Notes: generated from the sequence alone by a model not told the origin. A stretch of 64,000 nucleotides of DNA from an uncultured Saprospiraceae bacterium (GCA_938045585.1 CALIAU010000004.1:25534-89533); one strand, 5' to 3'; shown: positions 1-64,000, numbered from the stretch's first letter. A program made the numbers and translations.

Positions 1-471
1 TCTCAGCGGTATGTCTATCCTTTCTTCGATCCTCCGACAAAATTTTATAAGAGAGCCAACCTTGCAAAGGCCATATGTATAGTAGGATTCACGACTATGA
101 TTTCTTCTGAATTTATTGCACATAAAACAAGTTGGTGGAACATCCAATCCCCTATCGTTCAAGGTGTATGGAAGATTGACAAATTAGAATCAGAGTCAGA
201 GGATCTCCCTAGATTTGAGCGTTTCTTTTTTGAACGTGGCAGGCGTGGCATTGTGACTTCAGAAAACGATACTATTTCAGGCTTTCAATATATTATTGAC
301 ACTAGTTATCAGCAATTTGAATTTTGGAATTTTCACAATCACAGAAATCTGGACTTTAAAGGCAAATATGAATTAGTGGGAAATGACACGCTTATCTACA
401 GGGGGCGAAATAATAAAGATAGTCTGATGATGCAATTGTCTAGGATTAAGAAGTATGAGCGTACGAATTAA
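1..471 (+). CDS. hypothetical protein, possibly 5'-truncated by the window edge
   Basis: ORF track gives 97..471. I translated the same frame from nt 1 and found no stop before 97, so the true start may lie upstream of the window. No recognisable motifs. Confidence 0.35.
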   Translation, partial: SQRYVYPFFDPPTKFYKRANLAKAICIVGFTTMISSEFIAHKTSWWNIQSPIVQGVWKIDKLESESEDLPRFERFFFERGRRGIVTSENDTISGFQYIIDTSYQQFEFWNFHNHRNLDFKGKYELVGNDTLIYRGRNNKDSLMMQLSRIKKYERTN

Positions 472-597
472 AAATCAATATTAAGTCCTAGCTTGCACAA
501 AACCAACTACGAAATATAGCAAATTATTTTAGCCTGCTGATTTCCTCTTAATTCACTTTTGATACAGTACATTTATCCATCAAGTGGAGTAGAGTAT

Positions 598-1383
598 TTA
601 CAAAAACTTTATAAATTTCGTTGTAAACATAATTTTATCCTTTTTCCGTATCCTCGCCAAATAGCTTCCCTGTGGTAGGTGGCTAATAGAAATGTCTAAA
701 CAATTAGCATCGCAGGAGGTACTCATCGCTACCCTTCCAAATATGTCAATAAGTTCAAACTTAAAGGCACCGAAGCTATTATCCAACAGCAAATTGATAT
801 GGGAACTCGCAGGGTTTGGATAAAACTTTAGATCAAGAATATTATCAATGTCATCTGTATCGGTAATATTATCACAGCCAGAATCTTCTATCCAATATTG
901 AGTAAATAAATCAAAATCAAATTCGAATACGCCTTGTTCTGTAGGAAAGGGCAAACCAGAAATAAAACCTGTAACCGTATTATCTATCACCCTAAGCATA
1001 CTAGTATACTCATATACATTGGGCCATCTATAATCTCCTGCTATATCCCAACTATTCTCTATGTCTGTAATTTTAGGAAGTATCAAAAAGATAACATCAT
1101 CTACTGAAACAAAGTCTCCACCCGCCATAGAAAAAACCCCATTACACTCAAAGTCCGTACCATCCCATATTCTAATATTTGTTCTAGTTTCGACGCCACT
1201 AATCACTTCTATAAGTTCTAGATTAATGCCATCGCTATCCTTAGCAGTTACTGTACCTGACACTACAATGCTCTCTGGATGCAAGGAAGCAGTTTCGCAA
1301 AATGATTTAGGAACAAAGGTACAGGCGAACGCAGTCTGAGCATATGTACTTATGAAAATTAGAAAGAGCAGGGTTCTTTTCAT
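598..1383 (-). CDS. secreted protein with T9SS type A (Por_Secre_tail-like) C-terminal sorting domain
   Basis: N-terminal signal peptide (MKRTLLFLIFISTYAQTAFA). C-terminal ~75 aa start with KFYPNPASSHINLLL and have the beta-rich tail typical of type A CTDs. Confidence 0.7.
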   Translation of the reverse strand: MKRTLLFLIFISTYAQTAFACTFVPKSFCETASLHPESIVVSGTVTAKDSDGINLELIEVISGVETRTNIRIWDGTDFECNGVFSMAGGDFVSVDDVIFLILPKITDIENSWDIAGDYRWPNVYEYTSMLRVIDNTVTGFISGLPFPTEQGVFEFDFDLFTQYWIEDSGCDNITDTDDIDNILDLKFYPNPASSHINLLLDNSFGAFKFELIDIFGRVAMSTSCDANCLDISISHLPQGSYLARIRKKDKIMFTTKFIKFL

Positions 1384-1510
1384 GACTTCCTTTTTTGATT
1401 AAACATTGGATTCTATTCTAGTATATCCAAATATTCTCAAAAACGTTGCCTTCTAAGTTAGGTATAAAGCTTAACAACAAAAGTCTTGTATACACTAAAT
1501 CAAAGCTCCC

Positions 1511-2908
1511 CTAATTAATAATTTCTAGAGGTTTCGTCGTTTTCCATTGTCCGCGTGTGAAATCTGGGAATGATTGTACTGCGCCTCCCTGGGCTACAGA
1601 TAATTCGCTTAAGGGTGCCACTGCACTCCAGAAACATCCTTCATAAACATTTTGATCTAATGGCCAACCATTTCGCAAGCATTCGATAATACGATAGACC
1701 ATCATTCCGTCCATTCCTCCATGTCCACTATCTTTCGTTTTCTGATTCAGTCTTGTGTACAAAGGATGATCATATTTTTGATACAATACTTCCAGTTGGT
1801 CCCCCTGTACCCATCGGTGGTGGTCCTTAGTCAGGCCTTCTACCCCTCCTTCTAAGGCTACACGTGTGGGAAAACCTGCTAATGTTCCTAGGGTACCCTG
1901 AATAAGATTATGACGTGTATAGGGTCGCGGACTTGTCTCGTCCCATTGAATCATAATCGTTCTACCTACTTCAGTTTTTATGATGGAGGTGTTTAAATCT
2001 CCCCCTTTAAAATCTAGAGCATTCCATGTATGATCCTTAGGATAATTTTCCTGTGCATATTTTTTTCTGCCTAGACCAGGTGTGGAAAATGATACGATAC
2101 TTTTAAAATTATCATCGGTCCTAGCCAGGTTCATGTATTGGGCAACAGGACCTAATCCATGGGTAGGATATAAATTTCCATTTCTATTTGCATAGTGATG
2201 TGTTCGCCAAAAACCTGTTCCTCTTTTTACATCCTCCATCTGCCATCGCAGTTCGTGTATATACGCAGCTTCTGCATGTAATAACTCACCAATTACTCCC
2301 TGTCTGCACATATTTAGAAACATCAGTTCATCTCTGCTGTAGTTTACATTCTCCATCATCATGCAATGCTTCTGCGTGCGTTCTGAGGTATTTACCAGAT
2401 CCCACATTTCTTCTAGGCTAACAGCAATAGGAACTTCAATAAACACGTGTGCACCCTGCTGCATAGATTCTATTGCCATAGGAGCATGGTTGTTCCAATT
2501 TGTTGCGATAAAGACTACATCTGGTTTTACTTCTTGCAACATGGATTTCCATTTGTCTTCTGAACCAGAATAGACTTTAATCCTATTATGCCTTTGTCCC
2601 TGCCCAATATCTTCCGCCTCTTTTTTCCATCGCAAGACATGATCCTCATATAAATCACTGATAGCAACTACTTCTGTTCCCTCTAGTCTAGCAGAAAACC
2701 TGAGATGATCTCCCCCTCTATTCCCTACTCCTATGAATGCCATTCTTATGTTGGTCAATTTCTCTGCTGCAAAGTCACCCATATAAGTTCCTTCTTGTTC
2801 AGGTATCTCTTGTGTCACCTTACATGCTTGTCCAGAAAATCCAGTCGCAATGGCGCCACTTGTTAGAGAGGCATTTTTTAAAAATTTTCTTCTATTGATA
2901 TTTTTCAT
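1511..2908 (-). CDS. Gfo/Idh/MocA-family NAD-dependent oxidoreductase with twin-arginine signal (GH109-like architecture)
   Basis: Tat motif NRRKFLKNASLTSGAIATG at the N-terminus. Rossmann segment MAFIGVGNRGG. Length of 465 aa and overall pattern match Tat-exported Gfo/Idh/MocA / GH109-like proteins. Confidence 0.75.
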   Translation of the reverse strand: MKNINRRKFLKNASLTSGAIATGFSGQACKVTQEIPEQEGTYMGDFAAEKLTNIRMAFIGVGNRGGDHLRFSARLEGTEVVAISDLYEDHVLRWKKEAEDIGQGQRHNRIKVYSGSEDKWKSMLQEVKPDVVFIATNWNNHAPMAIESMQQGAHVFIEVPIAVSLEEMWDLVNTSERTQKHCMMMENVNYSRDELMFLNMCRQGVIGELLHAEAAYIHELRWQMEDVKRGTGFWRTHHYANRNGNLYPTHGLGPVAQYMNLARTDDNFKSIVSFSTPGLGRKKYAQENYPKDHTWNALDFKGGDLNTSIIKTEVGRTIMIQWDETSPRPYTRHNLIQGTLGTLAGFPTRVALEGGVEGLTKDHHRWVQGDQLEVLYQKYDHPLYTRLNQKTKDSGHGGMDGMMVYRIIECLRNGWPLDQNVYEGCFWSAVAPLSELSVAQGGAVQSFPDFTRGQWKTTKPLEIIN

Positions 2909-3070
2909 AAAGCTAGATTATATCAGTTTACGATTATCATTGAATGTAAGGAATATGCTTAAATTAAAAGCAAATACATACAAGCAAATCGTTTTATTGC
3001 TTGGGACCGGGTAAGTACTTTTTTTACTATCTTATCCTAAAGTTCAATTCTGTACATTAAAGCCCATACC

Positions 3071-3664
3071 ATGAAGCGTATCTCTATAACATCTTTGGTC
3101 CTAACTCTATTCGTTCTTCTTCCTTCATGTAAGAAATCAAAAGCTCTCACAAAAGAAAGCAGCTCTCGATCTTTAAACACACAGTTATTACACCATTTTG
3201 ATAAAAACAGATCTGAGGCTCAATTTATTTTTGTAAGGCATGCTGAAAAAAGAAAAGAAGACAATCCCCGATTAACGGAAGAGGGCACTGCACGTGCAAA
3301 GGTCTTATCCCAACTTTTGGAGAAGGTAGAGATAGACAGGGTATATTCTACAGACTATAGAAGAACGATGGAAACAGCTACACCGACAGCAGAAAATAAG
3401 AACTTAAAAATTATGGAGTACGACCCACGGGATTTAGCTGGGTTTTCAAAAAGCATCCTCGAGAATCATTCTGAGCATACCCTTCTTATTGTGGGACATT
3501 CTAATACGACACCAACACTTATAAATCATGTGCTCGGTGAGGAACGCGTAGAGAAAATCTTAGAAACTGATTATGACAATCTCTTTATTGTAAAACGCTT
3601 ACAAGACGGAAGTTTGCAGTTAGAGGAATTGCATTTTGATCAAAGTGGCATAAAATCACTTTGA
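3071..3664 (+). CDS. histidine phosphatase family (SixA/phosphoglycerate-mutase-like) lipoprotein
   Basis: Lipoprotein-like signal (LLPSC). Catalytic-type FVRHAEK (RHx) motif and downstream IVGHSNT motif. Confidence 0.65.
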   Translation: MKRISITSLVLTLFVLLPSCKKSKALTKESSSRSLNTQLLHHFDKNRSEAQFIFVRHAEKRKEDNPRLTEEGTARAKVLSQLLEKVEIDRVYSTDYRRTMETATPTAENKNLKIMEYDPRDLAGFSKSILENHSEHTLLIVGHSNTTPTLINHVLGEERVEKILETDYDNLFIVKRLQDGSLQLEELHFDQSGIKSL

Positions 3665-3666
3665 TC

Positions 3667-3792
3667 TTAGTTACATGCCTTAAAAGCGCCAAAAAAAATT
3701 GCAAGCCATACTAAGCCTTTGATAAAGAAGAAAGCAAACGCGCCCCAGCCCATTCGCTTTAACCATGACTTCTTATTATTTTCTTCTTTCAT
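3667..3792 (-). CDS. possible 41-aa small membrane protein (below the ORF-track size cutoff)
   Basis: My own translation: MKEENNKKSWLKRMGWGAFAFFFIKGLVWLAIFFGAFKACN. ATG at 3792 lies 3 nt after the stop (3796-3798) of the upstream PD40 gene on the same strand. One hydrophobic helix. Confidence 0.3.
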   Translation of the reverse strand: MKEENNKKSWLKRMGWGAFAFFFIKGLVWLAIFFGAFKACN

Positions 3793-3795
3793 TTG

Positions 3796-5052
3796 CTAGT
3801 CTACCCAGTCAGCTACGAATAAATTAGTTTCCCTTGTTCCTCCATTATTCCTATTGGATGAAAAGGCCAGTTTCTTGCCATCAGGCGAAAACATAGGAAA
3901 GGAATCAAAGGTATCATCAAAGGTGATTTGCTCTAATCCTGTTCCATCTAGATTTACCATGAATAAGTTAAAAGGAAAGCCTCTCTTAGAATTATGGTTG
4001 CTTGCAAAGATAACCTTCTCTCCAGAAGGGTGAAAGAAGGGAGCCCAATTTGCATTTCCAAGATCAGTAATCTTTTTCAAATCAGATCCATCGACATTGC
4101 AAACATACAACTCCATTTCTGTGGGTTGTACCAGTCCTTTTGCTAGCAGGTCTGTATATTCTTTTTTTGCTGCATCCGTTTGCGGTCTGCTTGCCCTAAA
4201 GATTAATTTCTTTCCATCTGGAGAGAAAAATGCTCCTCCGTCATATCCCAAGCCACTTGTTACTTGTTTCTTATTTGACCCATCAATGTTCATAGTCCAT
4301 AATTCAAGATCGCCAGATCTTGTAGAAGTATACACAATCAAATCACCTTGTGGATTTACTGTTGCTTCTGCATCATATCCTGGTTCGTCTGTGAGTTGTG
4401 CTATAACCTTACCGTTCAGGTCTGCCACAAAAATGTCAAAGTCAGGATAAATTGGCCAAACATATTTATCCCCTCTAGGTGGTTCTTCTGGACAGGCTTC
4501 ATCCCCTAAATGGGTAGAGGCATATAATACAGATTTATTACCTGGCATAAAATAACTACAGGTAGTTCTTCCTTTTCCAGTACTGAGTAAAGGAGCAATC
4601 TCTCCTTTTTTGACTGGTGCATAGGGGTCCATTAAATATATCTGATCACATGATGCGCCCCATGCTTCGTTTTTCGCTTGGAAGACAAGTTTCCTATTAT
4701 CAAAACTCCAATAGGCTTCCGCATTATCTCCTCCAAAGGTGAGCTGTTTCAAATTTTTAATGTGTTTTTCTTTGGGATAGCTCAAATCTGCAAGCATAGC
4801 ACTTTTCTTGCCTTTTGCACCATGTCCGTGTCCCTTATGTCCATCCTTCCCATGTGCATGGCTACTATGATCGTGCCCACCTTCTCCATGAGCATGCCCG
4901 CTGTGGTCATGTCCATCATGATTATGTGCTTCTTTTGCTTCTTTCCCATGTGTGTGACTGCCGTCGCTGTGGCTATGCTCTTTACAGGCAGTAAGTGATA
5001 GTCCTAAGCAAAGTGTAAGCGCATATATATAATTGATTCTTGTAAAGTTCAT
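3796..5052 (-). CDS. TolB-like PD40 beta-propeller lipoprotein with His-rich N-terminal tract
   Basis: Lipoprotein signal (LSLTAC). Repeated PD40 signatures FSPDGKKLIFRAS and FSPDGKKLAFSSNR. N-terminal HxH-rich low-complexity segment. Confidence 0.8.
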   Translation of the reverse strand: MNFTRINYIYALTLCLGLSLTACKEHSHSDGSHTHGKEAKEAHNHDGHDHSGHAHGEGGHDHSSHAHGKDGHKGHGHGAKGKKSAMLADLSYPKEKHIKNLKQLTFGGDNAEAYWSFDNRKLVFQAKNEAWGASCDQIYLMDPYAPVKKGEIAPLLSTGKGRTTCSYFMPGNKSVLYASTHLGDEACPEEPPRGDKYVWPIYPDFDIFVADLNGKVIAQLTDEPGYDAEATVNPQGDLIVYTSTRSGDLELWTMNIDGSNKKQVTSGLGYDGGAFFSPDGKKLIFRASRPQTDAAKKEYTDLLAKGLVQPTEMELYVCNVDGSDLKKITDLGNANWAPFFHPSGEKVIFASNHNSKRGFPFNLFMVNLDGTGLEQITFDDTFDSFPMFSPDGKKLAFSSNRNNGGTRETNLFVADWVD

Positions 5053-5112
5053 CTATTCCTTTAATTCTAAAATTAAGTAGTTATTTTTACGCTACGAAAA
5101 TAACAATGCTCC

Positions 5113-6348
5113 ATGAGATACCTATACTTTATCATATTTATTCTTTTTATTTCCTGTAAGCAAACGCAATATTCTACTGATTTTAAAAGTAGTTCTATCC
5201 AAACTGATGTAAGGTATCTGGCCTCAGATGCTCTTAAGGGCAGAAAAATTGGAACTCCAGGCGAACAGATGGCTGCCTTGTTTATTGCAAAACGTTTTAA
5301 AGCCCTTGGCCTTAGCTCCTATCCAGCAAATCAGGACTATTTACAGTATTTCTCTGTAAATAAAAATGCACACCCTCATGCTTTTCCAGCAGAAGATGGT
5401 GTAGACGAAATTAAGGGAAAAAATGTAGTTGCCTATATAGATAATGGTGCAGATCAAAACATAGTCTTAGGTGGTCATTATGATCATTTGGGAATGGGGG
5501 AATTTGGATCATTACATATGGGGGCACCTCAAATACATAATGGGGCGGATGATAACGCAAGTGGTATAGCAGCTTTACTACAACTGGCAAAAGATCTACA
5601 AACTGCTTCTAAAGACTACAACTATATTTTTATTGCTTTCTCTGGAGAAGAAATGGGTCTATGGGGTTCTAATTATTGGATTAAAAATCCTGATGTGGAT
5701 GTAAGCAGTATTGCATACATGATCAACATGGATATGATAGGTAGACTGAATAAAGAACGAAAGTTACATATCAGCGGAACCGGCACGTCTCCTCGCTTTG
5801 AAAGTATTTTAGACCAAGCGAATTCTTATAAATTTTCTTTGGTAAAAAGCGCATCAGGTATGGGACCCTCTGATTTTAGTTCATTCTATAATGCTGACAT
5901 TCCAGTTCTTAGTTTTTTTACAGGACAGCATGAAGATTACCATAAGCCTAGTGATGATATTGAAAAATTAAATTACCAAGGCATTATGGATATAGCCAAG
6001 TATATCAATAGCATCGTGCATATGGTAAACAAAGAAGGCCGACCGAAATTCACCAAGACCAAGGATGAAGAGCAAACACGCATGGACTTTAAAGTTACCC
6101 TTGGTGTGATGCCAGATTATTTGTATGATGGAGAAGGTATGCGCATTGATGGAGTACGCGAAGGTAGAACAGCATCTAATGCCGGAATTCAAAAAGGTGA
6201 TATTGTCCTTAAGATAGCTAGCATAGAAGTTATGGACATGATGTCCTATATGAAGGCCTTAGGTGAATTTGAAGAAGGACAAACTGTAGATATCGTAATA
6301 AAACGAGATGGGAAAGAAATGGTAAAAGAAGCCACCTTTGTAAAATAA
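5113..6348 (+). CDS. M28-family zinc aminopeptidase with C-terminal PDZ domain
   Basis: M28 metal-ligand context (GGHYDHLG, GADDNASG, SGEEMGLWGS, MDMIG). C-terminal PDZ-like GMRIDGVREGRTASNAGIQKGDIVLKI. Confidence 0.8.
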   Translation: MRYLYFIIFILFISCKQTQYSTDFKSSSIQTDVRYLASDALKGRKIGTPGEQMAALFIAKRFKALGLSSYPANQDYLQYFSVNKNAHPHAFPAEDGVDEIKGKNVVAYIDNGADQNIVLGGHYDHLGMGEFGSLHMGAPQIHNGADDNASGIAALLQLAKDLQTASKDYNYIFIAFSGEEMGLWGSNYWIKNPDVDVSSIAYMINMDMIGRLNKERKLHISGTGTSPRFESILDQANSYKFSLVKSASGMGPSDFSSFYNADIPVLSFFTGQHEDYHKPSDDIEKLNYQGIMDIAKYINSIVHMVNKEGRPKFTKTKDEEQTRMDFKVTLGVMPDYLYDGEGMRIDGVREGRTASNAGIQKGDIVLKIASIEVMDMMSYMKALGEFEEGQTVDIVIKRDGKEMVKEATFVK

Positions 6349-6349
6349 A

Positions 6350-6967
6350 TTAAGCCTGAGCTAATTCTATGTTCATTTGCTTTTTCCAAGAGAAGTAGCC
6401 GTAGACACACAACAGCAAATAAATAAAAAACAAAAATGCAAAATAATACAGACCTTTGTATAGATACACAGGTAATGCTACAATGTCTACCACAAACCAG
6501 AGAAACCAATTTTGTAAATATTTTTTAGCCAATAGAAATTGAGCAACTAAGCTGCCAGAAGTTGTGAATGCGTCAAAGTATGGTAAATCTGCATCCGTGT
6601 AGTTCTGCATAACATAGCCTAATATAAAGCTGCCAGCAAGTGTAATCAAAATAGAAAGTAGTATTCCTTTTTGAGAAAGTAGACTTGTCGCTCTTACCTG
6701 CTTATCACTCTCTTTTTGGAGCCACATGACCCAACCATAAATATTCAAGAAAATGTAAATGATGTGCAATCCAAAATCAGAATACAGTTTTGAATTAAAA
6801 AAAATATAGGAAGCAATAGCAACACTTATTATTCCAAAAGGCCATGCATAGATTTTTTCTTTGGCCTGGAACACCACTGCTAGAATTCCGGTAATGGTTG
6901 CAATTATTTCAAGTATTTCCATCTGGGCTGAAATATACAAATCTTTGCTGAACGGACGAACAGACAA
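6350..6967 (-). CDS. pnuC: nicotinamide riboside/mononucleotide transporter PnuC
   Basis: About 200-aa polytopic membrane protein with the PnuC-like pattern WPFGIISV...YSD...YGWVMW and a repeated half. Confidence 0.7.
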   Translation of the reverse strand: MSVRPFSKDLYISAQMEILEIIATITGILAVVFQAKEKIYAWPFGIISVAIASYIFFNSKLYSDFGLHIIYIFLNIYGWVMWLQKESDKQVRATSLLSQKGILLSILITLAGSFILGYVMQNYTDADLPYFDAFTTSGSLVAQFLLAKKYLQNWFLWFVVDIVALPVYLYKGLYYFAFLFFIYLLLCVYGYFSWKKQMNIELAQA

Positions 6968-7069
6968 TAGAATCGACTTAGGCTAGTTTAGTTCATAGGC
7001 TCCAAGAAATTCATGTTTCTTTTTTACTAATACTCATTTCTGTACCTTCGATTTATAAGAATCAATTAG

Positions 7070-7726
7070 ATGTACGGGAGTTGCTATATTCATAATGAGT
7101 GCAGAATGCTTAGAGCTGCAATACCAAAACTGACAGGCGCATATAAGGACATGGAAACTGTGGCTGATATCTTTGACTACCTTAGAAGCAGTCTAATAGA
7201 AGAATTTAAAGCCAAAGCAGATTCGATTATCTTAGATCTGTTGTTTAGGAACCATTACCCAAACTACTTTAAAGAACGTCCGGAAATATCCATTAGGCAT
7301 TTTGATTTAGTGCTTGCCCGCTCATTGGGCTTTCAAAATTTTGAAGAATATAAATCTAGTAAGGATGTTCCCATAAGTCCAAACTTTGAAACTGCAGTCC
7401 ATTTATTACTCACAGGATCAAAAAGTGAATTAATTACTCATCTCAATACCTACCCTGCACTATTGTTTCAAAATAGCGTACTAGGACATCGTGCACGTTT
7501 AATTGACTATATTTCTTCAAATGGTGTAGAGATATGGAGACAAATTGTTCCGTTAAATGCTGCAGAAATCTTGAATGAAATATGTAAGTTTGATTTTGAT
7601 CGGTATGTAACTAATAACATATATGGTGGTAGCACGTTAAGAGCTTTGATAGAAAGTAGCGCACATCCAAAAGCAGCAAATATTACGGGTGCATTGATTG
7701 AAATACTCAACAAACATAAGTTATGA
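7070..7726 (+). CDS. hypothetical protein (start uncertain)
   Basis: ORF only. Its stop overlaps the next start in an ATGA arrangement at 7723-7726, which suggests co-translation with the following gene. Confidence 0.45.
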   Translation: MYGSCYIHNECRMLRAAIPKLTGAYKDMETVADIFDYLRSSLIEEFKAKADSIILDLLFRNHYPNYFKERPEISIRHFDLVLARSLGFQNFEEYKSSKDVPISPNFETAVHLLLTGSKSELITHLNTYPALLFQNSVLGHRARLIDYISSNGVEIWRQIVPLNAAEILNEICKFDFDRYVTNNIYGGSTLRALIESSAHPKAANITGALIEILNKHKL

Positions 7727-8364
7727 AACAAATTTTTCTTCTCATCAGTCTCTGTTCACTTATTGCCTGTTCTAAAAAGATAGTTGAGCCAGTTCCTGCT
7801 GAACGCATTGACAGACTCTATACGTATTTAGCAGGTAGTTATACGAATACAGAACAAGTAGAAAGCTCTGAAGCAGAAGAATACCTATTACATATTGCAC
7901 CTATTTGGCAAGACTTGAAGGGAGAACATTGGCTGTATGTAGAACGACGCAATGTAAATAGTCCAAATGTTCCTACGCAGCAACAGGTCATAAAACTGGT
8001 AGAAAGCATGGATTTCCTAAAACAACAGGTGTACTTTCTACCTAATGCTAAAGACTATATAGGGGCCTGGAAAAATACCGCAGTTTTTGATTCGATCACA
8101 CCAAGTGATGTAAAAAAAATAAGTGGTTGTACTGTCTTTTTTAAAGAGGCTGAAAAAGATAATTTCAAAGGAATCACACTAGGTAAAAACTGTGGCAATA
8201 GATTTAAAGGTGCTAAATATGCGCGCACTGATATGAGTGTAAGACCAGAACACATTCGTTGGTTGCACCAGGGCTTTGACGAGAATAATCAATTTATCTG
8301 GGGACCAAAACATGGAGGAATAGAGTTTGTACAATTGGAAGAAAAAAATATGGATAAGAAATAG
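7723..8364 (+). CDS. CpcT/CpeT-like (DUF1001) lipoprotein
   Basis: Lipoprotein signal (SLIAC). Pattern LAGSYTNTEQ ... WLYVE ... GC ... G ... C ... GAKY resembles the CpcT/CpeT lipocalin-like family. Confidence 0.5.
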   Translation: MKQIFLLISLCSLIACSKKIVEPVPAERIDRLYTYLAGSYTNTEQVESSEAEEYLLHIAPIWQDLKGEHWLYVERRNVNSPNVPTQQQVIKLVESMDFLKQQVYFLPNAKDYIGAWKNTAVFDSITPSDVKKISGCTVFFKEAEKDNFKGITLGKNCGNRFKGAKYARTDMSVRPEHIRWLHQGFDENNQFIWGPKHGGIEFVQLEEKNMDKK

Positions 8365-8382
8365 AGCTTGTAGGTGGACATC

Positions 8383-10878
8383 CTATTGAGGGTCAACATC
8401 AATGTTAATTCGAACAGATTTATACCCATCAGAATTTTTCATAAGTCCACGCTTATCCAAGATAATCTCTTTAATCTTACGCATTATTTTTGTGTCCTTT
8501 TCTAACTTAATAGTAATCACACGTTGGTACAATCCTCGCACACGGGCAATACCGGGTTCTGTAGGCCCCAGTACACGATTTCCCATTTCTTTCCTGAGTT
8601 CTTTTGCAAATATTTCAGCTGCATCTCTCACTATTTCAGGTTTCTTATGTTTTAGAAGAATATAAATAAGTCTAAAGTAAGGTGGATATTTAAATCGCTG
8701 CCGCTCTATCAACTCTCTGGTCAAAAATCTGGAAATATTGTTATCGATTGTTTCTAAAATCACGGGGTGCGTTGGAGTAAAGGTTTGAATGAACATCCTC
8801 CCCTTTTTGTTTTTCCTACCTGCCCTTCCACTTACCTGTGTAAATAATTGGAAGGCGCGTTCGTGGGCCCGAAAATCTGGGAAGTTAATCGTCTTATCAG
8901 CGTTTAGAATTCCCACTAATGAAATATTATCAAAGTCTAAGCCCTTAGTAATCATTTGTGTGCCTACTAAGACATCTATTTTTCCTAATTCAAAATCTGT
9001 CAGAATCTTTTCAAAGGCTGCTCTAGTTTTGGCAGTATCATAATCCAAACGTTTGATACGCAGTTCAGGTAATAAACTGCTTAATTCGTCCTCAATCTTT
9101 TCTGTCCCAAATCCTAATTTTGCTAATTCTTGGCTACCACAACGCGGACAATGCTTGGGAAGTTTTTCTCTTTTGCCGCAGTAGTGACAGCGCAACTCAT
9201 TAAACCTATTGTGGACCGTCAATTTTACGTCACAGTTTGTACATTCCGAATACCACTCACAAACTCCACAACGGAAGACAGGTGAATATCCACGTCGATT
9301 TTGAAAGATGATGACCTGTTCCCTATTTTGTGTCACTGCATGAATCTCTGCCAAGAGTTCCTTACTAAACATGCCCTTCATTCTTCCTTGCTTAAACGCT
9401 TTATTCAAATCAATGAGTTGAATCTCTGGCAACTCCAAACCTCCAAAGCGTTCTAATAATTCGACCTTATAAAATTTTTCTTCTTCCACATTTCTAAACG
9501 ACTCCAAGGAAGGTGTTGCAGAACCTAATAGAATAGTAGCTTGATGTTGTTGTGCTAAGAAAATCGCCGTATCTCTAGCATGATATCGTGGGGCGGGATC
9601 TGACTGTTTATATGAAGAATCATGTTCTTCATCCACAATAATAAGTTGCAAGTTTTTGAATGGTAAAAACAAACTACTTCTTGCTCCCAGCACCACAGGT
9701 AAATCCTTTTTTACTTTCTTCCATATCTCAACCCGTTCATTATTACTAATCTTACTGTGATACACTTCTACAGAATCAGAAAACACATCTTTCATCCGTT
9801 GTGTTATCTGAGTGGTCAAACCAATTTCTGGTAGTAAGTAAAGTACCTGTCCCCCAGCTTGGATTATTTCTTCGATGCGTTTAATATAAATAAGGGTTTT
9901 TCCACTCCCTGTAATTCCGTGTAAAAGAATAGGTTTTCTCTTTTGCGTTTCTAATTCTTTTATTTGATTAAACACGTTTTCTTGTAAGTCAGATAATGCG
10001 GGTATTTCATCTACAGTATTTAATTTTCTTTTCAATCTAGACTCTTCTCTTTGTTCGATTAGAAAAACGCCTTTATCTACAAGTGCCTTAATAACAGCCG
10101 CAGACACATCAGCAGTTTCCATAATGGATTTTTTACGCAAGTCTTCCCCTTTCTTTTCTAAACTTAGGTAGGCCAATATTGCCTTGGTTTGTTTTTCAGA
10201 ACGTGTGGCTAAATCTAGGGCCTTATGCATTCCTTCATCATCCTGAAATTGTTTTCCCAACTGCACATAAGGAACCAGTTTGGCTTTATACTTTTGCTTC
10301 AGTTCTTCTTTTAGAATTGCTACTCCCTTCGACATCAAAGACCGTATTGTCGGATAGATAGTTTTCTTTTGGAGTATTTCTTGGACATCGTAAAGAGGTA
10401 TTTCATTTCTTAATTCAAGCGCCTCAGCAAGTAAAAATTCATCGTCGTTCAATTCTTCAAAAGGGATTACATTATCGTGGGCTAAGATAATTTTACTCTC
10501 ACTAGAAAGTTTTAGTCCGGAGGGAAGAGCTACAGACATGACCTCCCCTAGAGAGCAACAGTAGTAGGAAGCAATCCACTTCCAGAGATCCAGTTGTTTT
10601 TGAGCAATGATGGGTGCGGTATCAAGGATAGAGACAATATCTTTCACGGGATAAGCTGGCTTTTCTCCCTCACGAATAGCTATTATAAGACCAGAATATA
10701 ATTTATTTTTCAGTCCCACCTCTACGCGTACTCCAAACAAAACACTCTCAATCAGTGCAGTAGGCACAGAATAGTCATACACCTTAGGGATGGCTAAAGG
10801 AATTAAGACAGATACATATGTTTTACTAAGATTTTCCAATACTAGATGCCAAATTAGACATAATGCACAGATAATCAT
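8383..10878 (-). CDS. priA: primosomal protein N' (replication restart helicase PriA)
   Basis: Walker A GITGSGKT, DEEH box (IVDEEHDSSYKQ) and the PriA Cys-rich zinc module (CGVCEW..CTNC...CHYCG...CPRCG). The real start may be the in-frame TTG just before ENLSKTYVSVLIP rather than the ATG at 10878. Confidence 0.9.
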   Translation of the reverse strand: MIICALCLIWHLVLENLSKTYVSVLIPLAIPKVYDYSVPTALIESVLFGVRVEVGLKNKLYSGLIIAIREGEKPAYPVKDIVSILDTAPIIAQKQLDLWKWIASYYCCSLGEVMSVALPSGLKLSSESKIILAHDNVIPFEELNDDEFLLAEALELRNEIPLYDVQEILQKKTIYPTIRSLMSKGVAILKEELKQKYKAKLVPYVQLGKQFQDDEGMHKALDLATRSEKQTKAILAYLSLEKKGEDLRKKSIMETADVSAAVIKALVDKGVFLIEQREESRLKRKLNTVDEIPALSDLQENVFNQIKELETQKRKPILLHGITGSGKTLIYIKRIEEIIQAGGQVLYLLPEIGLTTQITQRMKDVFSDSVEVYHSKISNNERVEIWKKVKKDLPVVLGARSSLFLPFKNLQLIIVDEEHDSSYKQSDPAPRYHARDTAIFLAQQHQATILLGSATPSLESFRNVEEEKFYKVELLERFGGLELPEIQLIDLNKAFKQGRMKGMFSKELLAEIHAVTQNREQVIIFQNRRGYSPVFRCGVCEWYSECTNCDVKLTVHNRFNELRCHYCGKREKLPKHCPRCGSQELAKLGFGTEKIEDELSSLLPELRIKRLDYDTAKTRAAFEKILTDFELGKIDVLVGTQMITKGLDFDNISLVGILNADKTINFPDFRAHERAFQLFTQVSGRAGRKNKKGRMFIQTFTPTHPVILETIDNNISRFLTRELIERQRFKYPPYFRLIYILLKHKKPEIVRDAAEIFAKELRKEMGNRVLGPTEPGIARVRGLYQRVITIKLEKDTKIMRKIKEIILDKRGLMKNSDGYKSVRINIDVDPQ

Positions 10879-11046
10879 AGATAAAATAATTTATATATGT
10901 TCTTTGTACTTTCTGGATATAAAACTATCTTGTGCGAATCATTAATAGTGGATCTTTGACACTTTATCTACTATGCGATACAACTCTTGTAAAGACAATT
11001 TACACTTGTTGAGAATATATTCCAATATCGATTTTTAAGCAGATCA

Positions 11047-11070
11047 GCGGTAAGATTTATTTTTTACCGC
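11047..11070 (-). terminator. possible hairpin immediately after the deacetylase stop
   Basis: gcggtaa...ttaccgc 7-bp stem abutting the stop at 11076-11078. The T-run is on the plus-strand side only, so it is weak as a minus-strand intrinsic terminator. Confidence 0.25.
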
Positions 11071-11075
11071 TTTTT

Positions 11076-11981
11076 TTACGCTCCATAGGCTGACACTGCT
11101 GCTCTATACGTATTTGCATGGGCATCAATAATATCTGCAAGCTTTTCAGAATAGCCTCCTCCCATACTTACTGCAACTGGAATTTGAAATTTTTGGCATA
11201 ATTCAAAGACATGTTCATCCCTTTGCTTACAGCCTTTTTTAGTCATAGACAGGCGTCCTAACTTATCTGAATTTAGAACATCTACTCCGCTCAAATAAAA
11301 AATAAAATCAGGTATCTCCCGCGAAATTAATGGTTCCAATGTCTCTTTCAGAATCCTTAAATATGCATTGTCATCTGTTTTATCAGCTAATCCAATATCA
11401 AGATCGGACTTCTCTTTACGCAGTGGATAATTTCTTTCTCCATGCATGCTAAACGTAAATACCCTTGGGTTGTCTTCAAATATTTTTGCAGTTCCATTCC
11501 CCTGATGTACATCAAGATCAACGATTAATATTTTTTTGACTAATTTTTCTTCTAACAGCAAGTTAGACGCAATTGCAAAGTCATTAAATATACAAAAGCC
11601 TTCACCCCGATCTTTAAAACTATGGTGGGTGCCACCTGCAACATTTAATGAACAACCATATTGCAAAGCATACTTTGCACATTGATAGCTCGCTCCTGCG
11701 ATATGTTTTCCACGGATAATTAATTCCTTCATTACGGGAAATCCTATATCTCTAATCTCTTTACGACTAAGCGTAAGGTTATCTAATTTCCGAATATATT
11801 CTTTACTATGTGTGCGTTCTATTTGCTCATTCGTGAGCGCTGTTGGAGAAAAGAATGCGTCCTTGCTTACCGTTTGTTCATAGATTAACTGTTCAGGCAA
11901 GAGAGTGTATTTATCCATTGGGAATCTATGCCCCTCCGGCAGACTGTATTTATAAATAGGTGAATACCCAATTTTAATCAC
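11076..11981 (-). CDS. histone deacetylase-family (HDAC/AcuC-like) amidohydrolase
   Basis: DLDVHQGNG, GGTHHS and GGGYS motifs. The ORF track extends to an ATG at 12044 and overlaps the giant gene's 3' end. A GTG at 11981 gives (M)IKIGYSPIYKYSLPEGHRFPMDKY, the typical N-terminus of this family, and removes the overlap. Confidence 0.8.
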   Translation of the reverse strand: MIKIGYSPIYKYSLPEGHRFPMDKYTLLPEQLIYEQTVSKDAFFSPTALTNEQIERTHSKEYIRKLDNLTLSRKEIRDIGFPVMKELIIRGKHIAGASYQCAKYALQYGCSLNVAGGTHHSFKDRGEGFCIFNDFAIASNLLLEEKLVKKILIVDLDVHQGNGTAKIFEDNPRVFTFSMHGERNYPLRKEKSDLDIGLADKTDDNAYLRILKETLEPLISREIPDFIFYLSGVDVLNSDKLGRLSMTKKGCKQRDEHVFELCQKFQIPVAVSMGGGYSEKLADIIDAHANTYRAAVSAYGA

Positions 11982-11991
11982 AGAAGAGAAT

Positions 11992-14900
11992 TTAGCGCAA
12001 GATAGAGATATCACCAAAGAATCTTTGCTCTTCTCCTTGTACATTTTCTATTACAAGGTAATAGACATATACTCCAGGGTTAAGTTGTTCTCCGTTCCAA
12101 TCTCCAGCCCAACCAAAGGCAGGATCATTACTGACAATGTTTTGTCGATACATGACTCTATTTCCCCATCGATCATAAATAATAAATTCTTTTATCGTTC
12201 TGTCTATAGCTGACTGAACAAAGAATATATCATTTGAACCATCGCCATTCGGGCTAAAAATGCTTGGGATAAAAATTTCCTCACGTTGATCTATTGGCAC
12301 AAAGAGAGTGAGTATATCAGTACATCCATTATCATAGCTTATTTCGATAGTAAAATTGGCACTTTCACTCAGTGTCGCAATAGGACTCAGACAATTGGAA
12401 CAACTTAAGAGCTCAGAGTTACTCCAAAGCACTTCGACTATAGTTACATCAGAAAATATATCAAACTGAAAAGTAGAGTCTGATATTGCTGTATAACTGG
12501 CATTTGCTTCTGGTAATGCTATTTGTAAATCTTCTACCAAAACTGAATCAAGATTTGAACAGCCATTCGCAGAGTCAAAGCTTTCTAAGTAGTACCATCC
12601 TTCCACATTTACTTCTATAAGCGCTTCTGAGAATGGTAACAAAGATCCATCTGGACCAAACCACTCATAGCTAATACTAGAACTCATATCCGATGCAGAA
12701 GCATCTAAAACAAAATTTTCGTCCACACATGGATTAAACGGCGATTGTTCTAAACTTATGAATGGAATTTGCACATTTGAATTTATAACAACAGAATCAA
12801 TTGCGCTACAGCCATCATCAAACAATACTTCAAAATAGTATGTTCCCTCCTCTGTCACTTCTAACTCTAAACCATTTGCAAGTACTGCGCCTGATTCATC
12901 TAACCAACTAGGATTTCCCCCATCTATACTTTCACCTACTAAATTTACCAAGGCATTATCGCAACTAAGTGTTTGACTTTGACCGGCTTCCACTTGCTGT
13001 AAACAATCTGTTGAACAAGCATTCGGAGCATTGACTATGAGCAGTCCATTACATGCAGAATCTCCACTATCTGTAAACAATAAACTCACATTTCCATCTG
13101 AAATTAGATAAGGACCAAATAAGACAGTGCTACCATACAGACCTGACGCCACACTTGGATCATCTACTATCCAGTTAGTACCTATGTTTGTGCCCGTAAC
13201 AACCACATCAAACTGATATGTATCATCACTCGGGTCAGTTGTTCCCATATTATCACAACTCACATCTCCTAAACTTAGATCAATCATACACGAGGCCTGT
13301 GAACAATCAGAAGGTGCTTCTACAATTACCATTGCAGAACATGTCAAATTATTCGCATCTATTATATTAAAATTAAGATCTCCATTACTTATAGCATATG
13401 GACCAAAGATACTTGTAGAACCATAGATACCAGTCGTCATATTAGGGTCATCTGCGATCCAACTTGAACCAGTATTCATCCCATCTACAAACAAGCTAAG
13501 AGTAAAGGTATCATCTGAGCCATCATTTGGCGTACCGTTATCATCGCAGACAACTCCCATATTTTGTGTTGTTATGGAACATACAGGATCAATGCAATCC
13601 GTAGGTACTTCTACTTGAACTTGCACACTACAAGCAGGATCATTTGCATCTATTACATTAAAAATTGCATCCCCGTCACTGATTAAGAAAGGGCCAAAGC
13701 TTCTAAGAACACCATAGTCACCAGTAGTGCTATTCATATCAGTTGCTATCCAAGAAGTGGAATTGACGTTTGTTCCAGTCACAAGGAGATCAAAGGTGTA
13801 CGTATCATCTGCAGTATTATTTACAGTGCCATTATCATTACAGACAAGGTTTGTACTTGTGTACAATAATGCACAATCATTAGAACAACTTGGTGGTGCC
13901 ACTACTTCTCCTAGTATACTACATTGATCATCCACCCCATCTTCTATGATAAAATTAAAATCACCGTTTGCAATTAAATATGGTCCCATTGTTATAAGTG
14001 TATTATAAGAACCACTAGAATTATTTGGATCATCTGCAGTCCAACTCGAACCTACATTCATTCCTTCAACAAATACATCAAAACTAAAGAGGTCATCGCT
14101 AGGATCTAAGCTAGTCCCATTATCATCACAGCTATAGTTTGAAATTGTCATTTCGATAAGACAGACATCTGAACAAGCACTTGGTGGAGTAACACTTACA
14201 ATTGTAGAACAATCAGGGTCATTCACATCTTCTACAACAAAGTTCAATATTCCATCTGAGATCGCGTAAGGACCTAAATTACTTATAGAATTATACTGCC
14301 CCATACTTCCGTTCGGATCACCTGCTACCCAGGCAGTACCCAAATTTGAACCTGTTATTTCTAAATCAAAATAATACAGATCATCACTACCCTCTGATGG
14401 TGTATTATTTGGATCACAGGTGACATTACTTACAATATTCGTTAAACTACAACTGGTAGAACATGCATCCGGAGCTATCACAATTGCAGTTGCTGAACAA
14501 TCAGAATTCGATACGTCGCTAATTAAAAAGTTTTGGTTACCGTCAACAATCGCATAGGGTCCAAAGCTAACAACAGTACCATAGCTACCGCTCGTTAGAT
14601 TAGGATCGCTCGCAGTCCACATCCCAGACGCATTTGTTCCTGTCACAAATAAATCAAAGGTATAGGTATCATCACTATTGTCTGAAGGTGTATTATTATT
14701 ATTACATAAAACATTAGATAAGACGTATTCAATTTCGCAAGCATTTGAACAGCTTGGAGGTGCTTCTACTAGCACGGAATACACACAGGAAGGATCCGCA
14801 GCATCTGTTATTACAAAACTTAGATCGCCACCGCTAATCGGGTAGGGTCCAAAGCTACTTGTAATATCATAATTACCATTCGTTGTGTTTGGATCTGTTG

Positions 14901-17900
14901 CTTCCCATCCAGCTCCAATATTATCTCCTGAGACAATCAAATCAAAGCTAAATACATCATCTGTGCTTTCACTGGATGTTCCATTGTCATCGCAATTTAT
15001 ATTACTTACTATTGCTTCTATAACACAAAGATCAGAACAGCTTAGTGGTGCTTCGATGCTTATTTGATCTAAACACATACTCGATGTGGCATCTTCAATA
15101 TCTAAACTAAGATCACCGTCACTTATCAAATATGGACCAAAACTTGTTATTTCTCCCATATTCCCTGTCGTTCCATTTGGATCATTTGCAATCCAACTTA
15201 GGCTAGCATTTGTACCTTCTACCAATACATCAAACATATAGGTATCATCACTCGGATCAGAAGGTGTTCCGTTATCATTACAAGCAATTGAAATTAAACT
15301 TGCGTCAATAGCACAGGCGTCAGAACAAGGTGCTGGTGCTTCCACTCCCACACTTGTACTACAATTCATATCTAGTCCATCTGTAATTGTGAAATTTAAA
15401 TCTCCATCTGATATAAGATATGGGCCAAAGCTAATGGAATTTCCATAAGAACCAGAGGTAGCATTTGGGTCATTCGCACTCCACGTTGTCCCTGCATTTT
15501 CACCTTCCACTATCACTATAAAACTAAATAGATCATCTGAAGCATCACTTGGTGTCCCATTGTCATCACAGCTTACACTTATTACATTTGCTTCTAAGGA
15601 ACAAAGATCGGAGCAAGGTATTGGTGGTTCTACACTCACTATAGTTGTACAATCCGGATTTGCATCATCTGTCACTGTGAAATTTAAAATACCATCACTA
15701 ATAAGATATGGACCCATAGGCACTAGGTTATTGTACAAGCCTGAAATTAAAAATGGGTCGTTTGCCGACCAACTTGAACCTATATTGGAACCTACAACTA
15801 ATATATCAAAGAAGTAAATATCGTCAGTTGGGTCGCTTGGGGTTCCATTGTCACTACATGTTATATTACTTACAGTATTAGAAATACTACAACTTACAGA
15901 ACATGCTGATGGAGCTTGTACAAGTACTGTAGCTGTACACATTGGGTCATTTGTATCCGTAATCACAAAATTCTGGTTACCATTACTAATTGGATATGGC
16001 CCAAGGGTGATTGTTTCATTATAATTTCCAGAGCTAAAATTTGGATCATTTGCAGACCATGTAAGGGCAGTATTTAATCCTGTTACCACGATGTCAAATG
16101 TATAGGTATCATCTGAATCATCACTGGGTGTTCCATTATCATTACAAAGAATATTATTTGCGGTATAATTAATATCACAGAGATTGGAACAGCTCGCAGG
16201 TGCACTTACCATCACAGGTACTGTACAAGCATTCTCAACTGCATCTGTAATGGTGAAATTAATATTTCCTCCACTTATTGGGTACGGACCAAGGGTTACG
16301 ATGGCATCATAGGCACCACTCGTAGCATTCGGGTCAGAAGCAGACCAACTATTCGAAGTATTAAATCCAGTAACAAATACATCAAAGGTAAATACATCAT
16401 CACTCGGGTCACTTGGTGTTCCATTATCAGCACAGGAAACATTAGAAACCATTGCATTGATTTCACAGAGATCTGAACAAGTCGCAGGCGCAATAATGCT
16501 CAAGTCATAAACACAGTTTATGTCTCCCATGTCAGTTATAGTAAAATTCTGGTCACCGCCGCTAATTGGGTATGGTCCAAAAAATTCTGTAACATCATAT
16601 ATACCAGTAGTCCCATTTGGATCATTTGCAGTCCATGAGCCTGATACATTGGAACCTGTTACTAGGAGATCAAAGCTATACGTATCATCACTCGCATCAG
16701 AAGGCGTACCATTGTCCGAACATACAACAAGACCCTCTGTAATTTCTAAAGCACAGACATCCGAACAAGTCATTGGTGTTGCTACATTTATTAGAACCGA
16801 ACAACTATTTGAGTTTCCATCTGTAATTGTAAAATTCTGATCTCCATCACTTATAAGATAGGGTCCAAAACTTGTCAAAGCTTCATACGCACCAGAGACG
16901 GCATTCGGATCATTTGCAGACCATGTTGTTCCTGTATTCAATCCCGTCACGAGAACATCAAAGCTGTAGCTATCATCACTAGGGTCAGACGGTGTGTTAT
17001 TATCATTGCATACTATACTACTTACTACTGCTTCGATATCACAAAGGTCGGAACAGCTCATTGGTGGTATCACACTTACAATAGTTGTACAACTGGGATC
17101 AGCAATATCATCTGTAATTGTAAAGTTTAAAGTACCATTTGCAATTTCATACGGGCCCATAGGTACGGTAACTCCATACAAGCCTGTCGACAATAATGGA
17201 TCATCTGCAGTCCATGCGTTTCCTATATTAGACCCTGTTACAACAAGATCAAAAAAGAAGAGGTCATCCGTTGGATCACTAGGAGTTCCATTATCATCAC
17301 AAGTAATATTATCTACTAGGTTTGTGATACTACAGGTGGTCGAGCAGGTATTGGGTGCTAGGACTGTAACATTTGCTGTACAAAGTGAATTACTTGCATC
17401 TGTAATAGTAAAATTTTGGTTACCATCACTTATGTTGTAAGGGCCAAAACTTACAATTGTGTTATAATTTCCTGTCGCCCCATTTATCTCATCTGCTGAC
17501 CATGATCCTGAAGTATTAAATCCAGTCACTACCACATCAAAGGTGTAGAGATCATCTGTATCATCACTAGGCGTTCCATTCGCATCACAAAGAATATTTG
17601 AGACAACTACATCAATCGCACATGCATTAGAACAACTCAAAGGTGCCATTACAGTAATAATTTCTGTACATCCTGGACTTACACCATCTGTAATTGTAAA
17701 GTTAATATCACCACCACTAATAGGATAAGGCCCAAAACTCACTGTGCTATTATACGCACCACTAGTAGCATTCGGATCAGAAGCAGACCAAGAACCACCT
17801 ACATTATTTCCAGTAACAGTTACATCAAAACTAAAGACATCATCACTAGCGTCTGCGGGCGTACCATTATCATCACAAACTGCGGTTGCAAGATCAACAA

Positions 17901-20900
17901 CTATATCACACACATCCGAACAGCTCATAGGAGGCAATACACTCAAACTCTCTAAACAATTTCCATCTACAGCATCTATGATATCAAAATTTATTGCTCC
18001 CCCACTTATAGGATATGGACCAAATACAATACTCATATCATAGGGCCCACTTGTTGCATTCGGATCCGTTGCTACCCAATTTGTTGCAACATTAGAACCA
18101 GTTACTTCTACTTCAAAACTAAAGGTATCATCCGTTGGGTCACTAGGTGTATTGGCATCATTACACATTATGTTTGTAAACATAGCTTCTAAGTCACAAA
18201 GATCTGAACAGCTCATTGGCGCAGCCACATTTACAAAAAATGTACAACTTGGATCTACCCCATCTGTAATTGTAAAGCCTAGATCACCGTCTGATATTAA
18301 AAAAGGACCAAAGCTTGTTATTCCACCGTAGGAACCCGAGTTCATGTTAGGATCGTTAGAAGACCAACTAGAACCTATATTCATACCATCAACAAATAAA
18401 TCAAAAGTAAACAGATCATCCGATGGGTCAGATGGTGTATTATTATCATCGCAGCTAACAGCACTAACAGTAGCTTCTAAGGTACATACATCAGAACAAG
18501 TCATAGGCGGCACCAAAGTTAGCTCAGTGGTACACATGTCATCTATGTCATCCGTTATTATTACATTAATTGGGCCACCACTTATTGGATATGGTCCTAA
18601 GATCGTACTTACTCCATATAAACCATTCGTCCCTAAAGGGTCGTTTGCAGTCCATGCTGTACCAACATTTAAACCTGACACAACTATTTCAACAGTGAAC
18701 ATATCATCAGACGGATCACTAACTGTATTATTATCAAGACAGCTTATATCTCCGATTGTATTCGATATACTACAGGTAGTAGAACAAGTTGCTGGTGCAT
18801 CCACCATGACATCCGCAGTACATAGCATATCTGATGCATCTGTGATTGTAAAGTTTATCGTTCCATTTGAAATTGGATAAGGACCCATGCTTGTAATTAC
18901 TCCATACGCTCCTGTTGTAGCAAGAGGGTCGTTTGCAGACCAAGTACTGGCAGTATTAGATCCGTTTACCTCAATATCAAAACTATAGTTGTCATCCGTA
19001 TCATCGCTTGGTGTGTTATTATTATTACATACAATATTTGTTACTGTATATTCTATAACACAAAGATTTGAACAAGTCATCGGTGCAGTTATATTCACCG
19101 TCGTTGCACAAAGTGCCTCATCTATATCTGTAATGTTAAATACTAAGTCTCCTCCACTTATTGGGTAGGGCCCAAAGGATACAGAGCTACCATATGCACC
19201 ACTCGTCATCAGAGGATCAGTTGCACTCCAAGAAAGACCAGTATTAGAACCTGTAACAACTAGGTCAAAACTGAAGGTATCGTCGTCTGGGTCAGAAGGT
19301 GTATTATTATCGTCGCAAACTGCCGCTGTTGGAACAGCATTAATAGCGCATAAATCGGAACAAGTAGATGGTGGTGTCACGTTTACTACAGCCGTACAAA
19401 GACCATCTGTATCATCAAAAATATTAATCGTTACTGCTCCGTCTGCAATGGCATAAGGACCAAAAACAACTATTGCACCATAGGCTCCAGTTATCCCTGC
19501 AGGATCATCTGAATTCCACATGGTGGCAGTATTTGCACCAGTAACTACAAGTTCAAAGCTGAAGGTATCATCACTCGGGTCAGAAGGCGTGTTATTATCA
19601 TTGCAACTTACCATACCCACAGTTGCATCAATATCACATAGATTTGAGCAGCTAGGCGGAGGGGATACCATAACGGATGTTTGACAGCTACCGTCAATAT
19701 TATCTGTAATTGTAAAGTTTGTAGCACCACCTGATATTAGATAGGGCCCAAAAGTTTGTGCAGAACCATAGGAACCTGATGTCATACTAGGATCCGTAGC
19801 TACCCATGATGCGCCCGTATTTAATCCAGTTACTGTCACATCAAAAGAATACGTATCATCTGTTGGGTCACTAGGCGTACCATTGTCGTCACACATAGGT
19901 ATACTTGCAACAGCACTAATATCACAAAGATTAGAACAGGTCATCGGTATACTCACTGTTGCTACTGTGCTGCAACCAGGGCTTGTATCATCTGTAATCG
20001 TAAATACAATCGGTCCATCACTGATATTATATGGCCCCAATATTTCATTTACACCATATAAGCCAGAAGAAGCAAGAGGATCATCAGCTGTCCACCCTCC
20101 TCCTAGATTCAAACCAGTTACTAAGATTTCAACTGTATATGTATCATCTGATGGGTCACTCGGAGTACCATTATCACTGCACAGTGTTTCAATAATTGAA
20201 TTGGAAATACTACAGGTAGTAGAACAGCTTGATGGTTCAGTAACCATAACATTTGCAACGCAAGCATTATCATCAATATCTGTTATTGTAAAACTCACTG
20301 GACCACTAGATATATCAAAGGGCCCCAAATTGGTCACCACTCCATACATTCCAGAAGAATTATTAATATCATTTGCAATCCAAGATGCACCTGTATTACT
20401 ACCCGTAACAGTTACATCAAAATAAAATGTATCGTCTGTATCATCACTAGGTGTCCCCTCATTATTACAGCTTGGAGCACCTACTATTACTTCTATGTTA
20501 CAGGTATTAGAACAGCTCATCGGTGGGTCCACACTTATAACAGCTGTACACGCAGGATCATTATCATCTGTAACAGTGATACTTACTGAACCACCAGAGA
20601 TAGAGAAACCACTTAATGTTTGGTCCACACCATAGCTTCCTGTTGTACTCATTGGATCGTTTGCTGTCCATCCGCTTCCAGTATTTACACCCGTAACATT
20701 TAGATCAAAAGAAAAAGTATCATCAGATGGATCACTTGGTGTACCATTATCATTACACATTGGGATACTTGCACTTGCCACAATATCACATAGATTGGAA
20801 CAGCTAGGTGGAGCTGTGATCATAACTACATCATTACATGTAGGGTCTGTGTTGTCTGATACAGTAATACTTATAGTACCACCAGAAATTGGAAAGCCAC

Positions 20901-23900
20901 TTAATGTTTCATCGACTCCGTAAGTTCCAGTCGTATTCATTGGATCGTTAGCAGTCCATCCACTTCCTGTATTTAGACCAGTAACATTGAGGTCAAAGCT
21001 AAAGGTATCATCTGAGGGATCACTTGGTGTACCATTATCATCACAATCTGGAGTAGATGGTACAGCAGTAATATCACAAGTATTGGAACAGCTAGTAGGT
21101 GCAGGAATAATAATCATATTAGTGCACAATGGATCATCATCATCTGTAATCGTAATGATAAGATCTCCTCCTGAAATGGGAAAGCCGCTAAAACTCTCGT
21201 CTACACCGTAAGACCCTGAAGTATTTGATGGATCATTTGCAGTCCACGTAAGTCCTGTATTTGCTCCAGTAACATTCAAGTCAAAAGAAAAGGTATCATC
21301 ACTTGGATCACTTGGTGTACCATTATCATCACACATAGGAGTTGAGGCTGCTATTGAAAGAGCGCATAAATTTGAACAGGTATTTGTTGGCGCAGCTACG
21401 CTAACTATATCTATGCAGCTAATTTCAACGTTATCCATTATTGTTATAAGAACATCACCTCCTGAAATGGGAAAGCCACTTATCGTTTCATCGACTCCGT
21501 ACACACCTGTTGTAGACATTGGATCGTTTGCAGTCCATCCTGCTCCTGTCATAAAACCAGTGACATTTACATCAAAGGAAAAGGTATCATCACTTGGGTC
21601 ACTTGGTGTGCCATTATCATTACAGACCGCTGCAGATACCACTGCGCTTATATCACAATCATTGGAACAGGCAGCTGGCGCTGGAATAATAATCATGTAT
21701 GTACAAAGCGGATCAGTATCATCTACAATCGTAATTGTTACATCACCTCCTGAAATTGGAAAACCACTAAAACTTTCGTCAACGCCATAAGTCCCTGATG
21801 TATTTAGTGGATCATCCGCAGTCCAACTGCTTCCTGTGTTTGATCCTGTTACATTAAGATCAAAGGAAAAGGTATCATCACTTGGGTCACTTGGTGTACC
21901 ATTATCATCGCACATCGGAGTTGATGCTATGGCTGAAATCACACATAGTTCAGAACACGTTGTTAATGGAGCAGATACACTGATAACATCTGTACAAGTG
22001 AGATCATCGATATCCACAATCGTTATTATTACATCACCTCCTGAAATTGGAAAACCACTCAATGTTTCATCCACTCCATATACACCTGTTGTAGCCATTG
22101 GGTCGTTAGCAGTCCACCCTGCTCCCGTCAATAGGCCAGTTACATTGAGATCAAAGGAAAAGGTATCATCACTTGGATCACTTGGCGTACCATTATCATC
22201 ACATACTGCCTCAGATGCCACTGCTGTAATGTCACAATCTGTTGAACACGTTGTAGGTGCAATAATCGTAATCATCTCAGTACACAATGGATCGTCATCA
22301 TCCATAATGGTAATTGTCACATCTCCTCCTGAAATGGGAAAGCCACTAAAACTTTCGTCTACACCATAGGTCCCTGATGTAATTAATGGATCATCCGCAG
22401 TCCAACTGCTTCCTGTATTTAATCCCGTTGCATTTAAATCAAAAGAAAAGGTATCATCACTTGGGTCACTTGGAGTACCATTATCATCACACATCGGTAT
22501 GGAGGCTGTTATGTTAATCACACAAAGATCAGAACACGTTGTTAATGGCGCAGATACACTGATAACATCTGTGCATGTAGGATCATCGTTATCTACTATC
22601 GTAATAATCACATCCCCTCCTGAAATCGGAAAACCACTCAATGTTTCATCCACTCCATATACACCTGAGGTAGTCATTGGATCATTTGCTGTCCATCCCG
22701 CTCCTGCCATTACTCCAGTTACATTCAGATCAAAGAAAAAAGTGTCATCACTTGGATCACTTGGCGTACCATTATCATCACAGTCTGCTATAGAAGCTAC
22801 TGCTGTAATATTACAGCTTGTTGAACACGTCGTAGGTGCAGGAATCGTAATCATTTCTGTACATGATGGATCGTCGTTGTCGGTGATCGTAATCGTTACA
22901 TCACCTCCAGAAATTGGAAAGCCACTAAAACTTTCGTCTACACCATAAGTTCCTGAAGTACTTAAGGGATCATCCGCAGTCCAACTGCTTCCTGTATTTA
23001 TTCCTGTTACATTGAGATCAAAAGAAAAGGTATCATCACTTGGATCACTTGTCGTGCCATTATCATCACACATCGGCATGGAGGACGTCACTGAAATATC
23101 ACAAGCATCAGAACAAGTTCCTGGATCAGGAAGCCAAAATTGCAAAACACATAGGGGGTAGGTATCATCATTGACCGTTATAATCATTCCTCCTCCCCCT
23201 GCACTTCCTGGCAAGGTTTGAAATATCTGTGGAGCACCGTAGGTTCCCCCTGGTGGTATAGTTGTTATAGGCGAAATAGTATAGGATGTTCCAAGACCTA
23301 CTCCAGTAGGATTTATTTCAAAAACTATATAATCGTCGGTAGGATCTCCTGGTGTTCCATTATCATTACATCCCAATGCACTAAAATTCATTCCTGAAAA
23401 TTCTATATCACAAAAACATTCAGCTGGCACTGGCACATCTATATCAAACGTACAAGATGGATCATCAAAATCTTCAATCGTAAACATTAGGCTGGGAAAT
23501 CCTGATGAGAAATAAGGACCCATCTCCACTGGCACTCCATACGTACCAGTGCCGGCGGCGTCCCCGTCTGAATCTACTGCACCCCAACCAGAACCTACAT
23601 TCGTACCTTCTACTGTTACATCAAAGGTCAAAAGACCATCACTTTGACAGACAATATTTGTTACATCTGCTGAAGTAATTGAACACGAACAATCATCCAC
23701 AACTATTGTCATGGAAGTTTCGCTAGCACATTCATCCATATCCGGAGTGAATGTATATATATGATCTCCAACACCTAGGGTCGAAGGGTTAAACATATTG
23801 CTAGGTGACCAGCTACCGTTTATCCCATTGTCAGATACGTTCGGCAGACTTACATTTATATTTTCTGTATTACAATAGGGTCCCACCTGCATAAAACTTG

Positions 23901-25143
23901 GTGTCTCTTCAGGTATTATAGTAAATTCAAAAGTTGCAGAGTTTGTCGTATTTGTACAGCCATTCGCATCAGTGACTTCATCAATAGTCAGTGAACCCAT
24001 ATTAGTCAAACTTGCAACGCCCGGCCAAACATGCACTGAGTTATCAGAATCAACCCAGTTTACTGGATCAAAAAGTCCTCCAGCTGTATAGTCAAGACAG
24101 GCTGTTAAAATGTTTTCTCCAGCCTCAAAAGTAAGTGTGTTTGTATTTGTGATACCTAATACCGTAGCATCAAATGTAACATCAAAGGGCGCATCTCCAA
24201 TTAGTTCTAATTCTATTTCAATACATGTGCCATCCTCACAGACATCATCTGTCAAATCAGATGACAGCCAATCTGCAGACACTGTATTTACTACAATGGC
24301 AATTTGATCTGAGCCAAGACACGCATTTTCATCAGTGGTAACTACAGTATAAGATCCAGCTTCTGCAGCACTCGCATTTGGAATATTCCAAGGATTATTT
24401 GGACTAGCTCCTGAAGGGCCGGTCCAACTCCATGAAACAGCATCCGCAGTATTTTCTGAAAGGTTAATACTTTCTCCCGCACAAATGTCCGTATCCAATG
24501 CCTCTGCAACTGGCTCTTGCCAGCATAACATGACTACATTATCAAACATCATTTCTTCATCACCTCCCGTAGTTCTCATTGTAACTTCTATGATCGCATT
24601 TGCATTATCAGTGCAGGCAGGAGGAAATTCAATCAGTGCAGACATAGGAATATAATCAGTCCCAATGAGTTCTATGTTCGTGTTTACACCATCTATAATA
24701 ATATCAAAACTTGCAAAATCCCAACATGTGCAATTCGGATGTGCCCAATCACTTGGATCTCCCGGACAGGGGCCTGTACTACCAACACAATTTTCACTGG
24801 AAGATTCTAAAGCATCGTCCCCTGTAGCTGGATATGAATCTCCTGAGTAATCCATAGATACCGAAATAGAAGTACAATTAGAAATATCAATTGGATCTGT
24901 TGTCCAAGTCGCAGCATCGTTTGTATCATCTGCTGTTAGAGTACCATTATTTACTGCGAAAATATCATCGGGAGCGGCGCAGCCAGGGCATACTGAATTC
25001 CATGCTACACCTTCTGCACTTGTACCAGAAGTAGCACCATTGGATTCGTCAAAAGTTTCTGAAAATATGGTCGTTTGGCTAAGGGCCATACAAGGGATGC
25101 ATAGCAAGGCCAATAACAGTTGCAATATTCTCAGGTGTTTCAT
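11992..25143 (-). CDS. giant (4383 aa) acidic cell-surface repeat protein with T9SS type B (gliding-motility-associated, CHU_C-like) C-terminal domain
   Basis: Signal peptide MKHLRILQLLLALLCIPCMALSQ. 37 tandem ~96-97 aa Cys-framed repeats. Terminal ~95 aa are IPSIFSPNGDGSNDIFFVQ...YDRWGNRV...GWAGDWNG...NPGVYVYY, the hallmark of type B CTDs. Confidence 0.9.
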   Translation of the reverse strand: MKHLRILQLLLALLCIPCMALSQTTIFSETFDESNGATSGTSAEGVAWNSVCPGCAAPDDIFAVNNGTLTADDTNDAATWTTDPIDISNCTSISVSMDYSGDSYPATGDDALESSSENCVGSTGPCPGDPSDWAHPNCTCWDFASFDIIIDGVNTNIELIGTDYIPMSALIEFPPACTDNANAIIEVTMRTTGGDEEMMFDNVVMLCWQEPVAEALDTDICAGESINLSENTADAVSWSWTGPSGASPNNPWNIPNASAAEAGSYTVVTTDENACLGSDQIAIVVNTVSADWLSSDLTDDVCEDGTCIEIELELIGDAPFDVTFDATVLGITNTNTLTFEAGENILTACLDYTAGGLFDPVNWVDSDNSVHVWPGVASLTNMGSLTIDEVTDANGCTNTTNSATFEFTIIPEETPSFMQVGPYCNTENINVSLPNVSDNGINGSWSPSNMFNPSTLGVGDHIYTFTPDMDECASETSMTIVVDDCSCSITSADVTNIVCQSDGLLTFDVTVEGTNVGSGWGAVDSDGDAAGTGTYGVPVEMGPYFSSGFPSLMFTIEDFDDPSCTFDIDVPVPAECFCDIEFSGMNFSALGCNDNGTPGDPTDDYIVFEINPTGVGLGTSYTISPITTIPPGGTYGAPQIFQTLPGSAGGGGMIITVNDDTYPLCVLQFWLPDPGTCSDACDISVTSSMPMCDDNGTTSDPSDDTFSFDLNVTGINTGSSWTADDPLSTSGTYGVDESFSGFPISGGDVTITITDNDDPSCTEMITIPAPTTCSTSCNITAVASIADCDDNGTPSDPSDDTFFFDLNVTGVMAGAGWTANDPMTTSGVYGVDETLSGFPISGGDVIITIVDNDDPTCTDVISVSAPLTTCSDLCVINITASIPMCDDNGTPSDPSDDTFSFDLNATGLNTGSSWTADDPLITSGTYGVDESFSGFPISGGDVTITIMDDDDPLCTEMITIIAPTTCSTDCDITAVASEAVCDDNGTPSDPSDDTFSFDLNVTGLLTGAGWTANDPMATTGVYGVDETLSGFPISGGDVIITIVDIDDLTCTDVISVSAPLTTCSELCVISAIASTPMCDDNGTPSDPSDDTFSFDLNVTGSNTGSSWTADDPLNTSGTYGVDESFSGFPISGGDVTITIVDDTDPLCTYMIIIPAPAACSNDCDISAVVSAAVCNDNGTPSDPSDDTFSFDVNVTGFMTGAGWTANDPMSTTGVYGVDETISGFPISGGDVLITIMDNVEISCIDIVSVAAPTNTCSNLCALSIAASTPMCDDNGTPSDPSDDTFSFDLNVTGANTGLTWTANDPSNTSGSYGVDESFSGFPISGGDLIITITDDDDPLCTNMIIIPAPTSCSNTCDITAVPSTPDCDDNGTPSDPSDDTFSFDLNVTGLNTGSGWTANDPMNTTGTYGVDETLSGFPISGGTISITVSDNTDPTCNDVVMITAPPSCSNLCDIVASASIPMCNDNGTPSDPSDDTFSFDLNVTGVNTGSGWTANDPMSTTGSYGVDQTLSGFSISGGSVSITVTDDNDPACTAVISVDPPMSCSNTCNIEVIVGAPSCNNEGTPSDDTDDTFYFDVTVTGSNTGASWIANDINNSSGMYGVVTNLGPFDISSGPVSFTITDIDDNACVANVMVTEPSSCSTTCSISNSIIETLCSDNGTPSDPSDDTYTVEILVTGLNLGGGWTADDPLASSGLYGVNEILGPYNISDGPIVFTITDDTSPGCSTVATVSIPMTCSNLCDISAVASIPMCDDNGTPSDPTDDTYSFDVTVTGLNTGASWVATDPSMTSGSYGSAQTFGPYLISGGATNFTITDNIDGSCQTSVMVSPPPSCSNLCDIDATVGMVSCNDNNTPSDPSDDTFSFELVVTGANTATMWNSDDPAGITGAYGAIVVFGPYAIADGAVTINIFDDTDGLCTAVVNVTPPSTCSDLCAINAVPTAAVCDDNNTPSDPDDDTFSFDLVVTGSNTGLSWSATDPLMTSGAYGSSVSFGPYPISGGDLVFNITDIDEALCATTVNITAPMTCSNLCVIEYTVTNIVCNNNNTPSDDTDDNYSFDIEVNGSNTASTWSANDPLATTGAYGVITSMGPYPISNGTINFTITDASDMLCTADVMVDAPATCSTTCSISNTIGDISCLDNNTVSDPSDDMFTVEIVVSGLNVGTAWTANDPLGTNGLYGVSTILGPYPISGGPINVIITDDIDDMCTTELTLVPPMTCSDVCTLEATVSAVSCDDNNTPSDPSDDLFTFDLFVDGMNIGSSWSSNDPNMNSGSYGGITSFGPFLISDGDLGFTITDGVDPSCTFFVNVAAPMSCSDLCDLEAMFTNIMCNDANTPSDPTDDTFSFEVEVTGSNVATNWVATDPNATSGPYDMSIVFGPYPISGGAINFDIIDAVDGNCLESLSVLPPMSCSDVCDIVVDLATAVCDDNGTPADASDDVFSFDVTVTGNNVGGSWSASDPNATSGAYNSTVSFGPYPISGGDINFTITDGVSPGCTEIITVMAPLSCSNACAIDVVVSNILCDANGTPSDDTDDLYTFDVVVTGFNTSGSWSADEINGATGNYNTIVSFGPYNISDGNQNFTITDASNSLCTANVTVLAPNTCSTTCSITNLVDNITCDDNGTPSDPTDDLFFFDLVVTGSNIGNAWTADDPLLSTGLYGVTVPMGPYEIANGTLNFTITDDIADPSCTTIVSVIPPMSCSDLCDIEAVVSSIVCNDNNTPSDPSDDSYSFDVLVTGLNTGTTWSANDPNAVSGAYEALTSFGPYLISDGDQNFTITDGNSNSCSVLINVATPMTCSDVCALEITEGLVVCSDNGTPSDASDDTYSFDLLVTGSNVSGSWTANDPNGTTGIYDVTEFFGPYPISGGDQNFTITDMGDINCVYDLSIIAPATCSDLCEINAMVSNVSCADNGTPSDPSDDVFTFDVFVTGFNTSNSWSASDPNATSGAYDAIVTLGPYPISGGNINFTITDAVENACTVPVMVSAPASCSNLCDINYTANNILCNDNGTPSDDSDDTYTFDIVVTGLNTALTWSANDPNFSSGNYNETITLGPYPISNGNQNFVITDTNDPMCTATVLVQAPSACSVSCSISNTVSNITCSDNGTPSDPTDDIYFFDILVVGSNIGSSWSANDPFLISGLYNNLVPMGPYLISDGILNFTVTDDANPDCTTIVSVEPPIPCSDLCSLEANVISVSCDDNGTPSDASDDLFSFIVIVEGENAGTTWSANDPNATSGSYGNSISFGPYLISDGDLNFTITDGLDMNCSTSVGVEAPAPCSDACAIDASLISIACNDNGTPSDPSDDTYMFDVLVEGTNASLSWIANDPNGTTGNMGEITSFGPYLISDGDLSLDIEDATSSMCLDQISIEAPLSCSDLCVIEAIVSNINCDDNGTSSESTDDVFSFDLIVSGDNIGAGWEATDPNTTNGNYDITSSFGPYPISGGDLSFVITDAADPSCVYSVLVEAPPSCSNACEIEYVLSNVLCNNNNTPSDNSDDTYTFDLFVTGTNASGMWTASDPNLTSGSYGTVVSFGPYAIVDGNQNFLISDVSNSDCSATAIVIAPDACSTSCSLTNIVSNVTCDPNNTPSEGSDDLYYFDLEITGSNLGTAWVAGDPNGSMGQYNSISNLGPYAISDGILNFVVEDVNDPDCSTIVSVTPPSACSDVCLIEMTISNYSCDDNGTSLDPSDDLFSFDVFVEGMNVGSSWTADDPNNSSGSYNTLITMGPYLIANGDFNFIIEDGVDDQCSILGEVVAPPSCSNDCALLYTSTNLVCNDNGTVNNTADDTYTFDLLVTGTNVNSTSWIATDMNSTTGDYGVLRSFGPFLISDGDAIFNVIDANDPACSVQVQVEVPTDCIDPVCSITTQNMGVVCDDNGTPNDGSDDTFTLSLFVDGMNTGSSWIADDPNMTTGIYGSTSIFGPYAISNGDLNFNIIDANNLTCSAMVIVEAPSDCSQASCMIDLSLGDVSCDNMGTTDPSDDTYQFDVVVTGTNIGTNWIVDDPSVASGLYGSTVLFGPYLISDGNVSLLFTDSGDSACNGLLIVNAPNACSTDCLQQVEAGQSQTLSCDNALVNLVGESIDGGNPSWLDESGAVLANGLELEVTEEGTYYFEVLFDDGCSAIDSVVINSNVQIPFISLEQSPFNPCVDENFVLDASASDMSSSISYEWFGPDGSLLPFSEALIEVNVEGWYYLESFDSANGCSNLDSVLVEDLQIALPEANASYTAISDSTFQFDIFSDVTIVEVLWSNSELLSCSNCLSPIATLSESANFTIEISYDNGCTDILTLFVPIDQREEIFIPSIFSPNGDGSNDIFFVQSAIDRTIKEFIIYDRWGNRVMYRQNIVSNDPAFGWAGDWNGEQLNPGVYVYYLVIENVQGEEQRFFGDISILR
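13018..23115 (-). repeat. in-frame tandem array of 35 canonical ~96-97 aa (~288-291 nt) coding repeats
   Basis: Unit consensus by eye: CS-x2-C-x10-C-[DN]-[DN]-N-G-T-P-S-D-P-S-D-D-[TLV]-[FY]-x-F-D-x-x-V-x-G-x-N ... W-x-A-x-D-P ... G-x-Y-G ... G-[PF]-[YFP]-x-I-S-[GD]-G ... F-x-I-x-D ... C ... P. 10098 nt / 35 = 96.2 aa per unit. Two degenerate copies lie just upstream (~23116-23700). Confidence 0.9.
20800..23115 (-). repeat. 4 x 579-nt higher-order (two-unit, A/B alternating) repeat inside the array
   Basis: Plus-strand antisense ORFs end at 21211, 21790, 22369 and 22948, exactly 579 nt apart, each with ...SPPE[MI]GKPLKLSSTP. At protein level, units alternate TGSSWTADDPL-TSGTYGVDESFSG (96 aa) with GAGWTANDPM-T-GVYGVDETLSG (97 aa). 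Confidence 0.9.
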
Positions 25144-25217
25144 TTCAAATGCAAAGGTGATGATTTTAAAGAAAGTAATGAAACCTACCCTCTTGAATCA
25201 CCTATATTTTCGTTTAA

Positions 25218-28200
25218 TTATCGTAGTAATGTCACATTTCCTGCAAATCTAAGCACTCCTCTTCCAGGTATTTCTACATCAAAATAGTAGACATATACTC
25301 CAGGATTCAAATCTACACCATTCCAGTCTCCTTCCCACCCTATCGCTGGGTCGTTCGTAAAAGCACTAGACACATAGTAGACTCTATTTCCCCATCTATC
25401 GTAAATCGTAAAATCACGGAGCTCATATTCACTTTCTGATTGCACAAAAAACACATCATTGCTTCCATCATTATTTGCACTAAATATGGAAGGAATATAA
25501 ATATCAGTTGAAGCAACAGGCGCGATTATCAGGGTATCAAATAAGACACAGCCATTCCCATAATAGGCTTCCAAGAACAACATGGATGAATCTTGAGCAC
25601 TTGCAATTGTGCTGACACAATTCACACACTCTACTAAACTTGAAGGAGACCAAACAACACTGTCTATAGACACATTGGATGTAAAACTTACATTAAAGCC
25701 ATCTCCTACAATGGAACCTAAGATGGCATCTAACTGCGGATTGTTATTTACATTTATTTGGAAGATTTGTACTTCAGAACAAGCATTTGCATCTATAATT
25801 TCTGCAGATGCTCCCGCGGTAGAAACAAAAAAGGAAAATGGCAAACTATTCGTTTGATAAGTCTGTCCGTCTCCAGTATTCATAATGCTAATCGGAAAAT
25901 TTAAAATGTCCGCACTTACTAAAGTCACCTCAACAAAATCGTCTCCCTCGCATCCTTCTGCTACACTAAATTGATAGTTCCTATCAAAGACTAGATTAAC
26001 CATAAACATAGTATCACACTCTTGGGCACTGCTCGCATTCACGACTGCTGATCCCGATGGTGTATTTTCATCAAAGGTCATTCCACCTAGGGTAATAGAC
26101 TCGCCTGCACATAAAGTATCTGTTAAACTTGCCATCACCTCCTGGTCTATACTTACCGTGACAAAGAGAGTACTATCACATCCATTCACTGATGCATTTG
26201 GGAATATCTCCGTTCCAGAAAGATTTGTTTCACTGTATTCCGTACCATTGATTATTTCTACTGAACCTGGACACAAACTAAGATTTAAAAAATCTTCTGA
26301 CACAGGAAAAAACTCTAAATCAATATTTACCAAACTATCACAACCTTCTGCAGACCCTCCTAATAACAATTCCGAACCTGTCTGGTTATTAATATCATAT
26401 ACTTCATTATTTACCGTAACGGAAAAGTCAGGGCAAAACATGCCATTAATTTCACCTGCAAGCTGGGTGCTAAACGTTAGACTCACATTTACGATGCTAT
26501 CGCATCCATTTACACTTGCTGAAGGAATCAAGACTGAACCTGTTGGATTATTTTCATCAAATACCTCTCCTAATATTATTATGCTCTCTCCTGTACAAAG
26601 TTCATCATCCATTAGAAATTCTGCTGGAGGATGAAATTGCAAATTAACCATCACAGTAGTATCACAGCCTTGCGCGCTACCATCATCAATCACAGCAGAC
26701 CCTATTGGGTTCCCCATATTAAAATCTATACCTCCTATTGTTACTGTTTCGTTTTCACAAATTGGTCCAGTAAAATTTCCTACAGCAGCATCCAAAAACT
26801 CAAGATCAACTGTAATTACCGAATCACAACCAAATACACTTCCACCTGGAATCATATCCGATCCACTTTGGTTATTTATATCATAGGTCGTTCCATTTAA
26901 TTCCACTTCAAACTCATTACATACTTCTCCATCTACTACTAACTCACTGAAACTTGTAAACTCTAGATTTACCGCAATGATACTGTCACAATTAAATATC
27001 GTATTGAGTACCAGCGTATCTGAAGGATTAGATTCATCAAATACCTGTCCTCCTACATTTAAACTTCCACCTGTACATAGGGTCTGATCTATAAAGAGCG
27101 TATCATTTCCGTAGGTCGTCAACTCAATTATTTCATCAAATTCAAAAGCACAACCGCCAAATGTTTCTACGCCAAACAAAGTAATTGTGTATTCATGACT
27201 TGGTTCTAGTATTAAGAATTCCAAAACTGCAGGATTAAAATTATTACAAACTATTAACGGGAAACTTGCTGATGGAGATGGCCCAAGCACTAATGTATCT
27301 ATATCTACATTCCCGTCTTCATCTACTATTTCAAAAAATGCTTGAGCTGAATCAGAAGAATATTCAAGCAAAAACTCACCACAAGCACCCTCGCACAAAT
27401 CTGTTATTTGAGAAGTAAATGAAACAGTCGTCTCCATGCGTACATCTATAACTATCTCCGAAACATCTTCTGGACACGCACCTCCCCCTACAGTGTATAA
27501 AAATCCAAATGGACCTCCAGTCGAAGGTGTAAATATGCTACCGGATAAGGTACCTGTATTATTGGGATCACTAAACACGCCTCCTAGATCAGCGTCTGGA
27601 GGAAGGGAGTTTATAAGGTCATATGCGTCCATTGCACACAGCGTGTCTAAAACGTTTGGCCCAGCGCTCACCATTGAAACTATATTAACAACAATATCTG
27701 CAACAGCATCTTCTTCGCAGGGAAAAATCCCAGAACCAAAATGACTAAATAAATATGCATTTCCTTCAACTAGGACATCTGTATTTAAAAATGTTCCCGT
27801 CAAGGCACCTACCGCTGTGGTATCTGTAAACTCTCCAACAAAAGTATTTCCACTAAGTGCATCTAAGAGATTAAAAGTACCTCCTGCACAGACAAACACT
27901 TCATTGCTTTGGCCCACAAGGAAAGTAGTTTCTTCTATTAATTCAAACTCCACCTGACTCGATGTACATCCATCACTATCCACTGCTTCAATAAAATACG
28001 TTCCAGGAGCTGTTGGCTGAAATGGGTTTCCCGTAAACACCAGCATCCCCATATCGTCATACCAATTTGCAGTAAGCCCTGCTTCAATCATTGCATCGAT
28101 AGCAGGGATCGCCTCATCTGAGCAATACTCAATATCTTGATTTGTTGGATCAGCAACCGCACCACAATCACAGCCCATAAAAGTAAACATGAATTCATTA

Positions 28201-30704
28201 GAACACATAGTAAGCGGGTCCGTTGCTGTAATAGTGACTGGTCCCATGACTGCAGGAATGGTAAAGACATATTCTGCACCTCCCCCTGATATCGTTGCAC
28301 CAGTTACATCAATAAGAACATCTGTAGGTACTCCTGTATTCAGGGTAAACATATATTCCATGTTGCTGTTAATACAGGCGTCATCAAAAAATGAAAAACT
28401 TGGGCTTTGGTTTACATTGACTGTGACTACAGCTGATGCGTCAGGACATCCTGCCGTTCCTGTAATCGTATATGTAAAGTCATACGTTCCTGCAGCAACG
28501 CCTACAAAATTTATAGCCATATCATTTGCAAAACTTACGCCTGCACCATCTTCATCAGTCCAACTCCCATTACTCGCTGCTCCCGCTCCCAGTGCTGCAA
28601 ATAAATTTACAGCATCACTTTCTAGTGTACAGACATCAATTAGACCATTCATCCCTGCATTGGGAGCATCCACTATATTTAATTGAATTGCTATGGCATC
28701 CGAAGGACAACTCCCATTATCTACTACCGCATAGATGGTCGTACTCATATTCGTTGTATAGGGCGAACTTGTAATTGCAGTTGTCAAGGCTGCATCTTCA
28801 AACCATAATACCTGTTCTCCTCCTCCTATTGTTCCTTCTAAAGAAGCTATATCAAAATCAACATTCGTCCCCGCAGTTCCACAAACTTCTAAAGGCCCAG
28901 GGTCAACAGGTGTTTCTGGTGCTGCTAGGGTAACTGTCATATTACCAGGATTTGGAGTCCCAATACAACCATTGGCATCCTCTATATATGTGATTTCAAA
29001 AAACCCTGTAGTCACTAAGGTGGTTACAATCGGAGGCACACCAAAAATACCCCCTGCATTATCGCAATCTACTCCAAAGGTAGTTGCCGTTAAACAGAGG
29101 CTAATAGAATTCACTCCTGCTGCTATATCATACTGACAGGTCTCATCCAAAAACGGAATACCTGCACTCCCAAATACATCTATTATATAAGGAGCTGTTC
29201 CTCCAGTAATTGTAAATGGTAATTCCACACAATCGTTTTGACAAACTGTTGCTGAACCTAAGTCCCAAACTATAGAAGGACCAGAAGGTGGAAAATAATC
29301 TACCTGATCTGTACTCATACATCCATTCGCATCCGTAACCACCACGGTATATGTTCCTGCTTCAGCAGCAGTTACTGTAGGGTTTTGATCCATCGAAGTA
29401 AAATTAGGTCCGTCCCATTCCCAGCTCACCGCATCTCCGCCCGTTTCTTCTAAATCTATATCTGCACCTAAACATTCTATCGCTCCAAATATACCTGCAT
29501 CAGCATTGGGTTCAGCTAATGTTATAAGATCTACTTGAACAGCTTCAGACGAACAACCATTTATATTTACTATGGCATAGACTGGTGATCCCCCACTATA
29601 ACTCAGTGTATTAAATATTTGAGTATTTAGACCCGCATCTTCAAACCAGGTGACTGCACCGCTACCTCCAGAGATGGTATTTTGTAAGGAAGTCAAATCA
29701 AAGACGGCTGATCCATTTACCTCACATTCTTCTAAAGGCCCAGCTGGATTTGCCTCTGGACAAGAAATGGTCAAATTAAAAATCCCTGTCTCTACATCTG
29801 CACAGCCACCACCTGCTTGCGGATTTAAAAACCCCTGCACATCTAACAGAGTAGAAGGTGCCGTACAAAAGTTATCTAGTATCGTTTGATCGATTTGAAA
29901 ATTAAAGTCACCTATGGTAACAAGACCTGGATTGAAATTTGGAATTTGCATGGGTGGTACTGCCGTAATCCAATCACCTTCCCCATCAAGAAAAGACCAA
30001 GCGTTGGGGTCATTCCCAAATGAAATTTCATATGAATCACAACCAGCTAAAGATACTGTATATAACGAATTTCCTGCATTGATAAAAAATCCACCATCGC
30101 AACTGGTATTATTTGATGCAAGTACATAAATTGGTAACCCAAGAACACACAACTCATTAATATCATACATTTCTGTTCCAATAGCAGATGACTGTATAAT
30201 TAGAATTGCATCACTAGGAATGAAGGTACTCGCATCAGCTGCTATCAAGCCACAATCAGGAGTAAATACTGAAGTATTACCCATTACATAGGGAGATAGA
30301 GTATTCATAAACATATTTTCAACATCGACATCACTCGCGATAAACCCGGTGTCTCCAGTATGTAACACAATATACTCATCACACCTATCTGGCCCAGGTG
30401 GAGGATCAACCAGTACATACATCGCCTGAGGACCTCCTGCACAATCTGTAGTAATAGGAGAACATCCAATAAATTGAGACCCTGTTGACACAGCTCCATT
30501 GAGATCAATATACCAATCAATGCAATCTCCATCATTCATCCCTGTGCCCGTCAATTCAAAGGTAATATCATCCCCTAAACAGAGGTCACAATTAAATGCA
30601 CAATCCGGAGTAGAATTTTCTGAAGTGAGTTCAGGACACTGGGCCCCTAGAAATGAAAAGAAAAAACTGCAGAACAGCACATTCAGTGTATGGTGTAATC
30701 TCAT
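25218..30704 (-). CDS. large (1828 aa) cell-surface protein with T9SS type B C-terminal domain
   Basis: Signal peptide. C-terminal IPSIFSANNDGSNDVFFVQ...YDRWGNRVYY...GWEGDWNG...NPGVYVYY. Ig-like module ...DAVSWEWDGPNF...AAEAGTYTVVVTDANGC is shared with the 4383-aa neighbour. Confidence 0.9.
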   Translation of the reverse strand: MRLHHTLNVLFCSFFFSFLGAQCPELTSENSTPDCAFNCDLCLGDDITFELTGTGMNDGDCIDWYIDLNGAVSTGSQFIGCSPITTDCAGGPQAMYVLVDPPPGPDRCDEYIVLHTGDTGFIASDVDVENMFMNTLSPYVMGNTSVFTPDCGLIAADASTFIPSDAILIIQSSAIGTEMYDINELCVLGLPIYVLASNNTSCDGGFFINAGNSLYTVSLAGCDSYEISFGNDPNAWSFLDGEGDWITAVPPMQIPNFNPGLVTIGDFNFQIDQTILDNFCTAPSTLLDVQGFLNPQAGGGCADVETGIFNLTISCPEANPAGPLEECEVNGSAVFDLTSLQNTISGGSGAVTWFEDAGLNTQIFNTLSYSGGSPVYAIVNINGCSSEAVQVDLITLAEPNADAGIFGAIECLGADIDLEETGGDAVSWEWDGPNFTSMDQNPTVTAAEAGTYTVVVTDANGCMSTDQVDYFPPSGPSIVWDLGSATVCQNDCVELPFTITGGTAPYIIDVFGSAGIPFLDETCQYDIAAGVNSISLCLTATTFGVDCDNAGGIFGVPPIVTTLVTTGFFEITYIEDANGCIGTPNPGNMTVTLAAPETPVDPGPLEVCGTAGTNVDFDIASLEGTIGGGEQVLWFEDAALTTAITSSPYTTNMSTTIYAVVDNGSCPSDAIAIQLNIVDAPNAGMNGLIDVCTLESDAVNLFAALGAGAASNGSWTDEDGAGVSFANDMAINFVGVAAGTYDFTYTITGTAGCPDASAVVTVNVNQSPSFSFFDDACINSNMEYMFTLNTGVPTDVLIDVTGATISGGGAEYVFTIPAVMGPVTITATDPLTMCSNEFMFTFMGCDCGAVADPTNQDIEYCSDEAIPAIDAMIEAGLTANWYDDMGMLVFTGNPFQPTAPGTYFIEAVDSDGCTSSQVEFELIEETTFLVGQSNEVFVCAGGTFNLLDALSGNTFVGEFTDTTAVGALTGTFLNTDVLVEGNAYLFSHFGSGIFPCEEDAVADIVVNIVSMVSAGPNVLDTLCAMDAYDLINSLPPDADLGGVFSDPNNTGTLSGSIFTPSTGGPFGFLYTVGGGACPEDVSEIVIDVRMETTVSFTSQITDLCEGACGEFLLEYSSDSAQAFFEIVDEDGNVDIDTLVLGPSPSASFPLIVCNNFNPAVLEFLILEPSHEYTITLFGVETFGGCAFEFDEIIELTTYGNDTLFIDQTLCTGGSLNVGGQVFDESNPSDTLVLNTIFNCDSIIAVNLEFTSFSELVVDGEVCNEFEVELNGTTYDINNQSGSDMIPGGSVFGCDSVITVDLEFLDAAVGNFTGPICENETVTIGGIDFNMGNPIGSAVIDDGSAQGCDTTVMVNLQFHPPAEFLMDDELCTGESIIILGEVFDENNPTGSVLIPSASVNGCDSIVNVSLTFSTQLAGEINGMFCPDFSVTVNNEVYDINNQTGSELLLGGSAEGCDSLVNIDLEFFPVSEDFLNLSLCPGSVEIINGTEYSETNLSGTEIFPNASVNGCDSTLFVTVSIDQEVMASLTDTLCAGESITLGGMTFDENTPSGSAVVNASSAQECDTMFMVNLVFDRNYQFSVAEGCEGDDFVEVTLVSADILNFPISIMNTGDGQTYQTNSLPFSFFVSTAGASAEIIDANACSEVQIFQINVNNNPQLDAILGSIVGDGFNVSFTSNVSIDSVVWSPSSLVECVNCVSTIASAQDSSMLFLEAYYGNGCVLFDTLIIAPVASTDIYIPSIFSANNDGSNDVFFVQSESEYELRDFTIYDRWGNRVYYVSSAFTNDPAIGWEGDWNGVDLNPGVYVYYFDVEIPGRGVLRFAGNVTLLR
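25986..27077 (-). repeat. 7 x ~52 aa coding repeat (C-x-G-[ED]-S ... F-D-E-x-N-P-x-G-S ... G-C-D-S-x-V-x-V-x-L-x-F)
   Basis: Seven consecutive units read from the translation, e.g. CTGGSLNVGGQVFDESNPSD...NCDSIIAVNLEF and CTGESIIILGEVFDENNPTGS...GCDSIVNVSLTF. 1092 nt / 7 = 52 aa. Confidence 0.8.
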
Positions 30705-30933
30705 TATGGCAATATCAAATTAAGCTGGAGGCCTTGGGGTTTAAAATTACAACTTAGAGTTGAGAAATCAGGAATAAGTCTATTCCAATATTTAACAAAA
30801 AGTAAAAAAATAGCTCTCTAGGTGCCCTATTATCTTAATTATCCACAGAATCGCTAAACTTCCGAATAATCCGGCTTAAAAAGCTTGTCAAGCAGCTATT
30901 CCTAAATCAAAGCACTTTCATATATGCTTTTAC

Positions 30934-30941
30934 TATATTTG
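30934..30941 (+). promoter_or_regulatory. candidate Bacteroidota sigma-A -7 box (TATATTTG) for lysS
   Basis: Exact match to TAnnTTTG, 22 nt upstream of the lysS ATG. No convincing -33 TTG identified. Confidence 0.3.
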
Positions 30942-30962
30942 AGCCTAAATTTTCAAGAATAG

Positions 30963-32474
30963 ATGGCTCAAAACTTATCAGAACAGGAACTTGTACGTAG
31001 AGATAATATGCAAAAATTGATTGATCTTGGTATTAACCCCTATCCGGGTTCATCAGTAGACATCAATGCAAGCGCGCAGGAAATACGATCTAACTTTGCT
31101 GAAGGTGAATCTACTTATCAAGATGTATGTTTAGCAGGTAGACTTATGTCTAGACGTATCATGGGAAAAGCAAGTTTCGCAGAACTTATGGATAGCTCTG
31201 GTCGCATCCAATTGTATGTCTCTAGAGATGACATTTGCCCTGGAGAAAATAAAGACATGTACAACACAGTCTTTAAAAAATTACTCGACCTCGGTGACTT
31301 TATAAGAGTAAAAGGCTTTGCCTTTTTCACACAAAAAAATGAACTGACTATTCATGTAAAAGAATTGGAACTACTCAGTAAATCTCTTAAGCCTCTACCC
31401 ATTGTAAAAATAGATGCAGACGGGGAAGCGCATGATGCAGTTACTGATCCTGAATTAAGATATAGACAGCGTTACGTGGATCTTGTAGTAAACCCAGAAG
31501 TCCGTGAGACCTTTAGGAAGCGTACACAGATGTATAATACTATCCGTGAATTCCTAAATGAAAAAGACTATCTCGAGGTAGAAACACCTATTCTTCAACC
31601 GCTCTATGGTGGTGCGGCAGCTAGACCATTTACAACCCACCATAACACTTTAGATATGAAGTTATATTTGCGGATTGCAAATGAACTCTATCTGAAACGA
31701 TTAATCGTAGGTGGCTACGATGGTGTGTATGAATTTTCTAAGGATTTTAGGAACGAAGGAATGAGTCGTTTTCATAATCCAGAGTTTACACAGATCGAAC
31801 TATACGTAGCATACAAGGATTACAACTGGATGATGGATCTTGTTGAAGAGATGGTAGAACGCATTGCTATTGCCCTGCATGGTACCACAGAGGTACAAGT
31901 CGGAGAAAATATGATTAATTTTAAGCGCCCTTGGAAACGACTTAGCATGTTTGAAGCTATCGAACATTTTACAGGTGTTGACATTTCTGCAATGGACGAA
32001 GATGCTCTAAGAGAGACCGCTAAAAAACTGGATGTACATATTGATAAAAAATTAGGAAAAGGAAAAATCATCGATGAGATATTTGGTGAAAAATGTGAAG
32101 GACAACTTATTCAACCTACCTTCATAACAGACTACCCTATAGAAATGTCTCCACTTGCTAAAAAGCACAGATCTAAAGAAGGCTTAGTGGAACGCTTTGA
32201 AGCAATCTGTAACGCAAAAGAAATTTGTAATGCCTTTACTGAATTAAATGACCCGATAGATCAAAGACAACGATTTGAAGATCAACTAGAACTTGGCAAA
32301 CGAGGAGACGAAGAAGCTATGGTTCTTGATGAAGACTTTTTACGTGCACTAGAATACGGCATGCCACCCACAGTTGGCCTAGGAATAGGAATGGATAGAC
32401 TCGCCATGATTATGACGAATTCTAATTCCATACAAGACGTCTTATTCTTTCCACAAATGAAACCTGAAAAGTAG
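30963..32474 (+). CDS. lysS: lysine--tRNA ligase (class II)
   Basis: Full-length 503 aa with an OB-fold N-domain and class II motifs (FRNEG, ELNDP, GxGxGxDR: GLGIGMDRLAM). Confidence 0.95.
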   Translation: MAQNLSEQELVRRDNMQKLIDLGINPYPGSSVDINASAQEIRSNFAEGESTYQDVCLAGRLMSRRIMGKASFAELMDSSGRIQLYVSRDDICPGENKDMYNTVFKKLLDLGDFIRVKGFAFFTQKNELTIHVKELELLSKSLKPLPIVKIDADGEAHDAVTDPELRYRQRYVDLVVNPEVRETFRKRTQMYNTIREFLNEKDYLEVETPILQPLYGGAAARPFTTHHNTLDMKLYLRIANELYLKRLIVGGYDGVYEFSKDFRNEGMSRFHNPEFTQIELYVAYKDYNWMMDLVEEMVERIAIALHGTTEVQVGENMINFKRPWKRLSMFEAIEHFTGVDISAMDEDALRETAKKLDVHIDKKLGKGKIIDEIFGEKCEGQLIQPTFITDYPIEMSPLAKKHRSKEGLVERFEAICNAKEICNAFTELNDPIDQRQRFEDQLELGKRGDEEAMVLDEDFLRALEYGMPPTVGLGIGMDRLAMIMTNSNSIQDVLFFPQMKPEK

Positions 32475-33230
32475 TTGCTCACTAAGCTCATAGGAAATGT
32501 CCGAGCAACGATACGAGCCCTGATACTCGTGCTCACACTGATAAGCTTTATGCTATCCTATGTGATTTCGTTATTATTTCGAAAACGTACAAAGGCTACC
32601 GATTTTGCACTACGCAGAAGCTGGGTGCGCTTAGCATCCAACGTCCTAGGTATACAATTTGAAGTGAGCGGAGAACCCTATGACCAAGCGGCTCTATATG
32701 TCAGCAATCATAGAAGTTTTTCTGACCCACTTATTTCTACCATGTTCATTGACACCTACGTAATTGCCAAAGCTGAAGTGGCAGGATATCCATTGATCAA
32801 TAAGGGTGCGGAAATGACAGGCGTTCTTTATGTCAAACGTGAAGACAAAAACAGTAGATCAGCAGCGCGGCAAGCACTCGTTGACACTATCTTAGCTGGT
32901 AATAATGTAATGGTCTACCCAGAGGGAACCGTTTCTAAAAACAAGGAGGTTATTCCATACAAACACGGTACATTTAAAGAAGCAGGCATCCACAATATCC
33001 CTGTTGTACCCATTGCCATAGAATATAAGGATGAGGTAGATCTCTGGCCACAAGGTAGTTTTGTAAAACAATTTTACAGACAATTTAAAAAAGGGAACAC
33101 CTATGTGAAAATGACCATTGGCCCTGTGTTCCAGAATTCTGATGGCGCGGCTTTGCGGACTGAGGTAGAAGCGTGGACTAACAAAGAACTTGCCCGACTT
33201 CAAGAAGCTTGGTCCAATGTCTTTCCATAA
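32475..33230 (+). CDS. lysophospholipid (1-acyl-sn-glycerol-3-phosphate) acyltransferase, PlsC family
   Basis: HX4D motif NHRSFSDP, PEGT motif (VYPEGTVS) and an N-terminal TM helix. The TTG start abuts the lysS stop. Start codon is uncertain. Confidence 0.75.
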   Translation: MLTKLIGNVRATIRALILVLTLISFMLSYVISLLFRKRTKATDFALRRSWVRLASNVLGIQFEVSGEPYDQAALYVSNHRSFSDPLISTMFIDTYVIAKAEVAGYPLINKGAEMTGVLYVKREDKNSRSAARQALVDTILAGNNVMVYPEGTVSKNKEVIPYKHGTFKEAGIHNIPVVPIAIEYKDEVDLWPQGSFVKQFYRQFKKGNTYVKMTIGPVFQNSDGAALRTEVEAWTNKELARLQEAWSNVFP

Positions 33231-33257
33231 AAAACATTTTTATTTCTAGAATGATTT

Positions 33258-33386
33258 GGGCGTGCCAGCTCATCCGTTCCGGATTAGTTGTCGGGCTATT
33301 CAGGGGTTCCGTCCCTTCGGGACACCTTAACTTACCTGCAAGCGCAGGCAAGCAGGTCCCTTACTATCCCTCACGCAGGTAGGTCC
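33258..33386. other. GC-rich structured intergenic element (REP-like element or small RNA candidate)
   Basis: Sits between convergent genes. Visibly GC-rich compared with its flanks. Contains hairpins gtccc-ttc-gggac and cctgc-aagc-gcagg, plus the direct repeat tccctcacgca(g/a) twice, 15 nt apart. Confidence 0.4.
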
Positions 33387-33461
33387 CTCACGCAAGTTTC
33401 TTTGTCACTTAAATCGACTCGACTAAAACTTGCTAAGTCTAATCCCTAGCATCATCTTACT

Positions 33462-35078
33462 CTACTTTTTTACAGAAAATTTCTGTGTGATGCGTTTACC
33501 AGAATCAGAATCTCCTAGTTCAAGTAGATAAATACCATTTTTCAAATTAGAAACATCTAGTGTATTTGAAAAAGCACCTGAGCCCAGGGTATTTCCCATA
33601 AGGTCATACATTGTAAATTTGTCCACTGGAAAATCTGTAGTAATATGGATGTTTGACTGTGTTGGGTTTGGAAATATATTGAACTCTACATCAGATTGCA
33701 CAATTGACGTTGAAGAGAGAGTATTTACATCTACATAATGTGGTTCATAACCTACTCCATCTCCATCTGCAAAAAATATAAGTTTGTCATCAAATAAAAT
33801 CAGACGCTCTGGAGTGGATTGTCCATTTGGATTTATTTCTATTTCCGTTGTTCCATCGGAGGTTCCGTCTGTAACCCATAACTCTCTATTAAACGCCCTT
33901 CCTCCTACAAAAAATAAGAAATCTTCTGTAGCAACTAAATCGCTTTGAAAGTACACCTGACCGTTTACCCATTCGTCCAGATGAGAAACTTCTTCCGTAC
34001 CTGCCGCTGTTCCATCCGTCTTATAGATTTGGAATCCAGTTTCATCCTTTCCTCCAATGTAATAGACAAGGTCTTTGAATAAAACTTTTTTTCTTGGAAC
34101 AATAGGAATAAATGCATCGTCATCTTCTAAATCTATAATTTCATATGTTCCATTACTCGTTCCGTCTGATCTCCAAAGCTCTCCGTTATTTATCATTTCG
34201 GCACCTACAAAAAGTGCAATGCCATTATAGTCAATGAAAAATTCTCCCTGGTTATTTTGTGCACCAGCATTCACGAGTTCCTTTACAAGAGTAGTTCCAG
34301 CAACTGTCCCATCAGATCTCCATAAATCCCAATCCGTACCATTCACCATAATCATGTAATCCTCCATATTATACACATAGATGGGATTAAATCTATTTCC
34401 TTCATGATCTTCATCAAGTAACATGACTGTACCAGCAGTTGTCCCATCAGTCTTCCAAAACCCTTCAAAAGTCACATCAAAGAATAATTCATCATTAAAA
34501 ATATTAAAGTTCTCGGCAGAACGCTGTGGATGATTTAATTGCGCTACCTCGACTGTACCTGCAGCAGTTCCATCTGTTTTATATAGTCTTCTTTGACTAG
34601 AACCGATATTCGAATTAAAATAGAGTTCGTTTTTATAGACTACTATGGACTTTGCAATTAAACTATTACAACAGTTTATTGCACCTCCTTCTGATCCAGG
34701 GAGTAAATCTACTATCATTTCTGTCCCTGCTTCTGTCCCATCAGAGGTCCACCATTCATCTCCATGTGTTCCATCGTCCGCAATAAAAACAAGTTGATCA
34801 TTGAGTATGTATAGGTTCTGTACATCTGAACCATCAGGACCGGGATTAATATCTTTAAAGAGTGAAACATTTTGACCATCATATACCCATAACTCTAAAC
34901 CAAACTCCGCATTCTTAGCAGAAAAATACAGTTTGTTTTTATACTCTAAATACGAACGATCTAGACTAAACTCAAAAGAACCCTCTGATCCTGGATTAAT
35001 ATCCATAAGTAATTTAGCTGTTTGACTATGTAGAGGCAAAACAATAAATAGGGAAAAGAATAATAAAAGTTGACGCAT
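33462..35078 (-). CDS. ELWxxDGT-repeat beta-propeller protein with T9SS type A C-terminal sorting domain
   Basis: Repeated ELW[VR][ST]DGT-x-[AS/D]GT motifs (ELWVYDG, EWWTSDGTEAGT, ELWRSDGTSNGT, ELWVTDGTSDGT). Signal peptide. C-terminal FNIFPNPTQSNIHI... tail. Confidence 0.8.
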   Translation of the reverse strand: MRQLLLFFSLFIVLPLHSQTAKLLMDINPGSEGSFEFSLDRSYLEYKNKLYFSAKNAEFGLELWVYDGQNVSLFKDINPGPDGSDVQNLYILNDQLVFIADDGTHGDEWWTSDGTEAGTEMIVDLLPGSEGGAINCCNSLIAKSIVVYKNELYFNSNIGSSQRRLYKTDGTAAGTVEVAQLNHPQRSAENFNIFNDELFFDVTFEGFWKTDGTTAGTVMLLDEDHEGNRFNPIYVYNMEDYMIMVNGTDWDLWRSDGTVAGTTLVKELVNAGAQNNQGEFFIDYNGIALFVGAEMINNGELWRSDGTSNGTYEIIDLEDDDAFIPIVPRKKVLFKDLVYYIGGKDETGFQIYKTDGTAAGTEEVSHLDEWVNGQVYFQSDLVATEDFLFFVGGRAFNRELWVTDGTSDGTTEIEINPNGQSTPERLILFDDKLIFFADGDGVGYEPHYVDVNTLSSTSIVQSDVEFNIFPNPTQSNIHITTDFPVDKFTMYDLMGNTLGSGAFSNTLDVSNLKNGIYLLELGDSDSGKRITQKFSVKK

Positions 35079-35268
35079 GTGTTTTGGTTTTGATTATGAA
35101 AGTAAAATCTTGAGAGTAGGAAAATAGAACAAAAAAGAGAATTACTCAAACCTTAGGATCAAAAAATCTAATTTGTTCCTAAGATGTACTAAACGAACTG
35201 AAGAGGTGAAACTCCTGGGTAAGAAGTAAACAGGAAAATCAAAAATTACGGCAGATTGCCTCTAAAAG

Positions 35269-35640
35269 TTAATCCTTTGGAACAAATTTTAATGAAAGGG
35301 AATTCACACAATGTCTAGTGTTCTTCTCTGTTAATCGTTCGCCTACAAAAACATGACCCAAATGTCCATTACATGAATTACAAACTATTTCCACGCGCCT
35401 TCCATCTGCATCGGGCAAACGCTTTACTGCACCAGCAATCTCATCATCAAAGGCCGGCCACCCACATCGCGAATCAAATTTAGAATCTGACGTATACAGG
35501 GCAGTATTACACTGACGACAAATATAGGTACCACTTGCATAGTGCTTGTCGTACTCTCCTGTATAGGGTCTTTCTGTCCCTTTTTTTAAAATGACATATG
35601 CTTCTTCTTCTGTGAGTTTATTATAGCCTTTTTCTTCCAT
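35269..35640 (-). CDS. msrB: peptide-methionine (R)-S-oxide reductase
   Basis: Two CxxC zinc pairs ([20 protein letters not shown]) and catalytic RHCVNS. Confidence 0.9.
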
Positions 35641-35649
35641 GATTCTTAT

Positions 35650-36189
35650 TTATGAATTTGCGTATTCTTCTTTTGTATATGCTTTATACTTTGTCATAAG
35701 TTTAGACACTTTTGGTCCTATGACAAAACTACAATATCCTTTACTAGAATTTTGCATGTAATAGTTTTGATGGTATTTTTCTGCTGGATAATATTTTGGC
35801 AAAGGGCTGAGTTCGGTTACTATTGGATCATCATAGATTTCTGCAGCACGTCTAATAGCATTTTCAGCAATCAATTTCTCTTCTTCGTTTGCATAATAGA
35901 TAACTGACCTGTATTGTGTACCCACATCATTGCCCTGTCTGTTTAAAGTAGTAGGATCATGGAAGACAAAGAAAAAGTCAAGTATCACATCTAAGTTTAT
36001 TTCCTCAGAGTTATACTGAATCTTAATCACTTCGGCATGCCCAGTTGTTCCCGTACATATCGCCTTATAATCCGGATTTTCAGTCTGTCCACCGCAGTAT
36101 CCAGACTCTACATGATGTACTCCCTTCAATCTTTGAAAGACTGCTTCTGTGCACCAAAAGCATCCTCCTCCTAAGGTTATTTCTTGCAT
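35650..36189 (-). CDS. msrA: peptide-methionine (S)-S-oxide reductase
   Basis: GGGCFWC active-site motif directly after Met26 of the tracked ORF (MQEITLGGGCFWCTE). The upstream 25 codons contain a hairpin and are probably non-coding. Confidence 0.9.
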   Translation of the reverse strand: MQEITLGGGCFWCTEAVFQRLKGVHHVESGYCGGQTENPDYKAICTGTTGHAEVIKIQYNSEEINLDVILDFFFVFHDPTTLNRQGNDVGTQYRSVIYYANEEEKLIAENAIRRAAEIYDDPIVTELSPLPKYYPAEKYHQNYYMQNSSKGYCSFVIGPKVSKLMTKYKAYTKEEYANS

Positions 36190-36234
36190 ACTATCATAAA
36201 TGCTTTTCAAGATAAAATGTTCATTAAAACACTG

Positions 36235-36258
36235 AAAGCCCACAATGATGTGGGCTTT
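36235..36258 (-). terminator. putative terminator hairpin for the upstream coiled-coil gene
   Basis: aaagcccaca-atga-tgtgggcttt, a perfect 10-bp stem located 26 nt after the stop at 36284-36286. Confidence 0.45.
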
Positions 36259-36283
36259 TAGCAAAAGTACAAGTCATTACATC

Positions 36284-37057
36284 TTAGGCTTCTCTGATTC
36301 CTAGTTTAACTAGGATAGTTTCTGCCTTGGAAGCGGAACCATCATCACTTTGATGCTTGATCAATTCATCCCAATCTCCCTTGGCCGCTAAGGCAGCCTG
36401 TGCTGGCCAATCAGAAGGATCGATTATTTGATATTTCGTTCCATACTTTTCTTGATCTAAGATGCTACGCAGTTCATCAAATGACTTTGTCGCTAGGACT
36501 GACCATGAAGATATTCCATTGGAATTTAATACCTCATCCATCTTAGGTCCTATACCTTCGATTATTTGCATATTATTTGTCTTCAATTTTGCCCATTTCC
36601 CTTCCCCTGCAGTTGTTGGTGTTTCTGCTTTAGGCGCAGGCGGAGGTGGTGGTGTAGGCTTGGGAGTAGATGTAAATGAAGAACTCGCTGCTCCAGCACC
36701 AGATGCTGCTGCTAAAGAGGAAGCAGAAGAAGATTTAGCTGCCTTTTTAGCATCCTCCAAATTCTTTTTAGCCTCATCTAGGTCCGCTTGCAAATATTTA
36801 TTTGTGCGCTCCACCTCTCTAATTCTTCCTCGCTCTAAGGCAAGATCACTATCTAATTCTGCAGAACGCTTTCGACATTTGTCTAGATCATCTTCTAAGC
36901 CAGCATGTTTCTTTTTCCAATCTGCCACCTCGCGTTCTAATTCTTCCGTTCTTGTCTTCCACTTGGCCATCATTGCTCTACCTAATAACCATCCTAATAA
37001 AGCGGGCAATATCCACCAGAGCCACCAGTATTGACATAAGTTTTGTAATATATCCAT
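36284..37057 (-). CDS. membrane-anchored coiled-coil protein with Pro-rich linker and C-terminal helix-hairpin-helix-like domain
   Basis: N-terminal TM (WWLWWILPALLGWLLG). Charged heptad-like segment, PKPTPPPPPAPK linker and an IEGIGPKMDEVLNSNGISSW HhH-type motif. The antisense ORF 36462..37034 is low-complexity and was rejected. Confidence 0.55.
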   Translation of the reverse strand: MDILQNLCQYWWLWWILPALLGWLLGRAMMAKWKTRTEELEREVADWKKKHAGLEDDLDKCRKRSAELDSDLALERGRIREVERTNKYLQADLDEAKKNLEDAKKAAKSSSASSLAAASGAGAASSSFTSTPKPTPPPPPAPKAETPTTAGEGKWAKLKTNNMQIIEGIGPKMDEVLNSNGISSWSVLATKSFDELRSILDQEKYGTKYQIIDPSDWPAQAALAAKGDWDELIKHQSDDGSASKAETILVKLGIREA

Positions 37058-37077
37058 TGTTATTTCTTTTTGTTTTG

Positions 37078-37872
37078 TTATTTAATTTGAAGTTCGGTTC
37101 TACGATTTTCTGCTTTCCCTTTTGCAGTATTATTATCTGCTCTTGGTGCCGTTTCACCCTTGGATGTAGCTACAATTTTATTTGCAGGCACTCCCTTACT
37201 AAGCAGATAATTTTTAATGACATCTGCTCTACGTTGACCTAGTCTAAGGTTTGAAGTTGTATCGCCTTCGTTGTCCGTGTGTCCAGAAAGATGGACTGTC
37301 TCGCCAGTACGTTTTACACGTATTGCTACTTCATCTAGATAGGACTCTACCTCATTGTCAGCAAGTTTATTTGTAGAATTCGTTGGGAAATAAATCAGTG
37401 TTCTGTCATCAATCTCCTTGACAGTTGCTGTATTTCTCAGTGAAGAGAATGCGATCAATCTATTCATCTCTTCTTTGCGACAATCTTCTCCTGCCTTCCC
37501 GTCTAGGATGCGGACTCTATCGTCATTCAAACTAAATAATTTCTTAACCGATAATGCACGTGCCAGCCCCAGTGATTTTTCTGAAGTCCCATTGGATTCG
37601 GCATCGTAGTTAAATCCTTTGATTTGTAATATCTCATTATCTTTTAGTGAATTCACAAGGGAATCTCTAAACCTTGTCCAGTTGGCTGCTCTGTCCGGGG
37701 TATCATCCGAACATGCAAAAGTTATAGGTGTGCTCACCGCAGGTAAGGTAGACATAGGAGCAACTGTACGTTGACTCACTTCAGTCGGAGCTGGAACACA
37801 ACATTGTTTTGAAATAAACCAATAGGCAAGACCTAGGAGAAGCCACAATATGAAAATTAAGGATGCTCTCAT
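37078..37872 (-). CDS. OmpA-family peptidoglycan-binding protein (N-terminally membrane anchored)
   Basis: C-terminal OmpA-like domain: GHTDNEGDTTSNLRLGQRRADVIKNYL...NRRTELQI. Confidence 0.8.
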   Translation of the reverse strand: MRASLIFILWLLLGLAYWFISKQCCVPAPTEVSQRTVAPMSTLPAVSTPITFACSDDTPDRAANWTRFRDSLVNSLKDNEILQIKGFNYDAESNGTSEKSLGLARALSVKKLFSLNDDRVRILDGKAGEDCRKEEMNRLIAFSSLRNTATVKEIDDRTLIYFPTNSTNKLADNEVESYLDEVAIRVKRTGETVHLSGHTDNEGDTTSNLRLGQRRADVIKNYLLSKGVPANKIVATSKGETAPRADNNTAKGKAENRRTELQIK

Positions 37873-37972
37873 AAGTCAGGTTGATTTTGAATTTTGTTAA
37901 TTCTTATTAATATAAGAAATTATTTCAGAGAGATTGTTAAAACAAAAGTTCAGAATCTTTAAAGAGAATAAT

Positions 37973-39733
37973 TTAGGTGATTTCTTCTAGAGACTGCTGC
38001 TCTACTAATTCGTAATAAAAGGACTTATTACTATACAGTTCTTTATGGGTACCCATCTCTACTATTTTGCCCTCATCTAAGACAATGATCTTATCAATAT
38101 CAAGATTTTTAAACAAACGATGTGTTATAAGTATAGCTGTTTTATTCTGTAGCATTGTATTTAGATAATTCAGAATGGTATTTTCTGTTTTGGTATCTAC
38201 TGCAGACAAACTGTCATCCATGATGATAATTTTAGGCTCCTTAATAAAGGCACGTGCTATGCTGACGCGCTGCTTCTGGCCACCAGACAAGGTAACACCT
38301 CGTTCGCCCACCATAGTCTTATACCCTTCTGGTAGATCTAGTATATCCTTATGTACTGATGCATACTCCGCAAATTCTTCCACTCTGCTGACATCCTCAT
38401 TATCATTACCAAATATGATATTGTTTTCAATGTTATCAGAAAACAGAAATACATCCTGCGGTACATAACCTATTTCTCGACGTATAATATCTAAATTATG
38501 TGTACGAATGTCTTTACCATCAATTAAGATTTCTCCCTCATGCACATCGTACATCCGCAAAAGCAAATCTGCCAAGGTTGTTTTCCCAGAGGCTGTCTTA
38601 CCTAATAGCATCAACTTCTCGCCTGGCTCTAATACAAAACTCACATTCTTCATTGCCTGTATTCCCGTATCAGGATAATTAAAACTTACATTTCTAAATT
38701 CAATCTTCCCTCTTACTGGATAATTATCCGCATTCATATTTTTAATCGCAGGTGTAATCTCCAATATTTCATTTATTCTTTTTTGAGAAGCATCAGCTTG
38801 CTGTATAATAGAAGCAATCCATCCTACCGCAGTAAATGGCCAGGTGAGGTAGTTTACATAAATTATAAATTCAGCAATGTGCCCATTGCTTATCTCCCCC
38901 TTATTCACTAAAATTCCTCCAATGTATATCGTGAGCAAACTACTCAAACTAATAAGCATGATCATAAGTGGAAAAAACAAGGCATTTACCTTGGCAAGAT
39001 CCATGGATTTATCCTTATACAAATTTGTTTCTGTTTCAAAAAATTCTCCAAACTGCTTTTCCTTAGAGTACGACTTTACAATGCGTATACCCGAGAATAC
39101 CTCTTGACTTATACTCGTCAACCGAGCAAGCTGCTTTTGAATGAGCTCACTCCGCTTATTTATCATTCGACTTACTATGTAGATACTAATCGATAGAAAC
39201 GGAAGAGGTATTAAGGTATACAACATCAATTTTGGACTCACCTGATACATAGCGATTAGGACAATACAGGTCATTGTACTCAGATTGATTCCATACAGAA
39301 TGGCAGGGCCTAGATACATCCTAACCTTGGAGACATCTTCTGAGACACGCGACATAAGATCACCCGTTTTCCATCTTTTAAAAAAATTGATATCCTGGGC
39401 TTCATAGTTCGTAAAAATTTCTTTTCTGAGATCATACTCTATCAAACGAGACATCACTATAATCGTCTGTCTCATCAGATACATAAATACTCCCATCATT
39501 GCACTAAAGCCTATAACCGTAATAGAGAACTTAAACAACTGTTCAGTGGGTATTTCTGATATTGCTGTCCCTTCACTGGCCTGTAAACTATCATAGACAA
39601 AGTCCAATGCTTTTCTTATCTCTTGAGGAATAAGTACTTTAAAATAATTAGACAGTGTTACAAACACTATCCCAAGCAACAAATGCCACTTATATTTGAC
39701 GAAGTACTTATTTAGATAAAAGAGATTTTTCAC
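37973..39733 (-). CDS. ABC transporter, fused permease/ATPase (type I exporter, MsbA-like)
   Basis: Six-TM N-domain. Walker A GKTASGKTT, signature LSGGQKQR, Walker B IIIMDDSLSAVD. Confidence 0.9.
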   Translation of the reverse strand: MKNLFYLNKYFVKYKWHLLLGIVFVTLSNYFKVLIPQEIRKALDFVYDSLQASEGTAISEIPTEQLFKFSITVIGFSAMMGVFMYLMRQTIIVMSRLIEYDLRKEIFTNYEAQDINFFKRWKTGDLMSRVSEDVSKVRMYLGPAILYGINLSTMTCIVLIAMYQVSPKLMLYTLIPLPFLSISIYIVSRMINKRSELIQKQLARLTSISQEVFSGIRIVKSYSKEKQFGEFFETETNLYKDKSMDLAKVNALFFPLMIMLISLSSLLTIYIGGILVNKGEISNGHIAEFIIYVNYLTWPFTAVGWIASIIQQADASQKRINEILEITPAIKNMNADNYPVRGKIEFRNVSFNYPDTGIQAMKNVSFVLEPGEKLMLLGKTASGKTTLADLLLRMYDVHEGEILIDGKDIRTHNLDIIRREIGYVPQDVFLFSDNIENNIIFGNDNEDVSRVEEFAEYASVHKDILDLPEGYKTMVGERGVTLSGGQKQRVSIARAFIKEPKIIIMDDSLSAVDTKTENTILNYLNTMLQNKTAILITHRLFKNLDIDKIIVLDEGKIVEMGTHKELYSNKSFYYELVEQQSLEEIT

Positions 39734-39876
39734 GCAACAAAGATAGTTTTATAGTCGTAAGAAAATGCTTAGTATAGTAACAATACAAGCAGGATTTAGT
39801 TGTAAGTGTAATTTTTACCCTATCTAAAAGTTTAATCATCATCCTTATATAATGTAGGAGACTAGGTTTGAATTCT

Positions 39877-39884
39877 TATTTTTG
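39877..39884 (+). promoter_or_regulatory. candidate -7 box (TATTTTTG) for fbp
   Basis: Exact TAnnTTTG match 20 nt upstream of the fbp ATG. Confidence 0.3.
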
Positions 39885-39903
39885 TCCCACTAAAGCAAAT
39901 TAA

Positions 39904-40908
39904 ATGAGCAAAATTGTCACTCTAGATGAGTTTATCATTAAGAGCCAAAAGGAAATTACCCACGCAACAGGCGAATTGTCACGACTACTAAGAGATATAG
40001 GTATTGCAGCGAAGGTAATTAATGTAGAGGTGAACAAAGCGGGCCTAGGGGAAATCCTAGGTGCGGCACAAAAAGAAAATAATACAGGTGATAATGTGCA
40101 AAAATTAGACATCTTTTCTAATGAGAAGATGATTGAGTTTCTTGCTAATAGTGGGGAGTGCTGCGGTATTGCTTCTGAAGAATTGGATGAATTTGTTACA
40201 CTACCGAATGTGCTTGACAAAGATGCAAACTATATAGTGGTAACAGACCCTCTTGACGGTTCATCTAATATAGATGTGAATGTTAGCGTAGGAACTATTT
40301 TCGGTATATATAAACGTGTTTCTTCTCCCAAGGAAGACTGCACACTGGCTGATTTTATACAAAAAGGTTGTGAACAAGTGGCTGCTGGTTATGTGCTCTA
40401 TGGCACTTCAACGATACTCGTATATACAACCGGAAATGGTGTAAATGGATTTACTCTAGATCCAGCCATTGGTGAGTTCTGTCTGTCGCATCCAAATATC
40501 AAAATGCCTGAACGAGGAAATTACTATTCTGTAAACCAAGGTTACTATCTTAAATTTGATTTGGAAATGCGACGATATATTGATCATTGTTCTGATCTTA
40601 ATCTACGCTTACGTTATATCGGAAGCATGGTATCTGACATCCATAGAATCATGTTCCAAGGCGGTATTTTCCTTTATCCAAATACACGTAAATATCCACA
40701 GGGAAAACTTCGCCTATTGTACGAAGCAAATCCAATAAGTATGATCGTAGAACAGGCGGGAGGCACTGCAATTAACACAAAACTAGAACGCATATTGGAT
40801 CTTGATGTTCATAAAATACATCAACGCACGACAGTTGTTATGGGATCTAAAGCGATGGTGCAAGAAATGAAAGAGTTTGTACAACGCTACAGTGCGATAG
40901 AAATCTAA
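39904..40908 (+). CDS. fbp: class 1 fructose-1,6-bisphosphatase
   Basis: DPLDGSSNID metal-binding motif, GSMVSDIHR and YPGKLRLLYE-type motif. 334 aa. Confidence 0.9.
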   Translation: MSKIVTLDEFIIKSQKEITHATGELSRLLRDIGIAAKVINVEVNKAGLGEILGAAQKENNTGDNVQKLDIFSNEKMIEFLANSGECCGIASEELDEFVTLPNVLDKDANYIVVTDPLDGSSNIDVNVSVGTIFGIYKRVSSPKEDCTLADFIQKGCEQVAAGYVLYGTSTILVYTTGNGVNGFTLDPAIGEFCLSHPNIKMPERGNYYSVNQGYYLKFDLEMRRYIDHCSDLNLRLRYIGSMVSDIHRIMFQGGIFLYPNTRKYPQGKLRLLYEANPISMIVEQAGGTAINTKLERILDLDVHKIHQRTTVVMGSKAMVQEMKEFVQRYSAIEI

Positions 40909-40909
40909 A

Positions 40910-41806
40910 CTATTTATATTTCCGCAAGACTAAATAAGGTAGGGCCTTATCGATATACATTGTATCCACCCCATCAAGATTACGTAGTGTCTCAGGATCA
41001 ACAGATGCTATGCCTTTGTTATTTCGTAAATATCGCTTAATGGCATGGGCAGCTCTGTAATTTATAAATTTATTTTTTTGGAGAGAATCCGCCGATAATT
41101 CGAAAATATTCCATCGTTTAAAGTGAGATGCATCTACTTTTAAGAAAGGTTTTAACTTTACAAACAAACTTGAATCAATGCTATACACTTCTGCAATTTG
41201 TTCAACCGAATGAAATCCTCCCAAGGCCTTTCGGAATTTCACGATTGTCTTTGCACGCTTCACTCCAATCCCTCGTAATTGCATAAATTCTTCTTCTGTT
41301 GCTTTATTAATATCTACAACAATATTTGGTTTTTTCGTCTTGAACTTTTTTTGACCAGTATACTTATCTGCACTAGACTTTTTATTAAAACCGTTTTTGG
41401 ATTTTTCTATTTGAATAAAAGTTTCTAAACGCAGGTAATCCTCTTCCTTAAGTCCATATATCTTTTTCACATCTTCCTTCCTTCTAAAACTATAGCCCTT
41501 ATCCAGAAAACCCATCCAAGAAGCAACTGCATAGCGATCCAGACCAAATGACTCTAAATCTTTTTCTTCGACCTTATTGGGATCAAAATTGCGCAAAACA
41601 ATAGAATCTCGTTCTTCTTTTAGATTAAGAGCTTCTTCAAATTGAATCCCAGCTATCAGATTTGTGGATGTCTTCTGATTAGGAATCGAAATTAAATCAG
41701 CTTTAAGCACACAAAGCAAAAGACTCATTCCTGTAACAAGTATAATACCCGCACGTTCCCTCTTATTAAATAAAAATATCGCCTTAAGATCAACCATAGA
41801 TAGCAA
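40910..41806 (-). CDS. ComEA-like helix-hairpin-helix DNA-binding protein
   Basis: N-terminal TM. INKATEEEFMQLRGIGVKRAKTIVKFRKALGGFHSVEQI is a classic ComEA HhH module, with a second degenerate copy. Overlaps comEC by 17 nt. Confidence 0.6.
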   Translation of the reverse strand: MLSMVDLKAIFLFNKRERAGIILVTGMSLLLCVLKADLISIPNQKTSTNLIAGIQFEEALNLKEERDSIVLRNFDPNKVEEKDLESFGLDRYAVASWMGFLDKGYSFRRKEDVKKIYGLKEEDYLRLETFIQIEKSKNGFNKKSSADKYTGQKKFKTKKPNIVVDINKATEEEFMQLRGIGVKRAKTIVKFRKALGGFHSVEQIAEVYSIDSSLFVKLKPFLKVDASHFKRWNIFELSADSLQKNKFINYRAAHAIKRYLRNNKGIASVDPETLRNLDGVDTMYIDKALPYLVLRKYK

Positions 41807-43874
41807 TTACTTTTTCTTCAGTTAGTGAATAATCAATTTCCAATTTTTCCAAAACGTCTATATACTTTCTCTTCTTATAGTTTGAAAAGCTTGCATCAAT
41901 GATGACGTGTTCAACCAAATAATTTTGTAATAGTTCTTCAAGGTCAATTGTAACAGCATGAGATAAAATCAAATAATCAATCCCAAATCCGAAATCGCTG
42001 TATACAGCTTCATTGTTAGAAACTATATACAGTATTTTATCTCCTACTTGATAAAACGGAGGGTTCACAAATACACTCGAATTTTCTTTGGCATCTAAAT
42101 AGGTTAAATCCTGCACCTTGATAATATCATGAACCGTTCGGTTTCGTTGAGCTGTATAGGCTATTCCTTCATTGCTTATACTCTCACTTTTAAGTGTATA
42201 GCATTGGTCTCCAACAAATATGTCTATTAAACTATCTTTTGGAACATTATATACAAAGCAGACTTTTTGATTTGCTGAGGCCAGAACGTTATAGCAAGCA
42301 TAGACCTGTAATACACTAAGAGACAAACAAAAAACCATGAAAGAGTCTCTTGATTCAAATAACAGTTTCAATCCTGAGACAAAGACTGCACTCAACAAAA
42401 TTATTTGAATGGGATCAAAAAATAAATTTTTTATAACAGCGCCTGGCAAATCCTGGATTGAATGGACACTCTGCAATAACAGATATAAACTAAAATTAAG
42501 AATCGGAGCAATAAGGTAGCTATTACATACTGGAAACAAAAAATCAAAAATGATTAAGCTAATCGATGTACATAGGATCACAAAGGCAGATGGAACAGCC
42601 ACTAATCCACTCAATACAAAATATATGGCGAACTGATTAAAGTAAGAGATTCCCAATGGCGCAACCAAAACTTGGGCAACAAATGAAAGTACTACTAAAT
42701 TTAATGCATACTGTAATACTTTATGTTGGTTTTGATAATGCTTTTGAATGATTGGCATAAACAACAGAATACTACTCAAAGCAAGAAATGAAAATTGAAA
42801 GCCAATCATAAACAATTGATACGGATTGTTCATTAGAATAAAAAAAGCGGAGGCTGCTAAATTATTGATAGAAGAAGTAGTTTTAGAAAAGATAACTGAA
42901 CTGAAATAAAATGAAAACATCAAACTCGCACGTAAGACAGCTGAACCTGAGCCTGTCACTAAAGCAAACATCCAAATGACAAAAAGGTACACTATCCATT
43001 TTACTAGCCTGTTTACAAATGATTCATGAGAGAAATAATTCAAAACCCATAAGACTATCATGCTAAGAATCCCAACATGCAAACCCGATACAGCTAAAAC
43101 ATGAATCGCACCGGTATTTATAAATGCATCTCGGGTCTCCTTATCTAAATCATCCCGCTGTCCTAAAAGCATAGCATTCGCAATCGCTAAACGTTCTTTC
43201 CCATTTATCCATTTTTCTAATACCTTATAGCAGTAGCTTCTGCAATCATTCGCCCATACTTCAAGTTTTGATATTTGTTCCTTATCAAGAATTTCCCAAT
43301 CTCCCTCTTTTAAGTATCCTAGCTCATGGATTTTCTTAAAATATAGATACCTACTGTAATCAAAGGAATTAGGATTGGGATTCTTTTTTACTTTGGAAAG
43401 TTTTGCGGAGAATTGAATACGATCTCCTATTTGGGGTGAATCTCCAGAAAGTGCATAATACAAGATAGTAGATCCCGAACAGTTAAACGCACTATCAGCA
43501 CCCACAATACAGTTTTCAAGATTAACTACTAATTCTATTCTTCTTTCTTTCTGACTAAGCGATTTTACTACTCCGACATATTGCTGAGCATCCTGTATTT
43601 TTGAAAAATGATGCTCATCGTTTAAGGGATTATTAGAATGGTAATGCAGTAAGCCTAATGCAAAAAAGAGACACTGCACTAAACATCCAAATAAGACTTT
43701 AAAGCCTTTTAATTTAAAATGGAGTAAGAGTAATAGAAGTGTACTTCCTAGTGAAAAGTAAAGAACATAATTTACGATTGAGTTGAGTTCATCTCTAAAT
43801 ACATCAGCACAAAATACCCCTAAGATCAAAGGAATTAAAATACGTACAAATGGATTCTGTCTGAAGTACACCAA
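41790..43874 (-). CDS. comEC: ComEC/Rec2-family competence membrane channel protein
   Basis: Polytopic membrane protein with the DUF4131-like N-region and competence-domain motif (GAIHVLAVSGLHVGIL). Confidence 0.8.
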   Translation of the reverse strand: MVYFRQNPFVRILIPLILGVFCADVFRDELNSIVNYVLYFSLGSTLLLLLLHFKLKGFKVLFGCLVQCLFFALGLLHYHSNNPLNDEHHFSKIQDAQQYVGVVKSLSQKERRIELVVNLENCIVGADSAFNCSGSTILYYALSGDSPQIGDRIQFSAKLSKVKKNPNPNSFDYSRYLYFKKIHELGYLKEGDWEILDKEQISKLEVWANDCRSYCYKVLEKWINGKERLAIANAMLLGQRDDLDKETRDAFINTGAIHVLAVSGLHVGILSMIVLWVLNYFSHESFVNRLVKWIVYLFVIWMFALVTGSGSAVLRASLMFSFYFSSVIFSKTTSSINNLAASAFFILMNNPYQLFMIGFQFSFLALSSILLFMPIIQKHYQNQHKVLQYALNLVVLSFVAQVLVAPLGISYFNQFAIYFVLSGLVAVPSAFVILCTSISLIIFDFLFPVCNSYLIAPILNFSLYLLLQSVHSIQDLPGAVIKNLFFDPIQIILLSAVFVSGLKLLFESRDSFMVFCLSLSVLQVYACYNVLASANQKVCFVYNVPKDSLIDIFVGDQCYTLKSESISNEGIAYTAQRNRTVHDIIKVQDLTYLDAKENSSVFVNPPFYQVGDKILYIVSNNEAVYSDFGFGIDYLILSHAVTIDLEELLQNYLVEHVIIDASFSNYKKRKYIDVLEKLEIDYSLTEEKVIAIYG

Positions 43875-43952
43875 GGCAATATTCTTTTACCCATTATGGG
43901 TAGAATACTACTGTGGTAATCAAAAGTTTACAGAAAAAAACTAAATCTGGTC

Positions 43953-46679
43953 CTAGCTAAACGCTTTTTTCACCAGATCCTTTTGTTGCTTATCATGCAC
44001 TTTTTTAAATCCAGTTGCTGGAGAAGCACTTGCTTTTCTAGACACAAGTTCAATAGGCTTATTACGCCAGTAACGCATTAAATAATCCCAAGAACCCATA
44101 TTTGCAGATTCTTCTTGCACCCATAAGAATTTAGCAGATTTGTATTTCTTAAATACAGCTTCTATCTGTTTTTCTGGATATGGATACAATTGCTCCATAC
44201 GCACAATTGCGGTGGAATCATCCTTTGCTTCTTCTTTATGCGCAAGCAAGTCATAATACACCTTCCCTGAACAAATAAGCACCTTTTTTATTTTCTTTGC
44301 ATCTGCACCTGCATCATCTATTACCTCTTGGAATTTAGTATTCCCAATGAAGTCATCAAATGAAGAAACAGCTTTTGGATGTCTTAAAATAGATTTAGGT
44401 GACATTACAATTAATGGCTTTCTAAACGGTCGTTCTAACTGTCTACGTAAGGCATGAAAGAAATTTGCGGGATTCGTAATATTCGCTATGCTAATATTAT
44501 TTTCCGCTCCCATTTGTAAGAATCTTTCAAGGCGCGCACTTGAGTGTTCTGGTCCCTGTCCCTCATAGCCATGCGGGAGTAACATAACAAGTCCACTCAT
44601 ACGTTGCCACTTACTTTCTGAGGCACTAATAAATTGATCCACAATAACCTGCGCACCATTATAGAAGTCTCCAAATTGTGCTTCCCAAATAACAAGATTA
44701 TCAGGGGATGCCAGACTATAGCCAAACTCAAAACCAAGTACTGCAAATTCGGAAAGAAAAGAGTTAAAGATTCTAAACTTCCCTTGATTTTCTGATATCC
44801 TAGACAATCTATTATACTCTTCAAAGTTTTCATTATCATACAATACAGCATGTCTATGAGAGAACGTTCCTCTACGCACATCCTGTCCACTAATACGTAC
44901 ATCTTTTCCAGCATGTAGAATACTCGCATATGCAAGAAGTTCTCCTAGTGCCCAATCCAATTTCTCACTTTCAATGAGTTTATTATTCGATTTTCTTAGT
45001 CTATTTACTTTGGAAAGAATATTGAAATCCTCAGGTAAATCCATTAATTTTTCCAGTAAAAAACTAATCTTTTCCTTATCCAAACCTGTGATCGGAGAAT
45101 CATCAAAGTCTTTATCTGTTGTGATCTTTTTTAACTTCTGCCACTCCATTTCTGGTTCTTGGTAGGTATACGGCAAGGGCTTTTGTTTAATTAGGTTCAA
45201 TCTATTTTGTAGATCGTCCCAAAATGTTTTCTCCATCTCCTCAGCAAGCGTCTTTTCAATTGCTCCTGAACTAACTAACTTCTGAATGTATAAATCTCTG
45301 GGATTGGGATGCTTGTTTATTATCTCATACATAAGAGGTTGGGTAAACTTAGGATCATCTCCCTCATTATGCCCATGCCTTCTGTAACATACCATGTCAA
45401 TAAACACATCATTATTGAATTTCTGTCTGTATTCTGTAGCAAGTTCTGCCGCAAATACCACTGCTTCTGGATCATCCCCATTTACATGAAATACGGGTGC
45501 TTGTACAAGTGAGGCAGCCGCTGTGCAATAGGTTGAAGATCGCGCTTCGTCAAAATCTGTTGTAAATCCTATTTGATTGTTAATTACAAAGTGAATTGTT
45601 CCACCTGTGTAGTAGCCTTCTAGTTGACTCATTTGTACCGTTTCGTAACTTACTCCTTGACCAGCAATGGCTGCATCTCCGTGAATAAGTATTGGAAGGA
45701 TACGGTCATAATCACTGTCATACAAAATATCTGCCTTTGCTCTAGCAAAACCTTCTAAGACTGGATTAACCGCTTCAAGATGAGAAGGGTTTGGTGCTAA
45801 TTTTAAATGTACAGTTTTTCCAGAGGGTGTGTCTACCATAGAAGAAAACCCTAAGTGGTACTTAACATCTCCATCTCCAAAACTATGATCTGGCACTGCA
45901 GTTCCTTCAAACTCATTGAAAATATTCTCGTAGGTCTTGCCCATAATATTTGCCAAGACGTTTAATCGACCTCTATGAGCCATACCTATAAGCACTTCTT
46001 CTACCTTATCAGAAGCCCCTTGGTTTATGATAGCGTCTAAAGCAGCTATCGTAGTTTCACCCCCTTCAAGAGAAAACCGCTTTTGTCCTATATATTTTGT
46101 GTGCAAGAATTTTTCAAAAACAACTGCACCGTTTAATTTAGATAAGATTCTTTTCTTTTTATCCTGTCCATGCCCGTAATCTGAATTGAGATTTCTATTT
46201 TCAATCTTATCTCTTAACCACATGCGTTTCTCTCTATTCTCAATATGGCAATATTCAAAGCCGATATTTCCACAATATATTTTATGCATGTGATCAATCA
46301 CCTGCTGTAAACTACCGTTTAAGATGCCTACCTCTGCTCCTGCGTTGGACATATAGGCCAAATCCTTTTCTGTTAAGCCGTAATCTGCTAAATCTAAGTG
46401 AGGTTTTCTATCTCTTCTGGCGCGAATAGGATTTGTTGTGGAAAGAAGATGTCCTCTACTCCTAAATCCATGAATAATAGATAAAACACTGAAATCCTTC
46501 TTACTAACTGGTTCAGACCCAACTGCAATACTGCTCCCATTCTTCTGATTCCCAAATTCGAAGCCTTCAAAAAAGACCCTCCAGCCTTCTTCGACAGAGC
46601 CAGGATCTGTCATATAATTCTTATAAATCTGGTCGATATAGCTCGGATGCGCGTTAAAAACGTAGGAATAGTCTTTCAT
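43953..46679 (-). CDS. sucA: 2-oxoglutarate dehydrogenase E1 component
   Basis: 908 aa. ThDP-binding region (GDAAIAGQG, HGHNEGDDP) and RFLQ...N motif typical of SucA. Confidence 0.9.
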   Translation of the reverse strand: MKDYSYVFNAHPSYIDQIYKNYMTDPGSVEEGWRVFFEGFEFGNQKNGSSIAVGSEPVSKKDFSVLSIIHGFRSRGHLLSTTNPIRARRDRKPHLDLADYGLTEKDLAYMSNAGAEVGILNGSLQQVIDHMHKIYCGNIGFEYCHIENREKRMWLRDKIENRNLNSDYGHGQDKKKRILSKLNGAVVFEKFLHTKYIGQKRFSLEGGETTIAALDAIINQGASDKVEEVLIGMAHRGRLNVLANIMGKTYENIFNEFEGTAVPDHSFGDGDVKYHLGFSSMVDTPSGKTVHLKLAPNPSHLEAVNPVLEGFARAKADILYDSDYDRILPILIHGDAAIAGQGVSYETVQMSQLEGYYTGGTIHFVINNQIGFTTDFDEARSSTYCTAAASLVQAPVFHVNGDDPEAVVFAAELATEYRQKFNNDVFIDMVCYRRHGHNEGDDPKFTQPLMYEIINKHPNPRDLYIQKLVSSGAIEKTLAEEMEKTFWDDLQNRLNLIKQKPLPYTYQEPEMEWQKLKKITTDKDFDDSPITGLDKEKISFLLEKLMDLPEDFNILSKVNRLRKSNNKLIESEKLDWALGELLAYASILHAGKDVRISGQDVRRGTFSHRHAVLYDNENFEEYNRLSRISENQGKFRIFNSFLSEFAVLGFEFGYSLASPDNLVIWEAQFGDFYNGAQVIVDQFISASESKWQRMSGLVMLLPHGYEGQGPEHSSARLERFLQMGAENNISIANITNPANFFHALRRQLERPFRKPLIVMSPKSILRHPKAVSSFDDFIGNTKFQEVIDDAGADAKKIKKVLICSGKVYYDLLAHKEEAKDDSTAIVRMEQLYPYPEKQIEAVFKKYKSAKFLWVQEESANMGSWDYLMRYWRNKPIELVSRKASASPATGFKKVHDKQQKDLVKKAFS

Positions 46680-46824
46680 TTGCTTCTATTTCTCATTTGG
46701 TTCACCCAAATGTAATAAGTAATTTCATTATTAGAACACTGTAATACTTGATATCTAATGCAAAAAAGACACCATTTTTTCAATTTTTTACTTGAAAATA
46801 GTTTCAATAAGAACAAAATTCGCT

Positions 46825-46832
46825 TACTTTTG
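46825..46832 (+). promoter_or_regulatory. candidate -7 box (TACTTTTG) for rpsT
   Basis: Exact TAnnTTTG match 26 nt upstream of the rpsT ATG at 46858. Confidence 0.3.
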
Positions 46833-46857
46833 CAATCCTTTAAGAAAATATACATTT

Positions 46858-47109
46858 ATGGCGCATCATAAGTCAGCAAAGAAAAGAATCAGACAAGACG
46901 AGTTAAAAAGAACTCAAAATAGATATTATAAAAAATCTACTAGAACAGCTATTGCTAAGCTTAGAGAGATTGAAGATAAGACGGAGGCTAAGAAATTCTT
47001 GCCAAAGGTTATCAGTATGATTGATAGACTGGCAAAAAGAAATACGTGGCATAAAAACAAAGCCTCAAACTTAAAAGGGAAGTTAATGAAACATGTTAAT
47101 GGTCTCTAA
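46858..47109 (+). CDS. rpsT: 30S ribosomal protein S20
   Basis: MAHHKSAKKRIRQDELKRTQNR... is the canonical S20 N-terminus. The tracked ORF begins at an upstream TTG (46792) that I regard as spurious. Confidence 0.9.
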   Translation: MAHHKSAKKRIRQDELKRTQNRYYKKSTRTAIAKLREIEDKTEAKKFLPKVISMIDRLAKRNTWHKNKASNLKGKLMKHVNGL

Positions 47110-47115
47110 ACAAAA

Positions 47116-47147
47116 AAGGTGTTGATAATATCAACACCTTTTTTTAT
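47116..47147. terminator. bidirectional rho-independent terminator between rpsT and the PUR-like gene
   Basis: aaggtgttgata-a-tatcaacacctt, a perfect 12-bp palindrome flanked by an A-run upstream and a T-run downstream. Lies between convergent genes. Confidence 0.7.
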
Positions 47148-47191
47148 ATCTATTTATTTCTAACTGATTTAGTTTAAATCAATTCTATTTT

Positions 47192-47617
47192 TTACCAAGA
47201 CATATCATCTTCTGAAACGGTAGCATCTCCTCCTTCATCAGCAGCTTTTGGTTCTTCTGTTGTGGTCTCCGTGCTAGTTCCTGCAGCAGCTGCAGCTTCT
47301 TCCGCCGCCTTACTTTCTTCCCACTCTTTCTGACGCTTTTCATACAATTCGTAATCGAAGTCTGGCAATAAGTCCGTTTTGATGTGATTAACCACCTCAT
47401 TGAGACTATTTGTAAATCTATTGAAATCCTCCTTATAAAGGAAAATCTTATGTCTCTCGTAGCCATCACTGTTAAACTTCTTAGTGCTTTCAGTAATCGT
47501 AATGTAATAATCATCTCCTTTCGTCTTTCTGACATCAAAGAAATATGTTCTTCTTTTTCCCGCCTTTACCTTAGTCGAGTAAATGCTCTCAAACCTGTTA
47601 CTTCCTTCAGAATCCAC
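47192..47617 (-). CDS. DUF3276 / PUR-alpha-like nucleic-acid-binding protein
   Basis: KAGKRRTYFFDVRKTKGDDYYITITES...HKIFLYKEDF pattern characteristic of the Bacteroidota PUR-like family. Acidic tail. Confidence 0.65.
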   Translation of the reverse strand: MDSEGSNRFESIYSTKVKAGKRRTYFFDVRKTKGDDYYITITESTKKFNSDGYERHKIFLYKEDFNRFTNSLNEVVNHIKTDLLPDFDYELYEKRQKEWEESKAAEEAAAAAGTSTETTTEEPKAADEGGDATVSEDDMSW

Positions 47618-47677
47618 TTTTAAACGTTTTAATTGTTATAAAATCTCTTAACAAATATAATTATTTTCCTTACACCA

Positions 47678-48352
47678 CTATCGTTGTGGCCCATTATAAA
47701 AGGCAAAACTTATCCCATAAGTTACAAATTTTTCTAAAGAATCGTTACTTGAGGGTACTTCTAAATTTTCTCTGACTGGTCCTAGGTCCACTGAACTCCA
47801 GGGTATATTCACAAATGGTCGAATCTGAAACGAAATGGAATTGGTGCCTCCAAGGTGCCAGATACCATAAAATTTAGTGGCATACACAGATTCCTCTACA
47901 ATGGATCTGTTCTCATTCGTATTGGCAATACTCTCTTGAACCCTATGGCTTCTACGGCCCAAACCAACTCCATAACCATAATTACCCCAAATATTTTCTA
48001 TCGCTAATCCATAGCCACTTAAGCCCCAATTCAGGCGCTCTCTAAACACTTCACCACTTGCTTCTTCACCTAAAGCATCACGGTCAGTTGTTAAGTTTTC
48101 AAAGCTCAATTCAAAGGCTACATTTTCTATCCTATAATTTAAGCCAATTTCCAAACCTGAAATAAAATGCAGATCATTCATATCGCGATCAAGTCTAAAG
48201 CTATTTGCCGCATTAAAATCTGCAATCATACTGTTATTGCTAGCTGCAGGTGTATATGCAAACCCGTAGCCCACTTTCACGTTTAATTGTGCCAAACCAA
48301 AAAATGTCTGAAACAAAAACACAAGCACAAGGATAGATCTCATATTTCTCAT
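47678..48352 (-). CDS. putative outer-membrane beta-barrel protein
   Basis: Signal peptide and alternating hydrophobic/aromatic beta-strand pattern. No named family recognised. Confidence 0.45.
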   Translation of the reverse strand: MRNMRSILVLVFLFQTFFGLAQLNVKVGYGFAYTPAASNNSMIADFNAANSFRLDRDMNDLHFISGLEIGLNYRIENVAFELSFENLTTDRDALGEEASGEVFRERLNWGLSGYGLAIENIWGNYGYGVGLGRRSHRVQESIANTNENRSIVEESVYATKFYGIWHLGGTNSISFQIRPFVNIPWSSVDLGPVRENLEVPSSNDSLEKFVTYGISFAFYNGPQR

Positions 48353-48431
48353 ACAATGCCTTAATTTTCTTTAACAAATGTATTATAATAAAGTAAAATA
48401 TCTTATTTATAAGGCTATATCTACATACGCC

Positions 48432-50324
48432 ATGGCAAAGAAACGCAAGAAAACAAAAAACAAAGCTAAACAAGAAAACACGATTCTGAGCTCAAAGCCT
48501 CTCTCTAGTACATCAAAATTGTATCCAAAATTCTCACTTACAGAGCATCTTATACCTTTATTACTCCTTACTGCACTCTGTTTTATACTCTATGGCAAAA
48601 GTATTTCTTATGATTATGTCTTAGATGACACTCTAGTAATTACTGATAACAAGTTCACAAAAAAGGGATTTAGCGGAATTTATGATATTTTTTCTGGAGA
48701 CAGTTTTAAAGGATACTTTGGAGAACAAAAAAATCTTGTGCAGGGTGCTCGCTATCGTCCACTCTCTATTGTCACATTCGCTATAGAGTATGCTTTCTTT
48801 GGATTGAACCCACAGGTCAGTCATTTTGTAAATATTTTACTCTATGCCCTGTGTTGCTTACTCATCTATCGCTGTCTCTTTTTCCTTTTTCCTAAGCGAA
48901 AAGAGACATCTTGGTTTCTTACACTCCCCTTTTTAGCTACACTACTTTACACCCTACATCCCTTGCACATTGAAGCAGTTGCAAATATTAAAGGTAGAGA
49001 CGAGATAATGGCAATGATCGGAGCAATTTTAAGCCTTATCTATGCTTTTAAGTATCTGCAATCAAAAAAAATAGTTTTTTTATTTATCATGACGCTTAGT
49101 TTTTTCTTAGGCGTCTTATCAAAAGAAACCTGCCTCAGTTTTTTAGGCATTATACCCCTTTCACTTTATCTAAAATCAAAGAATATTAATAAATCTTTGT
49201 TGATGGTTTTTGCTGTTTTAAGCCTATGTACATTGACTTACTTAATCATGCGATACAATATTATAGGTTATTTAATTAACAGCAATGCTAGTAACACAGA
49301 CATAATGAATAACCCATTTGCGCAGATGAATTCTAGCCAGAAATCAGCGACGATTATGTACACTCTGGGGCTCTATATCAAGCTGCATTTCTTTCCTCAT
49401 CCATTGACACATGATTACTATCCATATCATATTCCCATAATGGAGTGGACTAAGCCAGGGACCTTAATCTCCTTGGTCTTATACCTAACAATGATAATTA
49501 TGGCAGTTTTTGGTTTCGTTAAAAAGAATATATACTCTTGGGGAATTTCATTTTTTCTTCTTTCCATAGTATTGGTTTCAAACGTTGTTGTCAATGTAGG
49601 TACGTTTATGAACGAACGTTTTATGTTTATGGCCTCCTTAGGCCTCATGGTGTTTTTAATCCAACTTACAAACGAATGGCTGCCTAAAAAACTAATGCTC
49701 GCAACACATTTTAGTGTAATAATACCTATGCTGTTTGCGATTGGCTTCTTTGCAAAATCATGGCAGCGTGTACCTGCTTGGAAGGATACCTATGCTCTGA
49801 ATGCCTCTGCAATTCATGTATCAAAAAATAGTGCACGCCTCAACAGCTTCATGGCTACTGCGATTTTTGAGGAACAAAGAGATGCTCCACCTTCTCAAAA
49901 AAAATTAGCAGAATTAAAACAAGCAAGAGAATATCTTGAAACAGCACTTGCCATTCACAAGACATATTATAATGCCAACTTAATGAAGACAGGTGTCGCT
50001 TCTGAAATCTATAAATTTGATTCTGATCTGCCTGCCCTACTCAAAGCATTTAAAGAAGTAGGGTCAATCCGACCTGATGTTGACTACCTCAGCCAGTATT
50101 GCGAATACCTAAACCGGCAAAGTAACATTTCAAGACAAATGTTAGAATTTTATTATGACCTAGGCTATAACACGCTATATAGAAAGTCACGTAACGCGAA
50201 ATGGGCTATTCATTATCTTGAATTAGGATACGCATTGGACCCAAATAGCGCATTTATCCGTAGTGCACTTTCTGAAATATATTCTGCTGTAGGTAATACA
50301 GCCAAGGCTCAACAATTTAACTAG
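48432..50324 (+). CDS. polytopic GT-C/PMT-like membrane protein with C-terminal TPR region (TMTC-like)
   Basis: Basic N-terminus MAKKRKKTKNK, about 10 TM helices, then a soluble helical-repeat tail. Start moved to the ATG at 48432 from the tracked 48378. Confidence 0.5.
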   Translation: MAKKRKKTKNKAKQENTILSSKPLSSTSKLYPKFSLTEHLIPLLLLTALCFILYGKSISYDYVLDDTLVITDNKFTKKGFSGIYDIFSGDSFKGYFGEQKNLVQGARYRPLSIVTFAIEYAFFGLNPQVSHFVNILLYALCCLLIYRCLFFLFPKRKETSWFLTLPFLATLLYTLHPLHIEAVANIKGRDEIMAMIGAILSLIYAFKYLQSKKIVFLFIMTLSFFLGVLSKETCLSFLGIIPLSLYLKSKNINKSLLMVFAVLSLCTLTYLIMRYNIIGYLINSNASNTDIMNNPFAQMNSSQKSATIMYTLGLYIKLHFFPHPLTHDYYPYHIPIMEWTKPGTLISLVLYLTMIIMAVFGFVKKNIYSWGISFFLLSIVLVSNVVVNVGTFMNERFMFMASLGLMVFLIQLTNEWLPKKLMLATHFSVIIPMLFAIGFFAKSWQRVPAWKDTYALNASAIHVSKNSARLNSFMATAIFEEQRDAPPSQKKLAELKQAREYLETALAIHKTYYNANLMKTGVASEIYKFDSDLPALLKAFKEVGSIRPDVDYLSQYCEYLNRQSNISRQMLEFYYDLGYNTLYRKSRNAKWAIHYLELGYALDPNSAFIRSALSEIYSAVGNTAKAQQFN

Positions 50325-51428
50325 ATGAAAGAACAGGATTTACAAAAAGCAATCGCACTGAGTCTCATCGCAAATGTGGGTCCTGTATTAGCAAAACAAC
50401 TCATTCGAATTTGTGGAGGAATAGATGCAGTATATACCGAGAAAAAATCCAATCTTTTAAGAATTCCAAAAATCAATGCTGACATTGCCCAAAATATAGT
50501 CTCCAAAAGCAGTTTTACGCGAGCTGAGGAAGAGATAAGATTTACTAAGGAACATGGTATAGAAGTATATTATTTTCAAGCTGAACAGTATCCTTCAAGA
50601 TTGAAACATTACAAAGATGCCCCCATCATACTTTATTATAAAGGGACAGATATAATCAATCACAAACGCACCATGGCAATTGTAGGGACACGTAGAATTA
50701 CTCCATACGGACAGGCTATATGTTCTAGCTTTACTAAAGAATTAGCAGACTATAATGTTTGCGTATTTTCAGGATTGGCATATGGGGTTGATACACACGC
50801 ACATAAATCCTGTGTCGCTAATGGTATTCCCACAATAGGTGTTTTAGGACATGGTTTAGACAAGATGTATCCACAAGAAAATTTGCGCTTGGCAAAAAGC
50901 ATGATTGGAAATGGTGGTATTCTATCCGAATTTGTATCCAAAACAAAACCAGATGCCATGCACTTCCCGCAACGCAATAGATTGGTTGCTATGTTATCCG
51001 ATGCTGTGTTGATTGTAGAATCTGGTGCATCAGGCGGATCAATGATTACAGCAGATTTTGCCTTTCAATATAATAAGGATGTTTTTGCTATACCGGGCAG
51101 AGCAAACGACAGCTATTCAAAGGGTTGTAATTATCTCATTAAAACGAACAAAGCTAAACTTGCAGGAAGTGCAGAAGATATAGCAAAGAACATGTTGTGG
51201 TCCAAAGAAAATGAAGGTGCCCGTCAAACACAAATGGCACTCGCCTTTGAACTCAATAAAGAAGAATCCGACATTGTTAATCTATTAAAAAGTACAAAGG
51301 GTATTGGGCTAGATTCCATACATTATAGAACCTCTTTTCCACTTTCACGACTCAGTGCGATGTTATTAAATCTTGAATTCAAAGGAATAATCAAAACACT
51401 TCCGGGTAAAAAATATATTTTGGCTTAG
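50325..51428 (+). CDS. dprA: DNA-processing protein DprA (Smf)
   Basis: Rossmann-like core with GLAYGVDTHAH, FPQRNRL and GGSMITA motifs. The ATG abuts the preceding TAG. Confidence 0.85.
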   Translation: MKEQDLQKAIALSLIANVGPVLAKQLIRICGGIDAVYTEKKSNLLRIPKINADIAQNIVSKSSFTRAEEEIRFTKEHGIEVYYFQAEQYPSRLKHYKDAPIILYYKGTDIINHKRTMAIVGTRRITPYGQAICSSFTKELADYNVCVFSGLAYGVDTHAHKSCVANGIPTIGVLGHGLDKMYPQENLRLAKSMIGNGGILSEFVSKTKPDAMHFPQRNRLVAMLSDAVLIVESGASGGSMITADFAFQYNKDVFAIPGRANDSYSKGCNYLIKTNKAKLAGSAEDIAKNMLWSKENEGARQTQMALAFELNKEESDIVNLLKSTKGIGLDSIHYRTSFPLSRLSAMLLNLEFKGIIKTLPGKKYILA

Positions 51429-51442
51429 AATTTAAATTTTCT

Positions 51443-52567
51443 ATGAAAAAGACCGCTATTTCTCTTATTTGCCTAGCTTTTATTTTCAATAGCTGTAAAG
51501 TGCAAGATCGAGTTGTTATCAAAGAAGTCGTAAAAACACCGGAAGTCATCTATCCAAAAAATGTCATTTTGATGATTGGCGACGGCATGGGTCTAGGTCA
51601 AATTTCAGCTGGGATGTATCACCAAGGTAATAAGACAATTCTGGAAGAATTTCCTGTTGTTGGTATTCATAAACCAGCAGCCTTCGGAAAGCTTATTACG
51701 GATTCTGCAGCTGCTGCAACTTCATTTGCCTGTGGAGTAAAAACATATAATGGAGCTATTGGTGTAGACAAAGATACTATCCCTGTAAAGACCATCTTAG
51801 AAGAAGCTGAAGAAAAGGGACTGGCAACTGGACTTGTTGCCACTTCAACAATTGTCCATGCAACACCCGCGTCATTTATTGCGCACAATAAATCAAGAAA
51901 AAATTACGAAGAGATTGCCACTGAATTTTTAGCTACTGAGATTGATTTATTCATAGGTGGAGGTAAAAAATATTTTGATCGAAGAGCGGATGATAGAAAC
52001 CTACTAAATGAATTTAAAGGTTATCAATTAAGTCATTATGCTGAACAAGAATTAGATGAGATAGAATTTGACCCAAATAAAAACGTTGCCTACCTGACCT
52101 CTGATGCTGACCCCATACCTGCCGCACAAGGTAGAGACTATCTTATTCCTGCTTCTAAAAAAGCAGTAGAATTTTTGGACAAGAAAGCCAGTCAAGGCTT
52201 CTTTCTAATGATTGAAGGATCTCAAATTGATTGGGGAGGTCATGCTAATAATTCAGATTATATCTTGACAGAATTTTCTGACTTTGACAAGGCAATTTCT
52301 GCCGTTTTGGACTTCGCAAAAACAGACGGAGAAACACTCGTAATTGTAACAGCGGATCATGAAACAGGTGGTTATGCTATTCAAGAAGAATCTACAATGG
52401 ATTCATTGGTTACAGCCTTCACGAGTACCTATCACACAGGAACTATGATTCCAGTTTTTGCCTATGGTCCACAAGCCGAGCGATTTGCTGGCATATATGA
52501 AAACACCGAAATCTATCATAAGATGCGAGAAGCATTTAATTGGATTTCTACTATGCAAAAAAACTAA
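51443..52567 (+). CDS. alkaline phosphatase (PhoA family)
   Basis: GDGMG, active-site TDSAAAAT, DWGGHAN and TADHETGG motifs. Signal/lipoprotein N-terminus. Confidence 0.85.
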   Translation: MKKTAISLICLAFIFNSCKVQDRVVIKEVVKTPEVIYPKNVILMIGDGMGLGQISAGMYHQGNKTILEEFPVVGIHKPAAFGKLITDSAAAATSFACGVKTYNGAIGVDKDTIPVKTILEEAEEKGLATGLVATSTIVHATPASFIAHNKSRKNYEEIATEFLATEIDLFIGGGKKYFDRRADDRNLLNEFKGYQLSHYAEQELDEIEFDPNKNVAYLTSDADPIPAAQGRDYLIPASKKAVEFLDKKASQGFFLMIEGSQIDWGGHANNSDYILTEFSDFDKAISAVLDFAKTDGETLVIVTADHETGGYAIQEESTMDSLVTAFTSTYHTGTMIPVFAYGPQAERFAGIYENTEIYHKMREAFNWISTMQKN

Positions 52568-52687
52568 AGAATAGATCCAAGCAACTATCAGGAAATTAGC
52601 TTGGTAAGGACATTATTAAGAATTTAAGACTTGCTTAACTAAATTAGGCCTAGTATTCTTGTTATCTTTATAACACAAACTTAAGTC

Positions 52688-53206
52688 ATGAAACAAATAG
52701 CATGTATCGCTTTACTAGCAATCCTTATCATAAGTTCTTCTTTTGACACAGCAGTCGAAGAAAAAATCAATTGGGTCACTTGGGAAGAAGCAGTGGAACT
52801 TAACAAAACAAATCCAAAAAAACTGTTTGTTGATGTCTACACGGATTGGTGTGGCTGGTGCAAGCGCATGGATAAAAGTACTTTTTCGGATCCAGAGATA
52901 ATTAAGTACATGAATGAAAACTTTCATGCTATCAAGTTCAATGCTGAGCAAAAAGAAGATATTTCTTGGAACGGCAATACGTTTAAGTTTGTAAAAAGTG
53001 GTCGAAGAGGTGCACACGAATTAGCAAGTGCACTTCTAGATGGTCGTCTCGGCTACCCCTCCTTCGTTCTTCTTGATGAAGATTTTGCCCGTATCATGAT
53101 TTCTCCTGGTTTTAAGAAACCTGAGCAGCTTGAGAAAGAACTCGTATTTGCCAAAGAGGAGAAGTATAAGGTATTAAATTGGGAAGATTATAAGCTTTCT
53201 AATTAA
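52688..53206 (+). CDS. thioredoxin-fold (DUF255-like) secreted protein
   Basis: WCGWCK redox motif in a thioredoxin-like context. Signal peptide. Confidence 0.65.
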   Translation: MKQIACIALLAILIISSSFDTAVEEKINWVTWEEAVELNKTNPKKLFVDVYTDWCGWCKRMDKSTFSDPEIIKYMNENFHAIKFNAEQKEDISWNGNTFKFVKSGRRGAHELASALLDGRLGYPSFVLLDEDFARIMISPGFKKPEQLEKELVFAKEEKYKVLNWEDYKLSN

Positions 53207-53396
53207 GCTGCAAAATATTTTGTAGTCCTGCAAATAGAGCTACAAGCAAAATATTTTACTGCATTACGTTCTCAAACAGATGAGATATTACAACAAAAAG
53301 TATTTCACTATCACGTAAAAATCAACATTATACATATTTAATAAAATTTGTATTAAATATTATCATAAAGTATATTTTGTTAATATTTAGTTATTA

Positions 53397-53425
53397 ATAT
53401 ATATAATATTTATATATATATATTT
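53397..53425. repeat. TA-rich microsatellite in the upstream region of the 2948-aa gene
   Basis: atatatataatatttatatatatatattt, including (TA)6-like tatatatatatat at 53411-53423. Confidence 0.6.
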
Positions 53426-53533
53426 TATTTAACAGTATTCTCTCGTTGTTCAAAAGTTCAGTTTATTTGGGTGTGCTATGCTAAGCAACACCGCTAGTGT
53501 CGTAGCATAATTGTTAAAGACGACCCTTTAAGA

Positions 53534-56500
53534 ATGATGAATAATGAACCAACCAAGTACGTTAGTAGATTACGTATTTTATATGTAATCCTATGTATAA
53601 TTGTAAGTTTTTCTGTCACCTACGCTGACGGAACTGCAAACCTATCTCCTACAGCAACGGATGTTGTTATCCTAAATCTAAATACAGGAAATTTTGCTAA
53701 TTATGGAACAACAGGGACTGACAAATCTATGTGTTTCACGGTAAAAGACCCTAGTGAAACTGTTTACTTCGGATTTTCGCAGATATCTAATTCCTCAGGT
53801 TTTTTACAAAATGCAAACTATGACTTTAGAATTGTAGACGCTGTAAGTGGAGCAGTTGTTCAGGGTCCCTTTACTGTAACTCCAGGAAATGCAAATGGAA
53901 ATAATTATAATGATGTGATAGCTGGTCCAGATTTAGGTTCTGGCGTAGGATATGACGTTTCTAACCCTGGCTTTGTTTTTAACCCACCAGCAGCCGGAGA
54001 ATATTGCATAGAGTTTGAAAATGGAAATGCCTTCGGGAACTTCACCTTTGCACAGATGGGCTTACTCTACTGGGATGTTACTGTAGCTGATGCAGCAAAC
54101 ACGATTATTCCTGGAAGGTTATTCTCAACCTGTTGGGGACTTAGAACTCCTTGTTCTGCTGTCTCCAATTGTACGGGTGGTCCATGGGATCAACCCTTAA
54201 ACGGTGAGATTTGGGTATTAACAGATGATGGCTTTGTACACTCTATTGATTTTGCAAATTCTGGCTTCCAAGGACTTAGTTTCTTTTTAGCTTTTAACGA
54301 CACAGGGCCTGGTACTACGGGAAATCCAGTTATAGATCGTAAATCTATAGATGGCAATTTTACAGGGAATGCAAGTGCCACAGATCCGCTCTACCCAATC
54401 TATTTTGATATTCCTGATCCAGAATGCTACGAAGCTGCAGAAATTGGCACTTTTGAGGGTCCTACTATTCTTGCGGAAATGTGTGACTATGATAATGCCT
54501 GTCTAGAATTTACCGTAAATCAAACCGGCTTGATAGAAATTATTATTGATTTAGATGGACCCGGTGATGGAATCTTTACGCCCAATACTGCAGATACTGT
54601 CATCGCTATTAGAATTGATCCAGGAGAGCCCTTCACGCAATGTGTACCCTGGGATCTAACGGACGGACTTGGAAACCAACTCATGCCTGGCGATGATGTG
54701 TTTTTTACTGTTAATTACCAACAAGGCGAAATTCATTTCATGCAATATGATGTAGAATCGGTGTTAACCGGTTTTATTCCGAGCACTATTGTACCTACAG
54801 GCGCAAATAATTTAAGCGAGACTTTTTATGATGATAGCTGTTTAGACCCAAATGATAATGATCCAAACTTGGATTGTGATTTAGACCCTGCGACAGGCCC
54901 TATGCCTCCCCTTATTGAGATTGATGGATGTCCAGCTCCTTGCCATACTTGGAAAATAGGTAATAGTAGTGGTTTATCTGGTGGAGGATATGGAGAAGTA
55001 AATACTATAAATACCTGGTGGTTTGGTAATACGCAAACGTTAACAATTGAAACCATCTTCCTAGATGAAAATCCACCAACATTCGATTGCCCTCCTGATG
55101 TAGTTTTAGAATGCGGGATGCCAACGGATACCTTGTCTACTGGCTCTGTAACTAACATAATGGATGCTTGTTCAACAACGGGATTCATTATTACGTTTAT
55201 GGATGATGCGCCTTTTGATGCGTGCAGTGGTACAGGAATAGTAACGAGAACTTTCTATGTGGAAGATCCTGATGGGAATATAGATTCTTGTATGCAGATG
55301 ATTACTCTGATGGACTCTGAAGACCCTATGATTACCTGCCCTCCAGGAGCCACTATCGCATGCACCGACCCAGTCCCTGTCTTTGCAGATGAAGCAGCTT
55401 TCATAGCTGCAGGCGGCACCATTTCTGATAATTGTGCCTTAGCTGGCTTTGCATTAACAGACTCTGTTGCAACTCCTCTCATGATGGGATGTCTTATAGA
55501 AGAAATAGCTTTGACATATACAGCAACAGATGAGTGCGGAATGACAGCAAGTTGCACGCTTATTATTTTAGTAGAAAATACAGATCCTGCGAGCTTCGGT
55601 AGCTGTCCTCCAGATGCAGTTATAGAATGTGGCATGCCTACAGATACAATGACACTAGGTGCTCCAGTAGTTGAAGGAGGTGCTTGTGGTATTGCTGCTA
55701 CCATAACTGTTATGGATGATATTGTAGGAGGTACCTGTCCAGACGAAATGGTAATAATGCGACTGTTCATTCTAGATGACGGATGTGGCGAGCCAGACAC
55801 CTGCATGCAGATGATATCAATTGAAGATCCCACTGCACCAGTTTTTGACATGCCAATACCGGCAGATGTAGAACTAAGTTGTGCCGATGATGTCCCTGAC
55901 CCTGAGACTCTTAATCTAACAGATAATTGCGGCAGTATGTTTATGGTAATGCCTGTAGATGTGATTATTCCAGGGACCTGCCCTAATGATTTTGTAATTG
56001 AAAGAACATGGGCTCTGACTGATCCGTGTGGTAATGAAGCTACCGCAACACAAATTATAACAGTAAGCGACACAGAAGATCCCACGTTTGACACGGCTCC
56101 TCCAGCAGATCTTATGTTTGAATGCGCAGCAGATGTTCCCGACGCAGAATCTTTAATGGCTACAGATAATTGTGACGGCCCTGTACTTGTAGATCCTATA
56201 GACACAATGATTCCAGGAACCTGTCCGAATGACTTTACTATCGAAAGAACATGGGAATACATAGATGCCTGTAACAATGTACTTATACATACCCAAACTA
56301 TAACAGTTTCTGATACGAGTGATCCAGCCTTTGATACTGCTCCTCCAGTTGATCTAGATTTTGATTGTGCAGCTGATGTTCCAGATCCAATGGATTTAAG
56401 TATTACGGACAATTGTGATGGAACAGTCATTGTAAGTCCTCTAGATAATTTAATTCCTGGAAGCTGTCCAAATGACTTTACTATCGAAAGAACTTGGGAA

Positions 56501-59500
56501 TATGAAGATGCTTGTGGAAATGCGATCACTCATACACAAACAATTACAGTAAGTGATACTAGCATTCCCATGTTTGATACACCACCTCCTACAGATATAA
56601 CTCTTGATTGTGCCGCAAATGTCCCTGACCCTGTTGATATTTCTGTAATGGATAATTGTGATGGACAAGTAATTGTTAGCCCGATAGATAACCTGATTCC
56701 AGGCACCTGCCCGAATGACTTTACTATCGAAAGAACTTGGGAATACATTGATGCTTGTGGAAACACTTTAAGCCACCTTCAAACTATAGTGGTGAGCGAT
56801 ACTAGCCTTCCCGTTTTTGATACACCGCCGCCTACAGATATAATTCTTGAATGTGCTGCTGAGGTACCAGATCCAGTTGACATTTCAGTTACGGATAATT
56901 GCGACGGTAACGTAATCGTGAGTCCAATAGACAATCTGATTCCAGGCACCTGCCCGAATGACTTTACTATCGAAAGAACTTGGGAATATATTGATGCTTG
57001 TGGAAACACCCTAAGTCATATACAAACTATCGTGGTAGGGAATACAACACTTCCTGTTTTTGACACGCCACCGCCTACTGATCTTGTTCTTGAATGTGCT
57101 ACACAGGTGCCAGATCCCGTAGATATTACAGTTACAGATAATTGCGATGGTATTGTTACGGTAAGTCCTACGGACAACTTGATTCCAGGCACCTGCCCGA
57201 ATGACTTTACTATCGAAAGAACATGGGAATACATTGATGCCTGTGGAAACACTTTAAGCCACCTTCAAACTATAGTGGTGAGCGATACTAGCCTTCCCGT
57301 TTTTGATACACCGCCGCCTACAGATGTAACTCTTGAATGTGCTGCTGAGGTACCAGATCCAGTTGACATTTCTGTTACGGATAATTGCGACGGTACCGTA
57401 ATCGTGAGTCCAATAGACAATCTGATTCCAGGCACCTGCCCGAATGACTTTACTATCGAAAGAACTTGGGAATATATTGATGCTTGTGGAAACACATTAA
57501 GTCATTTGCAAACTATAATCGTTAGTGATACTAGTCTGCCTGTTTTTGATACGCCGCCGCCTATTGACATAGTGCTTGAATGTGCATTCGAAGTACCTCC
57601 ACCTGTTGATCTTATGGTGACAGATAATTGTGATGGTCCAGTAGTTGTTAGTCCTGTGGATGTTATTACAAACCTTGACCTTTGTCCAAATAGATTTACA
57701 ATCGATAGAACATGGTCTTACACAGATGCTTGTGGTAATGAACTTACCCATACCCAGTTAATCGCTGTAGATGATATAACACCACCTGAGTTAGAATGCC
57801 AAGACTTAACAATAGATTTGATGGGTATGACTACTGTAATGATCAATCCTGAAGATTTTATAGTTTCGGTATCAGATAATTGTGGCGACTTTGATGTATT
57901 TGCAGATCCACCTTCATTTGATTGTTCTGAAATTATTTTGGACAGCATGGCTACTGTTGAAATCATAGCTATAGATTCTTGTGGCAATCAAGCTGTTTGC
58001 ATAGCAAATATTACCTTCACTGGTTTCCCAGAACTAGAAATATTCTGCCCTAATGATACTCTTATTCAATTAGGACCAGGTGGTTGTGATGCAATTGTTC
58101 CCTATGACATAATTGCTATTAACCCTTGTGGCGAAGATGCAGTCATTACTCAAATTGACACAAGTGGTTTTACTGCTGGAGATGATTTCCCTATTGGTGT
58201 GACTATCCAAGAATATATGGCGACAAATGAATATGGAGACACTGTTTCATGTTCATTTACAATTACAGTACTAGAAAATGACGATCCTATAACCTCTCTG
58301 GTATGTAATGACAAAGTAAATATTTCTGTGGATCAAAACTGCATGGTTACCATAGATGCTGATTTAATTTTGGAAGGAAGTAATCATGGTTGCTTTGAAG
58401 ATTTTACAATTGAAATATTCACCATCACTGGGGATACAGTACTTAATCCAATTACCTACGATCCTGAATATTCGCCCACAAATAATAATTACATCGTTTG
58501 TGTAACCGAACCAGAAACTGGGATTCAATGCTGTGGAGAAATTATTTTAGAGGACAAATTAGAACCTGCAATAGAATGTCCTTGCCCTCCTGGTGCTTGG
58601 ATGACTGATCCAGCATGTCAAAGAACCTGTTTAAATATTAATCAAATCCTAAATGGACAGATCGGTGCTCCTAACTCAGATGATAATTGTAGTGGCGTAG
58701 TACCTGTCTTTGGAGGTGCTCAAATAATCGAACAAGCGGAGTGTGGTACCTATATCGTTGAACAATTTTGGTCATTAACAACGGAAGGACATGCGGGACC
58801 TGATTTCCCAAATATAAATTGTACCAATGAGTATTTCATCTCTGCAATTGATATCGATCTTGTAACTCTACCAGATGATGTAACCATTGATTGTTCTGAC
58901 TCAGGCGAGGCTGATATTACGCATCCAAGTAATACTGGTTATCCTAGAATAGGTGGAGATATCTTAGACGGTCAAGACCAAAACCCTTATTGTAATATAG
59001 TAGCCACCTTTACTGACATTGAAATACCATCCTGTGGTTCTGAATGTGGTAACCTAATGAAGATTGCTAGAATCTGGAGTATCGTAAACTGGTGTACCAG
59101 TGAATCGGAAGAATTCTATCAACTTATAAAGATTTCGGATGAAGAAGGTCCTACTATTGTTATGGATGATGTGTACATAAGTACAGATGTTTGGAAATGT
59201 TCAGCAGACGTTTGGTTTGATCCACCTCAACTGCATGACAATTGTTCTTATGCACTCGACTGGTATATCGTGAGCTCTAATTCTGGCGCCGTATTAGTAG
59301 ATGCAAATGGTCAACAAAATTCTTCTGAACCAAAACAACATGCATTAGATGTTCCAAAAGGAACATGGGAATTTGTTATTGGTAGTACAGATTGTTGTGG
59401 AAACCTAGGAACGACAACTATAGAAGTTACTGTTTCCGATCACACAGCGCCTGTAGCTATCGCTAAGGAATATATCACTATTAGCTTGACAAGTGCGGGT

Positions 59501-62380
59501 CTAGATCCAGATGGTTTTTCTAAACTATTTAAATCCAGTATAAATGAAGGAAGTCATGATAACTGCTCCGACCCATTTATAGAAATACGTAGAGAAACAG
59601 ATGCCTGTGATGTCCCTGGAAATGATACCTATAGCGATAAGATACCAAGTGTTTGCGATCCATGGTATGCTAGTGATGACCTTGATTATGGAGAATTTGT
59701 GATGTTCTGTTGCAATGACCTAACAGAAGTAGATGATGAGGCTATGTACGGTATGGTCAAAGTTTGGATGCGTGTTTGGGATGATGCAAATATGGATGGA
59801 GAATTTGGTAGCTATACCTTCTTTGATAATCCAGGAACTGATCATGACTATTGTGAATTTGATGATAATTTTAATGAAGTCTATTCATGGATACGTGTAG
59901 AAAATAAAACAGATGCTAATCTTATCTGTCCTCCAGACATCACCATCCCTTGTGATTGGGATTATACAGACCTAAATATCACAGGTTCTGCTTCTGGTTC
60001 TTCGACCTGTGGGGCAGTTGAACTTGTGTACGAAGATTGGGTAGATCTACACTGTGGAGAAGGAACAGTATTGAGAGAATGGAGTATCCCTGGCTATGAT
60101 TACAGCTGTACGCAGGTCATTACTATCACACCAGTGTATACAGCTTTAGTGGTTCAGTGCCCTGTTGACCCTGTAACACAAACTAACAAAGTTGTAATCG
60201 ATTGTGATAATTATGATATTCCAGAACCAGTTATAACATCTGGTGCATGCTCATTAACGGGTATTACATCAGAAATAGATACATTCTGGTTTGAAGCAGA
60301 TGCCTGTTATAAGGCAATCAAAACATGGACTATACTAGACTGGTGTTCAGGAGAAGAACTCAGTTGCGAATTTACAGTAAGCCTTATCGATACAGAAGCA
60401 CCACTGGTAATGTGTCAAGACACAAGTTTTGGTCTTGATGACTTCTGGGATCTTGATAATGATGGCAATAGATGCGAATTTGAAAACGACATCGTGCTTA
60501 CAAACAGTGCAGGAGATCCAGGTAACTGCGGCAGCGAATGGATAAAATGGTTAATTCAAATTGACTATTGGAGTGACGGAATTGTAGAATATGAAGGTTC
60601 TAGTTTCGTAGCACCAAATTCTAGTAACTATGTAGCACCTACTCAATCTGGTGCAGATGTAAGTATTTCTCTGGACAAAGAGGATGCAAGTGCAGATTGG
60701 GCAAGACACCTCATTAAATGGAAGGCCTTTGATGGTTGTGGTAATGTAAGCCAATGCAGTCAAATAGTGGAAGTAGGTGATGACAAAGCGCCAACACCGT
60801 TCTGTCTGGAGATAAGTACTGCATTGATGGATTCAGACCCTCCACTCGTTGAAATTTGGGCAAACGATTTTGATACAAAGAGCGGAGATAATTGTACACC
60901 TCGAAACCAACTGCTATTCACTTTTGAACAAGTACCACCTGTAGTAGACAAACTCACACAAGAGCATTGCTTTGATGCTAGTGGTGAAGTGCCATGTAGT
61001 CAGTATGAGAATGGATTCCCTATTCAAAAATGGAATCCTGCTACTAGAACCTCAGGCACTAAATTTATAGGATTAGATTATTGTGGCGATAATGAAGTGC
61101 GCGTCAGTATCTGGGATAATAAGCTCAATATGAGTTATTGTAGATCTACTCTTATCATTCATGGAGAAGCATGTGATAACGTCGTTGTACCTACATCCAC
61201 AATCGGAGGAATAGTGCGGACAGAGAATCTTGATGCTGTTACTAATGTGCGAGTTGAAATCATGACAGCACACCCGGAATATCCTAAAAATATGATGACT
61301 CTTGAAGATGGCATGTTTGCTTTCGAAGAAAACATTATGTACACGGATTATAATCTAATCGCTGCAAAAGATGGTGACTATCTAAATGGTGTAAGTACAT
61401 TGGATCTTGTCTTTATTCAACGACACATTCTAGGATTAAAAACATTTGACAGCCACTACAAATCTATCGCAGCAGATGCTAATAATGATTCTGATGTTTC
61501 TGGGATTGATCTAGTAGAGCTTCGAAAACTTATTCTAGGAGTGTATGAAGAACTGCCATTAAATGATAGTTGGAGAATTGTAGACCCTGTTTACACAGAA
61601 GAAATAAATGCTCCATTCCCGTTCTCAGAATCTATTGATCTTGAATATTTAGATCAAGAAAAGATGGACCAAAATTTCATCGCAATAAAAATTGGTGACG
61701 TAAATGGCAATGCTAGCCTCAATTTTGCTGATATAGACAGTGAGTCAAGATCACTTGACAAGCTTGAGTTCATTTTGGATAAGTCAAACTCAAGTTCCTT
61801 AGAAGTGAGAGCAGGTAAGAATTTTGATCAGGTATATGGATTCCAATTTGTAGTCCAACTTGAGGGAAGTTTTGAAAATATAAGAGCTGGTAAGTTAGCT
61901 CTTTCAGGTAATCATATTGCAATTAGACCAGACGGAACAATGGCAGTGAGCTACCATACTCCTAATTTTGAGACTATAGAAGAAGGCGAGTTACTCTTTA
62001 GCTTGGATGGTATCAATGATATGCAACTTGTTGATGGGCGATTGCGCAATGAGTCATATAAAACAGAAGCAATCCTAATCGAAGGAATTGAATTTAGAGG
62101 AAACGAGCTCCCAGTCTATGAAACAAAACTACTGCAAAATGAACCGAATCCTTTTACTTCTAATACTCAGATTCGATTTGTACAAGCAGAAAAAGCACTA
62201 GGTACTTTGACTATCTATGACTTAGCTGGTAAGAAAATTAAATCATTTTCACAGGTCTATGACAAAGGCATGCATTCTATCGAACTATCGAAAAAGGACT
62301 TAGGTGCAGCTGGTGTTCTGTATTATAGATACGAAACTGGAAACTACAGTGCCGTTAAGAAAATGATTGTCCTAGAATAG
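53534..62380 (+). CDS. giant (2948 aa) surface protein: HYR-like repeats, dockerin-like module, T9SS type A C-terminal sorting domain
   Basis: Signal-anchor N-terminus. Many D-x-x-x-P-x-[FI]-x-C-P...D-x-C-G...R-T-[WF]...D-x-C-G-N...Q-x-I-x-V units. The C-terminus (~62130-62377) reads LLQNEPNPFTSNTQIRF...YYRYETGNYSAVKKMIVLE. Confidence 0.9.
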   Translation: MMNNEPTKYVSRLRILYVILCIIVSFSVTYADGTANLSPTATDVVILNLNTGNFANYGTTGTDKSMCFTVKDPSETVYFGFSQISNSSGFLQNANYDFRIVDAVSGAVVQGPFTVTPGNANGNNYNDVIAGPDLGSGVGYDVSNPGFVFNPPAAGEYCIEFENGNAFGNFTFAQMGLLYWDVTVADAANTIIPGRLFSTCWGLRTPCSAVSNCTGGPWDQPLNGEIWVLTDDGFVHSIDFANSGFQGLSFFLAFNDTGPGTTGNPVIDRKSIDGNFTGNASATDPLYPIYFDIPDPECYEAAEIGTFEGPTILAEMCDYDNACLEFTVNQTGLIEIIIDLDGPGDGIFTPNTADTVIAIRIDPGEPFTQCVPWDLTDGLGNQLMPGDDVFFTVNYQQGEIHFMQYDVESVLTGFIPSTIVPTGANNLSETFYDDSCLDPNDNDPNLDCDLDPATGPMPPLIEIDGCPAPCHTWKIGNSSGLSGGGYGEVNTINTWWFGNTQTLTIETIFLDENPPTFDCPPDVVLECGMPTDTLSTGSVTNIMDACSTTGFIITFMDDAPFDACSGTGIVTRTFYVEDPDGNIDSCMQMITLMDSEDPMITCPPGATIACTDPVPVFADEAAFIAAGGTISDNCALAGFALTDSVATPLMMGCLIEEIALTYTATDECGMTASCTLIILVENTDPASFGSCPPDAVIECGMPTDTMTLGAPVVEGGACGIAATITVMDDIVGGTCPDEMVIMRLFILDDGCGEPDTCMQMISIEDPTAPVFDMPIPADVELSCADDVPDPETLNLTDNCGSMFMVMPVDVIIPGTCPNDFVIERTWALTDPCGNEATATQIITVSDTEDPTFDTAPPADLMFECAADVPDAESLMATDNCDGPVLVDPIDTMIPGTCPNDFTIERTWEYIDACNNVLIHTQTITVSDTSDPAFDTAPPVDLDFDCAADVPDPMDLSITDNCDGTVIVSPLDNLIPGSCPNDFTIERTWEYEDACGNAITHTQTITVSDTSIPMFDTPPPTDITLDCAANVPDPVDISVMDNCDGQVIVSPIDNLIPGTCPNDFTIERTWEYIDACGNTLSHLQTIVVSDTSLPVFDTPPPTDIILECAAEVPDPVDISVTDNCDGNVIVSPIDNLIPGTCPNDFTIERTWEYIDACGNTLSHIQTIVVGNTTLPVFDTPPPTDLVLECATQVPDPVDITVTDNCDGIVTVSPTDNLIPGTCPNDFTIERTWEYIDACGNTLSHLQTIVVSDTSLPVFDTPPPTDVTLECAAEVPDPVDISVTDNCDGTVIVSPIDNLIPGTCPNDFTIERTWEYIDACGNTLSHLQTIIVSDTSLPVFDTPPPIDIVLECAFEVPPPVDLMVTDNCDGPVVVSPVDVITNLDLCPNRFTIDRTWSYTDACGNELTHTQLIAVDDITPPELECQDLTIDLMGMTTVMINPEDFIVSVSDNCGDFDVFADPPSFDCSEIILDSMATVEIIAIDSCGNQAVCIANITFTGFPELEIFCPNDTLIQLGPGGCDAIVPYDIIAINPCGEDAVITQIDTSGFTAGDDFPIGVTIQEYMATNEYGDTVSCSFTITVLENDDPITSLVCNDKVNISVDQNCMVTIDADLILEGSNHGCFEDFTIEIFTITGDTVLNPITYDPEYSPTNNNYIVCVTEPETGIQCCGEIILEDKLEPAIECPCPPGAWMTDPACQRTCLNINQILNGQIGAPNSDDNCSGVVPVFGGAQIIEQAECGTYIVEQFWSLTTEGHAGPDFPNINCTNEYFISAIDIDLVTLPDDVTIDCSDSGEADITHPSNTGYPRIGGDILDGQDQNPYCNIVATFTDIEIPSCGSECGNLMKIARIWSIVNWCTSESEEFYQLIKISDEEGPTIVMDDVYISTDVWKCSADVWFDPPQLHDNCSYALDWYIVSSNSGAVLVDANGQQNSSEPKQHALDVPKGTWEFVIGSTDCCGNLGTTTIEVTVSDHTAPVAIAKEYITISLTSAGLDPDGFSKLFKSSINEGSHDNCSDPFIEIRRETDACDVPGNDTYSDKIPSVCDPWYASDDLDYGEFVMFCCNDLTEVDDEAMYGMVKVWMRVWDDANMDGEFGSYTFFDNPGTDHDYCEFDDNFNEVYSWIRVENKTDANLICPPDITIPCDWDYTDLNITGSASGSSTCGAVELVYEDWVDLHCGEGTVLREWSIPGYDYSCTQVITITPVYTALVVQCPVDPVTQTNKVVIDCDNYDIPEPVITSGACSLTGITSEIDTFWFEADACYKAIKTWTILDWCSGEELSCEFTVSLIDTEAPLVMCQDTSFGLDDFWDLDNDGNRCEFENDIVLTNSAGDPGNCGSEWIKWLIQIDYWSDGIVEYEGSSFVAPNSSNYVAPTQSGADVSISLDKEDASADWARHLIKWKAFDGCGNVSQCSQIVEVGDDKAPTPFCLEISTALMDSDPPLVEIWANDFDTKSGDNCTPRNQLLFTFEQVPPVVDKLTQEHCFDASGEVPCSQYENGFPIQKWNPATRTSGTKFIGLDYCGDNEVRVSIWDNKLNMSYCRSTLIIHGEACDNVVVPTSTIGGIVRTENLDAVTNVRVEIMTAHPEYPKNMMTLEDGMFAFEENIMYTDYNLIAAKDGDYLNGVSTLDLVFIQRHILGLKTFDSHYKSIAADANNDSDVSGIDLVELRKLILGVYEELPLNDSWRIVDPVYTEEINAPFPFSESIDLEYLDQEKMDQNFIAIKIGDVNGNASLNFADIDSESRSLDKLEFILDKSNSSSLEVRAGKNFDQVYGFQFVVQLEGSFENIRAGKLALSGNHIAIRPDGTMAVSYHTPNFETIEEGELLFSLDGINDMQLVDGRLRNESYKTEAILIEGIEFRGNELPVYETKLLQNEPNPFTSNTQIRFVQAEKALGTLTIYDLAGKKIKSFSQVYDKGMHSIELSKKDLGAAGVLYYRYETGNYSAVKKMIVLE
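55826..57772 (+). repeat. 8 x 243-nt (81 aa) in-frame tandem repeat
   Basis: The string ccaggcacctgcccgaatgac recurs at 56699, 56942, 57185 and 57428, exactly 243 nt apart. Minus-strand antisense ORFs end at 56766, 57009, 57252 and 57495, also 243 nt apart. 1947 nt / 243 = 8.0 units. Confidence 0.9.
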
Positions 62381-62402
62381 AAAGCACAATTTTAACTTCT
62401 TC

Positions 62403-62436
62403 AAAAGGATATTTCAGTTACTGAAATATCCTTTTT
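62403..62436 (+). terminator. rho-independent terminator of the 2948-aa gene
   Basis: aaaaggatatttcag-tta-ctgaaatatcctttt, a perfect 15-bp stem followed by T-rich sequence, 23 nt after the stop. Confidence 0.75.
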
Positions 62437-62587
62437 CTATTTTATTTCAAGCTAAAGTATTAGACTTTAGCACCTTACAAATATTAATTTAATTAAATAT
62501 ATAAAACGCTAAAAATTAATGTATTCAACAAAGTTTTGTGTGAAAATTCATACCTTTATCTGGATTTTTAAGACCAACCTTTGAATA

Positions 62588-64000
62588 ATGAACATATCTA
62601 AAAAAACAAGATCGATTATTGTCTTGACCTTTTGTCTATTCTACACTGCAATAGGCTTTGCTCAAATTTGTATCGATGGAGATTTTTGTCCTAATCCTGG
62701 GAATGGAGACCCAGCAGGCAACTGTGATGACCCTACTGTCTTAGATGAATGGGGAACACCTGGATTTGTGAATGCAGCAGCGTCTAGCTCTTGTGAATTT
62801 GCTGAATTTTATGCCATACTTGATAATGGCAATTTAAACCTTGGTGTCACCAAAGGAAACCAAGGTGCAGCACATTTTTTCGTATACTTTGATACAGATT
62901 GTGATCTAACTACTGGAGACCCTGACCACAACGGTGCAGATAAGGTATTGCAGTTTAGAGTGAGACAAAGTGGTAATCCAACACTTGAAATCCTAGGTGT
63001 GCGCTGCTGGATTGATCCTACAGGTTTTGGTCCACTTCAAAATACCGCAGGCTTCGGAACTATAGCGGACGGAGCGTCAGATGGATGTGGAGGTAGTGAT
63101 CTAGATTTTGTTGAAATAGCCTATCCCATTTTAGGAATCGTAGATCCATGTCAAGAAGGCTGCTCTGCCATTACGGTTGTTTTCCTAGAATCTAGATCTG
63201 GTTGGTCTGAGAATTCTTCTTTATGCGACCAACAATCGGTATCTATAGAAATTCCAGTTAATGAAATTCCAACTGCAGTAATCAGTGAACCGGGAGGTCC
63301 TTACTGTGTAGGAGAAACTGTAATCTTTGATGGCTCATCAAGTGTTGATATTATCCCGGTAGATGACATGCTTATGTATTGTTGGGATATTGATTATCCA
63401 GGAACTGGTCCCATCGTGTGTGACGAAACAACTCCTACCATTTCTGTAGATTATAATACAGCAGGCCTTTTTGGTCTTGCCTTAGTAGTTACTGATTCTT
63501 TCGGTTGTATGGACACCGTTATTTTTGAAGTTGGAGATATTGAAGTAGTAGATGCCCCTATAGCAGATGGAATAATTGACTTTGATCCATGTACTCTAGA
63601 ATTAACCTATGATGGTTCCGTTTCAATGGACGGAGCTGGCCTAGACAATCTGGTCTTTAGTTGGGACTTTGGAGATGGTGGAATGAGTACAACAGAATCT
63701 GGTACCTATACATATGCTGACTGTACCAGCAGCGGACTTGTAACATTAACCGTCACTGACCCAGATGTCACTTCGCCAGATTGTCAATCGGCATCTTTAG
63801 ATTTTACAATCATATTTGACCTTGAACCTCCAACAGTAACCTGTCCACCTCCTGCAACAGTAGGCTGTGATGAGGATATCCCCACCTTTGAAACTATTGC
63901 AGATTTTATTGCTGCAGGTGGAGTAATTTTAGATATGTGCCCTGCAAGTACAATTGCTATCACTAATACTGTTACAGATGTTGGAACCTGCCCTGTTTCG
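62588..64000 (+). CDS. large secreted PKD/HYR-like repeat protein, 3'-truncated by the window edge
   Basis: Not in the ORF track because it has no stop in the window. My translation from the ATG at 62588 is open for 471 codons. It starts MNISKKTRSIIVLTFCLFYTAIGFAQ (signal). Two PKD-like modules follow (...VIFDGSSS..., ...FSWDFGDGG...YTY...LTVTD). Then comes DLEPPTVTCPPPATVGCDEDIPTFETIADFIAAGG, paralogous to the 2948-aa protein. Confidence 0.8.
   Translation, partial: MNISKKTRSIIVLTFCLFYTAIGFAQICIDGDFCPNPGNGDPAGNCDDPTVLDEWGTPGFVNAAASSSCEFAEFYAILDNGNLNLGVTKGNQGAAHFFVYFDTDCDLTTGDPDHNGADKVLQFRVRQSGNPTLEILGVRCWIDPTGFGPLQNTAGFGTIADGASDGCGGSDLDFVEIAYPILGIVDPCQEGCSAITVVFLESRSGWSENSSLCDQQSVSIEIPVNEIPTAVISEPGGPYCVGETVIFDGSSSVDIIPVDDMLMYCWDIDYPGTGPIVCDETTPTISVDYNTAGLFGLALVVTDSFGCMDTVIFEVGDIEVVDAPIADGIIDFDPCTLELTYDGSVSMDGAGLDNLVFSWDFGDGGMSTTESGTYTYADCTSSGLVTLTVTDPDVTSPDCQSASLDFTIIFDLEPPTVTCPPPATVGCDEDIPTFETIADFIAAGGVILDMCPASTIAITNTVTDVGTCPVS

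Follow-up and report, generated by a model that had tools for sequence, protein, structure and literature searches.

The ice-binding adhesin of Marinomonas primoryensis (MpIBP) is a gammaproteobacterial T1SS RTX adhesin with ~120 near-identical repeats. Its RII region is a very acidic tandem array of Ig-like domains of ~100 aa, in which Ca2+ bound between the domains rigidifies the array, and the array projects the binding region from the cell. In Gram-positive pili the stalk domains are locked by isopeptide bonds. GhpA from Aureispira sp. CCB-QB1, a member of the Saprospiraceae, is a 5,898-aa T9SS substrate with a stem of 52 Ig-like repeats that has disulfides between neighboring domains and assembles as a heptamer, and the ghpA gene is followed by ghpB and ghpC, encoding a PorP and a PorE protein, respectively (bioRxiv 10.1101/2024.01.29.577165). 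SprB from Flavobacterium johnsoniae is a gliding adhesin that carries a type B C-terminal sorting domain (CTD) and binds SprF (PMC9143113). The type B CTD is associated with surface anchoring (PMC9143113, PMC12618676), and orphan type B substrates with a distant shuttle have been documented, so that adjacency of the two genes is not obligatory (PMC12618676). Fibrillar adhesins consist of a stalk and an adhesive tip and are defined as long surface proteins with tandem stalk domains less than 35 residues apart and an anchor signal; Monzon et al. (2021) listed 82 Pfam stalk families, including PF19403-PF19408 (PMC8286594).

The window analyzed here, the whole stretch of 64 kb of Saprospiraceae DNA, contains a giant gene whose product is a T9SS type B cargo protein with 37 tandem repeats. 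The LysRS encoded in the window shares 78-80% identity with proteins that carry the name Saprospiraceae. Its category is a known one, the giant Ig-repeat T9SS surface protein, and the repeat is a building block of the familiar adhesin kind. We consider it probable (roughly 70%) that the array is the rigid polyanionic stalk of a T9SS fibrillar adhesin-like surface protein.

The giant gene, its product and its neighbors

The preliminary description of this DNA had claimed a single 13.15-kb ORF of 4,383 aa that ends in a type B CTD, and both parts of that claim hold. The frame is intact on the minus strand and starts with ATG (Table 1). A stop is expected every ~15 codons at the local base composition, which gives 4,383 stop-free codons a probability of ~1e-132, and no other frame across the gene region is longer than 180 aa. 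The CTD (aa 4291-4377) passes the curated cut-offs of both Pfam (PF13585 CHU_C, 45.8 bits with a cut-off of 27) and NCBIfam (TIGR04131, 39.3 bits with a cut-off of 35).

It is extremely improbable that the gene is a decaying pseudogene or an assembly artefact whose array was collapsed, expanded or chimeric. It is true that short-read assemblies stop at the array start, that the exact 4,383-aa product is absent from the gene-position collection searched, and that several relatives from low-coverage long-read metagenomes are in pieces. However, the frame is unbroken, the unit-to-unit DNA identity has a maximum of 84% (median 56%) and the longest exact DNA repeat within the gene is 40 nt; units that have diverged to this extent make collapse or chimerism unlikely. 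All four Cys and the invariant core are retained in every unit, and relatives of 4,286, 4,206 and 5,677 aa have 36, 27 and 39 units, respectively. From 23022 to 37096 the window is matched without a difference by an independent short-read assembly (Logan ERR9287624), which ends within unit 3 and so provides independent confirmation for the first 2.1 kb of the gene only. Mis-assembly of the gene is unlikely.

Table 1. Positions of the giant gene, the parts of its product and two other features, counted from the first nucleotide of the window
Feature	Position	Strand	Basis
Whole gene, 4,383-aa T9SS type B cargo protein	11992..25143	-	Uninterrupted ORF, ATG start; stop codon 11992-11994
Putative Sec-type signal peptide, aa 1-23, MKHLRILQLLLALLCIPCMALSQ	25075..25143	-	By eye from the translation
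Head, aa 24-482 (459 aa)	23698..25074	-	Cys-rich N-terminal module of ~190 aa, then Ig-like/PKD-like modules
Two degenerate units, aa 483-579 (approximate) and 580-676	23116..23697	-	HMM, 42 and 37 bits; alignment
Canonical units 3-11, two-unit super-repeat	20515..23115	-	Lag-2 identity 79% vs 67% at lag 1
Canonical units 12-37, five-unit (480-481 aa) super-repeat	13018..20514	-	Lag-5 identity 56% vs 49% at other lags
C-proximal region, aa 4043-4290, ~250 aa, beta-rich	12274..13017	-	Starts with the Cys closing unit 37
T9SS type B C-terminal sorting domain, aa 4291-4383	11995..12273	-	PF13585, TIGR04131
Upstream neighbor, partial paralog of the giant gene; type B cargo of 1,828 aa	25218..30704	-	CHU_C and Ig_7 matches
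HYR_4C (PF23237), ~72 aa, 10 copies in a type A cargo of 2,948 aa	53534-62380		Pfam

The putative signal peptide, read by eye, shows the layout of n-, h- and c-regions: the n-region is basic, the core is hydrophobic and the cleavage site is ALS/Q-like. Three of the few basic residues of the protein are located here. The only Pfam match in the head is a weak, sub-threshold one to PKD (E=0.024), and no known adhesive domain, of which the definition of a fibrillar adhesin includes at least one, was found by Pfam in aa 1-482. Two full-length relatives alone share the N-terminal module of the head, P0159 with 70% identity and P0161 with 33%. AlphaFold modeling of the head, based on a shallow alignment of 7 sequences, resulted in a pLDDT of 30-50 for aa 1-190 of the construct and of 70-93 for two later modules. 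The C-proximal region has a weak similarity to the CHU_C-associated Ig-like domain PF19081 (Ig_7) that is below the cut-off (E=6.7e-4).

The upstream cargo gene lies 74 nt from the giant gene on the same strand, and its product contains no Lys. The two proteins are 45% identical over the last 195 aa (the CTD region) and 31% identical over 296 aa of the head, and the gene pair is conserved in the metagenome contig L081 with 64-65% identity. The genes downstream of the giant gene encode a protein of the histone-deacetylase family and PriA. Pfam detected no PorP/SprF-like or PorE-like gene among the 18 other large ORFs of the window.

The repeat: array, family and predicted structure

When the protein is searched with an HMM of the 35 canonical units, exactly 37 units are recovered, in agreement with the count of 2 degenerate and 35 canonical repeats proposed earlier, and the stretch 22537-22827 that had been singled out as an example unit corresponds exactly to unit 4. 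The anchor motif CS-x2-3-C occurs 36 times between aa 677 and aa 4043 at intervals of 96-97 aa. Three canonical units score 105-129 bits and the best single unit 134, compared to the far lower scores of the two degenerate units (Table 1), and unit 1 is without the DNGT..DD loop. The residues C1, C5, C16, T21, D27, D28, G38, W45, G55, I68, G71, D79, C85 and P94 are invariant within the protein, and the conserved core motif written in the preliminary description agrees with these positions. The repeat is absent from all other ORFs of the window.

Two higher-order periods are present in the array. Units 3-11, the youngest part of the array, form a two-unit super-repeat and are the only stretch detected by TRF (period 288, 8.5 copies, 70% matches). 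Units 12-37 have a period of five units, and two markers, CSxxCS[IL]xN and TPSD[DN][ST]DD, each occur 5 times in the protein at spacings of 480-481 aa. The 480-aa pentad is common to this protein and two other giant relatives, even though the three are only 47-50% identical. Super-repeats were judged across proteins by the spacing of the marker motifs; typing of units by mean identity is noisy.

Database searches show that the repeat belongs to a large family that lacks a Pfam or NCBIfam model. With the whole protein, nothing was found in Pfam-A for the repeat region at E<=1, and with the 35 units singly at E<=10 six unrelated families matched one unit each (best E=0.02). Pfam-A was also searched with single and double units and with relatives, and NCBIfam with the whole protein, and there was no match except for the CTD. 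The SprB repeat (PF13573) matched neither the whole protein at E<=1 nor single units at E<=10, HYR (PF02494) and HYR_4C (PF23237) gave no Pfam match, and none of the PKD, cadherin, TSP3, Big_1-Big_x, DUF11, CARDB, Calx-beta and other Pfam stalk families covers the unit. The repeat had been called unmatched to SprB, HYR, PKD, cadherin, TSP3 and Big, and this is borne out by the models for these families, all of which are in Pfam-A. Searches of PDB sequences with the 35-unit profile, with a diverse family profile of 65 sequences and with the full protein returned nothing meaningful, the best matches being to picornavirus-type VP2 and cryptophyte phycoerythrin alpha (E~0.4-0.7). Pfam 'hits' in relatives (Emfourin, DUF7601, DUF5640 and others) were rejected because they only add up faint partial similarities across many repeats and contain zero significant stretches.

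An exhaustive search of 1.84 billion representatives of 50%-identity clusters yielded 1,582 matches at E<=1e-3, 951 at E<=1e-10 and 389 at E<=1e-30, which substantiates the idea of a real domain family. A word-indexed protein search with the unit profile returned only 3 fragments, a number that is due to the sensitivity limit of the tool and not to rarity of the repeat. The family is organized in tandem: 1,276 units were found in 151 proteins, nearly always adjacent and with a spacing of 92-108 aa. Almost all of the genome loci (76 of 77) are from Bacteroidota, and 58 of the 77 are labeled Saprospiraceae, Phaeodactylibacter, Lewinella/Lewinellaceae or Saprospirales; the best unit identity among the GTDB representatives scanned is 60%. 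The carriers include the cultivable Phaeodactylibacter xiamenensis KD52 and P. luteus. Eight relatives look complete, three with CHU_C and three with Por_Secre_tail; the cargo proteins in which the family occurs have CTDs of type A or type B. These relatives also bear DUF11, CARDB, GEVED and SprB modules. Differing heads are found on the same stalk, which agrees with the stalk and adhesive tip of fibrillar adhesins (PMC8286594). At least 1,582 protein clusters of Saprospiraceae and related organisms, many of them thousands of residues long, are currently named only from the CTD or from an unrelated DUF. They would be annotated by a Pfam or NCBIfam model that uses the corrected register described below (C5...C16...C85...C1').

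AlphaFold predicts seven strands per unit for a di-unit construct (pLDDT 88.2), and the unit is thus predicted to be a seven-strand Ig-like beta-sandwich. The leading Foldseek matches are all Ig/FN3-like tandem arrays with E-values of only 3e-4 to 1e-2, and they include fragments of the GhpA stem and MpIBP RII. The suggestion of an undescribed domain family therefore stands in part: there is no sequence match in Pfam, NCBIfam or the PDB, but the fold as modeled is an ordinary Ig-like sandwich and the repeat is new as a sequence family only.

The cysteines place the domain boundary at a different position from that used previously. Among the 1,276 units, loss of C16 goes with loss of the C1 of the next unit (C1'; odds ratio 170, p=1.7e-11), and a modest signal with 4 double losses links C5 to C85 (odds ratio 7, p=0.005). 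C1 is found before 49% of first-of-array units compared to 99.3% of internal units, and a Cys follows 93% of last-of-array units. In 97% of units C5 and C16 lie 11-12 residues apart, and in 95% C85 and C1' lie 11-13 apart, whereas C16 to C85 has no dominant spacing (67-75 is commonest) and C1 to C5 ranges from 2 to 9, with 4 in 71% of units. From the strand order, the spacing and the co-loss statistics we infer disulfides between C5 and C85 and between C16 and C1' of the next unit. Two disulfides per unit had been suggested before, and this number is supported by co-loss, but the pairing crosses the unit boundary drawn at that time. The earlier register was shifted, as co-loss, the array ends and the spacing all indicate that the first Cys is structurally part of the preceding domain.

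The composition of the protein is unusual. After removal of the signal peptide, about 590 Asp and Glu stand against 3 Arg, 3 His and no Lys, and the 3,366-aa array has no Lys, one Arg and no His compared to 408 Asp and 65 Glu, or about 14% Asp+Glu. In the family as a whole, the median content of Lys, Arg and His is 0.75%, versus 9.6% in the other ORFs of the window. Across the family D27 and D28 are 98% conserved, T21 94% and D79 91%, an indirect hint that Ca2+ may be coordinated between the domains. The DNGTPSDPSDD loop had been proposed as a cation-binding or glycosylation site, and the latter is unsupported: the Bacteroidota O-glycosylation motif D-(S/T)-(A/I/L/V/M/T) occurs once in the array versus 38 times expected, and the extended motif occurs 17 times versus 65 expected. 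Thirteen of these 17 are at D28-T29-F30, the sole recurring extended-motif site, which is present in 13 of 35 units. T29 is unconserved, and O-glycosylation of the loop as a conserved feature was rejected. The spacing of the loop is off the canonical EF-hand or DxDxDG motif, with no Gly at position 6. The Campylobacter-type N-glycosylation sequon D/E-x-N-x-S/T occurs at 37 sites in the array and the loop fits it; no PglB-type system is known in Bacteroidota. That a stretch of more than 4,200 residues has almost no Lys, Arg or His, and that the O-glycosylation motif is depleted, are striking constraints for a T9SS cargo. They may bear on the passage of very large folded substrates through the T9SS, on the survival of these substrates outside it or on protease resistance.

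A proposed stalk and the alternatives

We propose that the protein would be exported by Sec and folded in the periplasm, where the disulfides would also form, before the T9SS carries it over the outer membrane by means of the type B CTD. Attachment to the cell would probably be by a PorP/SprF-like outer-membrane protein encoded outside the window. Export and anchoring by the CTD would place the C-terminus proximal to the cell and the 459-aa head at the distal tip, where it presumably binds a ligand. The 37 repeats, joined by short linkers, would be the stalk. The C5-C85 and C16-C1' disulfides are expected to staple the parallel A strand to the G strand and the linker at both ends of the domain. 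The load path of each 96-aa unit would consequently be only ~16 residues and one disulfide, so that the rod could not lengthen by unfolding under tension; if there truly are two staples per domain, the stalk should be mechanically inextensible. According to the predicted strand order, the nearly invariant D27, D28 and D79 and the A-B loop, which is rich in D/N, would lie at the domain junctions and may bind Ca2+, which would stiffen the rod. With next to no Lys, Arg or His and the acidic content given above, the array would be a polyanionic rod of roughly 0.15-0.2 micrometre. The cell surface would repel such a rod, and trypsin-like proteases would find nowhere to cut it.

Other functions for the array were weighed against this stalk. 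A gliding adhesin similar to SprB, in which the T9SS/Gld motor moves the type B cargo along the surface and the array is a flexible filament, is unlikely. The protein shares the type B CTD and a giant, repeat-rich architecture with SprB, one family member (P0044) joins the units with the SprB repeat, and the top BFVD matches in Foldseek are annotated 'SprB repeat' (E=5.5e-5). Additionally, Aureispira, which is also in the Saprospiraceae, has been reported to glide (bioRxiv 10.1101/2024.01.29.577165). The structural likeness is generic (TM 0.3, 14% identity), however, and PF13573 is absent from the giant protein. SprB binds SprF (PMC9143113), and no sprF/PorP-like gene adjoins the giant gene or was detected among the large ORFs scanned in the window. 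The double staples and short linkers also suggest a stiff rod, whereas SprB is described as forming thin flexible filaments (bioRxiv 10.1101/2024.01.29.577165). We hold a multimeric appendage of the GhpA type, with parallel Ig-like chains in a straight hollow rod, a head that catches prey or particles and the pentad as the lateral packing period, to be very unlikely. GhpA is itself a giant Saprospiraceae T9SS substrate with a disulfide-linked Ig-like stem (bioRxiv 10.1101/2024.01.29.577165), its fragments are among the structural matches, and the pentad is kept in three giants. Against this, the protein has no sequence similarity to any GhpA chain, the structural scores are weak, PorP and PorE genes of the ghpB and ghpC type are absent downstream, where the deacetylase-family and PriA genes lie, and the pentad may merely reflect block duplications.

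A shed or loosely bound matrix protein, or a Ca2+-sequestering one, in which the repeats act mainly by charge in a biofilm scaffold or protective brush, is highly unlikely. The extreme acidity, the virtual absence of basic residues, the lack of an anchoring-partner gene nearby and a head without a known binding domain are all consistent with it, and RbmA, a biofilm scaffold, also turns up in the Foldseek search. The RbmA matches are not meaningful, though, with a TM of 0.2 and an rmsd >22 A, and the type B CTD cargo studied so far is attached to the surface via PorP-like proteins (PMC9143113, PMC12618676). The conserved order of head, stalk and anchor with variable heads also fits presentation of a tip better than a matrix. 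It is a speculative and improbable extension of these ideas that the repeat defines a new class of Saprospirales surface appendage in place of a passive spacer, a rod of Ig-like domains doubly clamped by disulfides that is free of basic residues and avoids glycans. The pentad (480 aa, roughly 20 nm) would then be the period of a higher-order assembly, either through lateral packing of chains or through registry with a partner, for instance the 1,828-aa cargo of the co-conserved upstream gene. Such a period would be analogous to the super-repeats of titin or to the GhpA heptamer and would have evolved independently of GhpA.

Comparison with known systems

The stalk reading preferred here can be compared with each of the systems described at the outset. 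Like GhpA, the giant protein is by its sequence a T9SS substrate of the Saprospiraceae lineage with a putative signal peptide, an N-terminal head that would be distal, a long stem of predicted Ig-like domains, probable inter-domain disulfides and a C-terminal sorting domain. Six GhpA fragments (PDB 9flw, 9g8b, 9fls, 9flv, 9flu and 9flp) are among the top 50 Foldseek PDB matches with weak scores (E 3e-3 to 2e-2, TM 0.2-0.3), and sequence searches of the PDB with two family profiles (E<=10) or the full protein (E<=1) retrieved no chain of GhpA. The PorP and PorE genes that follow ghpA have no equivalent beside the giant gene. The GhpA stem is apparently O-glycosylated on every domain (bioRxiv 10.1101/2024.01.29.577165), whereas the giant stalk is depleted in the motif. 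SprB and the giant protein have in common the type B CTD, the giant size and a repetitive Ig-like filament, which in the giant protein is also likely to be on the surface; they differ in that the giant protein has no PF13573 repeat and its gene no adjoining sprF-like gene.

The four-Cys, beta-rich HYR_4C module is likewise found in tandem in a T9SS cargo of the same genome, but its Cys pattern and motifs are different, and kinship of the repeat to the HYR_4C copies in the window was rejected (hhalign probability of 0.1% against the 10 units). MpIBP RII (PDB 5irb) has the best TM in the PDB search (TMq 0.39-0.43 with the two-domain model). There is no sequence similarity between the two, and the units of the giant protein are diverged, are probably Cys-stapled and may bind Ca2+. 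The repeat is absent among the Pfam stalk families of fibrillar adhesins and the giant protein has no known adhesive domain, but its array, with 37 contiguous units, an anchor signal in the form of the type B CTD and a further module that it would project, falls within the operational definition of a fibrillar-adhesin stalk. The stapled stalk would be the periplasm-made counterpart of the isopeptide-locked stalks of Gram-positive pili.

An uninterrupted gene for an unnamed repeat

The giant T9SS type B cargo protein is encoded by a single ORF, as determined from the ORF listing and its translation, in which the repeats are visible by eye. At the local base composition stops are expected every ~15 codons and the chance of 4,383 open codons is ~1e-132, and the longest ORF in the other frames of the region is 180 aa, so that the single 13.15-kb ORF of the preliminary description is real. 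Exact DNA repeats in the gene are at most 40 nt long and the DNA identity between units reaches at most 84% (median 56%); Tandem Repeats Finder detects only the youngest part of the array (20605-23074, period 288, 70% matches). Because the array is so strongly diverged, collapse or chimerism in assembly is unlikely. A Logan short-read assembly of ERR9287624 (locus L082) is identical to window positions 23022-37096 over 14,075 nt, so that independent confirmation covers the gene's first 2.1 kb and that part alone. The contig ends inside unit 3, which shows why such genes usually come out fragmented in metagenomes. It is very improbable that the gene is an assembly artefact or a pseudogene.

The CS-x2-3-C anchor occurs 36 times at intervals of 96 or 97 aa (aa 677 to aa 4043) and delimits 35 canonical units, with the 36th anchor opening the C-terminal region. 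An HMM of the canonical units recovers 37 copies in the protein, two of them additional (aa ~483-579, 42 bits; aa 580-676, 37 bits); the canonical units score 105-129 bits for the three units listed and 134 bits for the best single unit. Anchor spacing and HMM thus give the same 2 degenerate and 35 canonical repeats that had been described, the 14 columns invariant in the protein (C1, C5, C16, T21, D27, D28, G38, W45, G55, I68, G71, D79, C85, P94) agree with the core motif proposed at that time, and the example unit chosen then (22537-22827) is exactly unit 4. The type B CTD recognised earlier scores above the curated cut-offs of both models.

Features of the giant protein and of the surrounding window
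Feature	Protein position (aa)	Window position	Basis or remark
Giant T9SS type B cargo gene		11992-25143 (-)	4,383 aa; ATG start
Putative Sec-type signal peptide	1-23		By eye
Head	24-482		Cys-rich N-terminal module, then Ig-like modules
Degenerate units 1 and 2	483-676		Canonical-unit HMM
Canonical units 3-37	677-4042	13018-23115	CS-x2-3-C anchors and invariant columns
Beta-rich C-proximal region	4043-4290		Resembles CHU_C-associated Ig_7 domain, below threshold
T9SS type B CTD	4291-4377		PF13585 45.8 bits (cut-off 27); TIGR04131 39.3 bits (cut-off 35)
Upstream cargo gene		25218-30704 (-)	1,828 aa; type B; CHU_C and Ig_7
Deacetylase-family ORF		11076-12044 (-)	First ATG overlaps 3' end of giant gene by 53 nt
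Type A CTD cargo gene		53534-62380 (+)	2,948 aa; 10 tandem HYR_4C (PF23237) at aa 518-1410, one HYR domain, dockerin-like segment
648-aa ORF		48378-50324 (+)	No Pfam match at E<=1e-5
218-aa ORF		7070-7726 (+)	No Pfam match at E<=0.01
CpeT/CpcT-family (DUF1001) gene		7723-8364 (+)	In a Saprospiraceae genome

When the whole protein was searched against Pfam-A (2025 copy, 24,736 models) and NCBIfam (release 20.0) at E<=1, the CTD was the sole match. Single and double units gave no meaningful match in Pfam-A at E<=10; the 35 units scanned singly at this threshold gave six unrelated families, one unit each, with a best E of 0.02. Neither the 35-unit profile, nor a profile of 65 diverse family sequences, nor the full protein in a phmmer search matched any PDB sequence. 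The source names of the relatives ("gliding motility-associated C-terminal domain", "DUF11", "DUF7507") refer to other parts of these proteins only. Kinship to the window's own four-Cys repeat, HYR_4C, was rejected (profile-profile probability 0.1%), as were Pfam "hits" in the relatives, which contain no significant stretch. Judged by the sequence searches of Pfam-A, NCBIfam and the PDB, the unit is not a known domain, in keeping with its earlier description as unassigned.

Family, predicted fold and proposed disulfide register

HMMER, run exhaustively against 1.84 billion cluster representatives, matched 1,582 proteins at E<=1e-3; the number falls to 951 at <=1e-10 and to 389 at <=1e-30. The best 150 relatives and the giant protein together hold 1,276 units (median 7 and maximum 39 per protein), which are almost always directly adjacent with a spacing of 92-108 aa. 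Positions conserved across the family include D27 and D28 (98% each), C16 (97%), C5, T21 and C85 (94% each), D79 (91%) and Y57 (85%). When one genome per GTDB species was scanned, 77 loci came up, 58 of them labelled Saprospiraceae, Phaeodactylibacter, Lewinella/Lewinellaceae or Saprospirales; the remainder are 12 unspecified Bacteroidota, 2 Chitinophagales, 2 Cyclobacteriaceae, 2 Kordia and 1 cyanobacterium, Okeania. The Okeania sp. KiyG1 contig (L078, NZ_BLZO01000197.1) is probably from an epibiont, and this record and the protein P0016, labelled Candidatus Nanoperiomorbaceae, are likely to reflect contamination or mis-binning from Bacteroidota. On two loci from long-read metagenome contigs (L001 and L002, 2-3x coverage) frameshift errors have presumably broken the relatives into many short called genes (60-340 aa); a word-indexed protein search gave only three fragments because the relatives there are split into short genes.

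Among eight complete-looking relatives, three carry a type B CTD and three a type A CTD, and DUF11, CARDB, GEVED or SprB modules accompany the units; among the giant relatives the heads are entirely different. With modules, CTD types and heads so varied, the unit behaves like a transferable stalk module in T9SS cargo, and fibrillar adhesins are defined by such an architecture (PMC8286594). The Cys-rich N-terminal module of the head (~190 aa) has only two full-length relatives among 5.8 billion sequences, P0159 (70% identity) and P0161 (33%). AlphaFold gave no usable model of this module (pLDDT 30-50), and the two later Ig-like modules of the head reached 70-93.

Two units and a further 22 aa were modelled with AlphaFold2 from an alignment of the protein's own 33 overlapping di-units. 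The model has a mean pLDDT of 88.2 and seven strands per unit (6-17, 29-39, 44-47, 54-56, 60-67, 73-79, 86-91). Foldseek matched it in the PDB to tandem Ig/FN3-like arrays only (E 3e-4 to 1e-2), including integrin alpha-V leg domains, LIR-2, NCAM2, six fragments of GhpA (the grappling-hook protein of Aureispira), RbmA and the MpIBP extender, with the best TM-scores for MpIBP (0.39-0.43); the top matches in BFVD were phage proteins annotated "SprB repeat" (E=5.5e-5, TM 0.3). The unit is thus predicted to be an Ig-like sandwich of ordinary type that lacks close structural relatives.

The four Cys per unit had been taken to suggest two disulfides, and the statistics of 1,186 fully scorable units fit two pairs, in a shifted register. 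C16 and C1 of the next unit (C1') are lost together (both absent in 7 units, vs one alone absent in 6 and the other alone in 8; odds ratio 170, p=1.7e-11), and the covariation of C5 with C85 is weaker (odds ratio 7, p=0.005). C1 precedes 79 of 160 first-of-array units vs 1,039 of 1,046 internal units, and a Cys lies 6-16 residues past C85 in 157 of 168 last-of-array units. The spacing from C5 to C16 is 11 or 12 residues in 97% of the units and that from C85 to C1' is 11-13 in 95%; C16 to C85 has no dominant spacing (commonest 67-75), and C1 to C5 varies from 2 to 9 (4 in 71%). Together with the predicted strand map, this fits an arrangement in which strand A (5-16) would lie parallel to strand G and the linker (85-97), with C5-C85 and C16-C1' as staples at the two ends. 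We infer that the true domain is C5...C16...C85...C1' rather than CS-x2-C...C, so that the C16-C1' pairing spans the unit boundary originally drawn. The covalent load path would then be ~16 residues and one disulfide per 96-aa unit, and with a path this short force could not lengthen the stalk through domain unfolding. This proposed double A/G staple deserves follow-up.

Higher-order repeats are also present. Units 3-11 form a two-unit super-repeat (identity 79% at lag 2 vs 67% at lag 1) and units 12-37 (13018-20514) a five-unit super-repeat (56% at lag 5 and 53% at lag 10, vs 49%), in which the marker variants CSxxCS[IL]xN and TPSD[DN][ST]DD occur five times each, exactly 480-481 aa apart. 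The same markers repeat at 481 aa in the relative P0004 (4,286 aa) and at 478-480 aa in P0005 (4,206 aa), which share only 47-50% identity with the giant protein and have unrelated heads, so the pentad is older than the divergence of the three. The period is absent from the other family members examined, including the 5,677-aa P0006. The pentad may be only a trace of block duplication or may reflect a structural period, and this conserved super-repeat is worth pursuing.

Composition, neighbourhood and proposed role

The canonical array (3,366 aa) contains 408 Asp and 65 Glu, no Lys or His and one Arg (R3814). Outside the signal peptide and CTD (aa 24-4290; window 12274-25074) the mature protein has 0 Lys, 3 Arg and 3 His vs ~590 Asp+Glu. 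The scarcity of basic residues is a family-wide trait: K+R+H has a median of 0.75% in family units, whereas the window's other long ORFs have 9.6%, and the units of at least 15 of the 151 family proteins contain none of the three residues. The upstream cargo also has no Lys. This near-total lack of basic residues merits further study.

The upstream cargo gene lies on the same strand, 74 nt from the giant gene. The two genes are partly paralogous, their products being 45% identical in the last 195 aa and 31% identical across 296 aa of the head, and the arrangement is kept in a JGI metagenome contig (L081, 1-5346) at 64-65% identity. Downstream of the giant gene are the deacetylase-family gene, whose true start is probably further downstream since its Pfam match starts at residue 40, and priA. 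The rest of the window contains housekeeping genes and two type A cargo genes. One product of the window, LysRS, has 78-80% identity to proteins named as Saprospiraceae, and a LysRS identical to it is found on NCBI and ENA contigs of up to 163 kb, which places the source as an uncultured member of the Saprospiraceae. The CpeT/CpcT family, represented here by one gene, is best known as a cyanobacterial phycobiliprotein lyase. The window ORFs that were scanned include no PorP/SprF-like or PorE-like gene. Type B cargo is thought to be held at the surface by PorP-like proteins (PMC9143113), and "orphan" type B substrates with a distant shuttle are documented (PMC12618676).

We favor, with a probability of about 0.7, a T9SS-exported fibrillar adhesin-like protein with a stiff, polyanionic, disulfide-clamped stalk of 37 unnamed Ig-like domains. 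Assuming ~4-5 nm per Ig-like domain, the stalk would hold the variable N-terminal head ~0.15-0.2 micrometre from the cell. A gliding adhesin resembling SprB is unlikely, as the SprB repeat is absent from the giant protein and there is no sprF neighbour. Less likely still is a multimeric hook like that of Aureispira GhpA: the likeness to GhpA is structural and generic only, and the ghpB/ghpC cluster is absent. That the protein is a shed polyanionic matrix protein is slightly less probable again.

The O-glycosylation motif of Bacteroidota is (D)(S/T)(A/I/L/V/M/T) (PMC8550257). The canonical motif occurs once in the giant array vs 37.8 +/- 5.4 times in shuffles, and 229 times vs 1,030 expected in 1,239 units of 150 relatives, a ratio of 0.22 where control motifs give family-wide ratios of 0.5-1.2; as repeats are non-independent samples, these ratios overstate significance. 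The extended motif occurs 17 times in the giant array vs 65 expected, and 13 of the 17 sites sit at D28-T29-F30. The upstream cargo is not depleted (16 vs 9.8 expected). Veith et al. noted that gingipains likewise lack the motif and argued for selection against the glycosylation of T9SS cargo (PMC8729774). The repeat forms a new and large sequence family, for which there is no model so far, inside a known kind of protein, the giant T9SS cargo of tandem Ig-like domains exemplified by SprB and GhpA; the GhpA stem, however, appears to be glycosylated on every domain, whereas the stalk described here is depleted of the motif.
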